A DNA stretch of 64,000 nt, taken from positions 125,225 through 189,224 of the forward strand of contig CAVYSY010000003.1 in assembly GCA_963771175.1 (NCBI GenBank), in the 5' to 3' direction. Position numbers and translations under genes: made by a program. The notes under the pieces were generated by a model that worked only from the letters and a program-made list of their open reading frames with translations, did no database searches and was not told the origin of the DNA. This document shows, piece by piece, positions 1-64,000 of the stretch; position 1 is the first letter of the stretch, and each line of letters starts with the position of its first letter. The stretch comes from an uncultured delta proteobacterium. GTDB taxonomy: Bacteria; Myxococcota; Myxococcia; Myxococcales; Myxococcaceae.

Positions 1-917
1 GCCGCGACCCGGCCGAACAGACCACCGGGCCGGACGAGCAGCACGAGGATGAGGAAGCCGAAGGCCACCGCGTCACGCCAGGTGCTCGCGGCGTAGCCCA
101 CCACGAACTCCTCCACCAGGCCCAGCAGCAGCCCGCCCACCATGGCCCCCGGCACGTTGCCGATGCCGCCGATGACGGCCGCCACGAAGGCCTTCAGGCC
201 CACGTACATGCCCATCAGCGGGCTCACCGAGGTGTCCTTGATGGCGTACAGCAGGCCCGCGCCCGCGGCCAGCGCGCTGCCGAGCATGAAGGTCAGCGAG
301 ATGACCCGGTCCGTGGGGATGCCCATCAGCGCCGCCACTCGGTGGTCGAAGGAGACCGCCCGCATCGCCCGGCCAAAGCGCGTGCGGTACACGAGGTACT
401 GCAGCACCACCATCATCGCCACCGCCACCAGCAGCGAGATGATCTGCCAGTTCCACAGCACCACGTCCGGGAACTCGGGGTCCCCCAGGGTGAACCACTG
501 CGAGGGCTTGATGATTTGAGGGAAGGCCCTCGGCGCCGCGCCCGGCAGGAAGCCGATGTCGAGCTGGAAGCCGTACGAGAGCGTGAACGAGATGCCGATG
601 GCGGTGATGAGCGAGGTGAGCCGGGGCTTCTCGCGCAGGGGCCGGTAGGCGAAGCGCTCGATGAGGAAGCCCATGAGCGCGCAGCCCCCCATGGCCACCA
701 GGAAGATGAGCAGCACGCCCCACATGGAGCTCTGCGCCTGACGGCCGAGCGCGAAGGCCGTCGCGTAGCCCATGTACACGCCCACCATCATCACGTCGCC
801 GTGGGCGAAGTTGATGAGCTTGAGCACGCCGTACACCATCGTGTAGCCGAGCGCGACGAGCGCGTAGATGGTGCCCGCGGCAATGCCGTTGATGAGATGC
901 TGGAGGAGTTCGGCCAT
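1..917 (-). CDS. livH: Branched-chain amino acid ABC transporter permease (3' end runs off window)
   Basis: Manual translation from ATG at 917: MAELLQHLINGIAAGTIYALVALGYTMVYGVLKLINFAHGD, the LivH signature; start overlaps the stop of the upstream binding-protein gene. Confidence 0.93.
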   Translation of the reverse strand, partial: MAELLQHLINGIAAGTIYALVALGYTMVYGVLKLINFAHGDVMMVGVYMGYATAFALGRQAQSSMWGVLLIFLVAMGGCALMGFLIERFAYRPLREKPRLTSLITAIGISFTLSYGFQLDIGFLPGAAPRAFPQIIKPSQWFTLGDPEFPDVVLWNWQIISLLVAVAMMVVLQYLVYRTRFGRAMRAVSFDHRVAALMGIPTDRVISLTFMLGSALAAGAGLLYAIKDTSVSPLMGMYVGLKAFVAAVIGGIGNVPGAMVGGLLLGLVEEFVVGYAASTWRDAVAFGFLILVLLVRPGGLFGRVA

Positions 918-2122
918 TACGGGTTGATGGTGGTGACGAACTCGGTCTTGCCGTCGCCGACCTTGAGGATGACCGCCGACTTCACGGCGTTGCGGTTCTC
1001 GTCCAGCGACACCGTGCCGGCCACGCCCGGGAAGTCCTTCGTCTGGGCGATGGCGTCACGGATGGCGGGGCCGCTCAGATCCTTGGCCTTCTCGATGGCC
1101 GCGATGGCCACCCTGGCCGCGTCGTAGCCGAGCGCCGCCAGGGCGTCCGGCACGCCGCCGTAGGCCGCCTTGTAGTCCGCGATGAACTTCTGCGTCTTCG
1201 GGTCCGGGTTCTCCGGCGAGTAGTGGTTCGAGAAGTAGCTGCCATCCAGCGCGTTGCCGGCCAGCTCGAAGAGCTTCTCCGAGTCCCAGCCATCGCCGCC
1301 CATCAGCGGCACCCTCAGGCCCAGCTCGTGCGCCTGGCGGGCGATGACGCCCACGTCGCTGTAGTAGCCCGGCACGTAGATGGCCTGCGGCTTCGTCTTC
1401 TTGATGGCGGTGAGCTGCGCGCGGAAGTCGGTGTCGCCCTGCGAGTAGCTCTCCGTGGTCGTCACCTTGCCGCCCATCTCCGCGAACGTGCGCTGGAACA
1501 CCTCGGTGAGGCCGATGGAGTAGGCGCTCTTGTTGTCCTGGAGGACGGCCACCTGGTCCGCCTTCAGGTTCTCACGGGCGAAGCGCGCCATCACCGCGCC
1601 CTGGAAGGGGTCGATGAAGCAGACACGGAAGATGTAGTCCCCCTTCTCCGTCACCTTGGGGTTGGTGGACGAGGGGCTGATCATCGGCACCCCGGCCGCC
1701 TGGGCCTTCTCGGCCATGGCCAGGGAGTTGGACGAGGCCACCTCGCCGAGGATGAGCACCACCTTGTCCTGGGTAATCAGCCGGGTGACGGCCTGGGCGG
1801 CCTCCTCGGGCTTGCCCTGGTCGTCATAGACGCGCACCGCCAGCTTCTTGCCCTTCACCCCACCGGCGGCGTTGGCCTCCTTGATGGCCAGCTCGATGCC
1901 GTTGCGGGTGGAGACGCCGAAGGTGGCCTGGGCGCCGGTGAGGCTGCCCACCTCGCCGAGCAGGATGGTGTCCGCCCCTCCGGGCGCGCCCCCGGTCGTC
2001 GCGGGCTTGGCTACCTGATCGCCCGGCCCCCCCTCACCGGAGGGAGCGGGTTGCGTCTTCTTCTCGCAGGCCGCCGCGAACAGGGCGAACGAGGCGAGCA
2101 GCATCGGGACGAAACGGCGCAT
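917..2122 (-). CDS. livK: Branched-chain amino acid ABC transporter substrate-binding lipoprotein (LivK/LivJ family)
   Basis: ORF 917..2149; lipobox FAAAC; GSLTG, DDQGKPEEA and ALGYDA motifs; GGAGG upstream of ATG 2122. Confidence 0.9.
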   Translation of the reverse strand: MRRFVPMLLASFALFAAACEKKTQPAPSGEGGPGDQVAKPATTGGAPGGADTILLGEVGSLTGAQATFGVSTRNGIELAIKEANAAGGVKGKKLAVRVYDDQGKPEEAAQAVTRLITQDKVVLILGEVASSNSLAMAEKAQAAGVPMISPSSTNPKVTEKGDYIFRVCFIDPFQGAVMARFARENLKADQVAVLQDNKSAYSIGLTEVFQRTFAEMGGKVTTTESYSQGDTDFRAQLTAIKKTKPQAIYVPGYYSDVGVIARQAHELGLRVPLMGGDGWDSEKLFELAGNALDGSYFSNHYSPENPDPKTQKFIADYKAAYGGVPDALAALGYDAARVAIAAIEKAKDLSGPAIRDAIAQTKDFPGVAGTVSLDENRNAVKSAVILKVGDGKTEFVTTINP

Positions 2123-2389
2123 GCGGGGCATCCTCCGGGGTAGGGCCACGTCAAAAGCCCCGGTTTTCTATGGGGACCAGACAGAGGGGTCAAGCTCGCA
2201 ACACCTCGCCAGCCGGCTCCCCCATGGCTTTTTCTACCCCCAGTCCCTGGCGGCAGGGCCCTCGCCGGCCCTCTGGGAGGGCCGCCAGTCCGGCGAGCCA
2301 TTCTCGTGCCCACTCCCTGGAGGGTGCCCTCCCGCCTCCTCGGCTCCCACCTTAGAGGCAAGAACAGCATCCCCCGCGAGGAGGCGGAC

Positions 2390-3094
2390 ATGTACCAGCG
2401 CAACGACATCAAGGAAGGCATGACGGTCCGCAGCGTCGACGGCCACAAGCTCGGCAAGGTGTACGCCGTCGGCGAGACGGAGTTCCACATCGAGAAGGGC
2501 CTCTTCTTCCCCAAGGACTACGCCGTCCGGTACGCGGAGATCAGCGAGCTGCGCAACGGGGAGATCATCCTGGCCCACGGCAAGGACAGCCTGCTGATCT
2601 CCTCGAACGAGGTGCCCTATGGCTCCGACAGCATCGCCACCCGCGAGGGCATCGGCACCAGCCCGGTCACCCGCGCGGCGGCCAGCGCGGAGTTCGCCGC
2701 GGGCGAGCGCACGGGACTGCCCTTCGGCGCGCGCCCCGAGAACCTGCGCACGCAGGACCTGGGCAACCAGGAGATAGGTCCGTACAACACGGAAGGCGCC
2801 CGGGCCAGCCCCATCCTCACCGAGGAGGACCGGGGCATGGACATCCCCATCCGCCAGGAGCGCACGACGCGCCGCGACGTGACGGAGCGGCCCACGATGA
2901 GCGCCACCACCTACGAGGAGACGACGGTGGTGACACCCGTCAGCGCCGAGGAGCTGGAGGCCCGCAGGCGCACGATGACGGACGAGGAGCTCGAGAACGA
3001 GCGCCGCCGCGTGGCGGATGCCCGGAGCGACGACCTGGGCGGCCCGCGAAAGATCGGCATCGACCCGGAAGACTTCAGCAAGCGCGGCTTCTAG
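2390..3094 (+). CDS. Hypothetical protein with N-terminal DUF2171/PRC-barrel-like domain and acidic tail
   Basis: GAGGAGG RBS before ATG 2390; IKEGMTVRSVDGHKLGKV...FHIEKGLFFPKDY resembles PRC-like/YsnF-associated N-domains. Confidence 0.65.
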   Translation: MYQRNDIKEGMTVRSVDGHKLGKVYAVGETEFHIEKGLFFPKDYAVRYAEISELRNGEIILAHGKDSLLISSNEVPYGSDSIATREGIGTSPVTRAAASAEFAAGERTGLPFGARPENLRTQDLGNQEIGPYNTEGARASPILTEEDRGMDIPIRQERTTRRDVTERPTMSATTYEETTVVTPVSAEELEARRRTMTDEELENERRRVADARSDDLGGPRKIGIDPEDFSKRGF

Positions 3095-4599
3095 CCCTTC
3101 GCGCTCCCCGGCTTGGCGGCGGGGCGCAGCCGCGTCGGCTCGGAGGGGACACTGTCCCGGCTGCCTGAGAGATGGACGCGCTCCAGGCGCTCGAAGCCCC
3201 GCAGGCGCTCGGGGAAATGTGTCGTCACGAGCCGTCCCACCTCGACCTCGCGCGCCGGGGGGCAGGCCTCCACCAGTGCCTCCGCCATTTGGAGCGCGCT
3301 GGCGAAGCGGCCCTCCGGCTTCTTCGCGAGCGCCACCTCCAGCACCTCCCACAGCGACATCGGGATGCTGCTCGGCCGGGCCAACCGGTCGTCGCAGATG
3401 GCGTGCATGGACTCCAGCTCGTTCCCGCGGTCGAACGCGCGCACGCCCGTGAGTGCCTCGAAGAGGATGAGGCCCACGGCGAAGAGGTCGCTGCGCGAAT
3501 CCAGGCGGTGGCCCCGCGCCTGCTCCGGGGACATGAAGAGGGGCTTGCCCTTCACGATGCCCGGCAACGTCACCGTGCGCTGGGCCCGCGCCTTCGCCAC
3601 GCCGAAGTCCAGCACCTTCACCCGGCCATCGAAGCCCACCATCAGGTTGTGCGGCGACAAGTCCCGGTGCACGAGATGCAGCGGCACCCCGTCCTCGCCC
3701 CGCGCCTGGTGGGCCGCGTGCAGTCCGTGGAGCGCCTGCACCACGACGCCCACCGTGAAGGCCGGCGTGGGCCGCGTGGTCTTCAGCAGCCGATCGAAGT
3801 CCACCCCGCGCACCAGCTCCATCACCAGGTAGTACGCCCCCTGCGCCTCGCCGAAGTCGTAGAAGGTGACGAGGTTGGGGTGAGACAGCCGCAGGCCGAT
3901 GCGCGCCTCGTCCAGGAACTGCTTCACGATGTCCGGGTCCGAGGCGAGGTGCGGCAGAATCCGCTTGAGCGCCACCAGCCGTCCGAGTCCCTCGGGGCCT
4001 CGCGTGCGCGCCACCAGCACCTGCGCCATGCCCCCCGTGCCCAGCGGCGTCACCAGCTCGTAGCGACCGATGCGACCCCGCGTCTCCAGGTCGTCGCCCG
4101 TGGACAGCTCGTCCAGGCGCTCCAGCACGTTGCGGTTCTCGGAGAGCGCGAGGAAGGCCACCACCGCGTTGTCGAGCTGCTCTCCGATGCCATCCACCAG
4201 CTTCATCACGAGCCGGCCGCCGTCGTCGAAGTTCCCCTCCACCACCAGCCCCAGGGTGCCCAGCTCCAGCTTGCCGAGCGCCAGCGGGCTACAGAAGATC
4301 ATCCGCCCATCGGGCAGGCGCCGGGGGCCCTTCCAGCTCGCGGCGTCGAAGACATCCACGCCGAGCTGACCCAGCACCCGGGTGAGCACCGGGCCCTGCG
4401 TCCCCCGCAGGGAGACGAAGCCCGCGGAGGCATGCACCAGCCGCGCGCACTGGGTGAGGAAGACATCCACCGCCGCGTCGAGGCTCAACCCCCGCTCCAG
4501 GCAGTCTTCGAGGATGTCATCCGCCATGCGCACCACGGCGGTCAGGCCGCGCAGAAACGCGACCTCGGCTTCGAGCGAGGGGAATTCCACGGTGCGCAT
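3091..4599 (-). CDS. Hanks-type Ser/Thr protein kinase with N-terminal GAF-like region
   Basis: LGTGGMAQV, VALKRI, HRDLSPHN, DFG, GKPLFMSPEQ, SDLFAVG; no transmembrane segment. Confidence 0.93.
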   Translation of the reverse strand: MRTVEFPSLEAEVAFLRGLTAVVRMADDILEDCLERGLSLDAAVDVFLTQCARLVHASAGFVSLRGTQGPVLTRVLGQLGVDVFDAASWKGPRRLPDGRMIFCSPLALGKLELGTLGLVVEGNFDDGGRLVMKLVDGIGEQLDNAVVAFLALSENRNVLERLDELSTGDDLETRGRIGRYELVTPLGTGGMAQVLVARTRGPEGLGRLVALKRILPHLASDPDIVKQFLDEARIGLRLSHPNLVTFYDFGEAQGAYYLVMELVRGVDFDRLLKTTRPTPAFTVGVVVQALHGLHAAHQARGEDGVPLHLVHRDLSPHNLMVGFDGRVKVLDFGVAKARAQRTVTLPGIVKGKPLFMSPEQARGHRLDSRSDLFAVGLILFEALTGVRAFDRGNELESMHAICDDRLARPSSIPMSLWEVLEVALAKKPEGRFASALQMAEALVEACPPAREVEVGRLVTTHFPERLRGFERLERVHLSGSRDSVPSEPTRLRPAAKPGSAKG

Positions 4600-4647
4600 T
4601 GAACACCGGGAAGGCGGGCCCCGGGAAGGGGGCCCGCGCGAGCTCCC

Positions 4648-6480
4648 TCAGGAGCCGGACTTCGACTGGTCCGCGTAGAGGGCGTCCGCGATGCGGTAGG
4701 CGCTCGCCTCCGCCCGCTGGTACGCATCCTTGATGGCGGCGACGTCCGTGCCCGTCAGCAGCTCCTTGAGGTGCTCCAGGTCCGCTTTGATGTCGCTGCG
4801 GTCCTTCTCCTGGAGGACGTTGCCGTACTCCTCCAGGCTCTTCTCGGTGGTGTAGATGAGCGAGTCGGCGTTGTTGCGCAGCTCGGCCAGCTCCTTCTTC
4901 ACCTTGTCGTTGGCCTGGTTGGCCTGGGCGTCGGAGATCATCGCCTGGATCTCCGCCTCGGAGAGGCCCGAGTTGCCCACCACGCGCACCTGCTGGACCT
5001 TGCCGGTGCCCAGGTCCTTGGCGCTCACATGGACGATGCCGTTGGCGTCGATGTCGAAGGACACTTCAATCTGCGGCACGCCGCGGGGCGCCGGGGGAAT
5101 GCCCACCAGCTCGAAGCGCGCCAGCGTCTTGTTGTCCGCCGCCATCTCGCGCTCGCCCTGGAGCACGTGCACGGACACGAGCGGCTGGTTGTCCACCGCC
5201 GTGGAGAACACCTGGCTCTTCTTGCAGGGGATGGTGGTGTTCTTGTCGATGATCTTGGTGAAGACGCCGCCGGCCGTCTCCACGCCCAGCGACAGCGGCG
5301 TCACGTCCAGCAGGAGGACGTCCTTCACCTCGCCCTTGAGCACCCCGCCCTGGATGGCCGCGCCCACGGCCACCACTTCGTCCGGGTTGATGCCCTTGTG
5401 GGGCTCCTTGCCGAAGAACTCCTTCACCTTCTGCTGCACCGCCGGCATGCGCGTCATGCCGCCCACCAGGAGCACCTGGTGGATCTGCTGCGCGGTGATG
5501 CCCGCGTCCTTGAGCGCGATGCGGCACGGCTCGATGGAGCGATCCACGAGATCGGCCACCAGCGACTCGAAGGTGCCGCGCTCGATCGTCTCGGTGAGGT
5601 GCTTGGGGCCGGTGGCGTCCGCGGTGATGAAGGGGAGGTTCACCTCCGTCTCCGTCGCGCTGGACAGCTCGTGCTTGGCGCGCTCGGCGGCCTCCTTCAG
5701 GCGCTGCAGCGCCATGCGGTCCTTGCGCAGATCCAACCCGTTGTTCTGCTCGGCGAAGCGCTTGGCCAGGAAGTCGATGAGGCGCTGATCGAAGTCCTCA
5801 CCACCCAGGAAGGTGTCGCCGTTGGTGCTCTTGACCTCGAAGACGCCCGAGTTGAGCTCCAGGATGGAGATATCGAACGTGCCACCGCCCAGGTCGTAGA
5901 CGGCGATGCGCTCGGCGCCGATGTCGCGCACCTTGTCCAGGCCGTAGGCGAGCGCCGCGGCCGTGGGCTCGTTGATGATGCGCAGCACGTTGAGGCCGGC
6001 GATGCGGCCCGCGTCCTTGGTGGCCTGTCGCTGGCTGTCGTTGAAGTAGGCGGGGACGGTGATGACCGCCTCGGTGACGGGCTCGCCGAGGTAGTCCTCC
6101 GCCGTCTGCTTCATCTTCATCAGCACGATGGCGCTGATCTCCGGCGGGCTGTAGCCCTTGCCGCGAATCTCCACCCAGGCATCGCCGTTGGGGCTCGGCA
6201 CCACCCGGAAGGGGCTGACGCTGATGGCCTTGCGGGCCTCGGCCGAGTCGTACTTGCGGCCGATCATCCGCTTGACGGCGAAGACCGTGTTCTCCGGGTT
6301 GGTGATGGCCTGCCGCTTGGCGATCTGCCCCACCAGCCGCTCACCGGACTCGGTGAAGCCCACCATGGAGGGCGTGGTCCGGCTGCCCTCGCTGTTGGGG
6401 ATGACCACCGGCTCGCCACCTTCCATGACGGCGACGCACGAGTTGGTTGTCCCCAGGTCGATTCCAATCACCTTGCCCAT
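4648..6480 (-). CDS. dnaK: Molecular chaperone DnaK (probable SglK orthologue)
   Basis: [32 protein letters not shown]; intact 610 aa ORF. Confidence 0.98.
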
Positions 6481-6486
6481 GACGTC

Positions 6487-7407
6487 TTACTGGCTCCCTG
6501 CGGGAGTGGTGGTTCCGGTCTGCGAGGTGGCGGTGTCCCCCCCCGTGGGCTCACCGCCTGGCGTGTTGCCTGAACTGGACTCGGGCGCGGGCGGCTGCTC
6601 CGTCGGCGCACGCGCCACCACGACGAGCGCGGGGCGCATGAGCCGCTCATTGAGCATGTAGCCGCGCACGGCCTCGTAGAGGACATGGCCCGCGGGCACC
6701 GCGGCGCTCTCTACCTGCTGCATGGCCTCGTGGAGGCGTGGATCGAACGGCTGGCCGGCGGCGGAGAAGCTCTTCACGCCGTGCTTGCCGAACGCGTTGT
6801 CGAAGAGCTTGCGCGTCATCTCGACGCCGGTGCGGAAGCTGTCGAGGTCGGTGGACTTCTGGGCCGCATCCAGCGCGCGGTCCAGGTTGTCCACCACCGG
6901 GAGGAAGTCCTTGAGGAGGCGCTCGGAGCCGAACTTCTGGACCTCCTCCTTCTCCTTCTGGGCGCGCTTCTTGTAGTTCTCCAGGTCGGCCGCGGCGCGC
7001 AGGGCCCGCTCGTGGCTGTCCTTGAGGCGCTCCATCATCTCGCGGCCCTTGGACTGGCTGAGCTCGAGCTGCTGGCGCGTCTCCTCCAGCTCGCGACGGG
7101 CCTGCTCGAGCTGCTGGCGCGTCTCCTCCAGCTCGCGGCGGGACTCGTCCAGGGAGGCCTCCAGCGCGCCGGTGTCGGCGGAGGGCTCGGCCCCGGGCTC
7201 CTCGAAGCCACCCTCGGGGATGTCCATCTCCAGGGTCATCCCCCCCTCGGGGAGCTCCACCTCCATCGTCATCCCACCCTCCGGCGCCCCTTCGTCCTGC
7301 ACCGGGGCATGGGTGTGACGCTCGACGCTCTTGAGCGCCTCGTCGATGAGGTCCTGCGAGATGGATGTCTGGAAGCTGCCCTTCGCGTCACGATTCGAGC
7401 CGGCCAC
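6487..7407 (-). CDS. grpE: Nucleotide exchange factor GrpE with extended N-terminus
   Basis: [48 protein letters not shown]; directly upstream of dnaK. Confidence 0.95.
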
Positions 7408-7518
7408 GCGCGCACTATGTCATGGGGCGCGGGTCGATCCAACCGCTTGGGAGCGGCCCAGAGCGGGCGGCCGCCCCCGTATCCTCGCCTGGAGGTTTCC
7501 AGGGCGAATGGAAGATTG

Positions 7519-8028
7519 TCAGGCGGACGGGCGGGCGGGCTTCTTGCGGCCGATGGACTTCTTGGTGCCCGTCTTGGCCGCCGCCTTCTTCGCGGGAGTC
7601 TTGGCGGCGGGAGCCTTGGCGGCCGTCTTCTTGCGGCCGATGGACTTCTGGGAGCCCGCCTTGGCCGCCGCCTTCTTCGCGGGTCGGGGCTCGGACTTCG
7701 GCGCCTCGGCGGCCGGGGCGGCGGTGGGAGGCGTGGCCGGCTCACCCGGAGTCGGGGCTTCCTTGTGGAGGCCCCCGACAGCGTCCTCGATGGACTCTTC
7801 CACCCGACGCGCGGCCGACTCGAGCCGCTCCGCCGCCTGCTTGCCCGTGGCCACCGCCCAGGTGCGCAGGTTCTCGAGGCCCTCCTTCACCTTGGCCTGC
7901 TTGGCGGGGTCCTTCACCTCCACCAGCAGACGCTGCGCCTCGTCCTTGAGCTCCTCACCCGTGCGCTTGAGCTCGTCGCCCGTGCGCTTGAGGAAGTCCA
8001 TCAACTGCTTGTCCCATTTCTCGGCCAT
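7519..8028 (-). CDS. Hypothetical protein: N-terminal coiled coil plus Lys/Ala-rich histone H1-like tail
   Basis: 169 aa ORF; PAKKAAAK...KSIGRKK occurs twice; strong GC3 bias. Confidence 0.75.
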   Translation of the reverse strand: MAEKWDKQLMDFLKRTGDELKRTGEELKDEAQRLLVEVKDPAKQAKVKEGLENLRTWAVATGKQAAERLESAARRVEESIEDAVGGLHKEAPTPGEPATPPTAAPAAEAPKSEPRPAKKAAAKAGSQKSIGRKKTAAKAPAAKTPAKKAAAKTGTKKSIGRKKPARPSA

Positions 8029-8170
8029 CAGTCTGTCTCCGTCACGGGGAGTGCGAGCCGCCTGGCGCGCCAGCCCAGGTTATAGTGAGCACCCAGCCCG
8101 GCGAGCGCAGCACCCACATCAGACTGCACCCCCGTCCGGCGCGCAAAGCAATCTTCACTCGGAGAAACGG

Positions 8171-8846
8171 ATGAGAGCGGTCTTGATTGCCATGGTGACA
8201 CTGCTGGCGGTTCCAGTCCTCGCCCAGGTCCCAGGCCAGAATGTGGGCGGCGGGGAGGTGCAGCCAGCCGCGCAGCTGCGGCCTCCGAACGGCAACCCCG
8301 GCACCCCGGGCTTTCCGAACACCGCGGGTACTCCGGTGGTGGTGGACCGCGACACGCTGATGCAGCAGCTCGCCAGCATCAACGAGAAGCTCGCCACGGC
8401 CACGGGCCGGGCCAAGAAGGACAAGCAGTTGCTGAAGTTGCTGGAGACGGCGCGCGCGGACCTCAAGGAGGTGGGTCGGCAGGTGTCGAACGCCCCACTC
8501 GGCGCGCACGGAGCCCCAGCGTCCCCCGCAGCCCCCGCCTCCGCCGCAGCCGGCGGTGCAGCCCATCACCGAGGCCATGCTGCGCTCGCTGGTGGCGGCC
8601 ATCCGCAACGAGCCCTTCGCGGATGACCAGCTCACCGTGCTGGAGGAGGCCGTGCCCACCCAGTACTTCCTGGTGGCCCAGGCACAGCAGCTCCTCCGCC
8701 TCTTCAGCTTCTCCAGGGACCGACTGAAGGCCATGCGCCTGCTGCGCCCGCGCCTGCTGGACATGGAGAACGGCTACAAGCTGTACGAGTCCTTCGAGTT
8801 CTCCAACGACAAGGACGAGCTCAAGCGCATCCTGGCGGCGCAATAG
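8171..8846 (+). CDS. Secreted DUF4476-like domain protein (one apparent frameshift near 8505-8555)
   Basis: Signal peptide MRAVLIAMVTLLAVPVLA; C-terminal IRNEPFADDQL...FSFSRDRLKA...FEFSNDKDELK pattern in a second frame. Confidence 0.7.
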
Positions 8847-8914
8847 GCCCGCCGACTAGAGTCGGACTCCCGTTCGGGGCTGGAGAAGCCCCCGAGTCCG
8901 GAGCCTGACGCCCT

Positions 8915-11235
8915 ATGTCGCTCTTCCGCCTGCTGGGGACGCTCGCCGTCCTCGTCGTCCTCGGTGCCTGCAACAAGACCTCGCCCCCGGGCAACGTTCC
9001 CCAGCTTCCCGACATCGAGCTGCTGGAGACCACCGAGGGCGCGCCCTATGAGGTGAGCCTCGCCGCCACGGGAGGCACCCCGCCGCTGTACCACTCGCTG
9101 GAGAAGGCGCCGCCCGGCTTCTCCTTCTACACGGGCCCGGGGCTGCTGAAGGGCCCGGCCTCGGCGTCGGGCCAGTACTCCTTCACGATGCAGGTGAAGG
9201 ACGCCACGGGCGCTACGGACACCCGGACGTACCGGCTGCTCGTCCATCCCGCTCCGGTCGTCAGCACCACCGCGCTGCCCACCGCCACGACGGGGACGCA
9301 GTATGGCTTCCAGCTCGCGGCCAACGGGGGCAAGGCGCCCCTGCGCTGGACCCTGGCCACGGGGACGCTGCCCGCGGGCCTCTCGCTGGGCGAGGACGGT
9401 CAGCTCGCGGGCGTGCCGCTCGCAACGGGCACCCAGTCCTTCACGGTGCGCGTGCAGGACGTCCATGGCGCGCAGGCGACGAAGGCGCTCAGCCTGGAGG
9501 TCCGCGCGGGTACGGCGGGCTCGGACGGCGGCACCTCGGACGCGGGCACGAGTGATGGCGGCACCTCGGACGCGGGCACGGGCAGCGCCCTGTCGTTCAG
9601 CGTGGCCAACTGGAACATCGAGTGGTTCGGCGACCCGAACTCCGGGCCCTCGGACGATGCGCTGCAGCTCGACAACGTGCAGGCGGTCATCGCCGATGCC
9701 GGCATGGACTTCTGGGGCCTGGCGGAGCTGGTCGACCGTCACGGAGTTCAATGCGCTGAAGCAGCGGCTGCCCGGCTACGACGGCTTCATGGCCAATGAC
9801 CCGCGCGTCACATCCGGCGCGTCCTACTACTCCGACCACCGAGCAGAAGGTGGGAGTCCTCTTTCGCTCGGACGTGGTCAGCGTGCGGAGCGCGCAGCTC
9901 ATCCTGACCGCGAACAGCTCCGACGTTCGCTGGGCGCCCCCCGCTGCGGGTGGACCTGCGTGTCACGCGCAACGGGACGAGCGTGGACATGGTGGCGATC
10001 GTCCTGCACCTGAAGGCCTTCGCCGACAGGAGCTCCTACGACATCCGCGTGAGCGCGGCGGCGTTGCTCAAGGACTACCTGGACACGCAACTGCCGAACG
10101 AGCGCGTCATCGTGCTCGGCGACTGGAACGACGACGTGGACGTCTCCATCGCCAAGGACTCCACCACCGGCAGCTACCTGCCCACGCCCTTCCAGAACTT
10201 CCTCGACGACACGGTGGACTACACCTTCGTCACCCGGCCCCTGTCGCTCGCGGGCCAGCGGAGCACGGTGAGCAACAGTCAGTTCATCGACCACCAGCTC
10301 CTCAGCACCGAGCTGCTGGCCAGCTACGTGAGCAACTCGACCCAGCTCCTCAAGCCGGTCATCTACCAACTACGGCACCACCACCTCGGACCACTACCCG
10401 GTGCTCAGCCGCTTCCAGTTCGGCTCGGGGAGTCCGTCGCCGCACCGACGCTGCGGCTCCTCTCTCCCAATGGAGGAGAGCAGCTCTCGGGGAGCACCGT
10501 GCAGTACATCACCTGGACGGCGGATGGCGTCAGCAACGTGAGGCTGGAGTATTCGACGGACGATGGCGCGACCTGGCAGCACCTGGTCGGCGAACTTCCC
10601 GGCCGCGCTCGGGCAGTACACGTGGACCGTGCCCCCGACTATGACCACCCAGGCGCGCATCCGGGTGAGCGATGACTCGGCGCCGAGCGTCGCCGACGAC
10701 AGCGACTCGATGTTCGAGGTGGTGAGGCCACCGGTGTTCATCAACGAGTACATGCCCCACGAGCCCGCGCTCCCCGATGGAGGCCGGGACTACGACTCAG
10801 CAGTTCGTGGAGGTGGTGAACGGCGCCACGGAGATGGTGAACCTCGACGGCTGGATGGTGAACGACACCAGCGGCTACAACAACGTCCAGAGCGGCTCCG
10901 GGCCGGCCCGACACGTCTTCTCGAATACATGGCTCGCGCCGGGGAGCGCCGTCGTCATCTTCTCGGGAGCCTCGGCCATCCCCGCGGAAGGAATGAACGC
11001 GGTGCCGGCCACCAGTGGTGGGCTCTACTTCAACAAGACCGATGAGCGCGTCTACCTCCAGGACAACCTGAAGCAGACAGTGGACGAGACCTTCTATTCG
11101 TCCGCCACCGAGGCCGTCTCGTACAACCGCGACCCGGATGGCGCTCGCGATGGAGGCTTCGTGCTGCACACCACGCACAATCCAGCGCTCGGCTCCTCGC
11201 CCGGTCGGCGGGTGGATGGGGGCATCTTCTTCTAG
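8915..11235 (+). CDS. Lipoprotein with putative Ig repeats, endonuclease/exonuclease/phosphatase (EEP) domain and C-terminal lamin-tail-like domain (several frameshifts)
   Basis: Lipobox VLGAC; TGGTPP and GTLPAGLSL Ig repeats; EEP motifs ANWNIEW, LHLKA, LGDWN, IDH, SDHYPV; VFINEY...QFVEVVN...LDGW LTD-like; pieces in ORFs 8915, 9303, 9950, 10563 and 10777. Confidence 0.8.
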
Positions 11236-11282
11236 GCTCGTGCCCGACCCGGCGGCGGTGGCTTTCCCCGGGTGACCGTCAT

Positions 11283-12167
11283 ATGAGTCGCCCGCGCCTC
11301 CCCATGCTCCGCTCCCGCCTCTACCTCCTCGCCGCCGCCGTGCTCTGGTCCACGGCCGGTGCCGCCGTGAAGCTCTCCACCCTGTCGGCCTGGCAGCTCG
11401 CCTCCGGACGCTCCCTCGTCGCCGCGCTGGTGCTCGCGATCGCCCTCCCCGCTGGCCGCCGGCGCCTGTCCTGGCGAGGACTCGCGGCAGCGGTGGCCTA
11501 CGCCGCCACGGTGGTGCTCTTCATCCTCGCCAACAAGCTGACGACCTCGGCCAACGCCATCTTCCTGCAGGACACCGCGCCGCTCTACGTGCTGCTCCTG
11601 TCGCCGCTCCTGCTGCGCGAGCGCCCCTCTCGCAGTGAGCTGTCCGCCGTGCCCGTGTTCCTGCTCGGACTGAGCCTCTTCTTCCTCGACCAGCTCAACC
11701 CCGGGCAGTTCTGGGGCAATGTGATTGCCCTGGGCTCGGGCCTCGCCTTCGCCCTGTGCATCCTCGGGCTGCGCGCGGTGGGCGAGGAGGGCTCCGCGGT
11801 GCTGGTGTGGGGCAACCTCATCGCGGGTGCGAGCGTCCTGCTGCCCGCGCTCGGAGGCCCCAAGCCCTCGACGCTGGATATCGGGCTGGTCGTCTTCCTG
11901 GGCGTGTTCCAGCTCGGGCTGGCCTATACCCTCTTCCAGCGCGGTCTGCGCGAGACGCCCGCGGTGGAGGCCTCGCTGCTCATCCTGCTCGAGCCGGTGC
12001 TCAACCCCGTGTGGACCTTCCTCTTCGCCGGGGAGCGACCCGGCCCCTGGGCGCTGGTGGGAGGCACCATCATCCTGCTGGCCACGGCCTGGCGCACGCT
12101 GCTGGGCTCCGGGAGCCGCAACGCGTCCTCGACGGGCGAGACCCCGGCGCGTGAAGGAACGGGTTGA
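11283..12167 (+). CDS. EamA/DMT family transporter
   Basis: About 10 hydrophobic segments; LLWSTAG-like start, ANAIFLQ, LLEPVLNPVW. Confidence 0.9.
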   Translation: MSRPRLPMLRSRLYLLAAAVLWSTAGAAVKLSTLSAWQLASGRSLVAALVLAIALPAGRRRLSWRGLAAAVAYAATVVLFILANKLTTSANAIFLQDTAPLYVLLLSPLLLRERPSRSELSAVPVFLLGLSLFFLDQLNPGQFWGNVIALGSGLAFALCILGLRAVGEEGSAVLVWGNLIAGASVLLPALGGPKPSTLDIGLVVFLGVFQLGLAYTLFQRGLRETPAVEASLLILLEPVLNPVWTFLFAGERPGPWALVGGTIILLATAWRTLLGSGSRNASSTGETPAREGTG

Positions 12168-12169
12168 GG

Positions 12170-12457
12170 TTCCGCTCGTCACCGGTGACGAGTGAAACGC
12201 TCCGGGCCCCATTCCGCTTGTCACCGGTGACCAGTGAAACCCACCGGAGCCCCATTCCGCTTGTCACCGGTGACCAGTGAAACCCACCGGAGCCCCATTC
12301 CGCTTGTCACCGGTGACCAGTGAAACCCACCGGAGCCCCATTCCGCTTGTCACCGGTGACCAGTGAAACCCACCGGCCCCATTCCGCTTGTCACCGGTGA
12401 CAAGTGAAACGCTCCGGCTCCATTCCGCTCGTCACCGGTGACGAGTGAAACGCTCCG
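12170..12457. repeat. Tandem array of 7 palindromic 41-43 bp units (REP-like)
   Basis: Unit TTCCGCT(C/T)GTCACCGGTGAC(G/C/A)AGTGAAAC...CCA starts at 12170, 12212, 12255, 12298, 12341, 12382 and 12423; lies between convergent genes. Confidence 0.95.
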
Positions 12458-12497
12458 AAGCAGCACCACCGCTGCACTTTTGCGCCCCGCGTAGCAG

Positions 12498-12520
12498 GAG
12501 TGCCCCAAAACGGGGCACTC
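12498..12520. terminator. Stem-loop, possible terminator
   Basis: GAGTGCCCC-aaaac-GGGGCACTC, perfect 9 bp stem just downstream of the monooxygenase stop. Confidence 0.5.
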
Positions 12521-12531
12521 TGGCTGGGGGC

Positions 12532-14220
12532 TCAGCCCGCGACCCGCGCTCCCGTACTCGCCTGGGGACTCGTCGGCGGGCCCAGGCGCCGGGCGAGCTC
12601 CGCTTCGAGTCGCTTCGGCTCGATGGGCCTCTCGCGGTGCCCCACGTACCCGTCGGGCCGTACCAGGTAGAAGCACTCCGCCCCGGCACCGAAGCGGCGA
12701 TGCACCGCACCGCTCTCGTCGGCCAGCACGAAGGGGCCCGGCGTCGCCTCACCCGCCACCACCACGCGCGCCTTCAGCAGCGGCCCATACGCCTCCTCGA
12801 GCCGACGAGCGAGCGCCACCAGCTCGCTCCGCGCCTTCGCCTCGGGCGTCAGGCCGATGAACAGCAGCAGCGTATGCTGGGGCCCGCGCAGGACCTCGTG
12901 CAGGCGCGTCACTCCCTCGCCCTTCACTGGCAGCTCCGGCACGTACTCCCCGGGCGCGGGCCCCTCCTCCAACCGCACCCCGCCGGCCTCCTCGCCCCAG
13001 ATGCGCTCGGTGGAGAGCGGGCTGTTCCGGTAATGGATGGCGAGCTGGGAGACGAAACGCGTCATCCGTCGCTGCGCGAAACGGCTCCCGAGCACGCGCC
13101 GGGCGATGCGGGGCACCACGTACGCGCGCAGCAGCCGCGCGGCCGTGCCTCCTCGGGCCAACATGCCGAACAGCCGGTCCGTGCCCTCCAGCAGCTTCTG
13201 CCCTACCGGGTGCCGCTCCTGCTCGTACGTGTCGAGCAACGACTCCGGCGCGTGCCCCCGGCTCACCAGCGCCAGCTTCCACGCGAGGTTGTAGGCGTCC
13301 TGGATGCCCGTGTTCATCCCCTGCCCGCCCGCGGGGCTGTGGATGTGCGCGGAGTCCCCCGCGAGGAACACGTGCCCCTGGCGGTAGTGAGGCACTCCCC
13401 GGCGGTGGAGCCGATAGCGGGTCATCCAGCGCGGCTCGCTCAGGCGGGTGGGCACCGGCACCATGCGGTCCACCAATGCCTGCATCTCCTCCAGCGTGAA
13501 GGGCGCCGTCTCGTCACCTTCCGGGAGCATGTCGCGAGGCATGACGGCGAACAGCCGGAAGCGGCGCTCCCCCGGCATGGGGAAGGCCGCCATCACGCCC
13601 CGGGTGGACGGGATGAGGCACAGCTCGCCCTGCCCCAGCGACCACTCCACGTGCACGTCCGCCAGCACGCATGCATCGTCGTAGGTCTCGCCCTCGAAGG
13701 GGATGCCGGCGCCCTTGCGCACCCGGCTGCGCGCACCATCACACCCCAGCAACCAGCGCGCCCTCACCCGCTCCACCTGCCCGTCCGCGCGCTTCAGCGT
13801 GGCCTCCACGCCGCCCGCCTCCTGCCGGAAGTCCTCCAACGCCAGGCCCCGCTCCACCTTCACGCCGAACGTGCCCAGGTGCTCGGTGAGCAGCGCCTCG
13901 GTGGCGTCCTGCGGGAGCATGAGCATGAAGGGGAAGCGAGTCTCCAGCCAGGAGAAGGCCTGCATGGGCACTCGCGCGCGCGTGCCTCCAGGGCCCACCA
14001 CGTTGAGGGCCTCGACCTTGCGTCCCAGCTCGACGGCCCGGTCGGCGATGCCGAGGTCATCGAAAACCTCGAGCGTGCGCGCCTGCACCACCAGCGCACG
14101 CGACAGCACCGAGGGTGCCTCGAGCTGCTCCACGATGCGGCACCGCAATCCATGCCGAGCCAGCTCCGCGGCCATCGTCAGGCCCGTCGGGCCGGCGCCC
14201 ACCACGAGTGCGTCCACCAT
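12532..14220 (-). CDS. FAD-dependent monooxygenase (PheA/TfdB/RdmE-like)
   Basis: VVGAGPTGL, GCDGARSRVR, LAGDSAHIHSPAGGQGMNTGIQDA, LVRPDGYV. Confidence 0.93.
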   Translation of the reverse strand: MVDALVVGAGPTGLTMAAELARHGLRCRIVEQLEAPSVLSRALVVQARTLEVFDDLGIADRAVELGRKVEALNVVGPGGTRARVPMQAFSWLETRFPFMLMLPQDATEALLTEHLGTFGVKVERGLALEDFRQEAGGVEATLKRADGQVERVRARWLLGCDGARSRVRKGAGIPFEGETYDDACVLADVHVEWSLGQGELCLIPSTRGVMAAFPMPGERRFRLFAVMPRDMLPEGDETAPFTLEEMQALVDRMVPVPTRLSEPRWMTRYRLHRRGVPHYRQGHVFLAGDSAHIHSPAGGQGMNTGIQDAYNLAWKLALVSRGHAPESLLDTYEQERHPVGQKLLEGTDRLFGMLARGGTAARLLRAYVVPRIARRVLGSRFAQRRMTRFVSQLAIHYRNSPLSTERIWGEEAGGVRLEEGPAPGEYVPELPVKGEGVTRLHEVLRGPQHTLLLFIGLTPEAKARSELVALARRLEEAYGPLLKARVVVAGEATPGPFVLADESGAVHRRFGAGAECFYLVRPDGYVGHRERPIEPKRLEAELARRLGPPTSPQASTGARVAG

Positions 14221-14263
14221 GGACACGCACGTTGGCACAAGCGGCGGGAAGCACCCAGCCTGC

Positions 14264-15355
14264 TCAGCCGATGTCGACGCCGTGGCCGGCCTGCACGTGC
14301 CCGATGTCGATCCGCCCGTCCTGCATCCGCAGGCCCCCGCGGAAGGTGTGTTCCCGAATGAACAGGTGCGTATCCAGGTCCGCGTAGTCGAAGCCGCCCA
14401 GCCCGGCGGCGAAGTGCGCGGCGCTGCTCATGGCGAGGACGCTCTCCACCATGCCCCCCATCATCAACTCCATCCCCGAGGCGCGCGCCAGGTTCCACAT
14501 GGCCAGGGACTCCACCACGCCACTCTTCATCAGCTTGAGGTTGACGCCGTGCGCGCCACCCTCGCGAGCCAGGCGCAGCACGTCCTGGGCGGTGCGAGCC
14601 GACTCGTCCGCGCAGATGGGCACCCGGGACGAGCGCGTCAGCTCGGCCATGCCCTCCCAGTCCTCGCGAGGCACGGGCTGCTCGAAGAGCGCCAGGGGGA
14701 TGCCGGCGGCCTCCAGCCCCGAGAGGAAGGTGCGCGCCTGCGCCACGGTGTAGCCGCCGTTGGCATCCGCGAACAGCCGCGCGCCCGGAGCTTCCCGCCG
14801 GATGACCACCATGCGCCGCACGTCCTCCTCCGCCGACAGCGCGCCCACCTTCACCTTGAGGGTGCGGATGCCGCGAGCGACGATGGCTCGGGCCGACGAG
14901 GCCGCGTGCGCCTCGTCACCGGCCGTCACCGTCATGTCGATGTCCAGCCCGGTGCCCGTTCCGCCGAAGAAGGTGAACAGCGGCATCCGGTAGTGGCGGC
15001 CCAGGGCGTCCAGCAGCGCCAGCTCGAGACCACAGCGCGCGGAGGGAGCGCCCGGGAGGGCCTCGCCGAGCCACGTACCGATGGGGCGCCAGGCGCGTGC
15101 GTCCCGACCGAGCAGCGCCTCGCGTACGGAGGCGATGGCCTCGAGCGTGCTGGCCTGCGTCTCGCCAGACACGGCCGTGAGGGGAGCCGACTCGCCCAGG
15201 CCCACCGTCCCGTCCGCCAGCGTCAAGCGCAGCAGGACGTTGTTCGCCATGTCCGGCGCACCCGTGGCAATGGCGAAGGGCTCGGTGAGGGCCAGGTCCA
15301 GCGGCTCGACGTGCAGGTCGGTGATGGTGGTGGGGAGCATGGAGGGGTCGGTCAT
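14264..15355 (-). CDS. Dipeptide epimerase (L-Ala-D/L-Glu epimerase-like, enolase superfamily)
   Basis: PFAIATG, GLGES, KVKVG, DANGGY, EQP, ADES, NLKLMKSG, DLD. Confidence 0.9.
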   Translation of the reverse strand: MTDPSMLPTTITDLHVEPLDLALTEPFAIATGAPDMANNVLLRLTLADGTVGLGESAPLTAVSGETQASTLEAIASVREALLGRDARAWRPIGTWLGEALPGAPSARCGLELALLDALGRHYRMPLFTFFGGTGTGLDIDMTVTAGDEAHAASSARAIVARGIRTLKVKVGALSAEEDVRRMVVIRREAPGARLFADANGGYTVAQARTFLSGLEAAGIPLALFEQPVPREDWEGMAELTRSSRVPICADESARTAQDVLRLAREGGAHGVNLKLMKSGVVESLAMWNLARASGMELMMGGMVESVLAMSSAAHFAAGLGGFDYADLDTHLFIREHTFRGGLRMQDGRIDIGHVQAGHGVDIG

Positions 15356-15370
15356 ATCTTGAGGAACCCT

Positions 15371-16126
15371 TCAGCGCAGCAGTCGCTCGAAGGTGACCAC
15401 CTTCAGAGCCACGAAGGTGGCCACCGCCGAGCCCACGGCGAACAGTCCCGAGAGCAACAACGAGGTCAGGATGGAGCCCGGCACCGCCAGCACGACGAAG
15501 AAGCAGAGGAGGATGGTGGGGCCGATGAGCAGCCCGTTGATGTTGTTGGAGGTGCGGAAGTCGCGCGCCAGCAGGCTGACGAGCAGCGCGGTGGTGGTGG
15601 AAAAGGTCAGCGACGTCAGCAGCACCGCGAGGAGCGCCATCACGAAGCCGGGCGAGCCCACACCCAGCGCGAGGATGAGCACCGCGTCGAAGGAGAAGAG
15701 GACCAGCGTGACGAGCGAGGCCAGCGCGAGCAGGGCCAGCAGCTTGGCGAGGAGAATCTGTCCCACGCGCACCGGGAGCGCCACCAGCAGCTCGAGCGTG
15801 CGCGACTCGCGCTCGGTGATGAGGGTGTAGCTGGCCGTCACCGAGGGCACGATGAGCCCGCCGAGCGCGATGAACGGCACCATCATGGCCCGCATCATCG
15901 CCACGGGGTCCTCCGTCAGTTCCCGGAGCCCTCGGGGCAGCACCACACCGGGCGGGAGGTTCATCCCCGGCTGCACCCCACCGGCCTTCATCCCGAGCAT
16001 CTGCAACCCCGGGATGACGACCAGCAGCAACAGCGGCAGCAACAGCGCCGTCACCATCGCGCCCCGGCTGCGCAGCAACTGGCGCCACTCCTTGCCGAAG
16101 AGGATCCGCACCTCACGCGCGAGCAT
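15371..16126 (-). CDS. ABC-2 type transporter permease
   Basis: KEWRQL, ERESRTLELLVALPV, ILLAK; about 6 TM segments. Confidence 0.88.
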   Translation of the reverse strand: MLAREVRILFGKEWRQLLRSRGAMVTALLLPLLLLVVIPGLQMLGMKAGGVQPGMNLPPGVVLPRGLRELTEDPVAMMRAMMVPFIALGGLIVPSVTASYTLITERESRTLELLVALPVRVGQILLAKLLALLALASLVTLVLFSFDAVLILALGVGSPGFVMALLAVLLTSLTFSTTTALLVSLLARDFRTSNNINGLLIGPTILLCFFVVLAVPGSILTSLLLSGLFAVGSAVATFVALKVVTFERLLR

Positions 16127-17069
16127 CGTTGGCCCCCACGACATCCAGGAAGAGGTCCTCGAGGCTCGGAGTCACCACCCGGCACTCGTAGACGTTGAGA
16201 CCCGCGGCGAGCAGCCGGCGCAGCAACTCAGGAGCCTGGGCCACCGCGTCCGCCACGTGGACCCGCACCGCGTCCTCCTCGCGCGTGGACGAGCGGCCCT
16301 GCGCGGTGAGGGCTTCGGCCAGCCGCTCGGGGCCCTCGGCGGCACGCAGCACGAGCACCGGTTGAATCCGCTGGCGCAGGGTGGCGATGCGCTCGTGCAG
16401 CAGCACCCGACCCTGGCGGAGGATGACCGCGCTCTCACAGAGCGCCTCGGCCTCGGCCAGGTTGTGCGTGCACAGCAGTACCGTGCGGCCGGGCATCACC
16501 TTGCGCAGGAAGGTGTGCACCTCGCGCGTGGCGACGGGATCCAACCCCACCGTGGGCTCGTCCAGCAGCAGCACCTCCGGCGAGGAGACGAGCGCGGCGG
16601 CCATGGACAGCCGGCGCTGCATGCCCCCGGACAGCTCGGCCATGCGCCGCGCGCGGAAGGGCCCCAGACCGAAGGCCTCCACCACCTCGGGGATGTTCCC
16701 GGAGCCGTACAGGTCGCGCACCAGCCGGAGGTAGTCATCCACCGTGAGGTCCCGGTACATGCCCGGCGATTGGGGGACGATGCCCACGCGCCGCTTGGCC
16801 AGGAGGAAGTCGGGCTCCTCGACGCCGAGCCCGAAGAGGCGCACCTGCCCGGAGGAGGGCCGGAGCGCACCGGTGAGCAGGCGGATGAGGGTCGTCTTCC
16901 CCGCTCCGTTGGGGCCGAGCAGGCACGCCCGCTCCCCTGGCGAAATCCTGAAGCTGACCTGTTCGAGCGCCTGGACGCCCCCGGGGTACACCTTGGTGAC
17001 CTCGGAGACTTCCAGCGGCGCGTGGGCATTTTCCGCCAAGCGGGCGTCCTCCGGCTGAGTGGCGGACAT
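16113..17069 (-). CDS. ABC transporter ATP-binding protein
   Basis: GPNGAGKTT, LSGGMQRR, LLLDEPTVGLD, SLEDLF. Confidence 0.93.
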   Translation of the reverse strand: MSATQPEDARLAENAHAPLEVSEVTKVYPGGVQALEQVSFRISPGERACLLGPNGAGKTTLIRLLTGALRPSSGQVRLFGLGVEEPDFLLAKRRVGIVPQSPGMYRDLTVDDYLRLVRDLYGSGNIPEVVEAFGLGPFRARRMAELSGGMQRRLSMAAALVSSPEVLLLDEPTVGLDPVATREVHTFLRKVMPGRTVLLCTHNLAEAEALCESAVILRQGRVLLHERIATLRQRIQPVLVLRAAEGPERLAEALTAQGRSSTREEDAVRVHVADAVAQAPELLRRLLAAGLNVYECRVVTPSLEDLFLDVVGANDARA

Positions 17070-17167
17070 ACGCGGGCGGGCGTCAGCCATCAATCCCGAA
17101 CGAGGGAGCGCCGGCCCGGCCTTGCATCCGACCCCGAGCGTGGGCAAGAGCAGTCTGGGTCCGCACC

Positions 17168-17596
17168 ATGAATCCGTTCCCCTGGCCACAGCACCTACCG
17201 GAGCCCAGGTGGCTCAAGGGCACTCCCGCCGCGCCCACGGAGGAGAAGCCCGCCGAGCAGGCCGAGGAGGAGACCGAGGCACGCAACCCGGAGACTCCGC
17301 TGTGCTGCGCGCACTGCGGCCACGTCATCACCCGCGAGCGCCACCGCACCACGGTCAACGGCCGCCACACACACACCCGCGTCAACCCGTCCGGCTTCGT
17401 CTTCCACTTCGGCTGCTTCGCCCGGGCCGAGGGCTGTCTCGTCCACGGCCCGCCCACGGCGGAGGCGAGCTGGTTCCCGGGCTTCGTCTGGGAATACGCC
17501 CGGTGCGCCGTCTGCAAGACGCACCTGGGCTGGGCCTTCCACGGCGAGAGCGACTTCCTCGGGCTGGTGCTGGACCGCCTCACCGCCCCGAACTGA
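17168..17596 (+). CDS. Cereblon-family (CULT domain) zinc protein
   Basis: CAHC...CAVC zinc pairs; NPSGFVF; SWFPGFVW...HLGWAF tri-tryptophan pocket pattern. Confidence 0.88.
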   Translation: MNPFPWPQHLPEPRWLKGTPAAPTEEKPAEQAEEETEARNPETPLCCAHCGHVITRERHRTTVNGRHTHTRVNPSGFVFHFGCFARAEGCLVHGPPTAEASWFPGFVWEYARCAVCKTHLGWAFHGESDFLGLVLDRLTAPN

Positions 17597-18752
17597 GTGC
17601 CGCCAACGCGGCCGCCATCACCCGCTTGAGCGGCACTCCGGCGGCCTCGGCCACCTTGCGGCAGTCCTCGAACTCGGGGTGGGCGTTGAGCACCACGCCG
17701 TTGCGCAGGCCGCGCTTGACCCGCACCTTGCCCCACGGCGTCTCCACCTCCACCCAGTCCCGCTCCAGCGCCGTGCGCTCCACACGGTAGGAGCGAACCC
17801 CGAGCGTGGTGGACTCGCGCAACAGCGTGTCCACCAACATCTCCTTCGCGCCTCCGTCCACCAGCGCGCCCAGCAGGTGCCCCGGCCGGGCCTTCTTCAT
17901 CGTCACGGGAGTCACCCAGGCGTCCAGCGCCCCCGAGCCCAGCAGGAGCTCGAGGAGGTAGCCGAGGAGCTGCGGTGTGCTGTCATCCAGGTTGGCCTCC
18001 ACCACCCAGAGTCCCTCGGCCCGCGCCTCGGCCCGGCCCATGGACGCGCGCAGCACATTGGGCCGGTCCCGGAAGTCCTTGGTGCCCACGCCGTAGCCGA
18101 TGCGCTCGATGATGAAGTCCGGCGGCGGCTGGCCGATGCGCGACAGCACCTTCAGCAGCGCCGCGCCCGTGGGCGTCGTCAGCTCACCCACGCCCTCGAA
18201 GCGCACCGGCACGTCCCGGAGCAGCTCCATCGTGGCCGGCACGGGGATGGGCATGTTCCCGTGTGCCACCCGGATGGTGCCGCTGCCCAGCGGCGGGGGC
18301 GCCGCGTACACCTCGGGGTCGCCCAGCAGGTCCAACACCACCGCCGCCCCGCAGATGTCCACGATGGAGTCCACCGCCCCCACCTCGTGGAAGTGGATGG
18401 CGTCGATGGACACCCCGTGCACCTTCGCCTCGGCCTCGCCGATGGCCCGGAACACGGCCAGGGCCCGCTCCTTCGCGCGGGGCGAGAGCGTGGGCGCCGC
18501 CTCGATGAGCTGGCGGATGTCCGAGTATGCCCGGTGCGGGTGCGCCTCGCGCTCGTCCAGCACCACGTCCAGGTGCGTGCCGCTGATGGCGTGCCGCACC
18601 GCGCGGCTCACCGCCAACTTCCAGCCCGGCACCTGCAATCCGCTCAGGGCCTGTGAGATGGCTTCCGGCGACACGCCGAGGTCCACGCCCGCCGCCAGGA
18701 ACATGTCCCCGGCGATACCGCCCACGGGCTCCAGGTAGAGAATCTTGCGCAT
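17580..18752 (-). CDS. larC: Nickel pincer cofactor nickel insertase LarC
   Basis: GIAGDMFL, AEAKVHG, HFHEVGAVDSIVD, GELTTPTGAA, MKKARPG, ESTTLGVR, PEFEDC. Confidence 0.95.
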   Translation of the reverse strand: MRKILYLEPVGGIAGDMFLAAGVDLGVSPEAISQALSGLQVPGWKLAVSRAVRHAISGTHLDVVLDEREAHPHRAYSDIRQLIEAAPTLSPRAKERALAVFRAIGEAEAKVHGVSIDAIHFHEVGAVDSIVDICGAAVVLDLLGDPEVYAAPPPLGSGTIRVAHGNMPIPVPATMELLRDVPVRFEGVGELTTPTGAALLKVLSRIGQPPPDFIIERIGYGVGTKDFRDRPNVLRASMGRAEARAEGLWVVEANLDDSTPQLLGYLLELLLGSGALDAWVTPVTMKKARPGHLLGALVDGGAKEMLVDTLLRESTTLGVRSYRVERTALERDWVEVETPWGKVRVKRGLRNGVVLNAHPEFEDCRKVAEAAGVPLKRVMAAALAALSSGR

Positions 18753-18768
18753 GATGGGTACTCCCACC

Positions 18769-19521
18769 TCAGCGACGGCCCCGCGTGCGCGAGATGAGCG
18801 CCGCGTAGAAGCCGCCACCGAAGCCGTTGTCGATGTTCATCGTCGCGACGTTGGAGGCGCACGAATTCACCATCGCCAGCAGCGCGGACACGCCGCCGAA
18901 GTTGGCCCCGTACCCCACGGACGTCGGCACCGCCACCACGGGGATGCCCACCAGCCCGCCCAACGCGCTCGCCAGCGCGCCCTCCATGCCGGCGACCACC
19001 ACCGCCGCGTGCGCGTCTTGAATCTCCTCGCGACGCCGCAGCAGCCGGTGGATGCCCGCCACCCCGACGTCGTACACGCGCTTCACCGTGGCGCCCATGG
19101 CCTCCGCGGTGATGGCCGCCTCCTCCGCCACGGGGATGTCACTGGTGCCCGCGGTCACCACCGCCACCTTGCCCGCCTTCGGCTTGCCCTGCTTCAAGTG
19201 GAAGATGCGCGCCACGGGGTGGTACTGGCCCTTGGGGAAGGCGGCCAGCAGGGCCTCGGCCTTCTCCGGCTGCAGCCGGGTCACCAGCACCGTCTGCTTG
19301 CGCTCCACCAGCGCGCCCACGATGCCCATCACCTGCTCCGCCGTCTTCGGTTCACCCAGCACCACTTCCGGGAAGCCGAAACGCAGGCTGCGGTGGGTGT
19401 CCAGGGTGGCATAGCCGAGCTCGGCGAACGGCAGGTCCTTGAGCCGGCCCACGGCGTCATCCACGGAGACCTTGCCGCCCTTCACCTGTTCGAGCAATCG
19501 GGTGAGCGTCTTCTCGTCCAT
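18769..19521 (-). CDS. larB: Nickel pincer cofactor biosynthesis protein LarB (PurE-like)
   Basis: TAGTSDIPVAEEA, DVGVAGIHRL, VAGMEGAL, AVPTSVGYG, NIDNGFGG. Confidence 0.95.
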   Translation of the reverse strand: MDEKTLTRLLEQVKGGKVSVDDAVGRLKDLPFAELGYATLDTHRSLRFGFPEVVLGEPKTAEQVMGIVGALVERKQTVLVTRLQPEKAEALLAAFPKGQYHPVARIFHLKQGKPKAGKVAVVTAGTSDIPVAEEAAITAEAMGATVKRVYDVGVAGIHRLLRRREEIQDAHAAVVVAGMEGALASALGGLVGIPVVAVPTSVGYGANFGGVSALLAMVNSCASNVATMNIDNGFGGGFYAALISRTRGRR

Positions 19522-19694
19522 GCGCGCCCCTGTACCGCACTGTGGGGGGCGGAGGAATGAGGAGAGTGCGAAACCTGCTCCCCGGGGGCCTGCCCGCCAT
19601 GTGAGGGGGCAGGCCCTCCCGGGTGGGAGAGGGCACGAGGGCCGGCCGAGCAAGCCCGGCCCCCGTACCCGACTACGAGGAACGACGGGACTCG

Positions 19695-23955
<4,261 letters not shown>

Positions 23956-24312
23956 TCGGTACACCTTCTTCCGCGAACCAGCCATCCCGGAACGGAACGG
24001 CCGACACACCCGTTGGAGCCGGAGGGAGACACCTCGGCGCGACCGCCTCGAGAGGCCGCGGTCCCGCCGGAGCATCCAGCAACGTATAACAGAGTGGCTC
24101 CAGGGCGTTCACCGGGGGCGACCCGAATTCAGGTAGCCCCGCCCCATCTCGCTCCACGGACGCCGTACGCGATTTGGGACTCCTTCCCATGAGGTCGTGC
24201 GCCACAAGGATGCGATCTGACAGGAGAGAGTGGCTGGCCCAGGGATTGCGATGCCCGGGTCGGCCTCACTCCATTGGCCGCACCTGAATCAGCACAAGCA
24301 AAGGACACAGCG

Positions 24313-26251
24313 ATGCACCACAAGACCTGGGCCCTGAGAGCCGCGCTCCTCTGTGCGCTGGCACTGACAGCCTGCTTTGAACTCCCGCAGGTAGATCCGG
24401 GCGTCCCCACCACCACGCGCCCGCTGCTCAACGGCACCGTGCCGGGCAACGCCGCCGTGGCGCCCGTGAGCACGCGTATCGAGCTCAACTTCTCCACGCC
24501 CATGGACACGAGCTCCGTGATGGTGGGCGCCGTGCCCGCCATCACCCTGGGCCCCCCGACCTGGAATACCGACCAGACCCAGGTCATCTTCCAGCCGGCG
24601 GCCGAGCTCCTCCATGACACCCGTTACACCCTGACGGTGTCGGGCCGAGACCCCGCGGGCAACAACCTGGACGGGCAGAGCACCGTCACCTTCACGACCG
24701 CTCGGGAGCAGCTCGCCTCGACGCTCTCCGCGAGCACTCCCGCCCAGGACGCGACCTACGTGGCGGTGAACACGCAGGTGGTGCTCACCTTCTCCGAGCC
24801 GATGAACCCGTCACAGCTCTCGGTCGTGCTCAGCCCCGCGACCGCCAACCTGAGCAACCCGTCCTGGAGCAGCGACAACCGGACGGTGACGTTCACTCCC
24901 ACGCCCGTGCTGCGGTACGGCACCAACTACACCTTGAGCATCCAGGGCGAGGATGCCGCCGGCAACGTGCTGGCCGCCACGACGGTGGGCTTCATGACGC
25001 AGAGCCTGCCGGACACCACGCCCCCCAGCGTGCAGGGCAGCACGCCCGCCGACAACGCGCCTGGGGTGGACATCAACGCCAACCTCTCCCTCAGCTTCTC
25101 CGAAGCGATGGACACCGCGTCCACGGAGCCTGCGTTCTCCATCAATCCCAATGTCATCGGCACGCTGTCGTGGAACCAGGAGCGGACGCTGCTGACCTTC
25201 AATCCCACGGCCTCGCTCGACTACAACAAGGTCTATACGGTGACCCTGGGCACGGGCGCCATGGACGCCGCGGGCAACGCGCTGGCCTCGCCGTTCAGCG
25301 TCAAGTTCACCACCAGCAACGCCCCGGACCTGACCCGGCCGCAGGTCACCAGCTACAGCCCGAACAACACGCAGACGGGCATGAGTCGCTCGCAGAGCAT
25401 CAGCGTGACGTTCTCCGAGCCGATGGACAAGCAGTCCACCCAGAACGCCTTCACCCTCGTGAGCCCCAGCGGAATCTCCGGCACGTTCTCCTGGAGCGCC
25501 GATGGCAGGACAATGACCTTCACGCCCTCGACCCTCATCGACTACGGGACGTACCTCACCTGGCACATCTCCACCGTGGCCAGAGATGTCGCCGGCAACC
25601 CGCTGCAGGCGACAGTCGAGGCCAACTTCAGGGTCATCCAGCAGATCACCGTGGATCTGCCAACGGTGTCTGACAGTGAGGGTAGCGTTGCCTATGACAT
25701 CACCCGCCAGACCTATCCTGCCGAACGCTGTCAACGCTACCTGGACGAGTCACGGTGTGGGTCTGAGTTACAAAGCCGAGTTCTCCGGCCCGGCGCCCCA
25801 CCTTCTATCCCCAAGCAGGCAGGGCCTTCATGACGTTCGACCTGAGTCCACTTCCCGCAGGACTTACCGCCATCACGGGCGCCAATCTGAACGTCTATGT
25901 CAACAGTATCAGCAACGATCCGTTCTCCCGGTTTGGAGAGCTCAAAGATCTCGAGCGGGGATTACGGCTACACCCTCGACACAAGCGATTACGCGAACGC
26001 CACCGTCTACAGTTCCATCGACCTGGCGCCCAACCAGCACCGGTCAGAAATCCGTCGCCGTCCATTCCGCGGTTGATGCGGACTGGCGCAACCAGGGCTC
26101 TCGTGGCAAGCGCACCCAGTTCAGACTGCACTTCAACGTCCCCGACAACATCACCAGCTCCAGTCTCAATCCAGGCTTTACAGGAGTCGCCCTGGACTCC
26201 GGACGCGGAACCAACAAGCCCACCCTGAGGGTCGTCTACGAGGTTCCGTAG
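24313..26251 (+). CDS. Lipoprotein with four bacterial Ig-like (Big_5-type) domains and a divergent C-terminal domain (frameshifts after ~25700)
   Basis: Lipobox ALTAC; four copies of P...V...I.L.FS(E/T)(P/A)M(D/N)...W...F.P...L.....Y......DxAGN. Confidence 0.85.
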
Positions 26252-26392
26252 TCAGGTAAATGCCGGGTGTCCTGCCTGAGGGCCGCCTCTGCCTCCAGGG
26301 GCATTTTCGGCCCCCCAAGAGGCGACACACCCGCCACGCCTTTACCGGCTGCGGCTGGAATGGGCTCCGAGGCACTGTTAAGCCTTGGGCCC

Positions 26393-28068
26393 ATGCCGCA
26401 CGCCCGCCTCCCGCGCCTTCTCCCCGTCCTCACCCTGACGGCTTGCATCTCGGGCCCGACCACGCCCACCGGGAACGAGCCCGCAGCGACAACCCCCGTG
26501 GAGCTGGCTCCGCCCGCGGGCAACCAGTGGTACCAGCACGCCGTCTTCTACGAGGTCTTCGTCCGCAGCTTCCAGGACTCCAACGGAGACGGCAAAGGCG
26601 ACCTGCCCGGCCTCATCTCGCGCCTGGACTACCTCAACGACGGCGACCCGAACACCACCACGGACCTCGGCGTGGACGCGCTGTGGCTGATGCCCGTCTT
26701 CGACTCGCCCAGCTACCACGGCTACGACGTGATGGACTACGCGCGCATCCACCCGGACTACGGCACCGTGGAGGACTTCGAGCGGCTGCTGCACCGAAGC
26801 GCCCACCGTCGGGGCATGCGCGTCATCGTCGACCTCGTGCTCAACCACACCAGCTCGCAGCACCCGTGGTTCGTGGAGTCCGCCTCAGCTCCGGACTCGC
26901 CCAGGCGCGACTGGTACATGTGGAGCGACAAGCGACCTGGGCTGGAAGCCGCCCTGGGACATCTTCGCCTCAGGCACCACCTGGCACGCGCACAACGGCG
27001 CGTACTACTACGGCGTCTTCTGGGGCGGCATGCCGGACCTCAACCTCGAAGACGCCCGCGGTGCGCGAGGAGGTCAAGCGCATCGCCTCCTCCTGGCTGG
27101 CCAAGGGCGTGGACGGCTTCCGGCTGGACGCGGCGCGCTACCTCATCGAGACGGGCGGCGGGCTGACGAGCCAGGCCGACACGACAGAGACGCACGCCTT
27201 CTGGAAGGAGTTCGCCGCGCATGTGCGCGGGGTGAAGCCGGACGCGGTGCTGGTGGGAGAGAACTGGACCACCACGCCGCTCATCGCCACGTACTACGGC
27301 TCCACGGCCCGGGTACCCGGCGGGGACGAGCTGCCACTCAACTTCAACTTCCCCCTGGCCGAGCAGATGATGGCAGCGGCCCGGGAGGGCAACGCCACGG
27401 GCCTGGCCCTCAAGCTGGCGGAGATGCGCACCCATTACCCCGCGGGCGTGGCGGATGCGCCCTTCCTCACCAACCACGACCATGTGCGCGTGGCCACGCA
27501 GTTGGAGCAGCACGCGGGCCGGCTGGCCAACGCGGCGGCCCTGCTGCTCACCTTGCCCGGCGCGCCCTTCCTCTACTACGGCGAGGAGGTGGGCTTGGCC
27601 AATGGCACCACCCGCAACGACGAGGCCAAGCGTACGCCCATGCCCTGGAATGCCGACACGGGCGGAGGCTTCACCACCGGCTCTCCCTGGTTCTCCTTCG
27701 CCCCGGGTCGCGAGCAGTCCAACGTGGCCACGCAGGTGGGTGCCCCCAGCTCCCTGCTCTCGCGCTACCGCGCCCTCATCCACGCCCGCCACGCCTCGGT
27801 GGCCCTAGCTCGCGGGGGCCTCACCCTGCTCACCTCCACCCAGGGCCACTCGCCCACGTTCGCCTTCGTGCGCACGCTGGGCGAGGAGCGAGTGCTGGTG
27901 GTGCACAACCTCACCGACTCCTCCGTGAGGGCCGGCCCCTTCGCACTGCCGGGGGAGTCCGCCGAGGTGCTCTTCGCCGACCCCTCCGTGGGCTCACCCC
28001 TCGGGAGGGACGGGAGTTGGAGCGTCACCCTGCCCGCTCGTGCCACCGGCATCTGGCGCCTGCGGTAG
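26393..28068 (+). CDS. GH13 alpha-amylase family lipoprotein (frameshifts near 26940 and 27050)
   Basis: Lipobox [63 protein letters not shown]. Confidence 0.92.
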
Positions 28069-29029
28069 AGCGGGCGAAGCAGGCACTACCGCCGGCCATG
28101 GCGGGGCCCTCGGTCCGAGCACCTCCTCCTGACGCACGCCCTGGGGCACCAGCAGGTCCACCACGGGCGACTGACCCGGATCTCCGAGGCGCCCGCCGCC
28201 GAAGCGCTCCGCGGACACGCCCGGGCCAATGCCCAGCACCATCATCCCTTGCGGGGCGGCGTGGTGAGGCCGCCGAGGAAGGCGGGCATCTCCACCCGGC
28301 GCTCCAGCCAGGTCCCGGTGACGGCCACCGCGTAGCCCCAGGTGGCCTGGGCTTGGCCCCCGAGGAAGTCCTCCGGGACGAAGAAGGACACAGTGGGGCC
28401 GATGATGTGGATGCGCGTGGGGAAGAAGACATGCGCCGCCAACTGCCGTTCCACCTGCTCATCCACGGCGCGCACGGCCGACTCGCTCAGGGCCCCCTGC
28501 GCGCTGCTGGGCCTCCATGCGCGCCTGCTCCCGCCACAGCTTGCGCAGCACGTCGCGCGCCTCGTAGGGCCTCGGAGTGAGGACGAGGGCCTTCTCCCAG
28601 GCACTGCCCGGCGCGAGCACGAGGTTGCGGCCGGGCAGCGTGTCCGTGCGGCCCGAGCCCTCCGCGCGGTCCCTGTCCACGTACACGTCCAGGTTGAGGG
28701 TGTAGAAGCCGTGACGGGCCAGGTCCGCCACCGTGGTGCCCGCCGCGTCCACCGTGCGCCCGCGGCGGCCTGGGAATGGGCCGGGCGAAGGTGGCCTCGA
28801 AGCGCGTCCCCCCGCTCTCGGCGTACGCGCGGAAGGCCAGCACATCTAACGCGCCGGGCTGCAGGTCGTCGCGGCGCAGCGGGTAGCGCAGTTCTCCATC
28901 CCCATGGTCGTCCCCGCGCGGGTCCTCCAAGGTGAAGAGCAGCGTGTCACCCCGCGTGCCGCGCGCCTGGCAGGCGCAGGCCAGCACGGACATCAGCAGG
29001 GGCAGGGAGAGGCGGCGGAGCAGCATCAT
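27994..29029 (-). CDS. Glucodextranase-C/DOMON-like domain lipoprotein (frameshifted; 3' end approximate)
   Basis: Lipobox-like LACAC; LEDPRGDDHGDGELRYP, LNLDVYVD, LPGRNL, AWEKA, WGYAVAV, FGGG..GD...VVDLL. Confidence 0.75.
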
Positions 29030-29061
29030 GGCGGAAGTTCCTCGGGGGCCAGAAAACACGA

Positions 29062-29096
29062 GGGGCCCGGCGGGCGTCACCGCGCGCCGGGCCCCC
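29062..29096 (-). terminator. GC-rich hairpin downstream of the outer-membrane protein gene
   Basis: GGGGCCCGGCG...CGCCGGGCCCC, 11 bp inverted repeat about 20 bp past the stop. Confidence 0.6.
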
Positions 29097-29115
29097 TAGG
29101 ACTGTGGGAGGACGA

Positions 29116-31337
29116 CTAGAACTGCGCCTTCATGAACATCTTGAGACGCATGTGCTCGAAGTTGCGCGTCTCCAGGCTGTTCCAGCCACCGTAGCGGCCG
29201 GAGAAGCCACTCGAGCCCTCCGCGACGTTGTGGTCCGCGGCGATCGTCTCGTCGGCGATCTGAGGCACGAAGCCCGTGCCGAAGTCCGGCGTGAAGCTAC
29301 CAAAGGCGTACTGGCCCTCGAGACCGAACTCCACGCCCGCCAGGATGTACTTGGCCCGGAGGGAGAGCTGGTTGCGGTCGTGCTTGCCGGACACCATCTC
29401 GTGCATGTTGTACCCCTGGAGGGCGGTGTTGCCGTCCTTCAGGTCCACCAGGAACTTGGTGTAGCCCAGCGACATGTACAGGTCGTCCGTCAGCTGGTAG
29501 CCCGCGCCGATGTTGAAGCTGGTGTAGTTCAGCTCGCGATCGTCATCCGCGATGTTGTCGAAGGGCTTCCACTTGTAGCCCGTCACCCCGTCGACGGTGA
29601 TGGGGTCCGGGTTGCTGAAGTAGTCGCCAGTGCTGTTGCCCTCGCTGTACTCGCGCTTGTTGTCGGCGCACCCCGAGCCATCCGCCGCGCAGTCCCCGTC
29701 CTGGTAGGGCAGGTACTTGGCGTCGTTCAGGCGCTTGTCGTTCTCGTAGATGTACTTGACCTTGCCGAACACGTCGACGCCGCGGCCGAAGTCCAGCACG
29801 TAGCGGGCCTTGGCCACCAGGATGTGGGTCTGCTTGTCCTGGAAGGGCTGGTAGGCGCTGCGGAAGTTGTGGCCGACTCCGGTGTCCAGTTCCGCGCCCG
29901 GGTAGTCAGTGTTGGTGATGGACCGGGAGTCGTCACCCCAGGCCTGCCAGTTGGTGTTGTAGGTAATGAACGAGTACTCACCGGACAGGTCCAGCGCGCC
30001 GTTGGTGAACACCGGGTTGAGGGTCAGGCCCTGCCAGCCGATGGCCGTCTCCGCCATGGGCTCGTCGAAGTCGGTGAACTCGTTGTCCACGTTGATGGTG
30101 GCGACCTGCTGGGTCTCGTTGGTCCAACCGCCGTAGCCGATGCGGCTGGGGTTGCCCTTGAAGACGCCGTAGCCGGCATTGGAGGGACCGGGGAAGGCGA
30201 ACGAGGCGTCGTGGCCTTCGGTCAGCAGCACGTCCGACTCACGCCGGGCGGCCATGATCGACACGTAGTCGGCGCCGATGCTGAACGCCTGCGCGTTGAG
30301 AGACAGGCCGATGTCCAGCGGGTCGCTGACCGTGACGTCGAGCTTCCAGGTGTTGTCCTCCGTCTTGCCCGCCAGCACCGGCGAGTAGCCGTTGATGCCG
30401 AAGCTCTTGGGCACCCAGCGCGGATCCTTGTCGTCGGTGCCGAAGCAGTTCGTGTTCTCCGCGTGCATGTACGAGCGGTAGAAGGCAGCCGCGCACGTCC
30501 ACGGAGGAGCCGAGGTGGAGGCCGGCCTTGAGGCCGCCCACGCCGTTGCGGAAGCGCGGGTAGAGGTCCCGCCCGTTGTCCAGTGTGGAGTCCGAGGTGT
30601 TCAGCTCGTTGTCGATGGCGTACTGGAAGATGCCACCCACGTCGAACATGTCGTTGACGACGTACTTGGTCTGGAAGACGTAGGCGGCGTCCGTGGCGTG
30701 GAAGGCGCCCGTCTTGTAGTTGGGGCCGGCCCACAAGCGGGGCAGGGAGATGCCGGCCGCGTCCCACGTCAGCTTGCGCTCGAGCGCCGAGCCCTGGACG
30801 AGCACGCCGTAGGCGTTGTCGCGGTCGATGTAGCGGATACGGCCGACGACGTGCGGGTCGAACTGACCGAAGTCGTTGGCACCGATGGTGGCCGAGTCGA
30901 CGAGGTAGCCCGGCGTCAGGGTGACGGCGAGGCCACGCAGCTTGATGTACTGGTTGGAGCGCTGGTCGAACTCGCCGCAGTTACCGGCGGTGCAGTTGGC
31001 GGAGGGGCTCCCGCCGAAGCCGCCGAAGTTCGTCCAGAAGTTCTGGCTGAAGCGGCTGTGGAGGCGACCGCGCACCTCGACCGCGCTGGACAGCCGCGCG
31101 TTGAGGAGCAGCTCGAGTTCGGTGCCGATACCGTTCTCGCCGTAGCCCTCATCCGGGATGGTGGTGAAGTTGAACATCGCGCCCTGGCTGCGCTGGTTGC
31201 CGTACAGCCACTTGGTGTACGTCGTGCCGCCAATCTTGAGCGTAGGCGACCGAATCCTGGGCCATGGAAGCAGCGGGCAGCAGGGAGGCAGCGGCGGTCA
31301 GGGCAACAGCGCCCTTCCGCATGGACTTCATCTTCAT
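29116..31337 (-). CDS. Putative outer-membrane beta-barrel protein, ~740 aa (frameshifts near 30485 and 31230)
   Basis: Sec signal MKMKSMRKGAVALTAAASLLPAASMA; alternating amphipathic strands rich in G/Y/F/N/D; C-terminus RLKMFMKAQF ending in Phe. Confidence 0.75.
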
Positions 31338-31451
31338 GAGTGATTCCCCTCTCTTGGCAGCCAATACCGGGAAGGGGGCTTCCCGGCTGCCGGTGCGAGC
31401 GGTTCCTCACCGCTCGCACGGCCATCCGGCAGAAACTCGACTCTGGGAAGA

Positions 31452-32291
31452 CTACTTCTGCTCCTCGGCCACCGGCTTCTTCGCGCCGCCCACCATGGTG
31501 AGCGTGGCGGGCTTCTTCGCGGAGCCGTCCTCGGCGCACTCGTAGCTCAGCATCTCGTGCTGGGCCTTCACCTCGGAGGCGTCGCCCTTGCCCTCGCCGG
31601 CGAGCACGTCGATGGCGTGCGGATCGCAGTCGCCGTCGTTGCCGCCGCCGAAGCGGTGCTGGCCCTCGTACTCGTTCACCTTGCGGGTCAGCAGGTCATT
31701 GCCCGCGGGGAAGCCCTCGTTGGACTGCACCACCACCTGGAAGTGCCACTGCGAGGGGTCACCCTCCAGGCCGGCCAGGTCCACGGTGGAGCTCACCTTG
31801 CGGCCCGAGCCCTTGGTGCGGTTGGGGACGAGGACGTTGTCCTTGGCGGCGCCGGCCTTGTTGCCCGCCTCGGCCTTCACGCGCGCGGAGTTCTGCGGCG
31901 AGATGATGATGACCTTCTCCCAGGCGTTCGCCGGGGCGAACTTCACGTTCAGGCCGGGCAGACCCTCGGTGGAGCCGCTGCCCTCCTTGCCGTCCGTGTC
32001 GATGAAGACGAAGGCCATCTGCACGGAGAACCCGTTGCCCATCTTCCACGCGTCCTCGAGCGTGGTGTTGAAGCCCAGGGTGATGTCCGCCTTGGAGCCC
32101 TTCTTCTCGAAGGTGAAGTCCGTCAGGTCGAACGAGCCGCGCTTGTACACGGTGTCGGTCGGGTACTTGTAGCTACCCGGACCGTTGTCGTCACCGGTCG
32201 GGTCCTTGAAGGACACCTTGTCACCGGCCAGGGCGGGGGCGCCCAGGAGCGCCGCGGCCAGGGAGATCACAGCGAAACGCGAGGTCTTCAT
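31452..32291 (-). CDS. Exported stand-alone glucodextranase-C/DOMON-like domain protein
   Basis: Signal peptide; FKDPTGDDNGPGSYKYPTD...GSFDL, GFSVQMAFVFID, LPGLNV, WEK, FGGG...AIDVL. Confidence 0.85.
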   Translation of the reverse strand: MKTSRFAVISLAAALLGAPALAGDKVSFKDPTGDDNGPGSYKYPTDTVYKRGSFDLTDFTFEKKGSKADITLGFNTTLEDAWKMGNGFSVQMAFVFIDTDGKEGSGSTEGLPGLNVKFAPANAWEKVIIISPQNSARVKAEAGNKAGAAKDNVLVPNRTKGSGRKVSSTVDLAGLEGDPSQWHFQVVVQSNEGFPAGNDLLTRKVNEYEGQHRFGGGNDGDCDPHAIDVLAGEGKGDASEVKAQHEMLSYECAEDGSAKKPATLTMVGGAKKPVAEEQK

Positions 32292-32322
32292 TTGTAACTT
32301 CTCCTTGCTGAGAGAACGACGA

Positions 32323-33201
32323 CTAGCCCTTGACGCTCCCGGCGGTGAGGCCGGACACGAGGTACTTCTGGAGGAACAGGAAGAGGATGACGACGGGCAC
32401 CGAGACGATGATGGAGCCGGCGGCGAAGTAGCCCCACTGCTGCGAGAAGCCGCCCACGAAGAAGCGCAGGCCCACCGGCGCCGTGTACATCGCCTCCTGA
32501 TCCATGAAGGTCGCCGCGAGGATGAACTCGTTCCACGCGGTCATGAACGAGAAGAGCGCCGTCACCGCCACCGCCGGCTTGGCCAGCGGCAGGATGATGG
32601 TCCAGAAGATCTTCCCCACCGAGGCGCCCTCGATGAGCGCGGCCTCCTCCAGGTCCTTGGGAATGGTGTCGAAGTACCCCTTGAGCATCCACACGCTGAA
32701 GGGGATGGAGGTGGTGGCGTAGACGATCATCAGACCGAAGCGCGAGCTGCCCAGCCCCAGCCACTGCACCAGGATGATGTAGAGGGGAATGAGCATCAGC
32801 GTGCCCGGGAACATCTGGGACACGAGGAAGGCCATCATGCCCGCGCGCTGGCCCGGGAACTTGAAGCGGCTGAAGGCGTAGGCCGCGGTGCAGGCGAGGA
32901 ACACGCCCACCACCGTGGTGCCCAGCGCGATGATGGCGCTGTTGAACATCCACTGTCCGAAGGGCTGCTTCGTCATCACATCGACGAAGTTCGCGCCCGA
33001 CCACGTCTCCGGCCACGGCGTGACGGCACGCACGCGGTCCATGAACGTGGGCTCGGCGGGCAGCGTGGAGATGGCCAGGCTCTGCTTGCCCGAGAAGGCA
33101 ATCGAGATGACCCAGAGGATGGGGTAGATGGTGAAGAGGGTGAACCCCGTCAGCAGCACGTGCAGCGGCCAGTGGGGCACCCCATCGCGACGCGAGAACA
33201 T
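32323..33201 (-). CDS. malG: Maltodextrin ABC transporter permease MalG
   Basis: AAYAFSRFKF, QMFPG, KGYFDTIPKDLEEAALIEGAS, WNEFILA, FLQKYLVSGLTAGSVKG. Confidence 0.95.
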   Translation of the reverse strand: MFSRRDGVPHWPLHVLLTGFTLFTIYPILWVISIAFSGKQSLAISTLPAEPTFMDRVRAVTPWPETWSGANFVDVMTKQPFGQWMFNSAIIALGTTVVGVFLACTAAYAFSRFKFPGQRAGMMAFLVSQMFPGTLMLIPLYIILVQWLGLGSSRFGLMIVYATTSIPFSVWMLKGYFDTIPKDLEEAALIEGASVGKIFWTIILPLAKPAVAVTALFSFMTAWNEFILAATFMDQEAMYTAPVGLRFFVGGFSQQWGYFAAGSIIVSVPVVILFLFLQKYLVSGLTAGSVKG

Positions 33202-35269
33202 CAGGCGGCCTCCGTGGCGCGGGACATGCGGTTCTGCACCACGCTGTAGAGCAGCAGGATGCCGAAGATGACGGTCGAGTACGCCGCCGCGTACCCGTAG
33301 CGGTAGCGCTGGAAGGCGAACTTGTAGGCCTGGGTCACGAGGATTTCCGTCGAGTTGCCCGGCTCGCCCTCGGTCACCAGGAAGATGATGTTGAACATGT
33401 TGAAGGTCCAGACGACCGACAGGATGACGGCCGGGACCAGCGCGGGCTTGAGCGCGGGCAGGGTAATCGCGGTGAACTGCTGCCAGCGAGTGGCGCCGTC
33501 CACGCGCGCGGCCTCGTAGAGCTCCACCGGGATGGACGTCAGCGCGCCGAGCGACACCACCATCATGAAGGGGAAGCTGAGCCAGCCGTTGGTGGCCAGC
33601 GCCGTGAAGAACGAGGTGGTGGGCGTGTCGTACCAGGCGAGCGCCCTGGCCGCCGAACATCCGCAGGACGTGGTTCACCACGCCGAACTGCTGGTGGAAC
33701 ATGCCCTTCCAGATGAGCGCGGTGATGTAGTTGGGCATGGCCCACGGCAGGATGAGCAGCACGCGGTACACCGGCCGCAGCGCCAGCCCCTGCACGTTGA
33801 GCATGAGGGCCAGCACCAGGCCCACCGTCACGCCGATGGTCACGTTGGTGACCGTCCACACCACCGTGAAGAAGAGCGTGTAGTAGAAGTTGAGGTAGTT
33901 GAAGACGAGCGACCCGTCCTGCGCCCGCTTGGCGATGTTGAAGTCGCCGAGAATCTCCACGTAGTTGCGCAGGCCGACCCAGATGTCCGACAGCGGCTGC
34001 GCCGTGTTGTAGAGGTTGGAGTCGGTGAAGGACAGCGTAATCCCGTAGAAGAACGGGAAGAAGACGAGCACCACCATGCCCACCATGGCGGGGGCGATGT
34101 AGAGGTACGCGTCGCGGTACTCCACCACCGTGCTCACCGTCCGGGCCAGGCCGCCCATGCCGATGAAGAGCAGCAGCGCGAGCGACAGCACGCCCAGGGC
34201 ACCGAGCGCACGGCCCACGCCCGAGCTCAGCTCGCCCACGCGCGCGGAGACCACCGCCTCGTTCACCGCACCCTCGGGCGTGACCAGCCCGAGCGGACGG
34301 CGGAAGTGGTCCGCGTCCCAGGTGCCCGGCTGCAGCGCCGGCTCGACCGCGAGCTGACGCTCGGTCATCACGGCCTGGGCCCGCTCCGACATGGCGCGCA
34401 GTTGCCCGGCCACCACGGTCTGCGTCTGGCGCACCTCGGCGCCCAGCAGCTCTCGCGAGTAGGAGGCATAGCCGCCCAGGCCCACCGCGAGCGCCACCGC
34501 GGACACGGCGACGAGCGCGCCCTGACGGCGCACCACGAGGGACGCCGCGCCACACAGCGCCAGCGGCGCCAGGAACCACAGGAGCGCCGACCCCGTGCTC
34601 GGCTTCAGCGGGGCCGCCAGCGGGGCCGTGGCCAGCTCCACCAGGCCCACCACCGCGCCATCCACCTCCACCGGCGCGCTCAGCAGGCGCCCACCGTTGG
34701 GCAGCGCCTCGGTCTCCACCTCCACCTTGCGCGCGGAGCCCTCCTCGCGGTTCGTCTCCACCGCGGCGCGCAGTCGCTGGCCACGGTCGTAGAGGGGCTT
34801 CTCCTCGCGCGACAGCCGGCGCGGCGCCGCGCGCTCCCCCTGGTCCTCGGGGAAGGTGGAGGCCTCGAGCTGGATGCCCGAGAAGGCGATCACTCGCACC
34901 GCGCTGCCCGGCGGAAGCTGCTCCTTCCAGACGGACACCACGGCGCGCACGGAGTCACCCGAGCCCCCCGCGCGCTGGACCGAGGTCCTCCAGCGCACGC
35001 AGGGACACGAGGGCCTGTCGATCCGCGCGCTCGGTGGCGACGGTCTCCAGCGCCTGGGCCAGCAGGCCCTGGGCGAGCGCGAGGGACAGGCCGAGCGCGA
35101 GGCACAGCCCCACGAGCACCCGCACGGGGCGGAGCGCACCAGGACCCCGCGGGCCGCCCGAGGGAGACTCCGCGAGGTGGAGGGCATCGGTGGCACCGGG
35201 CTCGTCGAGCCGGTGGGCAGCGGTACCCCCGCGTTCGTCACTGGAAGGGTGTGGGGCCGTGTTGCTCAC
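33201..35269 (-). CDS. malF: Maltodextrin ABC transporter permease MalF with long N-terminal extension (frameshifts near 33645 and 34980)
   Basis: YLYIAPA, WVGLRNY, LLILPWAMP, ELYEAARVDGATRWQQFTAITLP, FNMFNIIFL. Confidence 0.9.
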
Positions 35270-35277
35270 TCAGTGCC

Positions 35278-36507
35278 TCACTTCTTGCGCAGACCGGCCA
35301 CGTCCTTGGCGACGGCCTTCTGGGCGACGTCGAGGGCGGCCTTGGGGGTGGAAGCCTTCTTGAGGATGGAGTTCATCGCCGAGGTGGCCGGCGACCAGAC
35401 CATCGTCATCTCCGGCACGTTGGGCATCGGCACCGCCACCTCGACCTGGTCGCGGAACGCCTTGAGCTGCGAGTCCGCGGAGACCTTCGCGTCGGAGTAC
35501 ACGCCCTGGTTGGCGGGGCTCTGGCGGCCCTCCAGCGCGAGCACCTTGGAGGCCTCGTCGCTGGTGAGGAACTTCGCCACCTCGAAGGCGGCGTCCTTGT
35601 TCTTCGACGGAGCGGCGACGTAGACGCCCTCCACCGTCATCCACGGACGCATGGGCTTGCCACCGGCCTCGTCCAGCGTGGGCAGCGGGGCCAGGCCGTA
35701 GTCCACGCCCTTGGCGATCTCCCCGAGGAACCAGGGGCCGGAGAACACCATGGCCGCCTTGCCCTCGTTGAAGAGCGAGGTGATGAGCGCGGAGGAAGGC
35801 TCGGCGGGCATGATGCCGTCCTTCTCCGCCCACTTCATCACCTGCTCCACCGACTTCACGTTCTGCGCGGAGTTCAGGGTGGGGGTGACGCCCGGGCCGA
35901 ACACGCCACCGCCGAAGCCGTTCATCAGGGCCGCGTGGTAGTAGAAGTCACCGTAGGAGTAGGCGAGACCGAAGCGGCCGGCCTTCTTGTCGGTGAGCTT
36001 CTTGGCCAGCTTCACCAGCTCGCCGCTCGTCTTGGGCGGGGTGGGGACGAGCTTCTTGTTGTAGATGAGCGTGATGACCTTGTAGTTCAGCGGCAGGCCG
36101 TAGACGGTGCCGCGGTAGGTCATCGCCTCCATCGTGGTGGGGATGAAGCGCTTGCGGATGGCGTCATCCAGGTAGAAGTCGACGGGCTCCACCGTGTTGC
36201 CGGCTTCAATCCACCCACCCAGACGGTCCTGGGCGAAGATGAACAGGTCCGGACCCTTGCCGCGCGGCACGGTGGCGGAGATCTTGTCCGCGTAGGCGTC
36301 ATACGGCACCGCCAGCGTCTTCACCTGGATGCCCTTGGAGGCATTGGCGGCGTTGAACTGGGCGATCACCTTCTCCAGCGCGGCCTTCTCCTCGGCGCGG
36401 TAGGCGTGCCACAGGACGATCTCCTTCGTCTCGGCGGCGGCGGTCGTGGACGTCAGGCCGAGCGCACACAGGCACGCGGCCGCGAGCATCAGTCGCAGGT
36501 TCTTCAT
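35278..36507 (-). CDS. malE: Maltose/maltodextrin-binding periplasmic protein
   Basis: Signal peptide; GPDLFIFAQDRLGGW, YGLP, LIYNKKLV, AAMVFSGPW, PMPNVPEMTMVW. Confidence 0.92.
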   Translation of the reverse strand: MKNLRLMLAAACLCALGLTSTTAAAETKEIVLWHAYRAEEKAALEKVIAQFNAANASKGIQVKTLAVPYDAYADKISATVPRGKGPDLFIFAQDRLGGWIEAGNTVEPVDFYLDDAIRKRFIPTTMEAMTYRGTVYGLPLNYKVITLIYNKKLVPTPPKTSGELVKLAKKLTDKKAGRFGLAYSYGDFYYHAALMNGFGGGVFGPGVTPTLNSAQNVKSVEQVMKWAEKDGIMPAEPSSALITSLFNEGKAAMVFSGPWFLGEIAKGVDYGLAPLPTLDEAGGKPMRPWMTVEGVYVAAPSKNKDAAFEVAKFLTSDEASKVLALEGRQSPANQGVYSDAKVSADSQLKAFRDQVEVAVPMPNVPEMTMVWSPATSAMNSILKKASTPKAALDVAQKAVAKDVAGLRKK

Positions 36508-36529
36508 GTCGGGAAGCTCCCAGGGGTGA

Positions 36530-37625
<1,096 letters not shown>

Positions 37626-37692
37626 TTTCAGGCTCTCCCCACTCGGGCACACCCTGGGTGGCCCAGCTGCCTGGTTACGAACTGCGTTCTCA

Positions 37693-39316
37693 CTACCGGG
37701 CCCGCCCCAGGATGCGGACGGACATCGGCTCGACGGAGACCTCCATCGACGGGCTGGCCGCCACCCGGCCCCCCTCCATCAGGTCCTCGGCATCCGCGCC
37801 GCTCCAGGCCTCGGGCCAGGGGAACGAGATGGACTGCTTCTTGTTGCTCCGGTTCACCGCCACCACCACCGCGTCACCGGACTCGGGCTCGTGCCGGATG
37901 AAGGCATAGACGTCGCCCTCGGTGGCGAGCCCCTTGTGCGTGCCACGCGCGAGCGCCGGGTGCGCCCGGCGGACGGCGATGAGCTGCTGGTAGAACTGGC
38001 GCAGCGACTCGTCGCGAGGCAGGCCCGTGCCGGGCTGCACCGCGCGCTCGCCCCAGGGCATGTCGCTCCGGTTGGCCGGCCAGTCACCACCGGGACGGCC
38101 CACCTCCTCGCCGTAGTAGATGACGGGGATGCCGGAGGTGGTGAGCTGCAGCGCCGCCGCGAGCCGGAAGAGCGCCTTGTCGCCCTGGAGCTGGAAGAGC
38201 GCACCGGGCACGTCGTGCGAGGACAGGAAGTGCGACAGGTGGTAGCCCTTGCGGACCTTGTGCCGCGAGCGGAGGTAGGCGTCGAAGGCCACGGTGCGCC
38301 CGCGCCCCTGCACCCACGCGAGCGCGCTGCCCTGGAAGCCGAAGTCGAAGCCGGCGTCCATCTCGTCCGTGGAGAACCACGGCTCGAGCGACGTCGCGGT
38401 CCCCGCCCCACACCTCGCCGAGCAGGAAGAAGTCCTTGCCCAGCTCCTCGCGGGTGCGGCGGCGGTGCTCCTGCCAGAAGGGGTGGTCCACGTGCTTCAC
38501 CGTGTCCAGCCGGAAGCCGTCCACCCCCGAGCGCTTGCCCCAGGACAGCTGCGCGTCGAGCAGGTACTTCGCCACCTCGGGCTGCTCCGTCTTGAAGTCC
38601 GGCAGGCCGGACACGCAGCTCGTCAGGTCATCCTGTCCGCAGGTGCCCTTCTCCTCCGAGCGCAGCCAGCCGCGCGTCTCGGGCGCCTGGAGGTACTTCG
38701 AGAGGTAGCCGGGGTGGTTGTAGACCACGTCCAGCAGCACGCGGATGCCCCGCTGGTGGCACGCGTCCACCAGCGCCTTCAGCTCCTGCTCGGTGCCGAA
38801 GCGCGGGTCAATCCGCTGGAAGTCATCGGCCCAGTAGCCGTGGTAGCCCCAGTCCGGGAAGCCGGCGCCGGTGACGAAGCCGTCGATGTTCTTCACCACC
38901 GGGGTAATCCAGAGCGCCGTCACGCCCAGCGAGGACAGCTCGTCGAGCTGCGCGTGCAGGCCCTTGAAGTCGCCGCCGTGGAAGGCGCCGGGGGCCTTCT
39001 TGTCCACCTTGACGTTGTTGCTGGGGTCACCGTCCGCGAAGCGGTCCAGCACGACGAAGTAGAGGACCTCGTCGGACCAGCGGCGGGCAGGAGCGGGAGC
39101 CGCGGCGGGCGCGGGTGCCGGAGCAGGAACGGGCGTCGCGGTCGCCGTGTCGGGCGACGCGCTCGTGCCCACCTCGGAGGTTGCACTCTCGGCTGGGGGC
39201 GGCTGCGAGTGAGCGCAGCCGGTGAGCGCCAGCGGAAGAAGCAACAACGAAGTCGCAACGGAGTGAAGAATGTTCGCGCGTCTGGCCGGGGGGCAACAAG
39301 GCGACGAAGCAACCAT
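37693..39316 (-). CDS. GH13 alpha-amylase/cyclomaltodextrinase-like lipoprotein (frameshift near 38390; start uncertain)
   Basis: Lipobox [56 protein letters not shown]. Confidence 0.9.
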
Positions 39317-39492
39317 TGCGCGGGACTTTTCCACACCCGCTATGGAAAGTGAACCCTCCCACTTCGGATGTCACGGAACAGCAGTGAATCCGAGAAGTTA
39401 CCTTGTCCCGTTCACGAGAAGCGCGCCGGCAAAGCACGCGCGGTCGGTTACGCGCCGTGTCAAACCCTTGCATCACGCAAGCGATGTCCGCG

Positions 39493-39906
39493 TCAGGGCA
39501 GATTGTTCATCCGATCTTCGACCTGGACCGGATCGGCCTTGCCCACGTCCTTGATGACGATGATCTCCCGGGCCACCATCTCCATGTCGTTGTTGGCGAA
39601 GGAGGCGCGTACGGTGGAGCCGGGCGCGAGGAACTCACGGCCCACCTGCTTGCCGCCCTGGTAGTAGCGCGTCTGGTCGGTGATGCGCAGGTAGCGCGTC
39701 TTGCCCCACTTGTCCTCGATGACGAGTGTGTCCGAGTACTCACCGGTGACGGTGCCCTTCATCATGAAGCCCCGCTCGAGCGAGTAGGGGTTCTTCGCGA
39801 TGGGGCCCTCGCTCCCCGAGGACTTGCGCATCGCCACCGTCCCACCCGTCCGGCAGCCCGCGAGCACCACCGCGCCCAGCACCGCGCCCCAGATGACTCC
39901 CCGCAT
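39493..39906 (-). CDS. Small hypothetical lipoprotein (possible OB-fold)
   Basis: MRGVIWGAVLGAVVLAGC lipobox; GGGGGAG RBS; beta-rich body. Confidence 0.7.
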   Translation of the reverse strand: MRGVIWGAVLGAVVLAGCRTGGTVAMRKSSGSEGPIAKNPYSLERGFMMKGTVTGEYSDTLVIEDKWGKTRYLRITDQTRYYQGGKQVGREFLAPGSTVRASFANNDMEMVAREIIVIKDVGKADPVQVEDRMNNLP

Positions 39907-40019
39907 GCTCGCTCCCCCCGCGGGGCGCGACACCGTGGCCCCACGGTGGGTGAAGTTGGGGCCGGAGCGAAGGGGTCGCAAGCAGCACCTCGGGACGACT
40001 GCCCGGCTGCCCTCGGGCG

Positions 40020-40616
40020 TCAGACGCCGAGCTGGGCGAGCAACGCCCTGGAGCTCTCGCGATCCAACACCAGCAGCACCTGGCCGGACACCGCGGGCGC
40101 GCCCACCGCCGAGAAGCGCGTCTCCAGCACCACCACGCGGTCGTCGCCCCGGGCCTCCGTCACCGCGTCCGACAGCACCGGGCCCGCCGCGCCTCGCACC
40201 AGCACCGGCACCGAGGGCAGCAGCCTCCAGCCCGTGAGCGTGCCGATGGCCGACAGGCACGCACTGGCCACGATGTTCGCCGTCTCCGACAGCGCGCTCT
40301 CACGCTCCTCCGGCGGAGCGTCCTGACGCCGCAGCAGCAGCGCCTCCAGCGCCGCGCTGTCCTCCACGGGGAGGATGAGCAACAGCATGCCCCGGAGCTG
40401 TCCCTGCATGCCCAGCTTCGCGGCCACCACGGGGGCCTCGCCCCCGCCCAGCAGCTCGGCCACTTCCGAGGCCCCGGCCATCATGGCGCGCGGCACGGAC
40501 AGGTGCACCGTGCGGCCACCCACCAGCTTCGCGAGCGCGCTGACGGCGTGCCCGCAGCCGATGTTGGCCACCTCGCGAAGGGCGTCCAGCTGAATGTCGC
40601 TCGGATGAGGGCTCAC
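40020..40616 (-). CDS. difG: CheC-family phosphatase (DifG-like)
   Basis: DALREVANIGCGHA and SALSETANIVAS motifs; last gene of the che cluster. Confidence 0.9.
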   Translation of the reverse strand: MSPHPSDIQLDALREVANIGCGHAVSALAKLVGGRTVHLSVPRAMMAGASEVAELLGGGEAPVVAAKLGMQGQLRGMLLLILPVEDSAALEALLLRRQDAPPEERESALSETANIVASACLSAIGTLTGWRLLPSVPVLVRGAAGPVLSDAVTEARGDDRVVVLETRFSAVGAPAVSGQVLLVLDRESSRALLAQLGV

Positions 40617-42806
40617 GCGGACAGTAACCTCGGCACGTCCAGGATGAAGACCGGGCGGCCACTCCCCAGGATGGTCACCCCGGAAAGACCCGGCAGCAAG
40701 TCCAAGGGCCGGGACAGCGGCTTGAGCACCGCCTCTTCCTGCCCCACCAGTCTGTCGACCGCGAGCGCGACCCGGCCCGCGTCTCCTTCCATCACCACGA
40801 AGGGCCTGGGGCCCTTGCGCGGGGGCGCGTCGAGGCCCACGAGCGCGTCCAGCCCGTACACCGGCAGCAACCCCTGACCATGCGGCAGCATCGGCGTCTC
40901 CCGGCTGCGCGTCAGGGCCTCGCCGTCCGCCTCCATCGCCCCCACCACCTTGGCGATGGGCAGGCCGAACACCTCGTCGCCCACCGCCACCAGCAGCAGG
41001 TGCACCACCGCCACCGTGAGCGGCAGCCGCAGCGTGAAGCGCGTCCCGCGCCCCAGCTCGCTCTCAATCTCCAGCGTCCCGCCCACGTTCTCCACCACCC
41101 GCTTCACCGCGTCCATGCCGACGCCGCGACCGGAGATGTCGGAGACGTCCTTCGCGGTGGAGACGCCCGGCAGACATGCGAGCAGGAAGGCCTCGCGGTC
41201 CGTCATCCGCGCCGCCGCCTCCGCGCTGATGGCGCCGCGAGTCACCGCCGCCGCCTTCAGCTTCGCCGCGTTCATGCCGCGGCCGTCGTCCTCCATCTCC
41301 AGCACCACGCGGTCGCGCGCGCGCCGCACCGACACCAGCACGCGTCCGCGCGGGCCCTTCCCCGCCGCCACCCGCTCCTCGGCCGGCTCCAGGCCGTGGT
41401 CGATGCAGTTGCGCAGCAGGTGCAGCAGCGGATCCGCCAGCTCGTCGAGGATGGCCCGGTCGAGCTCGATCTCCGCGCCGGTGATGACGAGGTCCACCTC
41501 GCGCTCCCGGCGCCGGGCGATGTCGCGCGCCGCGCGGGGCAGCCGGTCGGTGATGAGCGACAGCGGCGTCATGCGCGCGCTCATCACCTTGTCGTGCAGG
41601 TCCTTCACCAGCGCGTGCAGCCGGTAGACGCCCTCCTCGATGGGCGGGCGCGAGTTCTCCGGCAGCACCTTGCCCAGCTCGCGCAGGCGCGCGGTGGCCA
41701 GCAGCAGCTCGCCCACGGTGTCCAGGAAGTAGTCCAGCAGCTCGGTGCGCACGCGCACCGTGCGCGTCGACGCGTCCGCGCCCGCGGACCTGGAGGCGTC
41801 CGCCCCCGACTGGCTCACCGCCGCGACGGGCGGGGGCGGGGGCGCCACCACCGCTGGCTTCAGCGAGACGAGGTCCACCTCCGCCACGTTCCGCAGCGCC
41901 TTGCGGATGGTCTCCTCGCCCTCGGCCGTCTCCAGCTCGAGCTGGATCAGCCCCTCCGGGATGCGGCCGGCCTTGAGGTCCTCCAGCGGAGGCGTCAGGC
42001 CGTGCAGCGTCCCCAGGCCCGTCAGCCGCTTGTGCACCAGGAAGGCGCGCACGCCCGGCGTCTGGCAGGTGGGGGCGATGCGCAGCCGCACCGCCCAGCG
42101 CTTCGGCTCCTCTTCGGGCGTCGACTCCACTTCCACCTTCGACGCGGGCACGACCATCGCGACCCTGGCGGCCAGCTGGGTCGCCTCGGCGCTGGTGGCG
42201 GAGGCCGGCACCTCGACGGGGGGAGCGGGCACGGCGGGAGCAGGTGGGGCCTCGGCGGCGGCGACAGGCGCGGGGGCCGGAGCGTCGGCCGCGACCGGAA
42301 CAGAGGCCGCCACGCGAGCAGCGGCCACGACCGGAGCGGGGGCCGGAGCGTGCCTGCGCCGGAGTGCTGGGGGCTACGGAGGCGGACCGGGCCAGGACGC
42401 GCGTGGCGCCGGGTGCGCGGCCGGTGAGCACGGACACCCGGTCGGCGAGCTGACCGAGCAGCTCCGCGGCGTCATCGGGCGGCTTGTTCTCCGCCACGGC
42501 CCGCACCTGGGCCATCATCACGTCGGTGGCCGACAGGAGCAGGTCCACCAGGGTGCGCTCCAGCCGGCTCGGGTCCTGGCGGATGGCGTCCACCAGGTCC
42601 TCCACCCGGTGGGCCAGCACGGCGATGGGCTCGAAGCCCATGGACGAGGCCATGCCCTTGACCGAGTGCGCGTGGCGGAACATCGAGTCCACCACCGTGG
42701 GTGCCCCCTCGCGCTCCAGCTGCACGAGGTCCCGCCCCAGTCCCTCCAGGTGCTCGCTTGCCTCGGTGAGGAACAGACCGAGGTAGCGGGACATGTCCAT
42801 CGTCAT
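40613..42806 (-). CDS. difE: CheA histidine kinase (DifE-like; frameshift near 42350 in the linker)
   Basis: Hpt FRHAHSVKGMA; HLLRNCIDHG, DDGRG, GVSTAK, SGRGVGMD; C-terminal CheW domain. Confidence 0.93.
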
Positions 42807-42840
42807 GTCCGACCTCGAGCGCGCTGGGGCAGGGGGCCCT

Positions 42841-43209
42841 TCAACCCTCGCCCAACACCTTCTTGACGACCGCCAGCACGTCCTCCGCGCGGAACGGCTT
42901 GACGATGAAGTCCGAGGCTCCCGCCTCGATGGCCTCCATCACCAGGCTCTCCTGTCCCAGCGCCGAGCACATGATGACGACCGCGTTGGCGTCGAACTTG
43001 ATGATCTCCCGCGTGGCCTCGATGCCGCTCTTGAAGGGCATGACGATGTCCATCGTCGTCAGATCCGGCTTGAGCTCCTTGTACTTCTCCACGGCCTCCA
43101 GGCCGTTGGCCGCCTCTCCGACGACCTCGAAGCCACCGGACGCGAAGATGTCCTTGATCATGTTGCGCATGAAGATGGCATCGTCGACGACCAGCACCCG
43201 CTTAGCCAT
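42841..43209 (-). CDS. difD: CheY response regulator (DifD-like)
   Basis: VLVVDDAIFMR, MDIVMP, CSALGQ, FIVKPF. Confidence 0.95.
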   Translation of the reverse strand: MAKRVLVVDDAIFMRNMIKDIFASGGFEVVGEAANGLEAVEKYKELKPDLTTMDIVMPFKSGIEATREIIKFDANAVVIMCSALGQESLVMEAIEAGASDFIVKPFRAEDVLAVVKKVLGEG

Positions 43210-43281
43210 GTGCAGCTCCGCCTCCGCTTAAGGCCCCAAGAGGGGCGCGGACACTACCACCCGCCCATTTCAGGCGGCTAC

Positions 43282-43710
43282 TCACTTCTGATGGGCCGTG
43301 GTGAAGAGTCCAACCACCGCGGAATCCAGCCCTTCTGGCTCCAAAACCGTCACTGCCTGGCCCCTCAGTCGGGCCACCCCACGCACCGCCGGGACCGTCT
43401 TGCCCGGAGCCGTGATCACCCGCTCCACCTCCTCGATCCCATCCACGTCCGTCACGAGCAGCCCCAAATCCCGCCGCCCCCTGTCCAGCAGCAACACGCG
43501 GCCCGAAGGCGTGGGTCCATCCGGCAACCCCAGCAAGTGCCGCAGCTCCACCACCGTCACCACCCGACCCCGCAGGTTCATCACCCCCGTCACCGCCGCC
43601 GGAGCCCGAGGCACCCGGGTGAAGCGCTCCGGAGGCACCACCACTTCCCTCACCGCCGGCAGCGGCAGTGCGTAGCGCTCCTTCTCCACCCGGAAGATGA
43701 CGTGCCGCAC
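43282..43710 (-). CDS. difC: CheW coupling protein (DifC-like)
   Basis: YALPLPAVREVV, TRVP, GVMNLRGRVVTVVEL, GLLV. Confidence 0.93.
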   Translation of the reverse strand: MRHVIFRVEKERYALPLPAVREVVVPPERFTRVPRAPAAVTGVMNLRGRVVTVVELRHLLGLPDGPTPSGRVLLLDRGRRDLGLLVTDVDGIEEVERVITAPGKTVPAVRGVARLRGQAVTVLEPEGLDSAVVGLFTTAHQK

Positions 43711-43824
43711 GAGTCACTTTCTACCAGCAGCTCTCGGGTTCTGGGAAATTCGTGAAAGCAATCAAGTGCACAAGCCGCCACTTGCCCGGCCCCTCTTATA
43801 AGGAGCAGGGGAGGTGCCCACCAC

Positions 43825-45078
43825 TCAGGCGTTCAGCCGGAAGCTGCGCACCACGCTCTGCAGCTCGATGGAGAGGTTGGTCAGCTCGCTGGCCAACGAG
43901 GTCATCCGCACCATGGCGTCCGACTGGTCCTGGATGACGGCCTGGATGGCCTCGGTGGAGGCCGCGTTGTTCTTGGCCACCAGGGAAATCTCCTCGGTGG
44001 CGTTGACCATCTCCTGGCTGCCCTTGAGCTGCTCGCGGGCGCTGTCGGAGATGAGGTGCACCTTCTCGGCCACCTTGCGCACGGTGTCGGTGATGGCGCC
44101 CATGGAGCGCACGATGCCGGTGAGGTCCTCGCGACCCTCGGCCAGCTCCTCGATGCCCTCCTTCATCGCGCTCACCACCGCCGTGGACTGGCCGGAGATG
44201 TCGCGCGCCAGCTTCGAAATCTGCTCCGCCGAGCGACCCGCGCTCTCGGCCAGCTTGCGCACCTCGTCGGCCACCACCGCGAAGCCGCGGCCGTACTCGC
44301 CCGCGCGCGCCGCCTCGATGGTGGCGTTGAGCGCCAGCAGGTTCGTCTGCTGCGCCACCTGGGTGATGGCGTCGACGATTTTGGAAATCTCCTGCGTCTT
44401 CTCGCCGAAGGCGAACACCTGCTGGCTCGCCGCTTCAATCCGGTTGAAGACCTTCTTCACCTTCTCGCCGGCCAGGAGCGCCGCCTTGCTGCCGTTCTCG
44501 GCCGCGCTGCTCGTCTCGGCGGCGGTGCGGGCCGCGTCCTCGGCGCTCGCCGCGGTGCGCTGGATGCTGCCGGCCATCTCCGTAATCACCTTGGACGTCT
44601 TGCCGACGAGCTGCGACTGCGTCTCCGCGCCCTGGGCGATCTTGTCCATGGACAAGCCCACCTCTTCGTTGGTCGCGTTGACGTTCTCCGCCGAGCCCTG
44701 CAGGTCCTTCGCGGTATCCGCCACGCTCTTGGCGGTGTCCTGAATCTTGCCCACCAGGTCGCGCAGGTTCTCCTGCATCTTGCTGATGGCGAGCGCCAGC
44801 TCGTCGATCTCATCGCGGCGCAGGGCCCGCGGCGGCTCGACGACCAGGGGCTTGGACAGGTCGCCCTGGGAAATCTCGAAGGCGGAGCGCGACAGCACGC
44901 GCACGCGCGTCACGCGCGCCAGGTAGCGCGGCAGCGTCAGGGCGAGCGTGAGCGTGATGCTCAGCGCCATCCCGATGCGCCACCAGAAGCCCAGCAGCGT
45001 CTCCGAGATGAAGAGGGCGCCCGTGAGGACGCACCCCATCATCACGTAGCCGGTGAGGATCTTCAGTTGCAGGGACAC
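43825..45078 (-). CDS. difA: Methyl-accepting chemotaxis protein without periplasmic domain (DifA-like; start uncertain)
   Basis: Two closely spaced TM helices, HAMP (DEIDEL), [35 protein letters not shown]. Confidence 0.92.
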
Positions 45079-45233
45079 TTCGTGCCCCCCCGTGCCAGGT
45101 TGCTCGACAGAGCGCAGGAGCCGATGCACGGGCTCACGTCGGGGGGAGAGGCCGGGGGATGGATCGTCGCGAAGATGGCGGCGCACGGTTTCGCTTTTCC
45201 AGGAGACAGCAACAGCGACCTGCGGGTTTAGCC

Positions 45234-46217
45234 CTACCGTCTGGAACGGTCAATCCGGGTGCCTCCTCGGAAGTGGTCGAAGCCAGCAGGCGGGCGCAGC
45301 GTCTGGCCGCTCGCGTCATGGAGCTGTCCCGGCGGACCCGAGGTGAGCCGGCCGATCCGCGTGAGGGGCTCCTCCGCTCGGAGACAGGCCCGCTCGAAGG
45401 CGGGGGTACGCTCGGGTGGGACGGCGAGGAGCAGCTCGTAGTCCTCGCCACCCGCGAGTGCGCCCTCGGTCCCCAGGCTCGCGCGCACCGCCCGGGAGAG
45501 GGGCAGCCGGTCGAGCTCCAGCTCGGCCCCCACGCGAGAGGCGACGCACAGGTGCCCGAGGTCTTGCGCCAGGCCGTCGGAGATGTCCAGCCCGGCGGAG
45601 GCGAAGCGCGAGGCGAGCCGGCCCAGGGCCACCTTCGGCTCCGGACGCTTCTGGCGGAGGATGGCCGAGGAGCGGCGCTGGCCCGCCTGGAGCTGCTGGA
45701 GCCCCAGCCGCGCGTCCCCCAGCGTGCCCGACACGTACAGCACGTCGCCGGGCCTGCCTCCGGCGCGGGTGATGGGCGCGGTGCCCGGCGGCAGCTCGCC
45801 CGCGGCGGTGAGGGTGACGGACAGCTCGCGCGCCGAGGAGAAGTTGCCGCCCACCAGCGCGATGCCGTGCTCGCGCGCCAGGGCGCTCATGCCCCGGGCG
45901 AGGCCGAGCAGCTCGCGGCGCGGGAAGTCCCGGGGCAGCGCGAGCGCGCAGACGAACCAGCGCGGCACCGCCCCCATGGACGCCAGGTCCGACAGGTTCA
46001 CCGCCAGCGCCTTGTGGCCGATGTCCTCGGGGGAGAACCACGCGCGCGTGAAGTGGACGTCCTCCACCACCGCGTCCGTGGTGATGCACTGCGCGCCCCT
46101 GCTCGGGGCGAGCACGGCGCAGTCGTCTCCCGGGCCGACGGGGACTCGCGCCCGGGGGAACTGGGAGAGGAAGAGCTCGATGAGGGTGAATTCGCCCGTG
46201 GTGGCCACGGGCGCCAC
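45234..46217 (-). CDS. thiL: Thiamine-monophosphate kinase
   Basis: GEFTLI, GDDCA, VEDVHF, NLSDLASMG, DISDGL, GGEDYELL, GFDHF. Confidence 0.96.
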   Translation of the reverse strand: MAPVATTGEFTLIELFLSQFPRARVPVGPGDDCAVLAPSRGAQCITTDAVVEDVHFTRAWFSPEDIGHKALAVNLSDLASMGAVPRWFVCALALPRDFPRRELLGLARGMSALAREHGIALVGGNFSSARELSVTLTAAGELPPGTAPITRAGGRPGDVLYVSGTLGDARLGLQQLQAGQRRSSAILRQKRPEPKVALGRLASRFASAGLDISDGLAQDLGHLCVASRVGAELELDRLPLSRAVRASLGTEGALAGGEDYELLLAVPPERTPAFERACLRAEEPLTRIGRLTSGPPGQLHDASGQTLRPPAGFDHFRGGTRIDRSRR

Positions 46218-46218
46218 A

Positions 46219-47715
46219 CTAGAAACGGTCCGGCTCGGTGTCGATTGGCGGCGGAATGAAGGCCGGGCCCTGCCCCGACAGCGGCGGCTCTTGCGGCAGC
46301 ACCACGGTGAAGCACGAGCCCTGTCCCACCTCGCTCGTCACCCCCACCCGGCCGCCGTGCCCCTCCACGTAGCTCTTCACGATGGCCAGCCCCAGCCCCG
46401 CTCCGCCGAACTCGCGCGTCGGGCTGTCGTCCACCTGGTAGAAGCTCCGGAAGATGCGCGCGCGCTGGTCCTCCGGGATGCCCACCCCGGTGTCCTCCAC
46501 CTCGATGCGGTAGCCGGACACGCCCAGCCTCGGCTGGGGCCCCAGCTCCGACAGCCGCACCTCCACCCGCCCGCCGCCCGGCGTGAACTTCACCGCGTTG
46601 GCCAGCAGGTTCACCACCACCTGCGCCAGCTTCTCCCGGTCCGCCACCACCCGCGGCTGCACCACCGGCGGCATCTGCACCTTCACCGTCAGGCCCTTGC
46701 GCTGCGCCTGCGGCATCACGCTCGTGAGCGCGCCCTCCACCAGCTCCTGCACGTCCACCCACTCGAAGGCGAGCCGCACCTTGCCCGCTTCGATCTGGCT
46801 CATGTCCAGGATGGAGGAGATGAGCTTGAGCAGCGTGTTGCCCTTGTCCGTGATGGTGCGCACGAACTGCATCTGCTCCGGGTTGAGCCCGCCCACCAGC
46901 CCCTCGGACAGCATCTCCGAGTAGCCGATGATGGAGGCCAGCGGCGTGCGCAGCTCGTGGCTCACCGTGCTCAGGAAGCTCGACTTGAGGCGATCCGCCT
47001 CCTTCAGGCGCTGGTTGAGCCGCAGGAGCTGCGCGTTCTGCGTCTCCAGCTCGCGCTGCGTCTCCAGCGTCGCCTCGAGGTGGAGCTGCGCCGTCAGGTG
47101 GGACTTCTGCCCGGACGCCAGCAGCGCCGCCATCACCTGGGCGAAGTGCGCCACCAGCTTCGTCGCCTCGTGCTCGGACAGGCGCCGCACACGCACCATC
47201 AGCTCGCGCGCCCGCGCCACGTCCACCTCCGCCACCTCTCCGAGCGAGGCCGGCGGCTCCGCCAGCTCCTCGGGCACGAAGGGGCCGAACACGACACGCC
47301 CCAGCTCGTCGCCCTCCCACCGCACCGGTATCACCAGATAGCGCAGGCCCGTGAAGCACGGCTGCGCCAGCAGCGCCCCGCCCAGCGGGCTCGTCCAGGG
47401 CACGAGCCGCGCGTCCTGCGTGGGCGTCAGGGACCCCTCGTGGAGCCGCGCCATCAGGGAGGCGCAGCGCGAGCGGCCCTCGGGGGACGCGTTGACGTAG
47501 CCGCAGAGGTCCCCGCAGCCGCCCTTCACGTCCGCCAGCGTCCGGCCCCGAGCATCCAGCACCCGGATGCCCACCCGGTACAGCTCCCCGAGGCTGTCCA
47601 CCACGTCCCCGAAGGTGTCCGGGTCCAGCATGTCCGACAGCGTCAGCTCGCGCTGGAGCACCGACCCCATGTGCGCCATTCTACCCTCCGAGGCGTCCAT
47701 CTTCCCGGCGCTCAT
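46219..47715 (-). CDS. Cytoplasmic sensor histidine kinase with PocR-like Cys-containing input domain
   Basis: DLCGYV...RC...PCFTGL input region; VSHELRTPL, NLLANAVKFT, DTGVGI, GAGLGLAI. Confidence 0.9.
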   Translation of the reverse strand: MSAGKMDASEGRMAHMGSVLQRELTLSDMLDPDTFGDVVDSLGELYRVGIRVLDARGRTLADVKGGCGDLCGYVNASPEGRSRCASLMARLHEGSLTPTQDARLVPWTSPLGGALLAQPCFTGLRYLVIPVRWEGDELGRVVFGPFVPEELAEPPASLGEVAEVDVARARELMVRVRRLSEHEATKLVAHFAQVMAALLASGQKSHLTAQLHLEATLETQRELETQNAQLLRLNQRLKEADRLKSSFLSTVSHELRTPLASIIGYSEMLSEGLVGGLNPEQMQFVRTITDKGNTLLKLISSILDMSQIEAGKVRLAFEWVDVQELVEGALTSVMPQAQRKGLTVKVQMPPVVQPRVVADREKLAQVVVNLLANAVKFTPGGGRVEVRLSELGPQPRLGVSGYRIEVEDTGVGIPEDQRARIFRSFYQVDDSPTREFGGAGLGLAIVKSYVEGHGGRVGVTSEVGQGSCFTVVLPQEPPLSGQGPAFIPPPIDTEPDRF

Positions 47716-48414
47716 CGCGGTGCCCCCACGGGCGGATAGAGGGACTCCAGCGCCGTGCCCGTCAGGTCCATCTGCTGGAAGATGTGCGAGAGGAACTCCT
47801 TCTCCGTCAGGCCAACGTTGCGCGAGACCCGCATACGCTCGTCCAGGCTGCGCCAGGCCGCCTGCAGCAGCTCGTGCAGCGTCTCCATCACTCCCTCGCC
47901 GCGCAGGGCCACGGCACCCACCACCGGCTCCCCTCCCCGGTTGCGCAGCTCCTCCAGCTCCGCGTCCGTCTGGGCGTCCGGCAGGTCGCGCTTGTTGAAT
48001 TGGATGACCACCGGCACCTGCGAAGCGTCCAGACCGTTCTCCCGCATGTTCGGCCCGCAGCCGGCGCCAATAGGCGTTGTTCTCCATGGCGGCGCTGCGG
48101 CGGCTGTCGGCGATGAAGGCCACCCCGTCCGTGTTCTGCAGCACCACGCGCCGCGTGGCATCATGGACGACCTGCCCGGGCACGGTGAAGAGCTTGAGCT
48201 TCACCTTGAAGCCCGAGCTGCTGGTGAAGAAGACGGGGAGCAGATCGAAGAAGAGCGTCCGGTCCTCATGCGTCTCCACGCTGAGCAGGCGACCGCGCGC
48301 CTCCGGCCGGGCCTTCGCGTGGATGCAGCGCAGGTTGGTCGTCTTCCCGCTCAGCCCCGGGCCGTAGTAGACGAGCTTCAGGGTGAGTTCGCGCTGGGCG
48401 TGGTTGAGTTGCAC
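47712..48414 (-). CDS. sofG: MglA-like small GTPase (SofG-like; frameshift near 48055)
   Basis: KLVYYGPGLSGKTTN, RTLFFD, TVPGQ, FIADS, QFNKRDLP; stop overlaps the kinase start (ATGA). Confidence 0.85.
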
Positions 48415-48686
48415 GTGCCGGACTCAGGTTGCCGAACGGGAGGGGGGAGGTTCGGACAACCCACCCCGGGCGGATGGTTTTTTATAGTGAAAGGTGTTCG
48501 GCATTGAAAGTCGCCCCCACCGTACCGCATGTGGGAGCCTGGACGAGGCGGGAGCAAGCGGCCTTGGAATGCAGGACCCGCGTGCGCAGTTTGCCAGGGT
48601 CCGGCCCCCTCACATCGGTGGGGGAAATGTGCGCCGAACCGAGGACGTGCATGGGCACCGGGGAAGCGGTTAGGATCTGTAACGCG

Positions 48687-49238
48687 ATGGAGGAGCAAGG
48701 CATGACGATGAAGCGGGTGGATCCGGTCGTGGAGGCAGGTGCGATGCCAGTGCTGGACATGGCCAACCTGCCCAACGACCTGGCGCCGGTGGTGAAGTTC
48801 GCCGGGCCAACCGACGAGGACATGGCGTCCGTGGCCGCCCTGCGCGCCAACTCCGAGCCCTGGAAGGGCCGCGGCGAGACGCTGGAGGACAGCTTGAAGG
48901 CGCTGACGGCGCTGCGGCCTTTCGTCCATGTGGCCAAGGTGCAGAACCAGGCGGTCGGCTATGTGACCGTGGAGCGGGATGGCCCGGTGCCGGGCGCGGC
49001 CTACATGCGCAACATCGTCGTCAAGCCGGAGCTGCGTCGCCGCGGCGTCGGTCAGGCGGTGCTCAACCACGCCCTGCAGGTGGCGCGGGACATGTACCGC
49101 AAGACGATCGCCCTGCGTGTGGACCCGGCCAACGCGCCCGCGGTGAGCTTCTACCGCAACGCGGGCTTCACCACCGTGGCCACGGTGGTGTCCAAGAAGT
49201 CCGGCAAGCTCCGGCTCCTGATGTCCCGGGAGCTCTGA
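48687..49238 (+). CDS. GNAT family N-acetyltransferase
   Basis: VVKPELRRRGVGQAV, VDPANAPAVSFYRNAGF. Confidence 0.9.
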   Translation: MEEQGMTMKRVDPVVEAGAMPVLDMANLPNDLAPVVKFAGPTDEDMASVAALRANSEPWKGRGETLEDSLKALTALRPFVHVAKVQNQAVGYVTVERDGPVPGAAYMRNIVVKPELRRRGVGQAVLNHALQVARDMYRKTIALRVDPANAPAVSFYRNAGFTTVATVVSKKSGKLRLLMSREL

Positions 49239-49465
49239 GCCCAACCCTCAGCGGGGGGAGACGGGCGGCCACATCCTCCATGGCCCCCTGCCCCCCTGAA
49301 TCCGCCCGGCCCGTCCCCTTGTAAGGGGTGGCCGGGCGTTTTCATTTCCGCTCAGGACGGCCCCACGCCCGGCCCCTTTCCAGAATTCGTGGCAAATCCC
49401 GGCTATGCTGCACCCACTCTCCCGGAGGCCGAGCGCCCTCGCGACCGGGGAAGGTGGGACCACGC

Positions 49466-51295
49466 ATGAAGACCCTGACGGAGTTGCTGCGCCATCTGAC
49501 TCGCCCCGGCGTGCTGGAGCTCGCATTGATCAGCGGGCGCACTCCCATGGTGAAGAGCGGCAGCGGCTTCGAGGCGGTGGACGACACCCTCCTCGGAACG
49601 GACGCGCTGTACGCGATGCTGCAGGGATTGGTGGGCGAGGCCCGCGCCGCCAGCATCTCCGACAAGCCGAGCCAGTGGCCGATGCGCCTCGAGGGCCTGG
49701 GCTCCGTCATCGTCGGAGCCCTGCGCCGCGGAGAGGTGCTCAACGTGCGCATCGTGCGCGCCGAGCAGCCACCGGCGGGGGCCTCCGCGCCCGCTCCCGC
49801 CGCACGCGCCCCCGGGCCCGCCACGCCTGGACCGGCCACCGCCACCGCGAGCCCCGCGCCCGCGCCGCGTCCTGGCCCGCCGGGCCCTCCTCCGGCCGCG
49901 GCTCCGGCCCCACGCGCCGACGCTCCGACGGGCGGCCCCCCCACCGCGGGCGCCCCGGCGGCCCGCTCCCCCTCGCCCGCGCCGCCCACGCCCAAGGCCA
50001 CCAAACCCGCGGGCATCCAGATCCTCGCTCCGGAGAAGGACAAGCCCGAGCAGCCCGAGCCCGAGCCACCACCACCCGCCCCCACCGAGCCCGTGGCCGA
50101 GGCGCCGCCTTCCGATCCACGCCTCGTCGTGCGCCCGGAGTCCGCGCGCGACCTGTCCATGCTGCTGGAGGACGCGCGCAACGTGGGCGCGAGCGACCTG
50201 CACGTCGTCGCCGGTCGCCCGCCCCTCTTCCGCATCGTCGGCGAGCTGATGCCCCATGGCGAGCCCCTCCCCCCCGAGGTGGCGGAGAAGATGCTGCTGC
50301 CGCATGTGCCCGCGCGGCTGCGCCCCGTGCTCGACCGGGACGGGAGCTGTGACTTCTCGCTCGACCTGCGCCACGCCGGCCGCTTCCGCGTCAACGTCTG
50401 CCGCCAGCGCACCGGCTACAAGGGCACCTTCCGCGTCATCCCGCGCGAGATTCCCACCCTCGAGTCCCTCGGCCTGCCGGCGGACATCGCCAAGGCCACC
50501 CACCACCACCAGGGCCTCATCGTCGTCACCGGCCCCTCGGGCCACGGCAAGACGACCACGCTCGCGGCCATCGTCGACATCATCAACCGCGAGACGACGC
50601 ACCACGTCATCACCGTGGAGGATCCGGTCGAGTACGTCCACCCGCGCAAGAAGGCGCTGATGAGCCAGCGCGAGGTGGGCACGCACACCAAGACCTTCGC
50701 CAGCGCGCTCAAGGGCACCCTGCGCGAGGACCCGGACGTCATCGTGGTGGGCGAGCTGCGCGACACCGAGACGGTGCGCATGGCGCTCGCGGCCAGCGAG
50801 ACGGGCCACCTGGTCATCAGCACGATGAACACGCCCAGCGCGGCGAAGACGATCGACCGGCTCATCGACCTCTTCCCCCCGGCGGACCAGCCGCAGGTGC
50901 GCATGACGCTCTCCGGCGGCCTGCGCCTCATCGTCAGCCAGCGGCTGCTGCCGAGCGCGGATGGCCAGCGCATGGTGGCCGCCGCCGAGCTGCTGCCCGG
51001 CTCGGTCGCCCTGGGCAACCTGATCCGCGACAACAAGACGTACCAGATTCCGAGCCTCCAGCAGCGCGGCAAGGCGCTCGGCATCGTCCGCCTCGACGAC
51101 TCGCTCGCCGACCTGGTGCGCTCGGGGAAGACGACGCTGGAGATCGCCCGCGGCTACGCCGAGACCCCCGACGAGCTGGAGGCCGTGGTGACGGGCAAGC
51201 GCCCGGCGCGCCTCCCGAGCCCCCCGCCTCCCCGGACGGCGCCAAGCAGCTCCTCTCCAAGATGGGCAACGCTCCTCAGCCGCAAGAGCGCCTGA
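49466..51295 (+). CDS. pilT: PilT/PilU family ATPase with extra N-terminal domain and Pro-rich linker
   Basis: ASDLHV, RFRVN, GPSGHGKTTT, TVEDPVE, REDPDVIVVGELRD. Confidence 0.92.
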   Translation: MKTLTELLRHLTRPGVLELALISGRTPMVKSGSGFEAVDDTLLGTDALYAMLQGLVGEARAASISDKPSQWPMRLEGLGSVIVGALRRGEVLNVRIVRAEQPPAGASAPAPAARAPGPATPGPATATASPAPAPRPGPPGPPPAAAPAPRADAPTGGPPTAGAPAARSPSPAPPTPKATKPAGIQILAPEKDKPEQPEPEPPPPAPTEPVAEAPPSDPRLVVRPESARDLSMLLEDARNVGASDLHVVAGRPPLFRIVGELMPHGEPLPPEVAEKMLLPHVPARLRPVLDRDGSCDFSLDLRHAGRFRVNVCRQRTGYKGTFRVIPREIPTLESLGLPADIAKATHHHQGLIVVTGPSGHGKTTTLAAIVDIINRETTHHVITVEDPVEYVHPRKKALMSQREVGTHTKTFASALKGTLREDPDVIVVGELRDTETVRMALAASETGHLVISTMNTPSAAKTIDRLIDLFPPADQPQVRMTLSGGLRLIVSQRLLPSADGQRMVAAAELLPGSVALGNLIRDNKTYQIPSLQQRGKALGIVRLDDSLADLVRSGKTTLEIARGYAETPDELEAVVTGKRPARLPSPPPPRTAPSSSSPRWATLLSRKSA

Positions 51296-51297
51296 CC

Positions 51298-52418
51298 ATG
51301 AGCCCCGCGCCGCGCATCGCCGCCCTCTTCGACAAGCTCCTCGAGCAGAAGGGCAGCGACCTCCACCTGGGCGTCGGCCACCCGCCCCTCGGCCGCATCC
51401 GCGGCGAGCTCGTCCCCCTGCGCGAGGCCGTCCTCACCCAACCGGAGCTGGAGGCGCTGCTCTTCGAGCTCGTCACCCCCGAGCAGAAGCGGCAGATCAC
51501 CGAGGAGCTCGACCTGGACTTCGCCTACAGCTACGGCGACAAGGCGCGCTTCCGCGCCAACTACTTCTACAAGGCGACGGGCCTGGCGGCCGTCTTCCGC
51601 ACCATCCCGAGCAAGGTGCTCTCGCTGACCGACCTCAACACGCCGGACGCGGTGCGCAAGCTGGCCGAGCGCCGCAGCGGACTGGTGCTCGTCACGGGCC
51701 CCACGGGCAGCGGCAAGACCACCACGCTCGCGGGGATGATCAACCACATCAACCGCACGCGCCCTGCCACATCCTCACCATCGAGGACCCGGTGGAGTTC
51801 GTCCACGAGTCGGCGAAGTCCCAGGTCACCCACCGCGAGGTGGGCCCCCACGCCTCGAGCTTCGCCAACGCCATCCGCTCGGCGGGCCGCGAGGACCCCG
51901 ACGTCATCCTCATCGGCGAGCTGCGCACCAACGAGACGATGAAGCTCGCGCTGCAGCTCGCGAGCTTCGGCGTGCTGGTCTTCGCCACCGTGCACACCAA
52001 CAGCGCGCCGGCCACCATCGACCGCATCATCAACGCGTTCCCCGCCGACGAGCAGCCGCAGGTGCGCGGCATGCTCGCCGAGAGCCTCGCCGGCATCGTC
52101 GCCCAGCAGCTCATCAGGACCGCGGACGGCAAGGGCCGCGTGGCGGCGCTGGAGATCCTCATCGGCACGAGCGCCATCGCCTCGATGATCCGCGAGGGCA
52201 AGACGTTTCAGATCGCGAGCATGATGCAGGCGGGTCAGACGCTGGGCATGCAGACGCTGGACATGCACCTGGAGAAGCTGGTGGCCGCGGGCACCATCGC
52301 CCCCGAGGCCGCCCTGGAGAAGGCCCAGGACAAGGAGGCCTTCGCCAAGGTGCTCCAGCGGCTCAAGCCGGAGTTCGAGATTCCCGAGCTCGGCCTCGGG
52401 GAGCCCGGCGGTCACTAA
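51298..52418 (+). CDS. pilT: PilT/PilU family ATPase (frameshift near 51760)
   Basis: GSDLHL, RFRAN, GPTGSGKTTT, TIEDPVE, REDPDVILIGELR, GMQTLD. Confidence 0.92.
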
Positions 52419-52502
52419 ACCCTCCGAAGTAAGTCCGAGCAGGAGGCGGCCGGGAGGCCGGCGGGTCTCGGCGGATAGAGGACCCTCCGGGCTCGGTCTG
52501 GA

Positions 52503-52531
52503 AAAACCTGTCCGACAGTCGGACAGGTTTT
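52503..52531. repeat. Perfect palindrome, REP-like element
   Basis: AAAACCTGTCCGAC-A-GTCGGACAGGTTTT between convergent pilT and helicase genes. Confidence 0.85.
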
Positions 52532-52569
52532 GGAAGAGCGCGGCCGGGAGGTCGACGTTCCTCGAGGGG

Positions 52570-54606
52570 TCAGAAGTCCACGTCATCCTCGGGCGAGGAG
52601 TACCTGCCCATGTCCGTTCCGTTGAACCAGGCCTCCAGCGCATCGAGCTGATTGATGCGCCGGGCCGGCGGGAGGCTCGTGAGGAAGGCGCGCCCGTAGT
52701 TCTTCGTGACGATGCGCCGGTCCAGCATCGCCACGATGCCCCGGTCCGCCCGCGTGCGGATGAGCCGGCCGAAGCCCTGCCGCAGCGCGAGCGCCGCCTG
52801 GGGCAGCTGGTAGCCGCCGAAGGCCTCCTCGCCCCGCGCCTCCAGCTGGCGGATGCGCGCCGCCACCACCGGGTCCCCCGGCGAGGCGAAGGGCAGCCGG
52901 TCGATGATGACGAGGCTCAGCGCCTCTCCCGGCACGTCCACGCCCTCCCAGAAGCTGTGCGCCGCGAAGAGCACGCTGGGCGCTCGCGGAAGGCCTCCAG
53001 CAGCTGCTGCTTGGGCCGCTCGCCCTGCAGCAGCACCTGGTAGGGCAGCCGGCTGCGCGCGAGCGCGTGCGCCGCGCTCCATGTTGCGCAGGCTGGTGAA
53101 GAGCACGAAGGCCCGGCCTCCCGTCACCTCGCACAGCCGGACGATCTCCTCGGCGGCCGCCTCGATGAAGCCCGGGGCCGCCGGGTCCGGCAGGTGCGTG
53201 GGCAGGTACAGCGCCGCCTGCTCCGTGAAGTCGAAGGGGCTCGGCACCGCGACCGTGCGCACGCTCGTCACCGGCACGCCCTCCTCGTCGTACAGCCCCA
53301 TCCGCCGCGCGAAGAAGTCGAAGCGGCCCTCCGCCGCCAGCGTCGCCGAGGTGAACACCACCGTGTCCATGCCCTCCGTACAGGCGCTCCTGCAGCTCGC
53401 GTCGCGACGTCGATGGGGCTCGCGCGCAGGAAGACGCCTCGCCCGCGCGCCTCCGCCCAGTAGACGTGGTCCGTGCTGACTCCACCTTCTCCAGGAAGGA
53501 GAAGTCCGCCACCAGCTCCGCGCACGCGGCGGGTGAGCAGCCGTCGAGCTCCGCCTCGCGCTCGCTCGCGGTGAAGGCCGCCGAGCGCCGAGAGCGCCTC
53601 CTTCACCTGCTCGATCGGCGCCCGAGAGCCGCGCCAGCCGCTCGGGCTTGCAGCGCCACCGCGCCCTCGTTCTCGTGCAGGCCCAGCACCCGCGGAGCCT
53701 GCGCGAAGAGCGCCTCCGAGTGCGTGCGCACGCGCACCACCAGCGAGGACGAGCATCCCGAAACGCAAGTCCGTCGTGCGGCATCGCCGCCGAGCGCGTC
53801 GCGCACCAGATCCTCCAGCCGGAAGCTCGACACCGCGTGCAGCCGAAGTGGCCGCTCGCCGCGTCCTCCAGCGCGTGCGCCTCGTCGAAGATGACCGCGT
53901 CGTAGGGCGGCAGCACCCCGCCGTCGCCGCGCTGCCCGCGGCTGCGCAGCGCCAGGTCCGCGAAGAAGAGGTGGTGGTTCACCACCAGCAGGTCCGCCGA
54001 CTCCGCCTGCCCGGCGCATCCGCGTGACGAAGCAGCTCTCGTACACCGGGCACTTCGTGCCCAGGCACGTCTCCGAGGTCGTGGAGAGGCGGCGCCCAGG
54101 CGGCGAAGGTCTCGGGCAGCTCCAGCTCGCCGCGGTCCCCCGTCTCGGTGCGGCTCGCCCAGGACTGCAGGAGCGGCCAGTGCGCGCGCCTCCTCGCGGG
54201 TGGAGAACTGCGGGTCCTTGCCGAACTGCGTCGTAGCGGTGCAGGCACAGGTAGTTGCTGCGCCCCTTGAGGTAGGCCGCCTCGAACGGACAGGCCCATG
54301 CGCTCGCGCAGCAGCGGCAGGTCCTTGAAGAAGATCTGCTCCTGCAGCGTCTTCGTCGCCGTGGACACCACCACCCGCCGGCCGCGACAGCAGCGCCGGG
54401 CACGAGGTAGGCCAGCGTCTTGCCCGTGCCCGTGCCCGCCTCGGCCAGCAGGTAGCCGCGCTCGCTGAAGGCGCTTCTCCACCGGCGCGCGCCATCTGCA
54501 GCTGCTCCGGACGGTGCTCGTAGGCCTCCAGCGCGGCCTGGAGCGCGCCTCCAGGGCCGAGCAGCGTATCCACGGAGAGTCGGAGCGAGGGAGCGGACGA
54601 GGGCAT
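52570..54606 (-). CDS. DinG/YoaA family ATP-dependent DNA helicase (many frameshifts)
   Basis: EAGTGTGKT, STATKTLQEQ, LKGRSNYLC, VVNHHL, FDEAH, TSATL, FWEGVDVPG, QGFGRLIR across frames. Confidence 0.9.
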   Translation of the reverse strand: MPSSAPSLRLSVDTLLGPGGALQAALEAYEHRPEQLQMARAGGEAPSASAATCWPRRARARARRWPTSCPALLSRPAGGGVHGDEDAAGADLLQGPAAAARAHGPVRSRRPTSRGAATTCACTATTQFGKDPQFSTREEARALAAPAVLGEPHRDGGPRRAGAARDLRRLGAASPRPRRRAWARSARCTRAASSRGCAGQAESADLLVVNHHLFFADLALRSRGQRGDGGVLPPYDAVIFDEAHALEDAASGHFGCTRCRASGWRIWCATRSAAMPHDGLAFRDARPRWWCACARTRRRSSRRLRGCWACTRTRARWRCKPERLARLSGADRAGEGGALGARRPSPRASARRSSTAAHPPRARSWWRTSPSWRRWSQHGPRLLGGGARARRLPAREPHRRRDASCRSACTEGMDTVVFTSATLAAEGRFDFFARRMGLYDEEGVPVTSVRTVAVPSPFDFTEQAALYLPTHLPDPAAPGFIEAAAEEIVRLCEVTGGRAFVLFTSLRNMERGARARAQPAALPGAAAGRAAQAAAAGGLPRAPSVLFAAHSFWEGVDVPGEALSLVIIDRLPFASPGDPVVAARIRQLEARGEEAFGGYQLPQAALALRQGFGRLIRTRADRGIVAMLDRRIVTKNYGRAFLTSLPPARRINQLDALEAWFNGTDMGRYSSPEDDVDF

Positions 54607-54723
54607 GGCGTGGGGGCGCGCGGTGCGGAGAGAAGCCGGCGCGTCAGGATAACAGTGCGACGCCCGCTCGTCGGGTTTTGCTTCGCGCGGGCCCGGGAGC
54701 TTGCTCGGGGGGCGCGGGAGCCA

Positions 54724-55279
<556 letters not shown>

Positions 55280-55287
55280 GGGGCTGG

Positions 55288-56607
55288 CTACGCCTGGGCG
55301 CCGCCGGGACAACGCGGCGGATCGTCGCAGCCCCCCGCCGGCCGCGACAGCGCACCGTCGTGCCCCGGCCCGGCGTGGACTCGAGCACCAGCGCGCCGCC
55401 CAGCTGCTCCAGCAGCGCGCGCGTGAGGAACAGCCCCAGGCCCATGCCCTCGCCCGGCGCCTTGGTGGTGAAGAAGGGCTCGCCCGCGCGCGCCAGCATC
55501 TCGCCGGCATGCCCGCGCCCGCGTCCTCCACCGCGAGCCGCCACGCCTGCGCGCCCTCGCGCGCCAGCCCGCAGCGCGCACGCTCGCGCCCGGCGGCGAG
55601 GCCTGCAGCGCGTTCTTCACCAGCCCCCGCAGGGCCCGCGCGAAGCGCCGCGCGGCGGCACGCGCGCACCGGCTCCTCGCAGCCGCCGGGCACCTCGAGC
55701 GCGCACCCGCTCCGGCCTCGGGCAGCCCCTCGAGCGCCGCCGTCCACCCACGCCGCAGACGCTCTGCTCGCACGAAGGACTCGCCGCGCCAGCTGCCCCG
55801 CGTCCGCGGCCATCTGCTGCAGGATGTCGCGGCAGCGCGCCACCTGCTCGCGGATGAGCTGCAGCGTCCTCGCGCGCGGGGCTCCCGGCCGGCGCGCAGC
55901 GTGCGCTCCAGCTCGCGGCCGCCACGGCGATGGTGCGACAGGCGGCGTGGCCAGCTCGTGCGCCGCGCCGGCCGCCAGCGTCGCCAGCGAGGCCAGCTTG
56001 CTCCTGGCGCGCGGCGAGGCCACCGCGCCGCCGCCAGCTCCGCCTCGCGCGCCGCCAGCGCCCGCGTCACGCGCTGCACGAAGTAGACGATGAAGCCGCC
56101 GGCCAGCGCGAAGGCCACCCACATGCCCCTGCAGGTGCAGCCGCATCATGGCTGCGCGTGCCCCGGCAGCTTCAGCCCGAAGGGAGGCTCTCGCTCCTGC
56201 AGCAGGAAGAGCGAGCCGAAGGCCAGCAGCGATGGCCAGCGCAGCAGCGCCCCACGTCGAGCCGCGCGGGCAGCAGCACCGCGGCCAGCGCGATGTTCAC
56301 CAGGTACAGCGTGGTGAAGGGGTTGAAGGAGCCGCCGCATCAGGTACAGCAGCGCGGTGAGCAGCACCACGTCCAGCGCCATCACCGCCCAGGGCTGCCA
56401 CTCGCGAAGGATGCGCGCCCGCCGGGACCACAGCCCCAGGGCCACGTTGCTCGCCGCCGCCACGGTGATGGTGGCGAACAGCGGCCCCAACCGCTGCGAC
56501 ATGCCCAGCCCGAAGTGCACCCCCAGGATGAGCGCCACCTGTCCGACGATGGCGCCCCAGCGCAGGCGCAGCAGCCAGGAGAGGTTGATGGCGTGGGCGT
56601 CGTTCAC
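55288..56607 (-). CDS. regB: RegB/PrrB-type sensor histidine kinase (many frameshifts; 3' end approximate)
   Basis: WLLRLRW, GMWVAF, ATLAAGAAHELATP, RCRDIL, GEPFFTTK, GMGLGLFL. Confidence 0.88.
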
Positions 56608-57668
56608 TACGGCCCCAGGAACACCCCTCGGGCCTTGTAGACGATGAACATGGCCACCACCACCAGGGCGAAAACGAGCAGGCCCTGCATGGCCACCTTC
56701 ATCTTCGCGCGCTTGTCGGGCGGACTCGAGGGCATCAGGCCCGAGCCCGCGGCGGCCAGCCGGAGCACCTCCTCGCGCCCGCGCTTCGCCTGGGCATCCT
56801 CCGGGAAGTGGGCCAGCCGGATGCGGTAGAAGCGGCCCAGAATCGCCAGCTCACCGCGCTCCGACGCCAGCGCCAGCACCTTGTCGTGCGCTCCCTTGCT
56901 CTCCCACAACTCCAGCACGCCCAACCACGTGGAGTGCAGCGCCGGCGAGCCATGGAACTCCTCGGGCCGGAGCGCGCGTACTCGAGCCCGCAGAAGGGGC
57001 ACACCACCGCGCCCTCCTTCCGCCCTCCGATGCACTTGGGGCAGTAGCCCGGCGGCGGAGTGAAAGGGTCTTCCGTGCTTCTCCCTCGGTGGCGCCGAGG
57101 GCTCCGGCACCGCGCGCACCTGAGACGCTGGAGGGGCGCACGGGGCCGGCTCGGCGACGGCGGGCGGTGGCGTGGGCTCCGCCACCTTGTCGCGCGACCC
57201 GACCTCCGAGAGCCGCAGCACCACGAGGTTCGCCGCCGCGGCCTCCGACATCACCATCCGGGACGAGTGGGCCTTGGTGGGCACCGGCTCCGGCGTCCGG
57301 GTCGCCACGGGCTCGGGAGAGCGCGCCACCTCCGGCGCTCGCTCCTCGCGGCTCCTTCTCGGTCCACCTTCTGGCGCGAGCCTCCACCGCCTCGGCCTCG
57401 ATGGCCGCGAGCACCGAGGCCGGCACCGCGATGCGCCGGGTGGGCTCGTTCTCGATGGGTCGGGCTCCGCATCGCTCCCGGCGAGCATGATCACCGGCCC
57501 CGGGGTCGACGATTTGGAGACGGGCGCCGCGGCGGACTGCTCGTCCTGCTCGGGCTCGCAGCGCGTCTCCACCTTGCAGCGGGAGCACTTGAGTACGAGC
57601 AGACGCCCCTCCACCCGGAACGTCGCCGGGGGCACGAGCCGCTCGCAAGCCTCACAGTAGTACTTCAC
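56607..57668 (-). CDS. Zinc-ribbon hypothetical membrane protein (frameshifted)
   Basis: YYCEACER...KCSRCK; second CPKC...CPFCG; Pro-rich linker; C-terminal TM helix. Confidence 0.7.
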   Translation of the reverse strand: MKYYCEACERLVPPATFRVEGRLLVLKCSRCKVETRCEPEQDEQSAAAPVSKSSTPGPVIMLAGSDAEPDPSRTSPPGASRCRPRCSRPSRPRRWRLAPEGGPRRSREERAPEVARSPEPVATRTPEPVPTKAHSSRMVMSEAAAANLVVLRLSEVGSRDKVAEPTPPPAVAEPAPCAPPASQVRAVPEPSAPPREKHGRPFHSAAGLLPQVHRRAEGGRGGVPLLRARVRALRPEEFHGSPALHSTWLGVLELWESKGAHDKVLALASERGELAILGRFYRIRLAHFPEDAQAKRGREEVLRLAAAGSGLMPSSPPDKRAKMKVAMQGLLVFALVVVAMFIVYKARGVFLGP

Positions 57669-58645
57669 CAGATCACCATTCGGATGGGCACGGGCAGGGC
57701 ACAGCCCGCCAGGGCGAGGAAGCATACCGCGCAGACCAGCTTGCGCCCGAGTCCCGAAGGCTCGGCCGGCTGCGTGACTTCCGGGTGACCGGAGCCCACC
57801 ACCTTGGCGGCGACCAGCAGCCACAGGCCCCAGGTGACGGTGTAGAAGAGGGTGAGGAAAAACAGCACCAGCGCCATGGCCTTGCCCACCCGGCGAGCAT
57901 GCCTGCCCCACAGGGCAAAGGCCAGATGTCCCCCATCGAACTGACCCACGGGCATGAGGTTGAGCAGGGTCACCAGCAGCCCGAACCAGCCGGCAATCAC
58001 CACCGGGTGCTCCTGGATGTCCTTGCCGGCCGGCAGCGGCCCCAGGACGAGCCACTTCAGGCCCCGCATCAGCAGGCTGTCGCCGAAGACCACGGCGGCG
58101 CCCTGGAGGGGCTGCGCGTCCGGGGCTGGAGGCGTCACCCCGGAGAGCTTCACCTGGAGCCACTGGAGGAGGTCGCCCCCGAGCACCCACAGGGAGCTCT
58201 CCCCCGGGAAGGAGGGCCGCATCGGCGGGGCGTCCACCAGGGAGGAGTGGGCCAGGCCCCAGAGGAGGACGGGCATCGCGACCAGCAGGCCCGCCAGCGG
58301 CCCCGCGGCCCCGATGTCCACCAGGGCATTGCGGTGGGGGATGCGACCGCGGATGCGGATGACGGCCCCCAGCGTGCCCACCCCGAGGTAGGGCAGCGGG
58401 ATGAAGTACGGCAGCGAGGCGTCCACCCCGTGCACGCGCGCCAGCAGGTAGTGCCCCATCTCGTGGGAGCCGAGGATGGCGAGCAGCGCGACGCTGAAGG
58501 CCAGGGAGCCCGCCAGCCGCTCGTCCAACGGCAGGGAGTCACCGAACTGCAGGTTGAAGGTGAAGGACGTGGTCGCCGCCGTCACCCCGAAGAGCAACAG
58601 GTGCAGCCAGAGGCGGTTGGCGGGGCGGACGGTGGCGCTCTCCAT
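57665..58645 (-). CDS. Site-2 protease family (M50) membrane metalloprotease
   Basis: HEMGH, PYFIP, IGAAGPLAG, NLMPVGQFDGGH. Confidence 0.93.
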   Translation of the reverse strand: MESATVRPANRLWLHLLLFGVTAATTSFTFNLQFGDSLPLDERLAGSLAFSVALLAILGSHEMGHYLLARVHGVDASLPYFIPLPYLGVGTLGAVIRIRGRIPHRNALVDIGAAGPLAGLLVAMPVLLWGLAHSSLVDAPPMRPSFPGESSLWVLGGDLLQWLQVKLSGVTPPAPDAQPLQGAAVVFGDSLLMRGLKWLVLGPLPAGKDIQEHPVVIAGWFGLLVTLLNLMPVGQFDGGHLAFALWGRHARRVGKAMALVLFFLTLFYTVTWGLWLLVAAKVVGSGHPEVTQPAEPSGLGRKLVCAVCFLALAGCALPVPIRMVIW

Positions 58646-58851
58646 GGGTCCGTCGTGGGTAGCAACGCCTCGCGGGCATTTCAACGCGGGGCCGCGCCTG
58701 GTGGGCAGCTCCGGAGGGCCGGAGATCGATTGCTTGACTTGACAGGGGCCTTTGCTACGACACCGTCAGCTTGAGGACTATTCAACCTGCCGGGAGCCTG
58801 GTCAGCCGGCTGGCCAGCTCCCCAAGCGTTCACTTGCGAGGGACATACAGA

Positions 58852-59202
58852 ATGAAGAAGGCGATTGTTTCGGCGATTGTGGCGAGCAGCCTCGTGGCGT
58901 GCACCAGCGTGGAGACGGCCGTCGTCTCGGGCAACGAGGTTTCCGCCTCCGGTGGCGAGCCCATCGCCGTCATCCAGGGCACCGCGCTCGGCCTGACCGC
59001 CCTCTTCCACGTCGTGGACCTGGTGCAGAGCGACCTGGACACCGTGGTGAACAAGCTCCTCGTCTCCGAGGCCAAGGCCATGGGCGCGAACAAGGTGCAG
59101 CTGCTGGGCGCCAGCACCACCCCGCGCCACGGCATCTTCGCGCTCACCGGCCTCATCATCGGCTTCCCCTACTCGAACGCCACTGGCGTGGCGGTGAAGT
59201 AG
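58852..59202 (+). CDS. Small hypothetical lipoprotein
   Basis: MKKAIVSAIVASSLVAC lipobox; GAGGG RBS; AKAMGANKV...ATGVAVK. Confidence 0.8.
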   Translation: MKKAIVSAIVASSLVACTSVETAVVSGNEVSASGGEPIAVIQGTALGLTALFHVVDLVQSDLDTVVNKLLVSEAKAMGANKVQLLGASTTPRHGIFALTGLIIGFPYSNATGVAVK

Positions 59203-59232
59203 TCAGCCTCGTCGTCCGCACGTAGCGTGCGA

Positions 59233-59266
59233 AGGCCCCCTGGCGACAGCGGGCCTCTGCTTTTTC
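59233..59266 (+). terminator. Possible intrinsic terminator
   Basis: AGGCCC..CTG gcga CAG..GGGCCT hairpin followed by a T-tract. Confidence 0.5.
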
Positions 59267-59273
59267 CGCCCCC

Positions 59274-60072
59274 ATGCGCGCTCGTCTCCTGCCCCTCCTC
59301 CTGCTCGTCCTCGCCGGCGCCGTCGGGGCGAGGACACCTCCGCCCTGCTCACCGACGCGACGCAGCGCCTGGCCGCGCGCGACGGCAAGCTGCACGCAGC
59401 TACGCGCTGACGGGCACCGCTCGCCAGGGGGACGCAGACGATGGACTTCCAGTTCGCCTACCGCGCACCCCAGAAGATGCTGGGGACGCTCGGGGCCCCC
59501 GCCTCGCGCAGCTACGCCTGGGACGGCGAGCACCTCATGGAGCGCAGCGATGCGGCCAGCGAAGCTTCGTCACCTACAAGAACGAGCTGCCGCCCGGAGC
59601 AAGCGCGTGGGCGTGCCTCACCGAGATCTTCGCCCCCTTCGCCGCCCGAGGGCTTCCGCGCGCCGCTGCTGCCCGGCAAGGGCGTGAGCGCCCGGCGCGT
59701 CTCGCACCCGCGCGGCCCCGAGGCGGTGGAGCTGACGGTGAAGCCCGAGGGCACCGACGGGGAGGTGACAGTACGTGCTGCGCTGGCCCGGCATGGACTT
59801 CCTGGGCAAGCGCACCGACAGCGGCGGCGCCAGCTCGGAGATTCGCGTCGAGGAGGAGGCAGTGCGAGCAGGCCCTGCGGGCTGTGCGTGCCGCAGCGGC
59901 TCACCCAGTGGGCAGGCGAGCAGCAGGTGGCGGAGACCACCCTCTCGCGCGTGGACGCTCGACCCCGACCCTGCCCGCGGAGACCTTCACGCTCAGCGCG
60001 CCCGAGGGTTACGAAGTCCAGTCGAAGACGCTCGTGGTGGCCGGGGCGCAGAGTCGCACCGTCCGGGGTTGA
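59274..60072 (+). CDS. Exported hypothetical protein, possible LolA-like fold (frameshifted)
   Basis: Signal-like start; FQFAYRAPQKM, SYAWDGEHL, LPAETFTLSAPEGYEV tail. Confidence 0.55.
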
Positions 60073-60123
60073 AGCCTTCCAGGGCCGACCCCACCTTCCC
60101 CGCCGGGAAGGAGTGCGAGCACC

Positions 60124-60853
60124 ATGGCCCTGGTGCGGAACGTCATCTTCGATGTGGACGGCACGTTGGTGGATTCGGTGGACGAGCACGCCGAGGCCTG
60201 GCGGCGCGCCTTCCTGGAGTTCGGCCGGGACGTGCCCTTCGCGCACGTGCGCAGCCAGATTGGCAAGGGAGCGGACCAGCTCGCTGCCCGTCTTCTTCAC
60301 CGAGGACGAGCTGGAGAAGTTCGGCCAGGAGCTGGAGCGACTTCCGCGCCGACGCTCTTCAAGCGCGAGTTCATGCCCAAGCTGCGCGCCTTCCCGAAGG
60401 TGCGCGAGCTGTTCGAGCGCGCTGGCGCGCGACGACGTGAAGGTCTCGCTCGGCCTCCAGCGCGAAGGGCGACGAGCTGGAGTTCTACGTGAAGCTGTGC
60501 GACATCGAGGGACCTGATGCAGACCGAGACGTCCAAGGACGACGTCGAGCGCAAGTCCAAGCCCGCCCCGGACATCTTCGAGGCCGCGCTGGAGAAGCTG
60601 GGCCGGCCGGAGGAGGACAGCGTGGTGGTGGTGGGGGACACGCCCTACGACGCGCTGGCCGCGAACAAGCTGGGCCTGCCGGCGCTCGGGCGTGCTGTGC
60701 GGCGGCTTCCCCGAGGAAGACCTGCGCACGGCGGGCTGCCGCGCCATCTACAAGGATCCGGCGGACCTGCTCGCCCACTACGAGTCCTCGCGGGACACCT
60801 GGCCGTGGGCCGCGGACGCGGTGGCCGCCGCCAAGGACGAGGAGTCGCGCTAG
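60124..60853 (+). CDS. HAD family hydrolase (frameshifted)
   Basis: IFDVDGTLVDS, SKPAPDIF, VVGDTPYD. Confidence 0.9.
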
Positions 60854-60946
60854 GGCGCGGAAAAGAAGCGGAAAATGCCCCGCAACCATTTCGCGGGGCG
60901 CGGGTTCATGGATGCGAGGCCGGACAACAACCCTCGGAGAAAAGCC

Positions 60947-61807
60947 ATGAACCGCACCACGCCCTACCGCCGTCTGCTGACCGCTGCCCTCTGCTTCGCG
61001 CTCCCGCTGGGCAGCGTGGCCTGCAACTCCACCCCCGAGGAGGCCGACCTCGCCGTCGGTGAGGCCGCCTCGTACCTCACCGCTTCCGAGGAGTCCGGAG
61101 ACATCGGCGCGGATGCCGTGGTGGAGGCCTCCCCCGAGACGCTCTCCTCCATCGCCGCCGAGGACGTGGACACCGCCACCGAGGCCCCCGCGGACAGCGC
61201 GGGCGTGTGTGACTTCAGCGCTCGCCGCCAGGAGGTGCTGGAGAAGTACGACGCCAACCAGGACGGCAAGCTCGACCGCACCGAGCTGCGCGCCCTCAAG
61301 GGCGACCTCGACGCCCAGACGAACCCGCGCTTCGCCCGCGCCGGGCTGCGCCTGCGCCAGTGGGCCTTCTGGCGCGTGCGCTGGGCCTTCGACGAGAACG
61401 GCGACAAGGCGCTCTCCACCGAGGAGCGCACCGCCATGGTGGATGCCATGGAGGCCCGCTGCCAGCGGCTGCACCAGCAGGCCCTGGAGAAGTACGACGC
61501 CAACCACGACGGCACCCTCGATGAGACCGAGCGCCAGGCCGCCCGTCAGGCCCTCCGCACCGCCTGGGAGCAGAAGCGCCAGGAGCTGCTCGCGAAGTAC
61601 GACACCAACGGCAGCGGCGTGCTCGAGCTCACCGAGCGCGACCGTGCTCCGCGAGGACCGCCTCGAGCCGCCGCGCGCGCGCCGCCGCGCAGGCCATGAT
61701 GGCCCAGTACGACACCAACCAGGACGGTCGCCTGAGCACCGAGGAGGCCCTGCCCGCTGCGCCAGGAGCTCCAGCGCCGCATCATCGAGGGCCACGACGC
61801 CAACTGA
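60947..61807 (+). CDS. EF-hand calcium-binding lipoprotein (frameshifts near the C-terminus)
   Basis: Lipobox SVAC; DANQDGKLDRTE, DENGDKALSTEE, DANHDGTLDETE, DTNGSGVLELTE, DTNQDGRLSTEE. Confidence 0.85.
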
Positions 61808-61822
61808 GGTGACGCTCCCTCG

Positions 61823-61851
61823 CTCCGTCCCTCGCTGGGAGAGGGACGGAG
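61823..61851 (+). terminator. Hairpin after the EF-hand gene
   Basis: CTCCGTCCCTC-gctggga-GAGGGACGGAG, perfect 11 bp stem. Confidence 0.55.
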
Positions 61852-61921
61852 GCAGGCCGGCCCGGCAGGCGCACCTGGGCCCCCTGGCTTCCCTGCCCGC
61901 TCGTGCGCACCGTTGCCGACG

Positions 61922-62939
61922 ATGGCAAGCGAGGCCCTCCCGGAAGCCGCGCTCACCGCGCCACCCAAGCGCCGCGCCCTCGATGAAGGGCCCGCGCTGC
62001 TGGTCGTGAACACCCGGTCGCCGCTGGGCCGCGAGGCCTTCGCCGGCGACGCTCGCGGCGCTCGAGCCGCGCGGCATCCCCCTCGCGGCGCTGCCACCGG
62101 CTCTCCCGCCCGACAGCGCATGGAGCCGGGTGCTGCGCGAGGCGCTGGAGCAGGGCGTGCGGCGCATCCTCGTCGGCGGCGGGGATGGCACGCTTGAACG
62201 CCGCCGATGCCGACCTGCTCGGCCGCGACGTGACGCTGGGCGTGCTGCCGCTGGGCACGGGCAATGACTTCGCGCGCTCGCTGGGCATTCCCCCCTCGCT
62301 GGAGGCCGCCTGCGACGTCATCGCCGCCGGCTACACCGCGCGGGTGGACGTGGGGCTCGCCAACGGGCGGCCCTTCCTCAACGCGGCGAGCCTCGGCCTG
62401 GCCACCGCCATCGCCCGGCGGCTGACGCCAGCGCCTCAAGCGCGCGCGGGCAAGCTGGCCTACCCCGTGGCCGCCGTCGCCGAGCTCTGGGAGCACCAGC
62501 CCTTCCACGTGCGGATGACAGACCGACCGAGGCGAGCTGGAGCTGGACGTGCTGCAGCTCGTGGTGGGCAACGGGCGCTACCACGGCGCGGGCAACATGG
62601 TGACGCCCGATGCCACGCTCGATGACCGCCGCCTGCACGTCTACACCATCGCCGCGCCCTCCGCCGAGTCCGGGCGCGAGGGCACCGGGCTGGGGCACCT
62701 GCAGGACGTCTCCACCCTGGCGCGCGTCGCGCTCTCGCTGCGCCGCGGCGAGCACGTGGAGCCACCCGGCCGTCACCTGCCTGCGCACCGCGCGCCTCGT
62801 ACGTGGACGCCGAGCCCGTCGCAGGACGTCAACGCGGACGGGGAGCTCATCGGCCACACGCCCGATGCGCTTCGAGCTCGCCCCCGCGGCCCTGCGCGTC
62901 TACGCGCCCGCGCCTCCCGACCCGGCACTGAGCCGGTGA
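61922..62939 (+). CDS. Diacylglycerol kinase family (YegS-like) lipid kinase (frameshifted)
   Basis: LVVNTRS, VGGGDGT, LPLGTGNDFARSL, FLNAASLG, GNGRYHG, NADGE. Confidence 0.88.
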
Positions 62940-63018
62940 TTTCGGCGGACCGGCCTTCTCGGTCTAGGCTCTCCCGCTTCGGCGGACGGCCGCTCGGCCG
63001 TCCCCGCGGAGGAAGCCC

Positions 63019-64000
63019 GTGCGCCAACGTTCTCTCTTCCCGCTCCTCATCGCCGCCGCTCCTGGGCGTGGCGGCGCTGCTCCTGCTGTGGTCCGCGCTC
63101 CGCGGAGACCGGAGGCCAGCGGCCCCGGCGCCGCGACGCGCCAGGGCCCGCCTCCGCGGCGTCTCCGAGCCCCGGGCCCGCGCCCCGCCGCGCCCCACGC
63201 CGCCGCTCGAGACGTCCGGCGACGCTGGCCGATGGCAGCCTTCGTGGTGCGGGTGGTGGCCTCGGGCGCAGCCCGTCGCGGGCGCACGCGTGCGGGCGTA
63301 CCTGCGGGGCCGGAGGACGGCACGGGCGAGCGCCTCGTGGCGCCGCGCCGGCGAGGGCACGACGGGCGAGGACGGCACGCTGCGGCTGCCCGCGGCCCCG
63401 GGGCTCTACCTGCGTCAGCGCCCGGGCCGAGGGCCATGCCCCGCGCGCCGCGAGGTGCGCGCGGCCCACGGGCGAGGCGGAGACGGCGGTGGAGCTGTCG
63501 CTGCCCGCCGGCGTGCGCGCTGCGGGGGCGCACGGTGGCCGAGGGCCGCGGCGAGCCGGTGCCGCTGGCGGAGGTGACGCTGCGCCCGTACACGGAGCCG
63601 GGGACGGCCTGGGCCCGGGCCCGTGACGCTGCCCGAGGAGGTGGCGGTGGCGACGAGCGACGCGCAGGGGCGCTTCGCCTTCTCCGGGCTCGCGCCGGGC
63701 CGCTACGCAGCTGACGGCGGAGGCGCCGGGCTTCAGCCGCCGCACGCTGCGCTTCGTGTCGGTGCCTCGCCGGGCGAGCTGGTGGTGGGGCTGTGGGCGG
63801 CCTCGCGTGCTGGAGGGCTTCGTGGTGGGCGCGGACGGCCAGCCGGTCGGCGGACGCGGAGGTGCTGGCCCTGGGCGGGCCCCGGCCTCTCCGCACCACC
63901 ACCGGCGCGGGCGGCGGCTTCTCGCTGGAGGTGTCCAGCGGGACGTACTGGCTGGTGGCCCGGAAGGGCACCCAGGTGGGCCGGGCGCCGGGCACGCTCG
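63019..64000 (+). CDS. Membrane-anchored carboxypeptidase-regulatory-like repeat protein (partial, frameshifted)
   Basis: N-terminal hydrophobic anchor; repeated PVAGARV...TGEDG / EPVPLAEV...SDAQGRF.F.GLAPGRY modules. Confidence 0.75.

Follow-up and report, generated by a model that had tools for sequence, protein, structure and literature searches.

A candidate outer-membrane barrel family in a conserved maltodextrin gene cassette of Myxococcota and Acidobacteriota

How starch and maltodextrins pass the outer membrane is explained by two models, the LamB-type porins and the SusC/TonB-dependent transporters. For Myxococcota and Acidobacteriota, which are abundant among the polymer degraders of soil, the routes by which glycans enter through the outer membrane are to our knowledge largely unknown. 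The locus studied here, part of a window of 64,000 nucleotides from an uncultured member of the Myxococcaceae, raises the question of how maltodextrins reach a MalEFGK-type importer in these bacteria, and whether the neighbouring gene, put forward in a preliminary description as a new maltodextrin channel, encodes the missing outer-membrane step.

The barrel gene and its neighbours

The gene occupies the coordinates first given for it and lies on the minus strand, running from an ATG at 31337 to a last Phe codon at 29121-29119 and a TAG stop at 29118-29116. It is split over three frames, which tblastn joins onto an intact Archangium homologue (P0003, 741 aa) with 85-90% identity over the pieces. 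The two breaks, near 31250 (pieces A and B) and near 30487 (pieces B and C), each consist of one extra base and cost zero residues, and the joined frames encode a protein of about 740 aa, the length anticipated after frameshift repair. On either side lie genes for two Glucodextran_C (DOMON/CBM9-like) proteins, for which we use our own labels GlucC1 and GlucC2. Together with their neighbours, compared where indicated with locus L010, the features are:

37696..39334, minus strand: opening gene of the cassette, for a GH13 enzyme of alpha-glucosidase/amylase-like type, split over two frames (Pfam Alpha-amylase; comparison with L010)
36533..37625, minus strand: malK-like ABC ATPase, two frames in the window (Pfam OB_MalK, TOBE_2; comparison with L010)
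35281..36507, minus strand: MalE-like solute-binding protein, intact (Pfam SBP_bac_1 / SBP_bac_8; 92% to L010)
33204..35269, minus strand: malF-like ABC permease, three frames in the window, 687 aa in L010 (Pfam scan; comparison with L010)
32326..33201, minus strand: malG-like ABC permease, intact (Pfam BPD_transp_1; 93% to L010 MalG)
31455..32318, minus strand: GlucC1, an intact gene for a secreted Glucodextran_C protein (PF09985) of about 285 aa, next to the barrel gene on its upstream side (Pfam E 6.4e-56; 82% to the L010 orthologue)
31251..31337, minus strand: barrel piece A, start codon and signal peptide, P0003 residues 1-29 (tblastn, 26/29 identical; translation)
30488..31249, minus strand: barrel piece B, P0003 residues 29-282 (tblastn, 87% identity; strand map from the model)
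29116..30486, coding to 29119, minus strand: barrel piece C, P0003 residues 283-741 and stop (tblastn, 85% identity; 693 homologues)
29048..29096, minus strand: terminator- or attenuator-like GC-rich hairpin with a U-run after it, in the gap from the barrel stop to the GlucC2 start
28245..29035, minus strand: GlucC2, second Glucodextran_C protein, frame-split, low-coordinate end approximate (Pfam on two frames; tblastn)
26393..28065, plus strand: convergent secreted GH13 alpha-amylase with a SusG_C-like end, in three frames (Pfam; L010; downstream in 46/61 loci)
19698..24108, minus strand: pullulanase, broken in the window, 1219 aa in L010 (Pfam X25, Pullulanase_N2, CBM_48, Pullul_strch_C; comparison with L010)

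Two frame breaks could mean that the gene is a true pseudogene in the source organism and encodes nothing functional. We consider this quite improbable, as apart from these one-base breaks no part of the reading frame is lost and GC3 of the pieces stays at 0.82-0.93. Breaks of the same kind are found within about 20 kb in the genes for GH13, malK, malF, the amylase, GlucC2 and the pullulanase when these are compared with L010, a pattern typical of error-prone assembly, and 77 of 80 related loci have the barrel in one unbroken piece. Since the neighbouring genes are broken alike and the barrel is unbroken in nearly all related loci, assembly or sequence errors, rather than biology, are the most likely origin of both breaks.

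The translated protein carries the features expected of an exported barrel. Its N-terminus, judged by eye, is the Sec signal peptide noticed before (MKMKSMRKGAVALTAAASLLPAASMA). At the other end (...LKMFMKAQF), hydrophobic residues alternate in the C-terminal strand and the chain closes on a Phe (F741 of P0003) that is invariant in 62/62 aligned homologues and is the final residue in 76 of 80 loci, in keeping with the aromatic-ending beta-signal of BAM-assembled barrels to which the preliminary description had pointed. Both Cys pairs that had been assigned to putative loops, CTAGNC and CAADGSGC, are invariant among the 62 aligned homologues (C114/C119 and C549/C556 of P0003) and fall into loops L2 and L9 of the AlphaFold2 model. 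Mapped onto this model, piece B holds strands 1-10, the beginning of strand 11 and loop L2 with the first Cys pair, while piece C holds the remainder of strand 11, strands 12-22, the conserved loop L7 of 81 residues, the second Cys pair in loop L9, and the C-terminal ...FMKAQF.

Family assignment and predicted structure

With 693 homologues at E<=1e-3 (best 1.6e-271), the barrel gene is not a chance reading frame. Among 1.84 billion proteins the family forms 264 clusters at 50% identity at the same threshold. Its full-length members measure 717-759 aa; none has a Pfam domain in precomputed annotation, and named records among the matches listed are labelled 'hypothetical'. When the window pieces and 21 intact members were scanned with Pfam and NCBIfam, no match above cut-off came up, the sole sub-threshold Pfam rows being OMP_b-brl (E 0.0018-0.052, under its cut-off). 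At E<=1, neither Plug (PF07715) nor TonB_dep_Rec (PF00593) matched any of 21 members, and LamB (PF02264), Alginate_exp (PF13372) and DUF6029 (PF19494) likewise found no Pfam match in family members. A family profile run against PDB sequences at E<=10 retrieved no LamB/ScrY and no TonB-dependent transporter; its lone match, a chitinase at E 0.074, we take as chance. The nearest named clusters in the ESM Atlas, DUF6029 (0.95), DUF1302 (0.94), Alginate_exp (0.93) and Porin_4 (within 0.93-0.95), are alignment-free leads that HMMER did not confirm. A full-text literature search, within which few subscription journals fall, found no account of the barrel family or of a Glucodextran_C-barrel pair. 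These results are in line with the distinct family proposed earlier, for which neither Pfam nor NCBIfam has a model; on our best reading, family and architecture are new within a kind that is known.

The structure predicted by AlphaFold2 for P0003, which is 85% identical to the window barrel, has 22 long strands in which every periplasmic turn spans 2-7 residues (pLDDT 76.8, pTM 0.78), and the same 22 strands recur in a second model, built for the natural fusion L034 described below. By prediction, this is the even strand count and the short periplasmic turns of outer-membrane barrels, and it gives substance to the amphipathic strands recognised earlier. Strand 1 starts about 4 residues past the signal peptide, at about residue 31, leaving no room in the predicted model for an N-terminal plug; together with the empty Plug and TonB_dep_Rec searches, this agrees with the previous remark that neither plug nor TonB box could be recognised. 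Conservation reaches 0.84-0.91 in loops L3, L7 and L10, as against 0.59-0.87 in the strands, most of which lie below 0.8. These most conserved loops are also the least confidently modelled (pLDDT 43-71). Being long and unusually conserved, L3, L7 and L10 probably give the lumen its shape.

The structural search proposed for the candidate thus returns a barrel fold, and Foldseek of both models against the PDB matched it to hundreds of generic barrels, none of them close (query-normalised TM <=0.33). AlgE, MOMP, MtrB, TonB-dependent transporters and LamB all fall at 0.16-0.33, with no functional class singled out. AlgE has the best E-values (9.5e-10) at a query-normalised TM of 0.24-0.26, TonB-dependent transporters are among the highest by TM (0.30-0.33), MtrB (6r2q_B) scores 0.25-0.31, and LptD (9i95_A) appears at rank 49 for the L034 fusion model with 0.18. 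For LamB (1mal_A), TM is 0.23 normalised by query and 0.45 normalised by target, at 8% identity.

LamB (PF02264; 1MAL) resembles the barrel in the passage of maltodextrins to MalE/MalFGK2, the role proposed here, and in the malK/malEFG neighbours, the signal peptide and the C-terminal Phe. In E. coli, a periplasmic protein of unknown role, MalM, is encoded right after lamB. The barrel differs in having no sequence similarity to LamB in Pfam, NCBIfam or PDB-sequence searches, in its length, far greater as had been pointed out (about 740 aa against 421 aa), in its 22 predicted strands, where LamB has 18 and where no 18-strand fold close to 1MAL was found, and in its conserved, sometimes fused Glucodextran_C partners.

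The cassette and its Glucodextran_C partners

We compared 80 loci, the best-scoring 80 of 252 relatives, from Myxococcota and Acidobacteriota. They share a conserved order of eight genes: GH13, malK, binding protein, malF, malG, GlucC1, barrel and GlucC2. Counted over evaluable loci, MalK is present in 61/61, GlucC1 directly upstream of the barrel in 77/79, MalG in 72/75, MalF in 69/71, the binding protein in 64/66, GH13 in 55/57, GlucC2 downstream in 69/75 and the further downstream amylase in 46/61. Homologues are hence tightly linked to malEFGK, the linkage that the preliminary description had asked to be checked. Of the 80 loci, L056 and L069 have malK alone beside the barrel, and their nearest 10 kb hold no GlucC gene. 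Culturable relatives such as Corallococcus coralloides and Archangium gephyra carry the cassette intact. The place assigned to the gene in the operon needs a correction in one respect: it follows malG on the shared strand, though not immediately, as the 285-aa Glucodextran_C gene (32318-31455) lies in between.

Between barrel and GlucC2, the hairpin at 29048..29096 folds as RNA with -44.2 kcal/mol over 101 nt (z -2.0, matched by 6/200 shuffles), and a consensus terminator scan did not detect it. Over positions 27800-40000, consensus scans gave 0 promoter-like and 3 terminator-like sites, below shuffle counts. No further outer-membrane channel gene was found in the cassette, nor were genes for a glycosyltransferase, a synthase or outer-membrane polysaccharide export found near it. 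TonB, ExbB and ExbD had no match among 88 GC3-pre-filtered window ORFs, a set that covers 51-57 kb only in part, and within this scope the reported lack of a tonB gene holds.

Both partners match PF09985 well above its cut-off of 22 bits, GlucC1 of the window with 189.8 bits and GlucC2 of L010 with 114.4 bits. GlucC1, in its L001 orthologue, further matches domain C of glucodextranase 1UG9 (residues 780-1001, E 1.5e-14). GlucC2 has a signal of the lipoprotein type (..VLACAC.., lipobox judged by eye) and is a lipoprotein in myxobacteria. The relationship to glucodextranase domain C (1UG9/1ULV) lies in the alignment of GlucC1 with it and in the PF09985 match of both partners. In glucodextranase the domain forms the tail of a glycoside hydrolase; here it stands by itself as a secreted protein or lipoprotein, or is joined to the barrel. 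PMC10074034 assigns domain C to the DOMON-like, CBM9-like beta-sandwiches, with a suspected part in recognising alpha-glucan, and carbohydrate binding by Glucodextran_C is described there as not established, founding members included.

Three natural fusions, L034 and the distant members P0148 and P0166, join signal peptide, GlucC1, linker and barrel in one chain. Their fused domain shares 43% identity with GlucC1 and 26% with GlucC2, and a linker of about 28-57 residues, Ala/Pro-rich in 2 of the 3, precedes strand 1. Since the AlphaFold2 model of the L034 fusion has a pTM of 0.69, lower than that of P0003, and a low-confidence linker, prediction does not fix the arrangement of the domains. With the L034 fusion as query, the 120 matches listed are all unfused, so that no second close fusion is among them; P0322 (832 aa), found in that search, has no Pfam domain. 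In L054, L055 and L062, which had been candidates for such fusions, a stop codon separates GlucC1 from the barrel.

For a complex prediction, we paired residues 27-741 of the P0003 barrel (alignment A1) with residues 1-250 of GlucC1 (alignment A2). The median score is 0.39 (runs 0.58, 0.37 and 0.39), against 0.00 for the best of 3 controls, with contact agreement between the runs of at least 51% and partner pLDDT of at least 83. The mark for this score is reached by 116/157 solved complexes and 2/215 mismatched pairs and is a rough one here, where custom alignments were used; scores of 0.60 or lower belong to only 18 of the 157 solved complexes, plus both passing mismatches. The prediction thus lends weak support to a barrel-GlucC1 complex.

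Candidate roles in maltodextrin uptake

As the barrel matches no characterised family, is predicted to fold as a barrel and has homologues linked to malEFGK, the evidence supports a distinct family with ties to the uptake of maltodextrins. We go one step further and propose, with a probability of roughly 0.6, that it is the outer-membrane gate of a myxobacterial starch/maltodextrin uptake system, working with GlucC1 and usually GlucC2. Of the 'distinct sugar-specific porin family' envisaged before, the distinct family at maltodextrin loci stands, while two conserved Glucodextran_C genes flanking the barrel and three GlucC1-barrel fusions point to a multi-part device rather than to a porin in the sense of a stand-alone, passive, sugar-specific channel. 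In the proposed mechanism, the secreted amylase and the pullulanase of the same locus would cut starch outside the cell, and maltodextrins would cross the outer membrane through the plugless, 22-strand predicted barrel, which gives no sign of TonB dependence and may let them pass inward passively. The barrel would not work alone: GlucC1 and usually GlucC2 would dock on its periplasmic side, bind the alpha-glucan chain and aid its capture or one-way passage. The MalE-like binding protein and MalFGK2 would then carry the sugars into the cell.

The partners could also be the point of the arrangement, with the barrel mainly a sheath or anchor that holds or exposes GlucC1 and GlucC2 at the surface to bind starch while sugars enter elsewhere. 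Large barrels with a soluble or lipoprotein partner are familiar, as the MtrB barrel holds MtrA and LptD holds LptE, and LptD bears an N-terminal periplasmic beta-jellyroll, paralleled by the N-terminal beta-sandwich of the fused barrels. The fusions, the position of GlucC1 directly upstream, the lipoprotein nature of GlucC2 in myxobacteria and the presence of MtrB among the Foldseek matches all fit such a role. The likeness to LptD/LptE and MtrB/MtrA/MtrC is one of architecture only, however: their matches are as weak as the rest, and their substrates and gene contexts are unrelated. Moreover, the cassette contains no other outer-membrane channel gene, L056 and L069 retain barrel and malK with no GlucC genes nearby, and an N-terminal fusion places GlucC1 in the periplasm unless it is threaded outwards. 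We therefore judge an anchoring role unlikely.

An energised transporter of TonB-dependent type, in which the separately encoded GlucC1 acts as plug, is very unlikely in our view. It is suggested by the automatic UniRef name 'TonB-dependent receptor' of homologue P0026 and would fit the 22 predicted strands, the number found in TonB-dependent transporter barrels, the rank of these transporters by TM, and the N-terminal GlucC1 of the fusions, which sits where a plug would. Size, starch/maltodextrin loci and accessory glycan-binding proteins are likewise shared with SusC and other TonB-dependent glycan transporters, among them Caulobacter MalA. Yet the barrel has no plug domain, TonB box or Plug/TonB_dep_Rec match, its query-normalised TM to Cir, PiuA, XusA and BtuB does not exceed 0.33, TonB-dependent transporters are absent from the PDB-sequence matches, and the scanned window ORFs showed no tonB/exbBD. 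As partners the barrel has Glucodextran_C beta-sandwiches instead of SusD-like proteins, and in the fusions the linker parts GlucC1 from strand 1. GlucC1 and glucodextranase domain C have the conserved N-terminus of GlucC1 in common, so this segment belongs to the fold and is not a TonB box. We give still less credence to a polysaccharide export porin of the AlgE/PgaA/Wzi kind that secretes alpha-glucan instead of importing maltodextrins. AlgE-type barrels conduct linear polysaccharide through a lumen lined by loops, and AlgE and related porins (PF13372; DUF6029) are the barrel's closest look-alikes by Foldseek E-value and by language model. DUF6029 is in addition suspected of polysaccharide secretion (PMC9603273). 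AlgE-type porins, however, are exporters, with 18 strands and about 430 aa in the solved chains, their query-normalised TM to the barrel is only about 0.25, neither Alginate_exp nor DUF6029 matches at HMM level, and the Atlas scores are leads with no alignment behind them. The cassette is of a catabolic, import type, with a solute-binding protein, MalFGK, GH13 enzymes and a pullulanase, and genes for glycan synthesis or export were not found nearby.

Beyond the gate that we favour lies a bolder and more tentative version, to which we lend some weight but would not bet on. Barrel, GlucC1 and GlucC2 may form an unrecognised three-part translocon, with a beta-sandwich docked on or partly in the plugless 22-strand barrel, that threads long alpha-glucans inward independently of TonB and has apparently moved as one cassette between Myxococcota and Acidobacteriota.

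In summary, a barrel family that is unmodelled in Pfam and NCBIfam accompanies a maltodextrin ABC importer, in Myxococcota and Acidobacteriota alike, within one fixed cassette of eight genes. If the proposed uptake role is true, the barrel names the missing outer-membrane step, free-standing Glucodextran_C proteins, whose domain has so far had no proven role, gain a function, and the barrel becomes an annotation marker for starch-utilisation loci in soil metagenomes. Should the three-part translocon prove true as well, LamB-type porins and SusCD/TonB-dependent transporters would be joined by a third way of taking up glycans.

The barrel gene and its frame breaks

The gene encoding the barrel, a predicted outer-membrane protein of ~740 residues, lies on the minus strand exactly where the preliminary description had placed it, from an ATG at 31337 to a TAG stop at 29118–29116. 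A tblastn search with P0003, its closest intact homologue (Archangium sp., 741 aa), shows that it is split over three reading frames:

31337–31251, minus strand, barrel piece matching P0003 residues 1–29
31249–30488, minus strand, barrel piece matching P0003 residues 29–282
30486–29119, minus strand, barrel piece matching P0003 residues 283–741

The pieces are 85–90% identical to P0003 with zero residues lost, and therefore each break corresponds to one extra base; with a GC3 of 0.82–0.93, decay is not indicated. Other features proposed earlier, namely a signal peptide (Sec-type, by inspection), a terminal Phe (...FMKAQF) and the cysteine pairs CTAGNC and CAADGSGC, are likewise present, and the Phe and all four cysteines are invariant in A1, an alignment of 62 full-length homologues.

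The complete genome of Archangium minus (L010) supplied intact orthologues against which ten genes of the locus were checked. Between 19698 and 39334, single-base breaks occur in the genes of the GH13 enzyme (one), malK (one), malF (two), the barrel (two) and the amylase (two), with at least one more in GlucC2 and several in the pullulanase; no break falls in malG, GlucC1 or the binding-protein gene (GlucC1 and GlucC2 being our labels for the two Glucodextran_C (PF09985) proteins flanking the barrel). All broken genes are intact in A. minus, and of 80 related loci, 77 carry the barrel gene in one unbroken stretch; the remaining three are truncated at a contig end or partially covered. A true pseudogene would be the alternative reading, yet as breaks recur roughly once per 1.5–2 kb across the locus, errors of an error-prone assembly probably fit these sequence data better.

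A fixed place in a maltodextrin cassette

The minus strand encodes, in order, a GH13 enzyme, malK, a MalE-like binding protein, malF, malG, GlucC1, the barrel and GlucC2, beyond which lie a convergent secreted amylase and a pullulanase. The barrel gene is thus downstream of malG, as originally described, though not adjoining it, GlucC1 standing between. This gene order recurs across the 80 loci, the best-scoring of 252 genomic relatives. Neighbours were counted by tblastn with L010 proteins within ±10 kb at each locus, counting only loci with enough flank.

Neighbours of the barrel gene (evaluable loci)
GlucC1 directly upstream: 77/79
MalG nearby: 72/75
MalF nearby: 69/71
Binding protein nearby: 64/66
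MalK nearby: 61/61
GH13 nearby: 55/57
GlucC2 downstream: 69/75
Amylase nearby: 46/61

The barrel therefore holds a fixed place in a catabolic, import-type maltodextrin cassette. The expected linkage of homologues to malEFG is borne out by the MalG, MalF and binding-protein counts, and fails at two acidobacterial loci, the consistent exceptions (L056, 8860–12121; L069, about 8800–12058), where malK alone lies directly upstream; within 10 kb of the barrel neither has GlucC1, GlucC2 or malEFG, and the neighbours are signalling and unrelated genes.

By record titles, the 80 loci belong to Myxococcota (Archangium, Vitiosangium, Cystobacter, Hyalangium, Corallococcus, Citreicoccus) and Acidobacteriota (Thermoanaerobaculia, Holophagales), apart from a few metagenome-assembled genomes under other labels. 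The cassette is common to both phyla, and at non-myxobacterial loci median identity to the A. minus proteins is 45–74% (barrel 54%, MalG 74%). Since these values are high for phyla so distant, they suggest that the whole eight-gene cassette moved between them.

The surroundings show further features. The MalF-like permease (33204–35269; L010 6049–8112) has an unusual length (687 aa in L010): the Pfam transporter domain takes up no more than the last ~200 residues, which leaves a sizeable additional region, N-terminal or periplasmic. Between pullulanase and amylase stands a gene (24193–25830, plus strand) whose secreted product combines a CopC-like domain and a PD40 repeat with four Ig-like repeats of the Big_5 type; L010 lacks an equivalent gene at this place. 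The larC-like (Ni_insertion) and larB-like (AIRC) genes adjoining the pullulanase (17583–19803, minus strand) follow it in L010 as well. Directly upstream of the cassette lies a chemotaxis cluster (40023–45249, minus strand; CheA, CheC/CheX, CheY-like, CheW, MCP); in L010, too, the cassette is bordered by CheA and CheC/X. The Pfam scan of window ORFs was GC3/GC2-filtered and hence leaves out 51300–57600, a stretch of very high GC (up to 0.76) where zero ORFs passed the filter.

Glucodextran_C partners and natural fusions

GlucC1 (~285 residues) carries a signal peptide of the ordinary kind, and two of its cysteines are invariant; its orthologue in locus L001 aligns to domain C of Arthrobacter glucodextranase (1UG9/1ULV, residues 780–1001, E 1.5e-14). 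A 2023 paper (PMC10074034) places Glucodextran_C, a CBM9-like β-sandwich, in the DOMON-like superfamily, and states that kinetics suggest a part in α-glucan recognition while sugar binding was not shown. GlucC2, a copy that has diverged further, contains a helical insert; its signal is of lipoprotein type in the myxobacterial loci read and ordinary in two acidobacterial loci. A GC-rich hairpin (29048–29096, minus strand; 12 + 3 base pairs, then UCGUGUUUUCU) sits ~20 nt past the barrel stop, just ahead of the GlucC2 start; with a fold z-score of only -2.0, it might act as a terminator or attenuator and set the barrel:GlucC2 ratio.

The genetic coupling between the barrel and Glucodextran_C proteins extends as far as gene fusion. 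In three natural fusions, the strongest new evidence of this coupling, a signal peptide is followed by a GlucC1-like domain, a linker of ~28–57 residues (Ala- and Pro-rich in two of three) and strand 1 of the barrel. The fusion in L034 is a close orthologue, free of stop codons and N, whose barrel lacks a signal peptide of its own; used as query, it retrieved no more close fusions among the 120 matches listed. The other two fusions, P0148 (877 aa) and P0166 (959 aa), are only distantly related family members; the P0166 barrel is 29% identical to P0003, and its fused domain is 43% identical to GlucC1 versus 26% to GlucC2. Complex prediction for barrel and GlucC1 gave a weak result.

Predicted fold and proposed role in maltodextrin passage

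An AlphaFold2 model of P0003 (input A1; 85% identical to the window protein) has 22 long strands, with a mean pLDDT of 76.8 and a pTM of 0.78. Odd-to-even strand connections are all long loops and even-to-odd ones turns of 2–7 residues, a predicted topology of the usual outer-membrane type with both termini periplasmic. Strand 1 begins ~4 residues past the signal peptide, so that the model supports the proposed lack of an N-terminal plug and leaves a TonB box without room. Loops L3, L7 (81 residues) and L10, modelled at low confidence (pLDDT 43–71), have conservation values of 0.91, 0.84 and 0.88, above those of the strands (0.59–0.87, mostly <0.8). Such loops, unlike those of general porins, outdo the strands in conservation, which suggests that they fold into the lumen or form a fixed contact.

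Foldseek searches of the PDB with this model gave generic barrels only (AlgE, Campylobacter MOMP, MtrB, Cir, PiuA, OmpF, OccD) at query-normalised TM-scores of 0.16–0.33; when one of the natural fusion proteins was modelled as well, 22 strands and generic matches were again obtained (LamB 1mal_A, TM 0.23; LptD, 0.18). The window pieces had zero matches in Pfam and NCBIfam, P0003 and 20 further members had none in Pfam (E≤1) except sub-threshold OMP_b-brl rows and fusion partners, and the A1 profile matched, among all PDB chain sequences (E≤10), solely a chitinase (E 0.074). By sequence, the barrel is thus a member of no named family; together with the models, this defines an outer-membrane-type barrel family unrelated to characterised ones. 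A word-indexed search (E≤1e-3) recovered 693 proteins, 717–759 aa at full length. Separately, 264 clusters at 50% identity were recovered among 1.84 billion proteins, and a set of 185,579 species, each represented by a single genome, yielded the 252 matches. Named records read 'hypothetical protein' save one automatic UniRef label, 'TonB-dependent receptor'. Neither the family nor the Glucodextran_C–barrel pair was found described in the full-text literature searched (mostly outside subscription journals, main texts).

From context and prediction, we infer that the barrel provides outer-membrane passage for maltodextrins. Amylase and pullulanase would produce these extracellularly, and the barrel would be their route across the outer membrane. 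Because plug and TonB box are absent and, as previously noted, no tonB (nor exbBD) was found among the 88 window ORFs scanned (tonB genes could lie elsewhere in the genome), it would operate TonB-independently. In the fusions the GlucC1 domain comes ahead of strand 1, which should begin on the periplasmic side; the most likely location of GlucC1 is therefore the periplasmic mouth of the barrel, with threading outward or insertion in the lumen as less likely alternatives. As a putative glucan-binding module, it could catch the emerging chain, bias movement inward and pass it on to the MalE-like protein.

A split TonB-dependent transporter would have the same number of strands, but the defining features of these transporters (plug, TonB box, family models) are missing. 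The barrel might instead export: the best Foldseek E-values speak for this, as do the language-model look-alikes Alginate_exp and DUF6029, a family suspected of secreting polysaccharide (PMC9603273), yet the gene content contradicts export. It might also be a sheath or anchor for its partners; the barrel-plus-partner layout resembles LptDE and MtrAB by analogy alone. As a maltodextrin passage, the barrel would work like LamB without being a member of that family: the two share no sequence match, LamB has 18 strands against a predicted 22, the barrel is nearly twice its size, consistent with the preliminary description, and has obligate-looking partners. Altogether, the barrel would represent a new family and architecture performing a known task.
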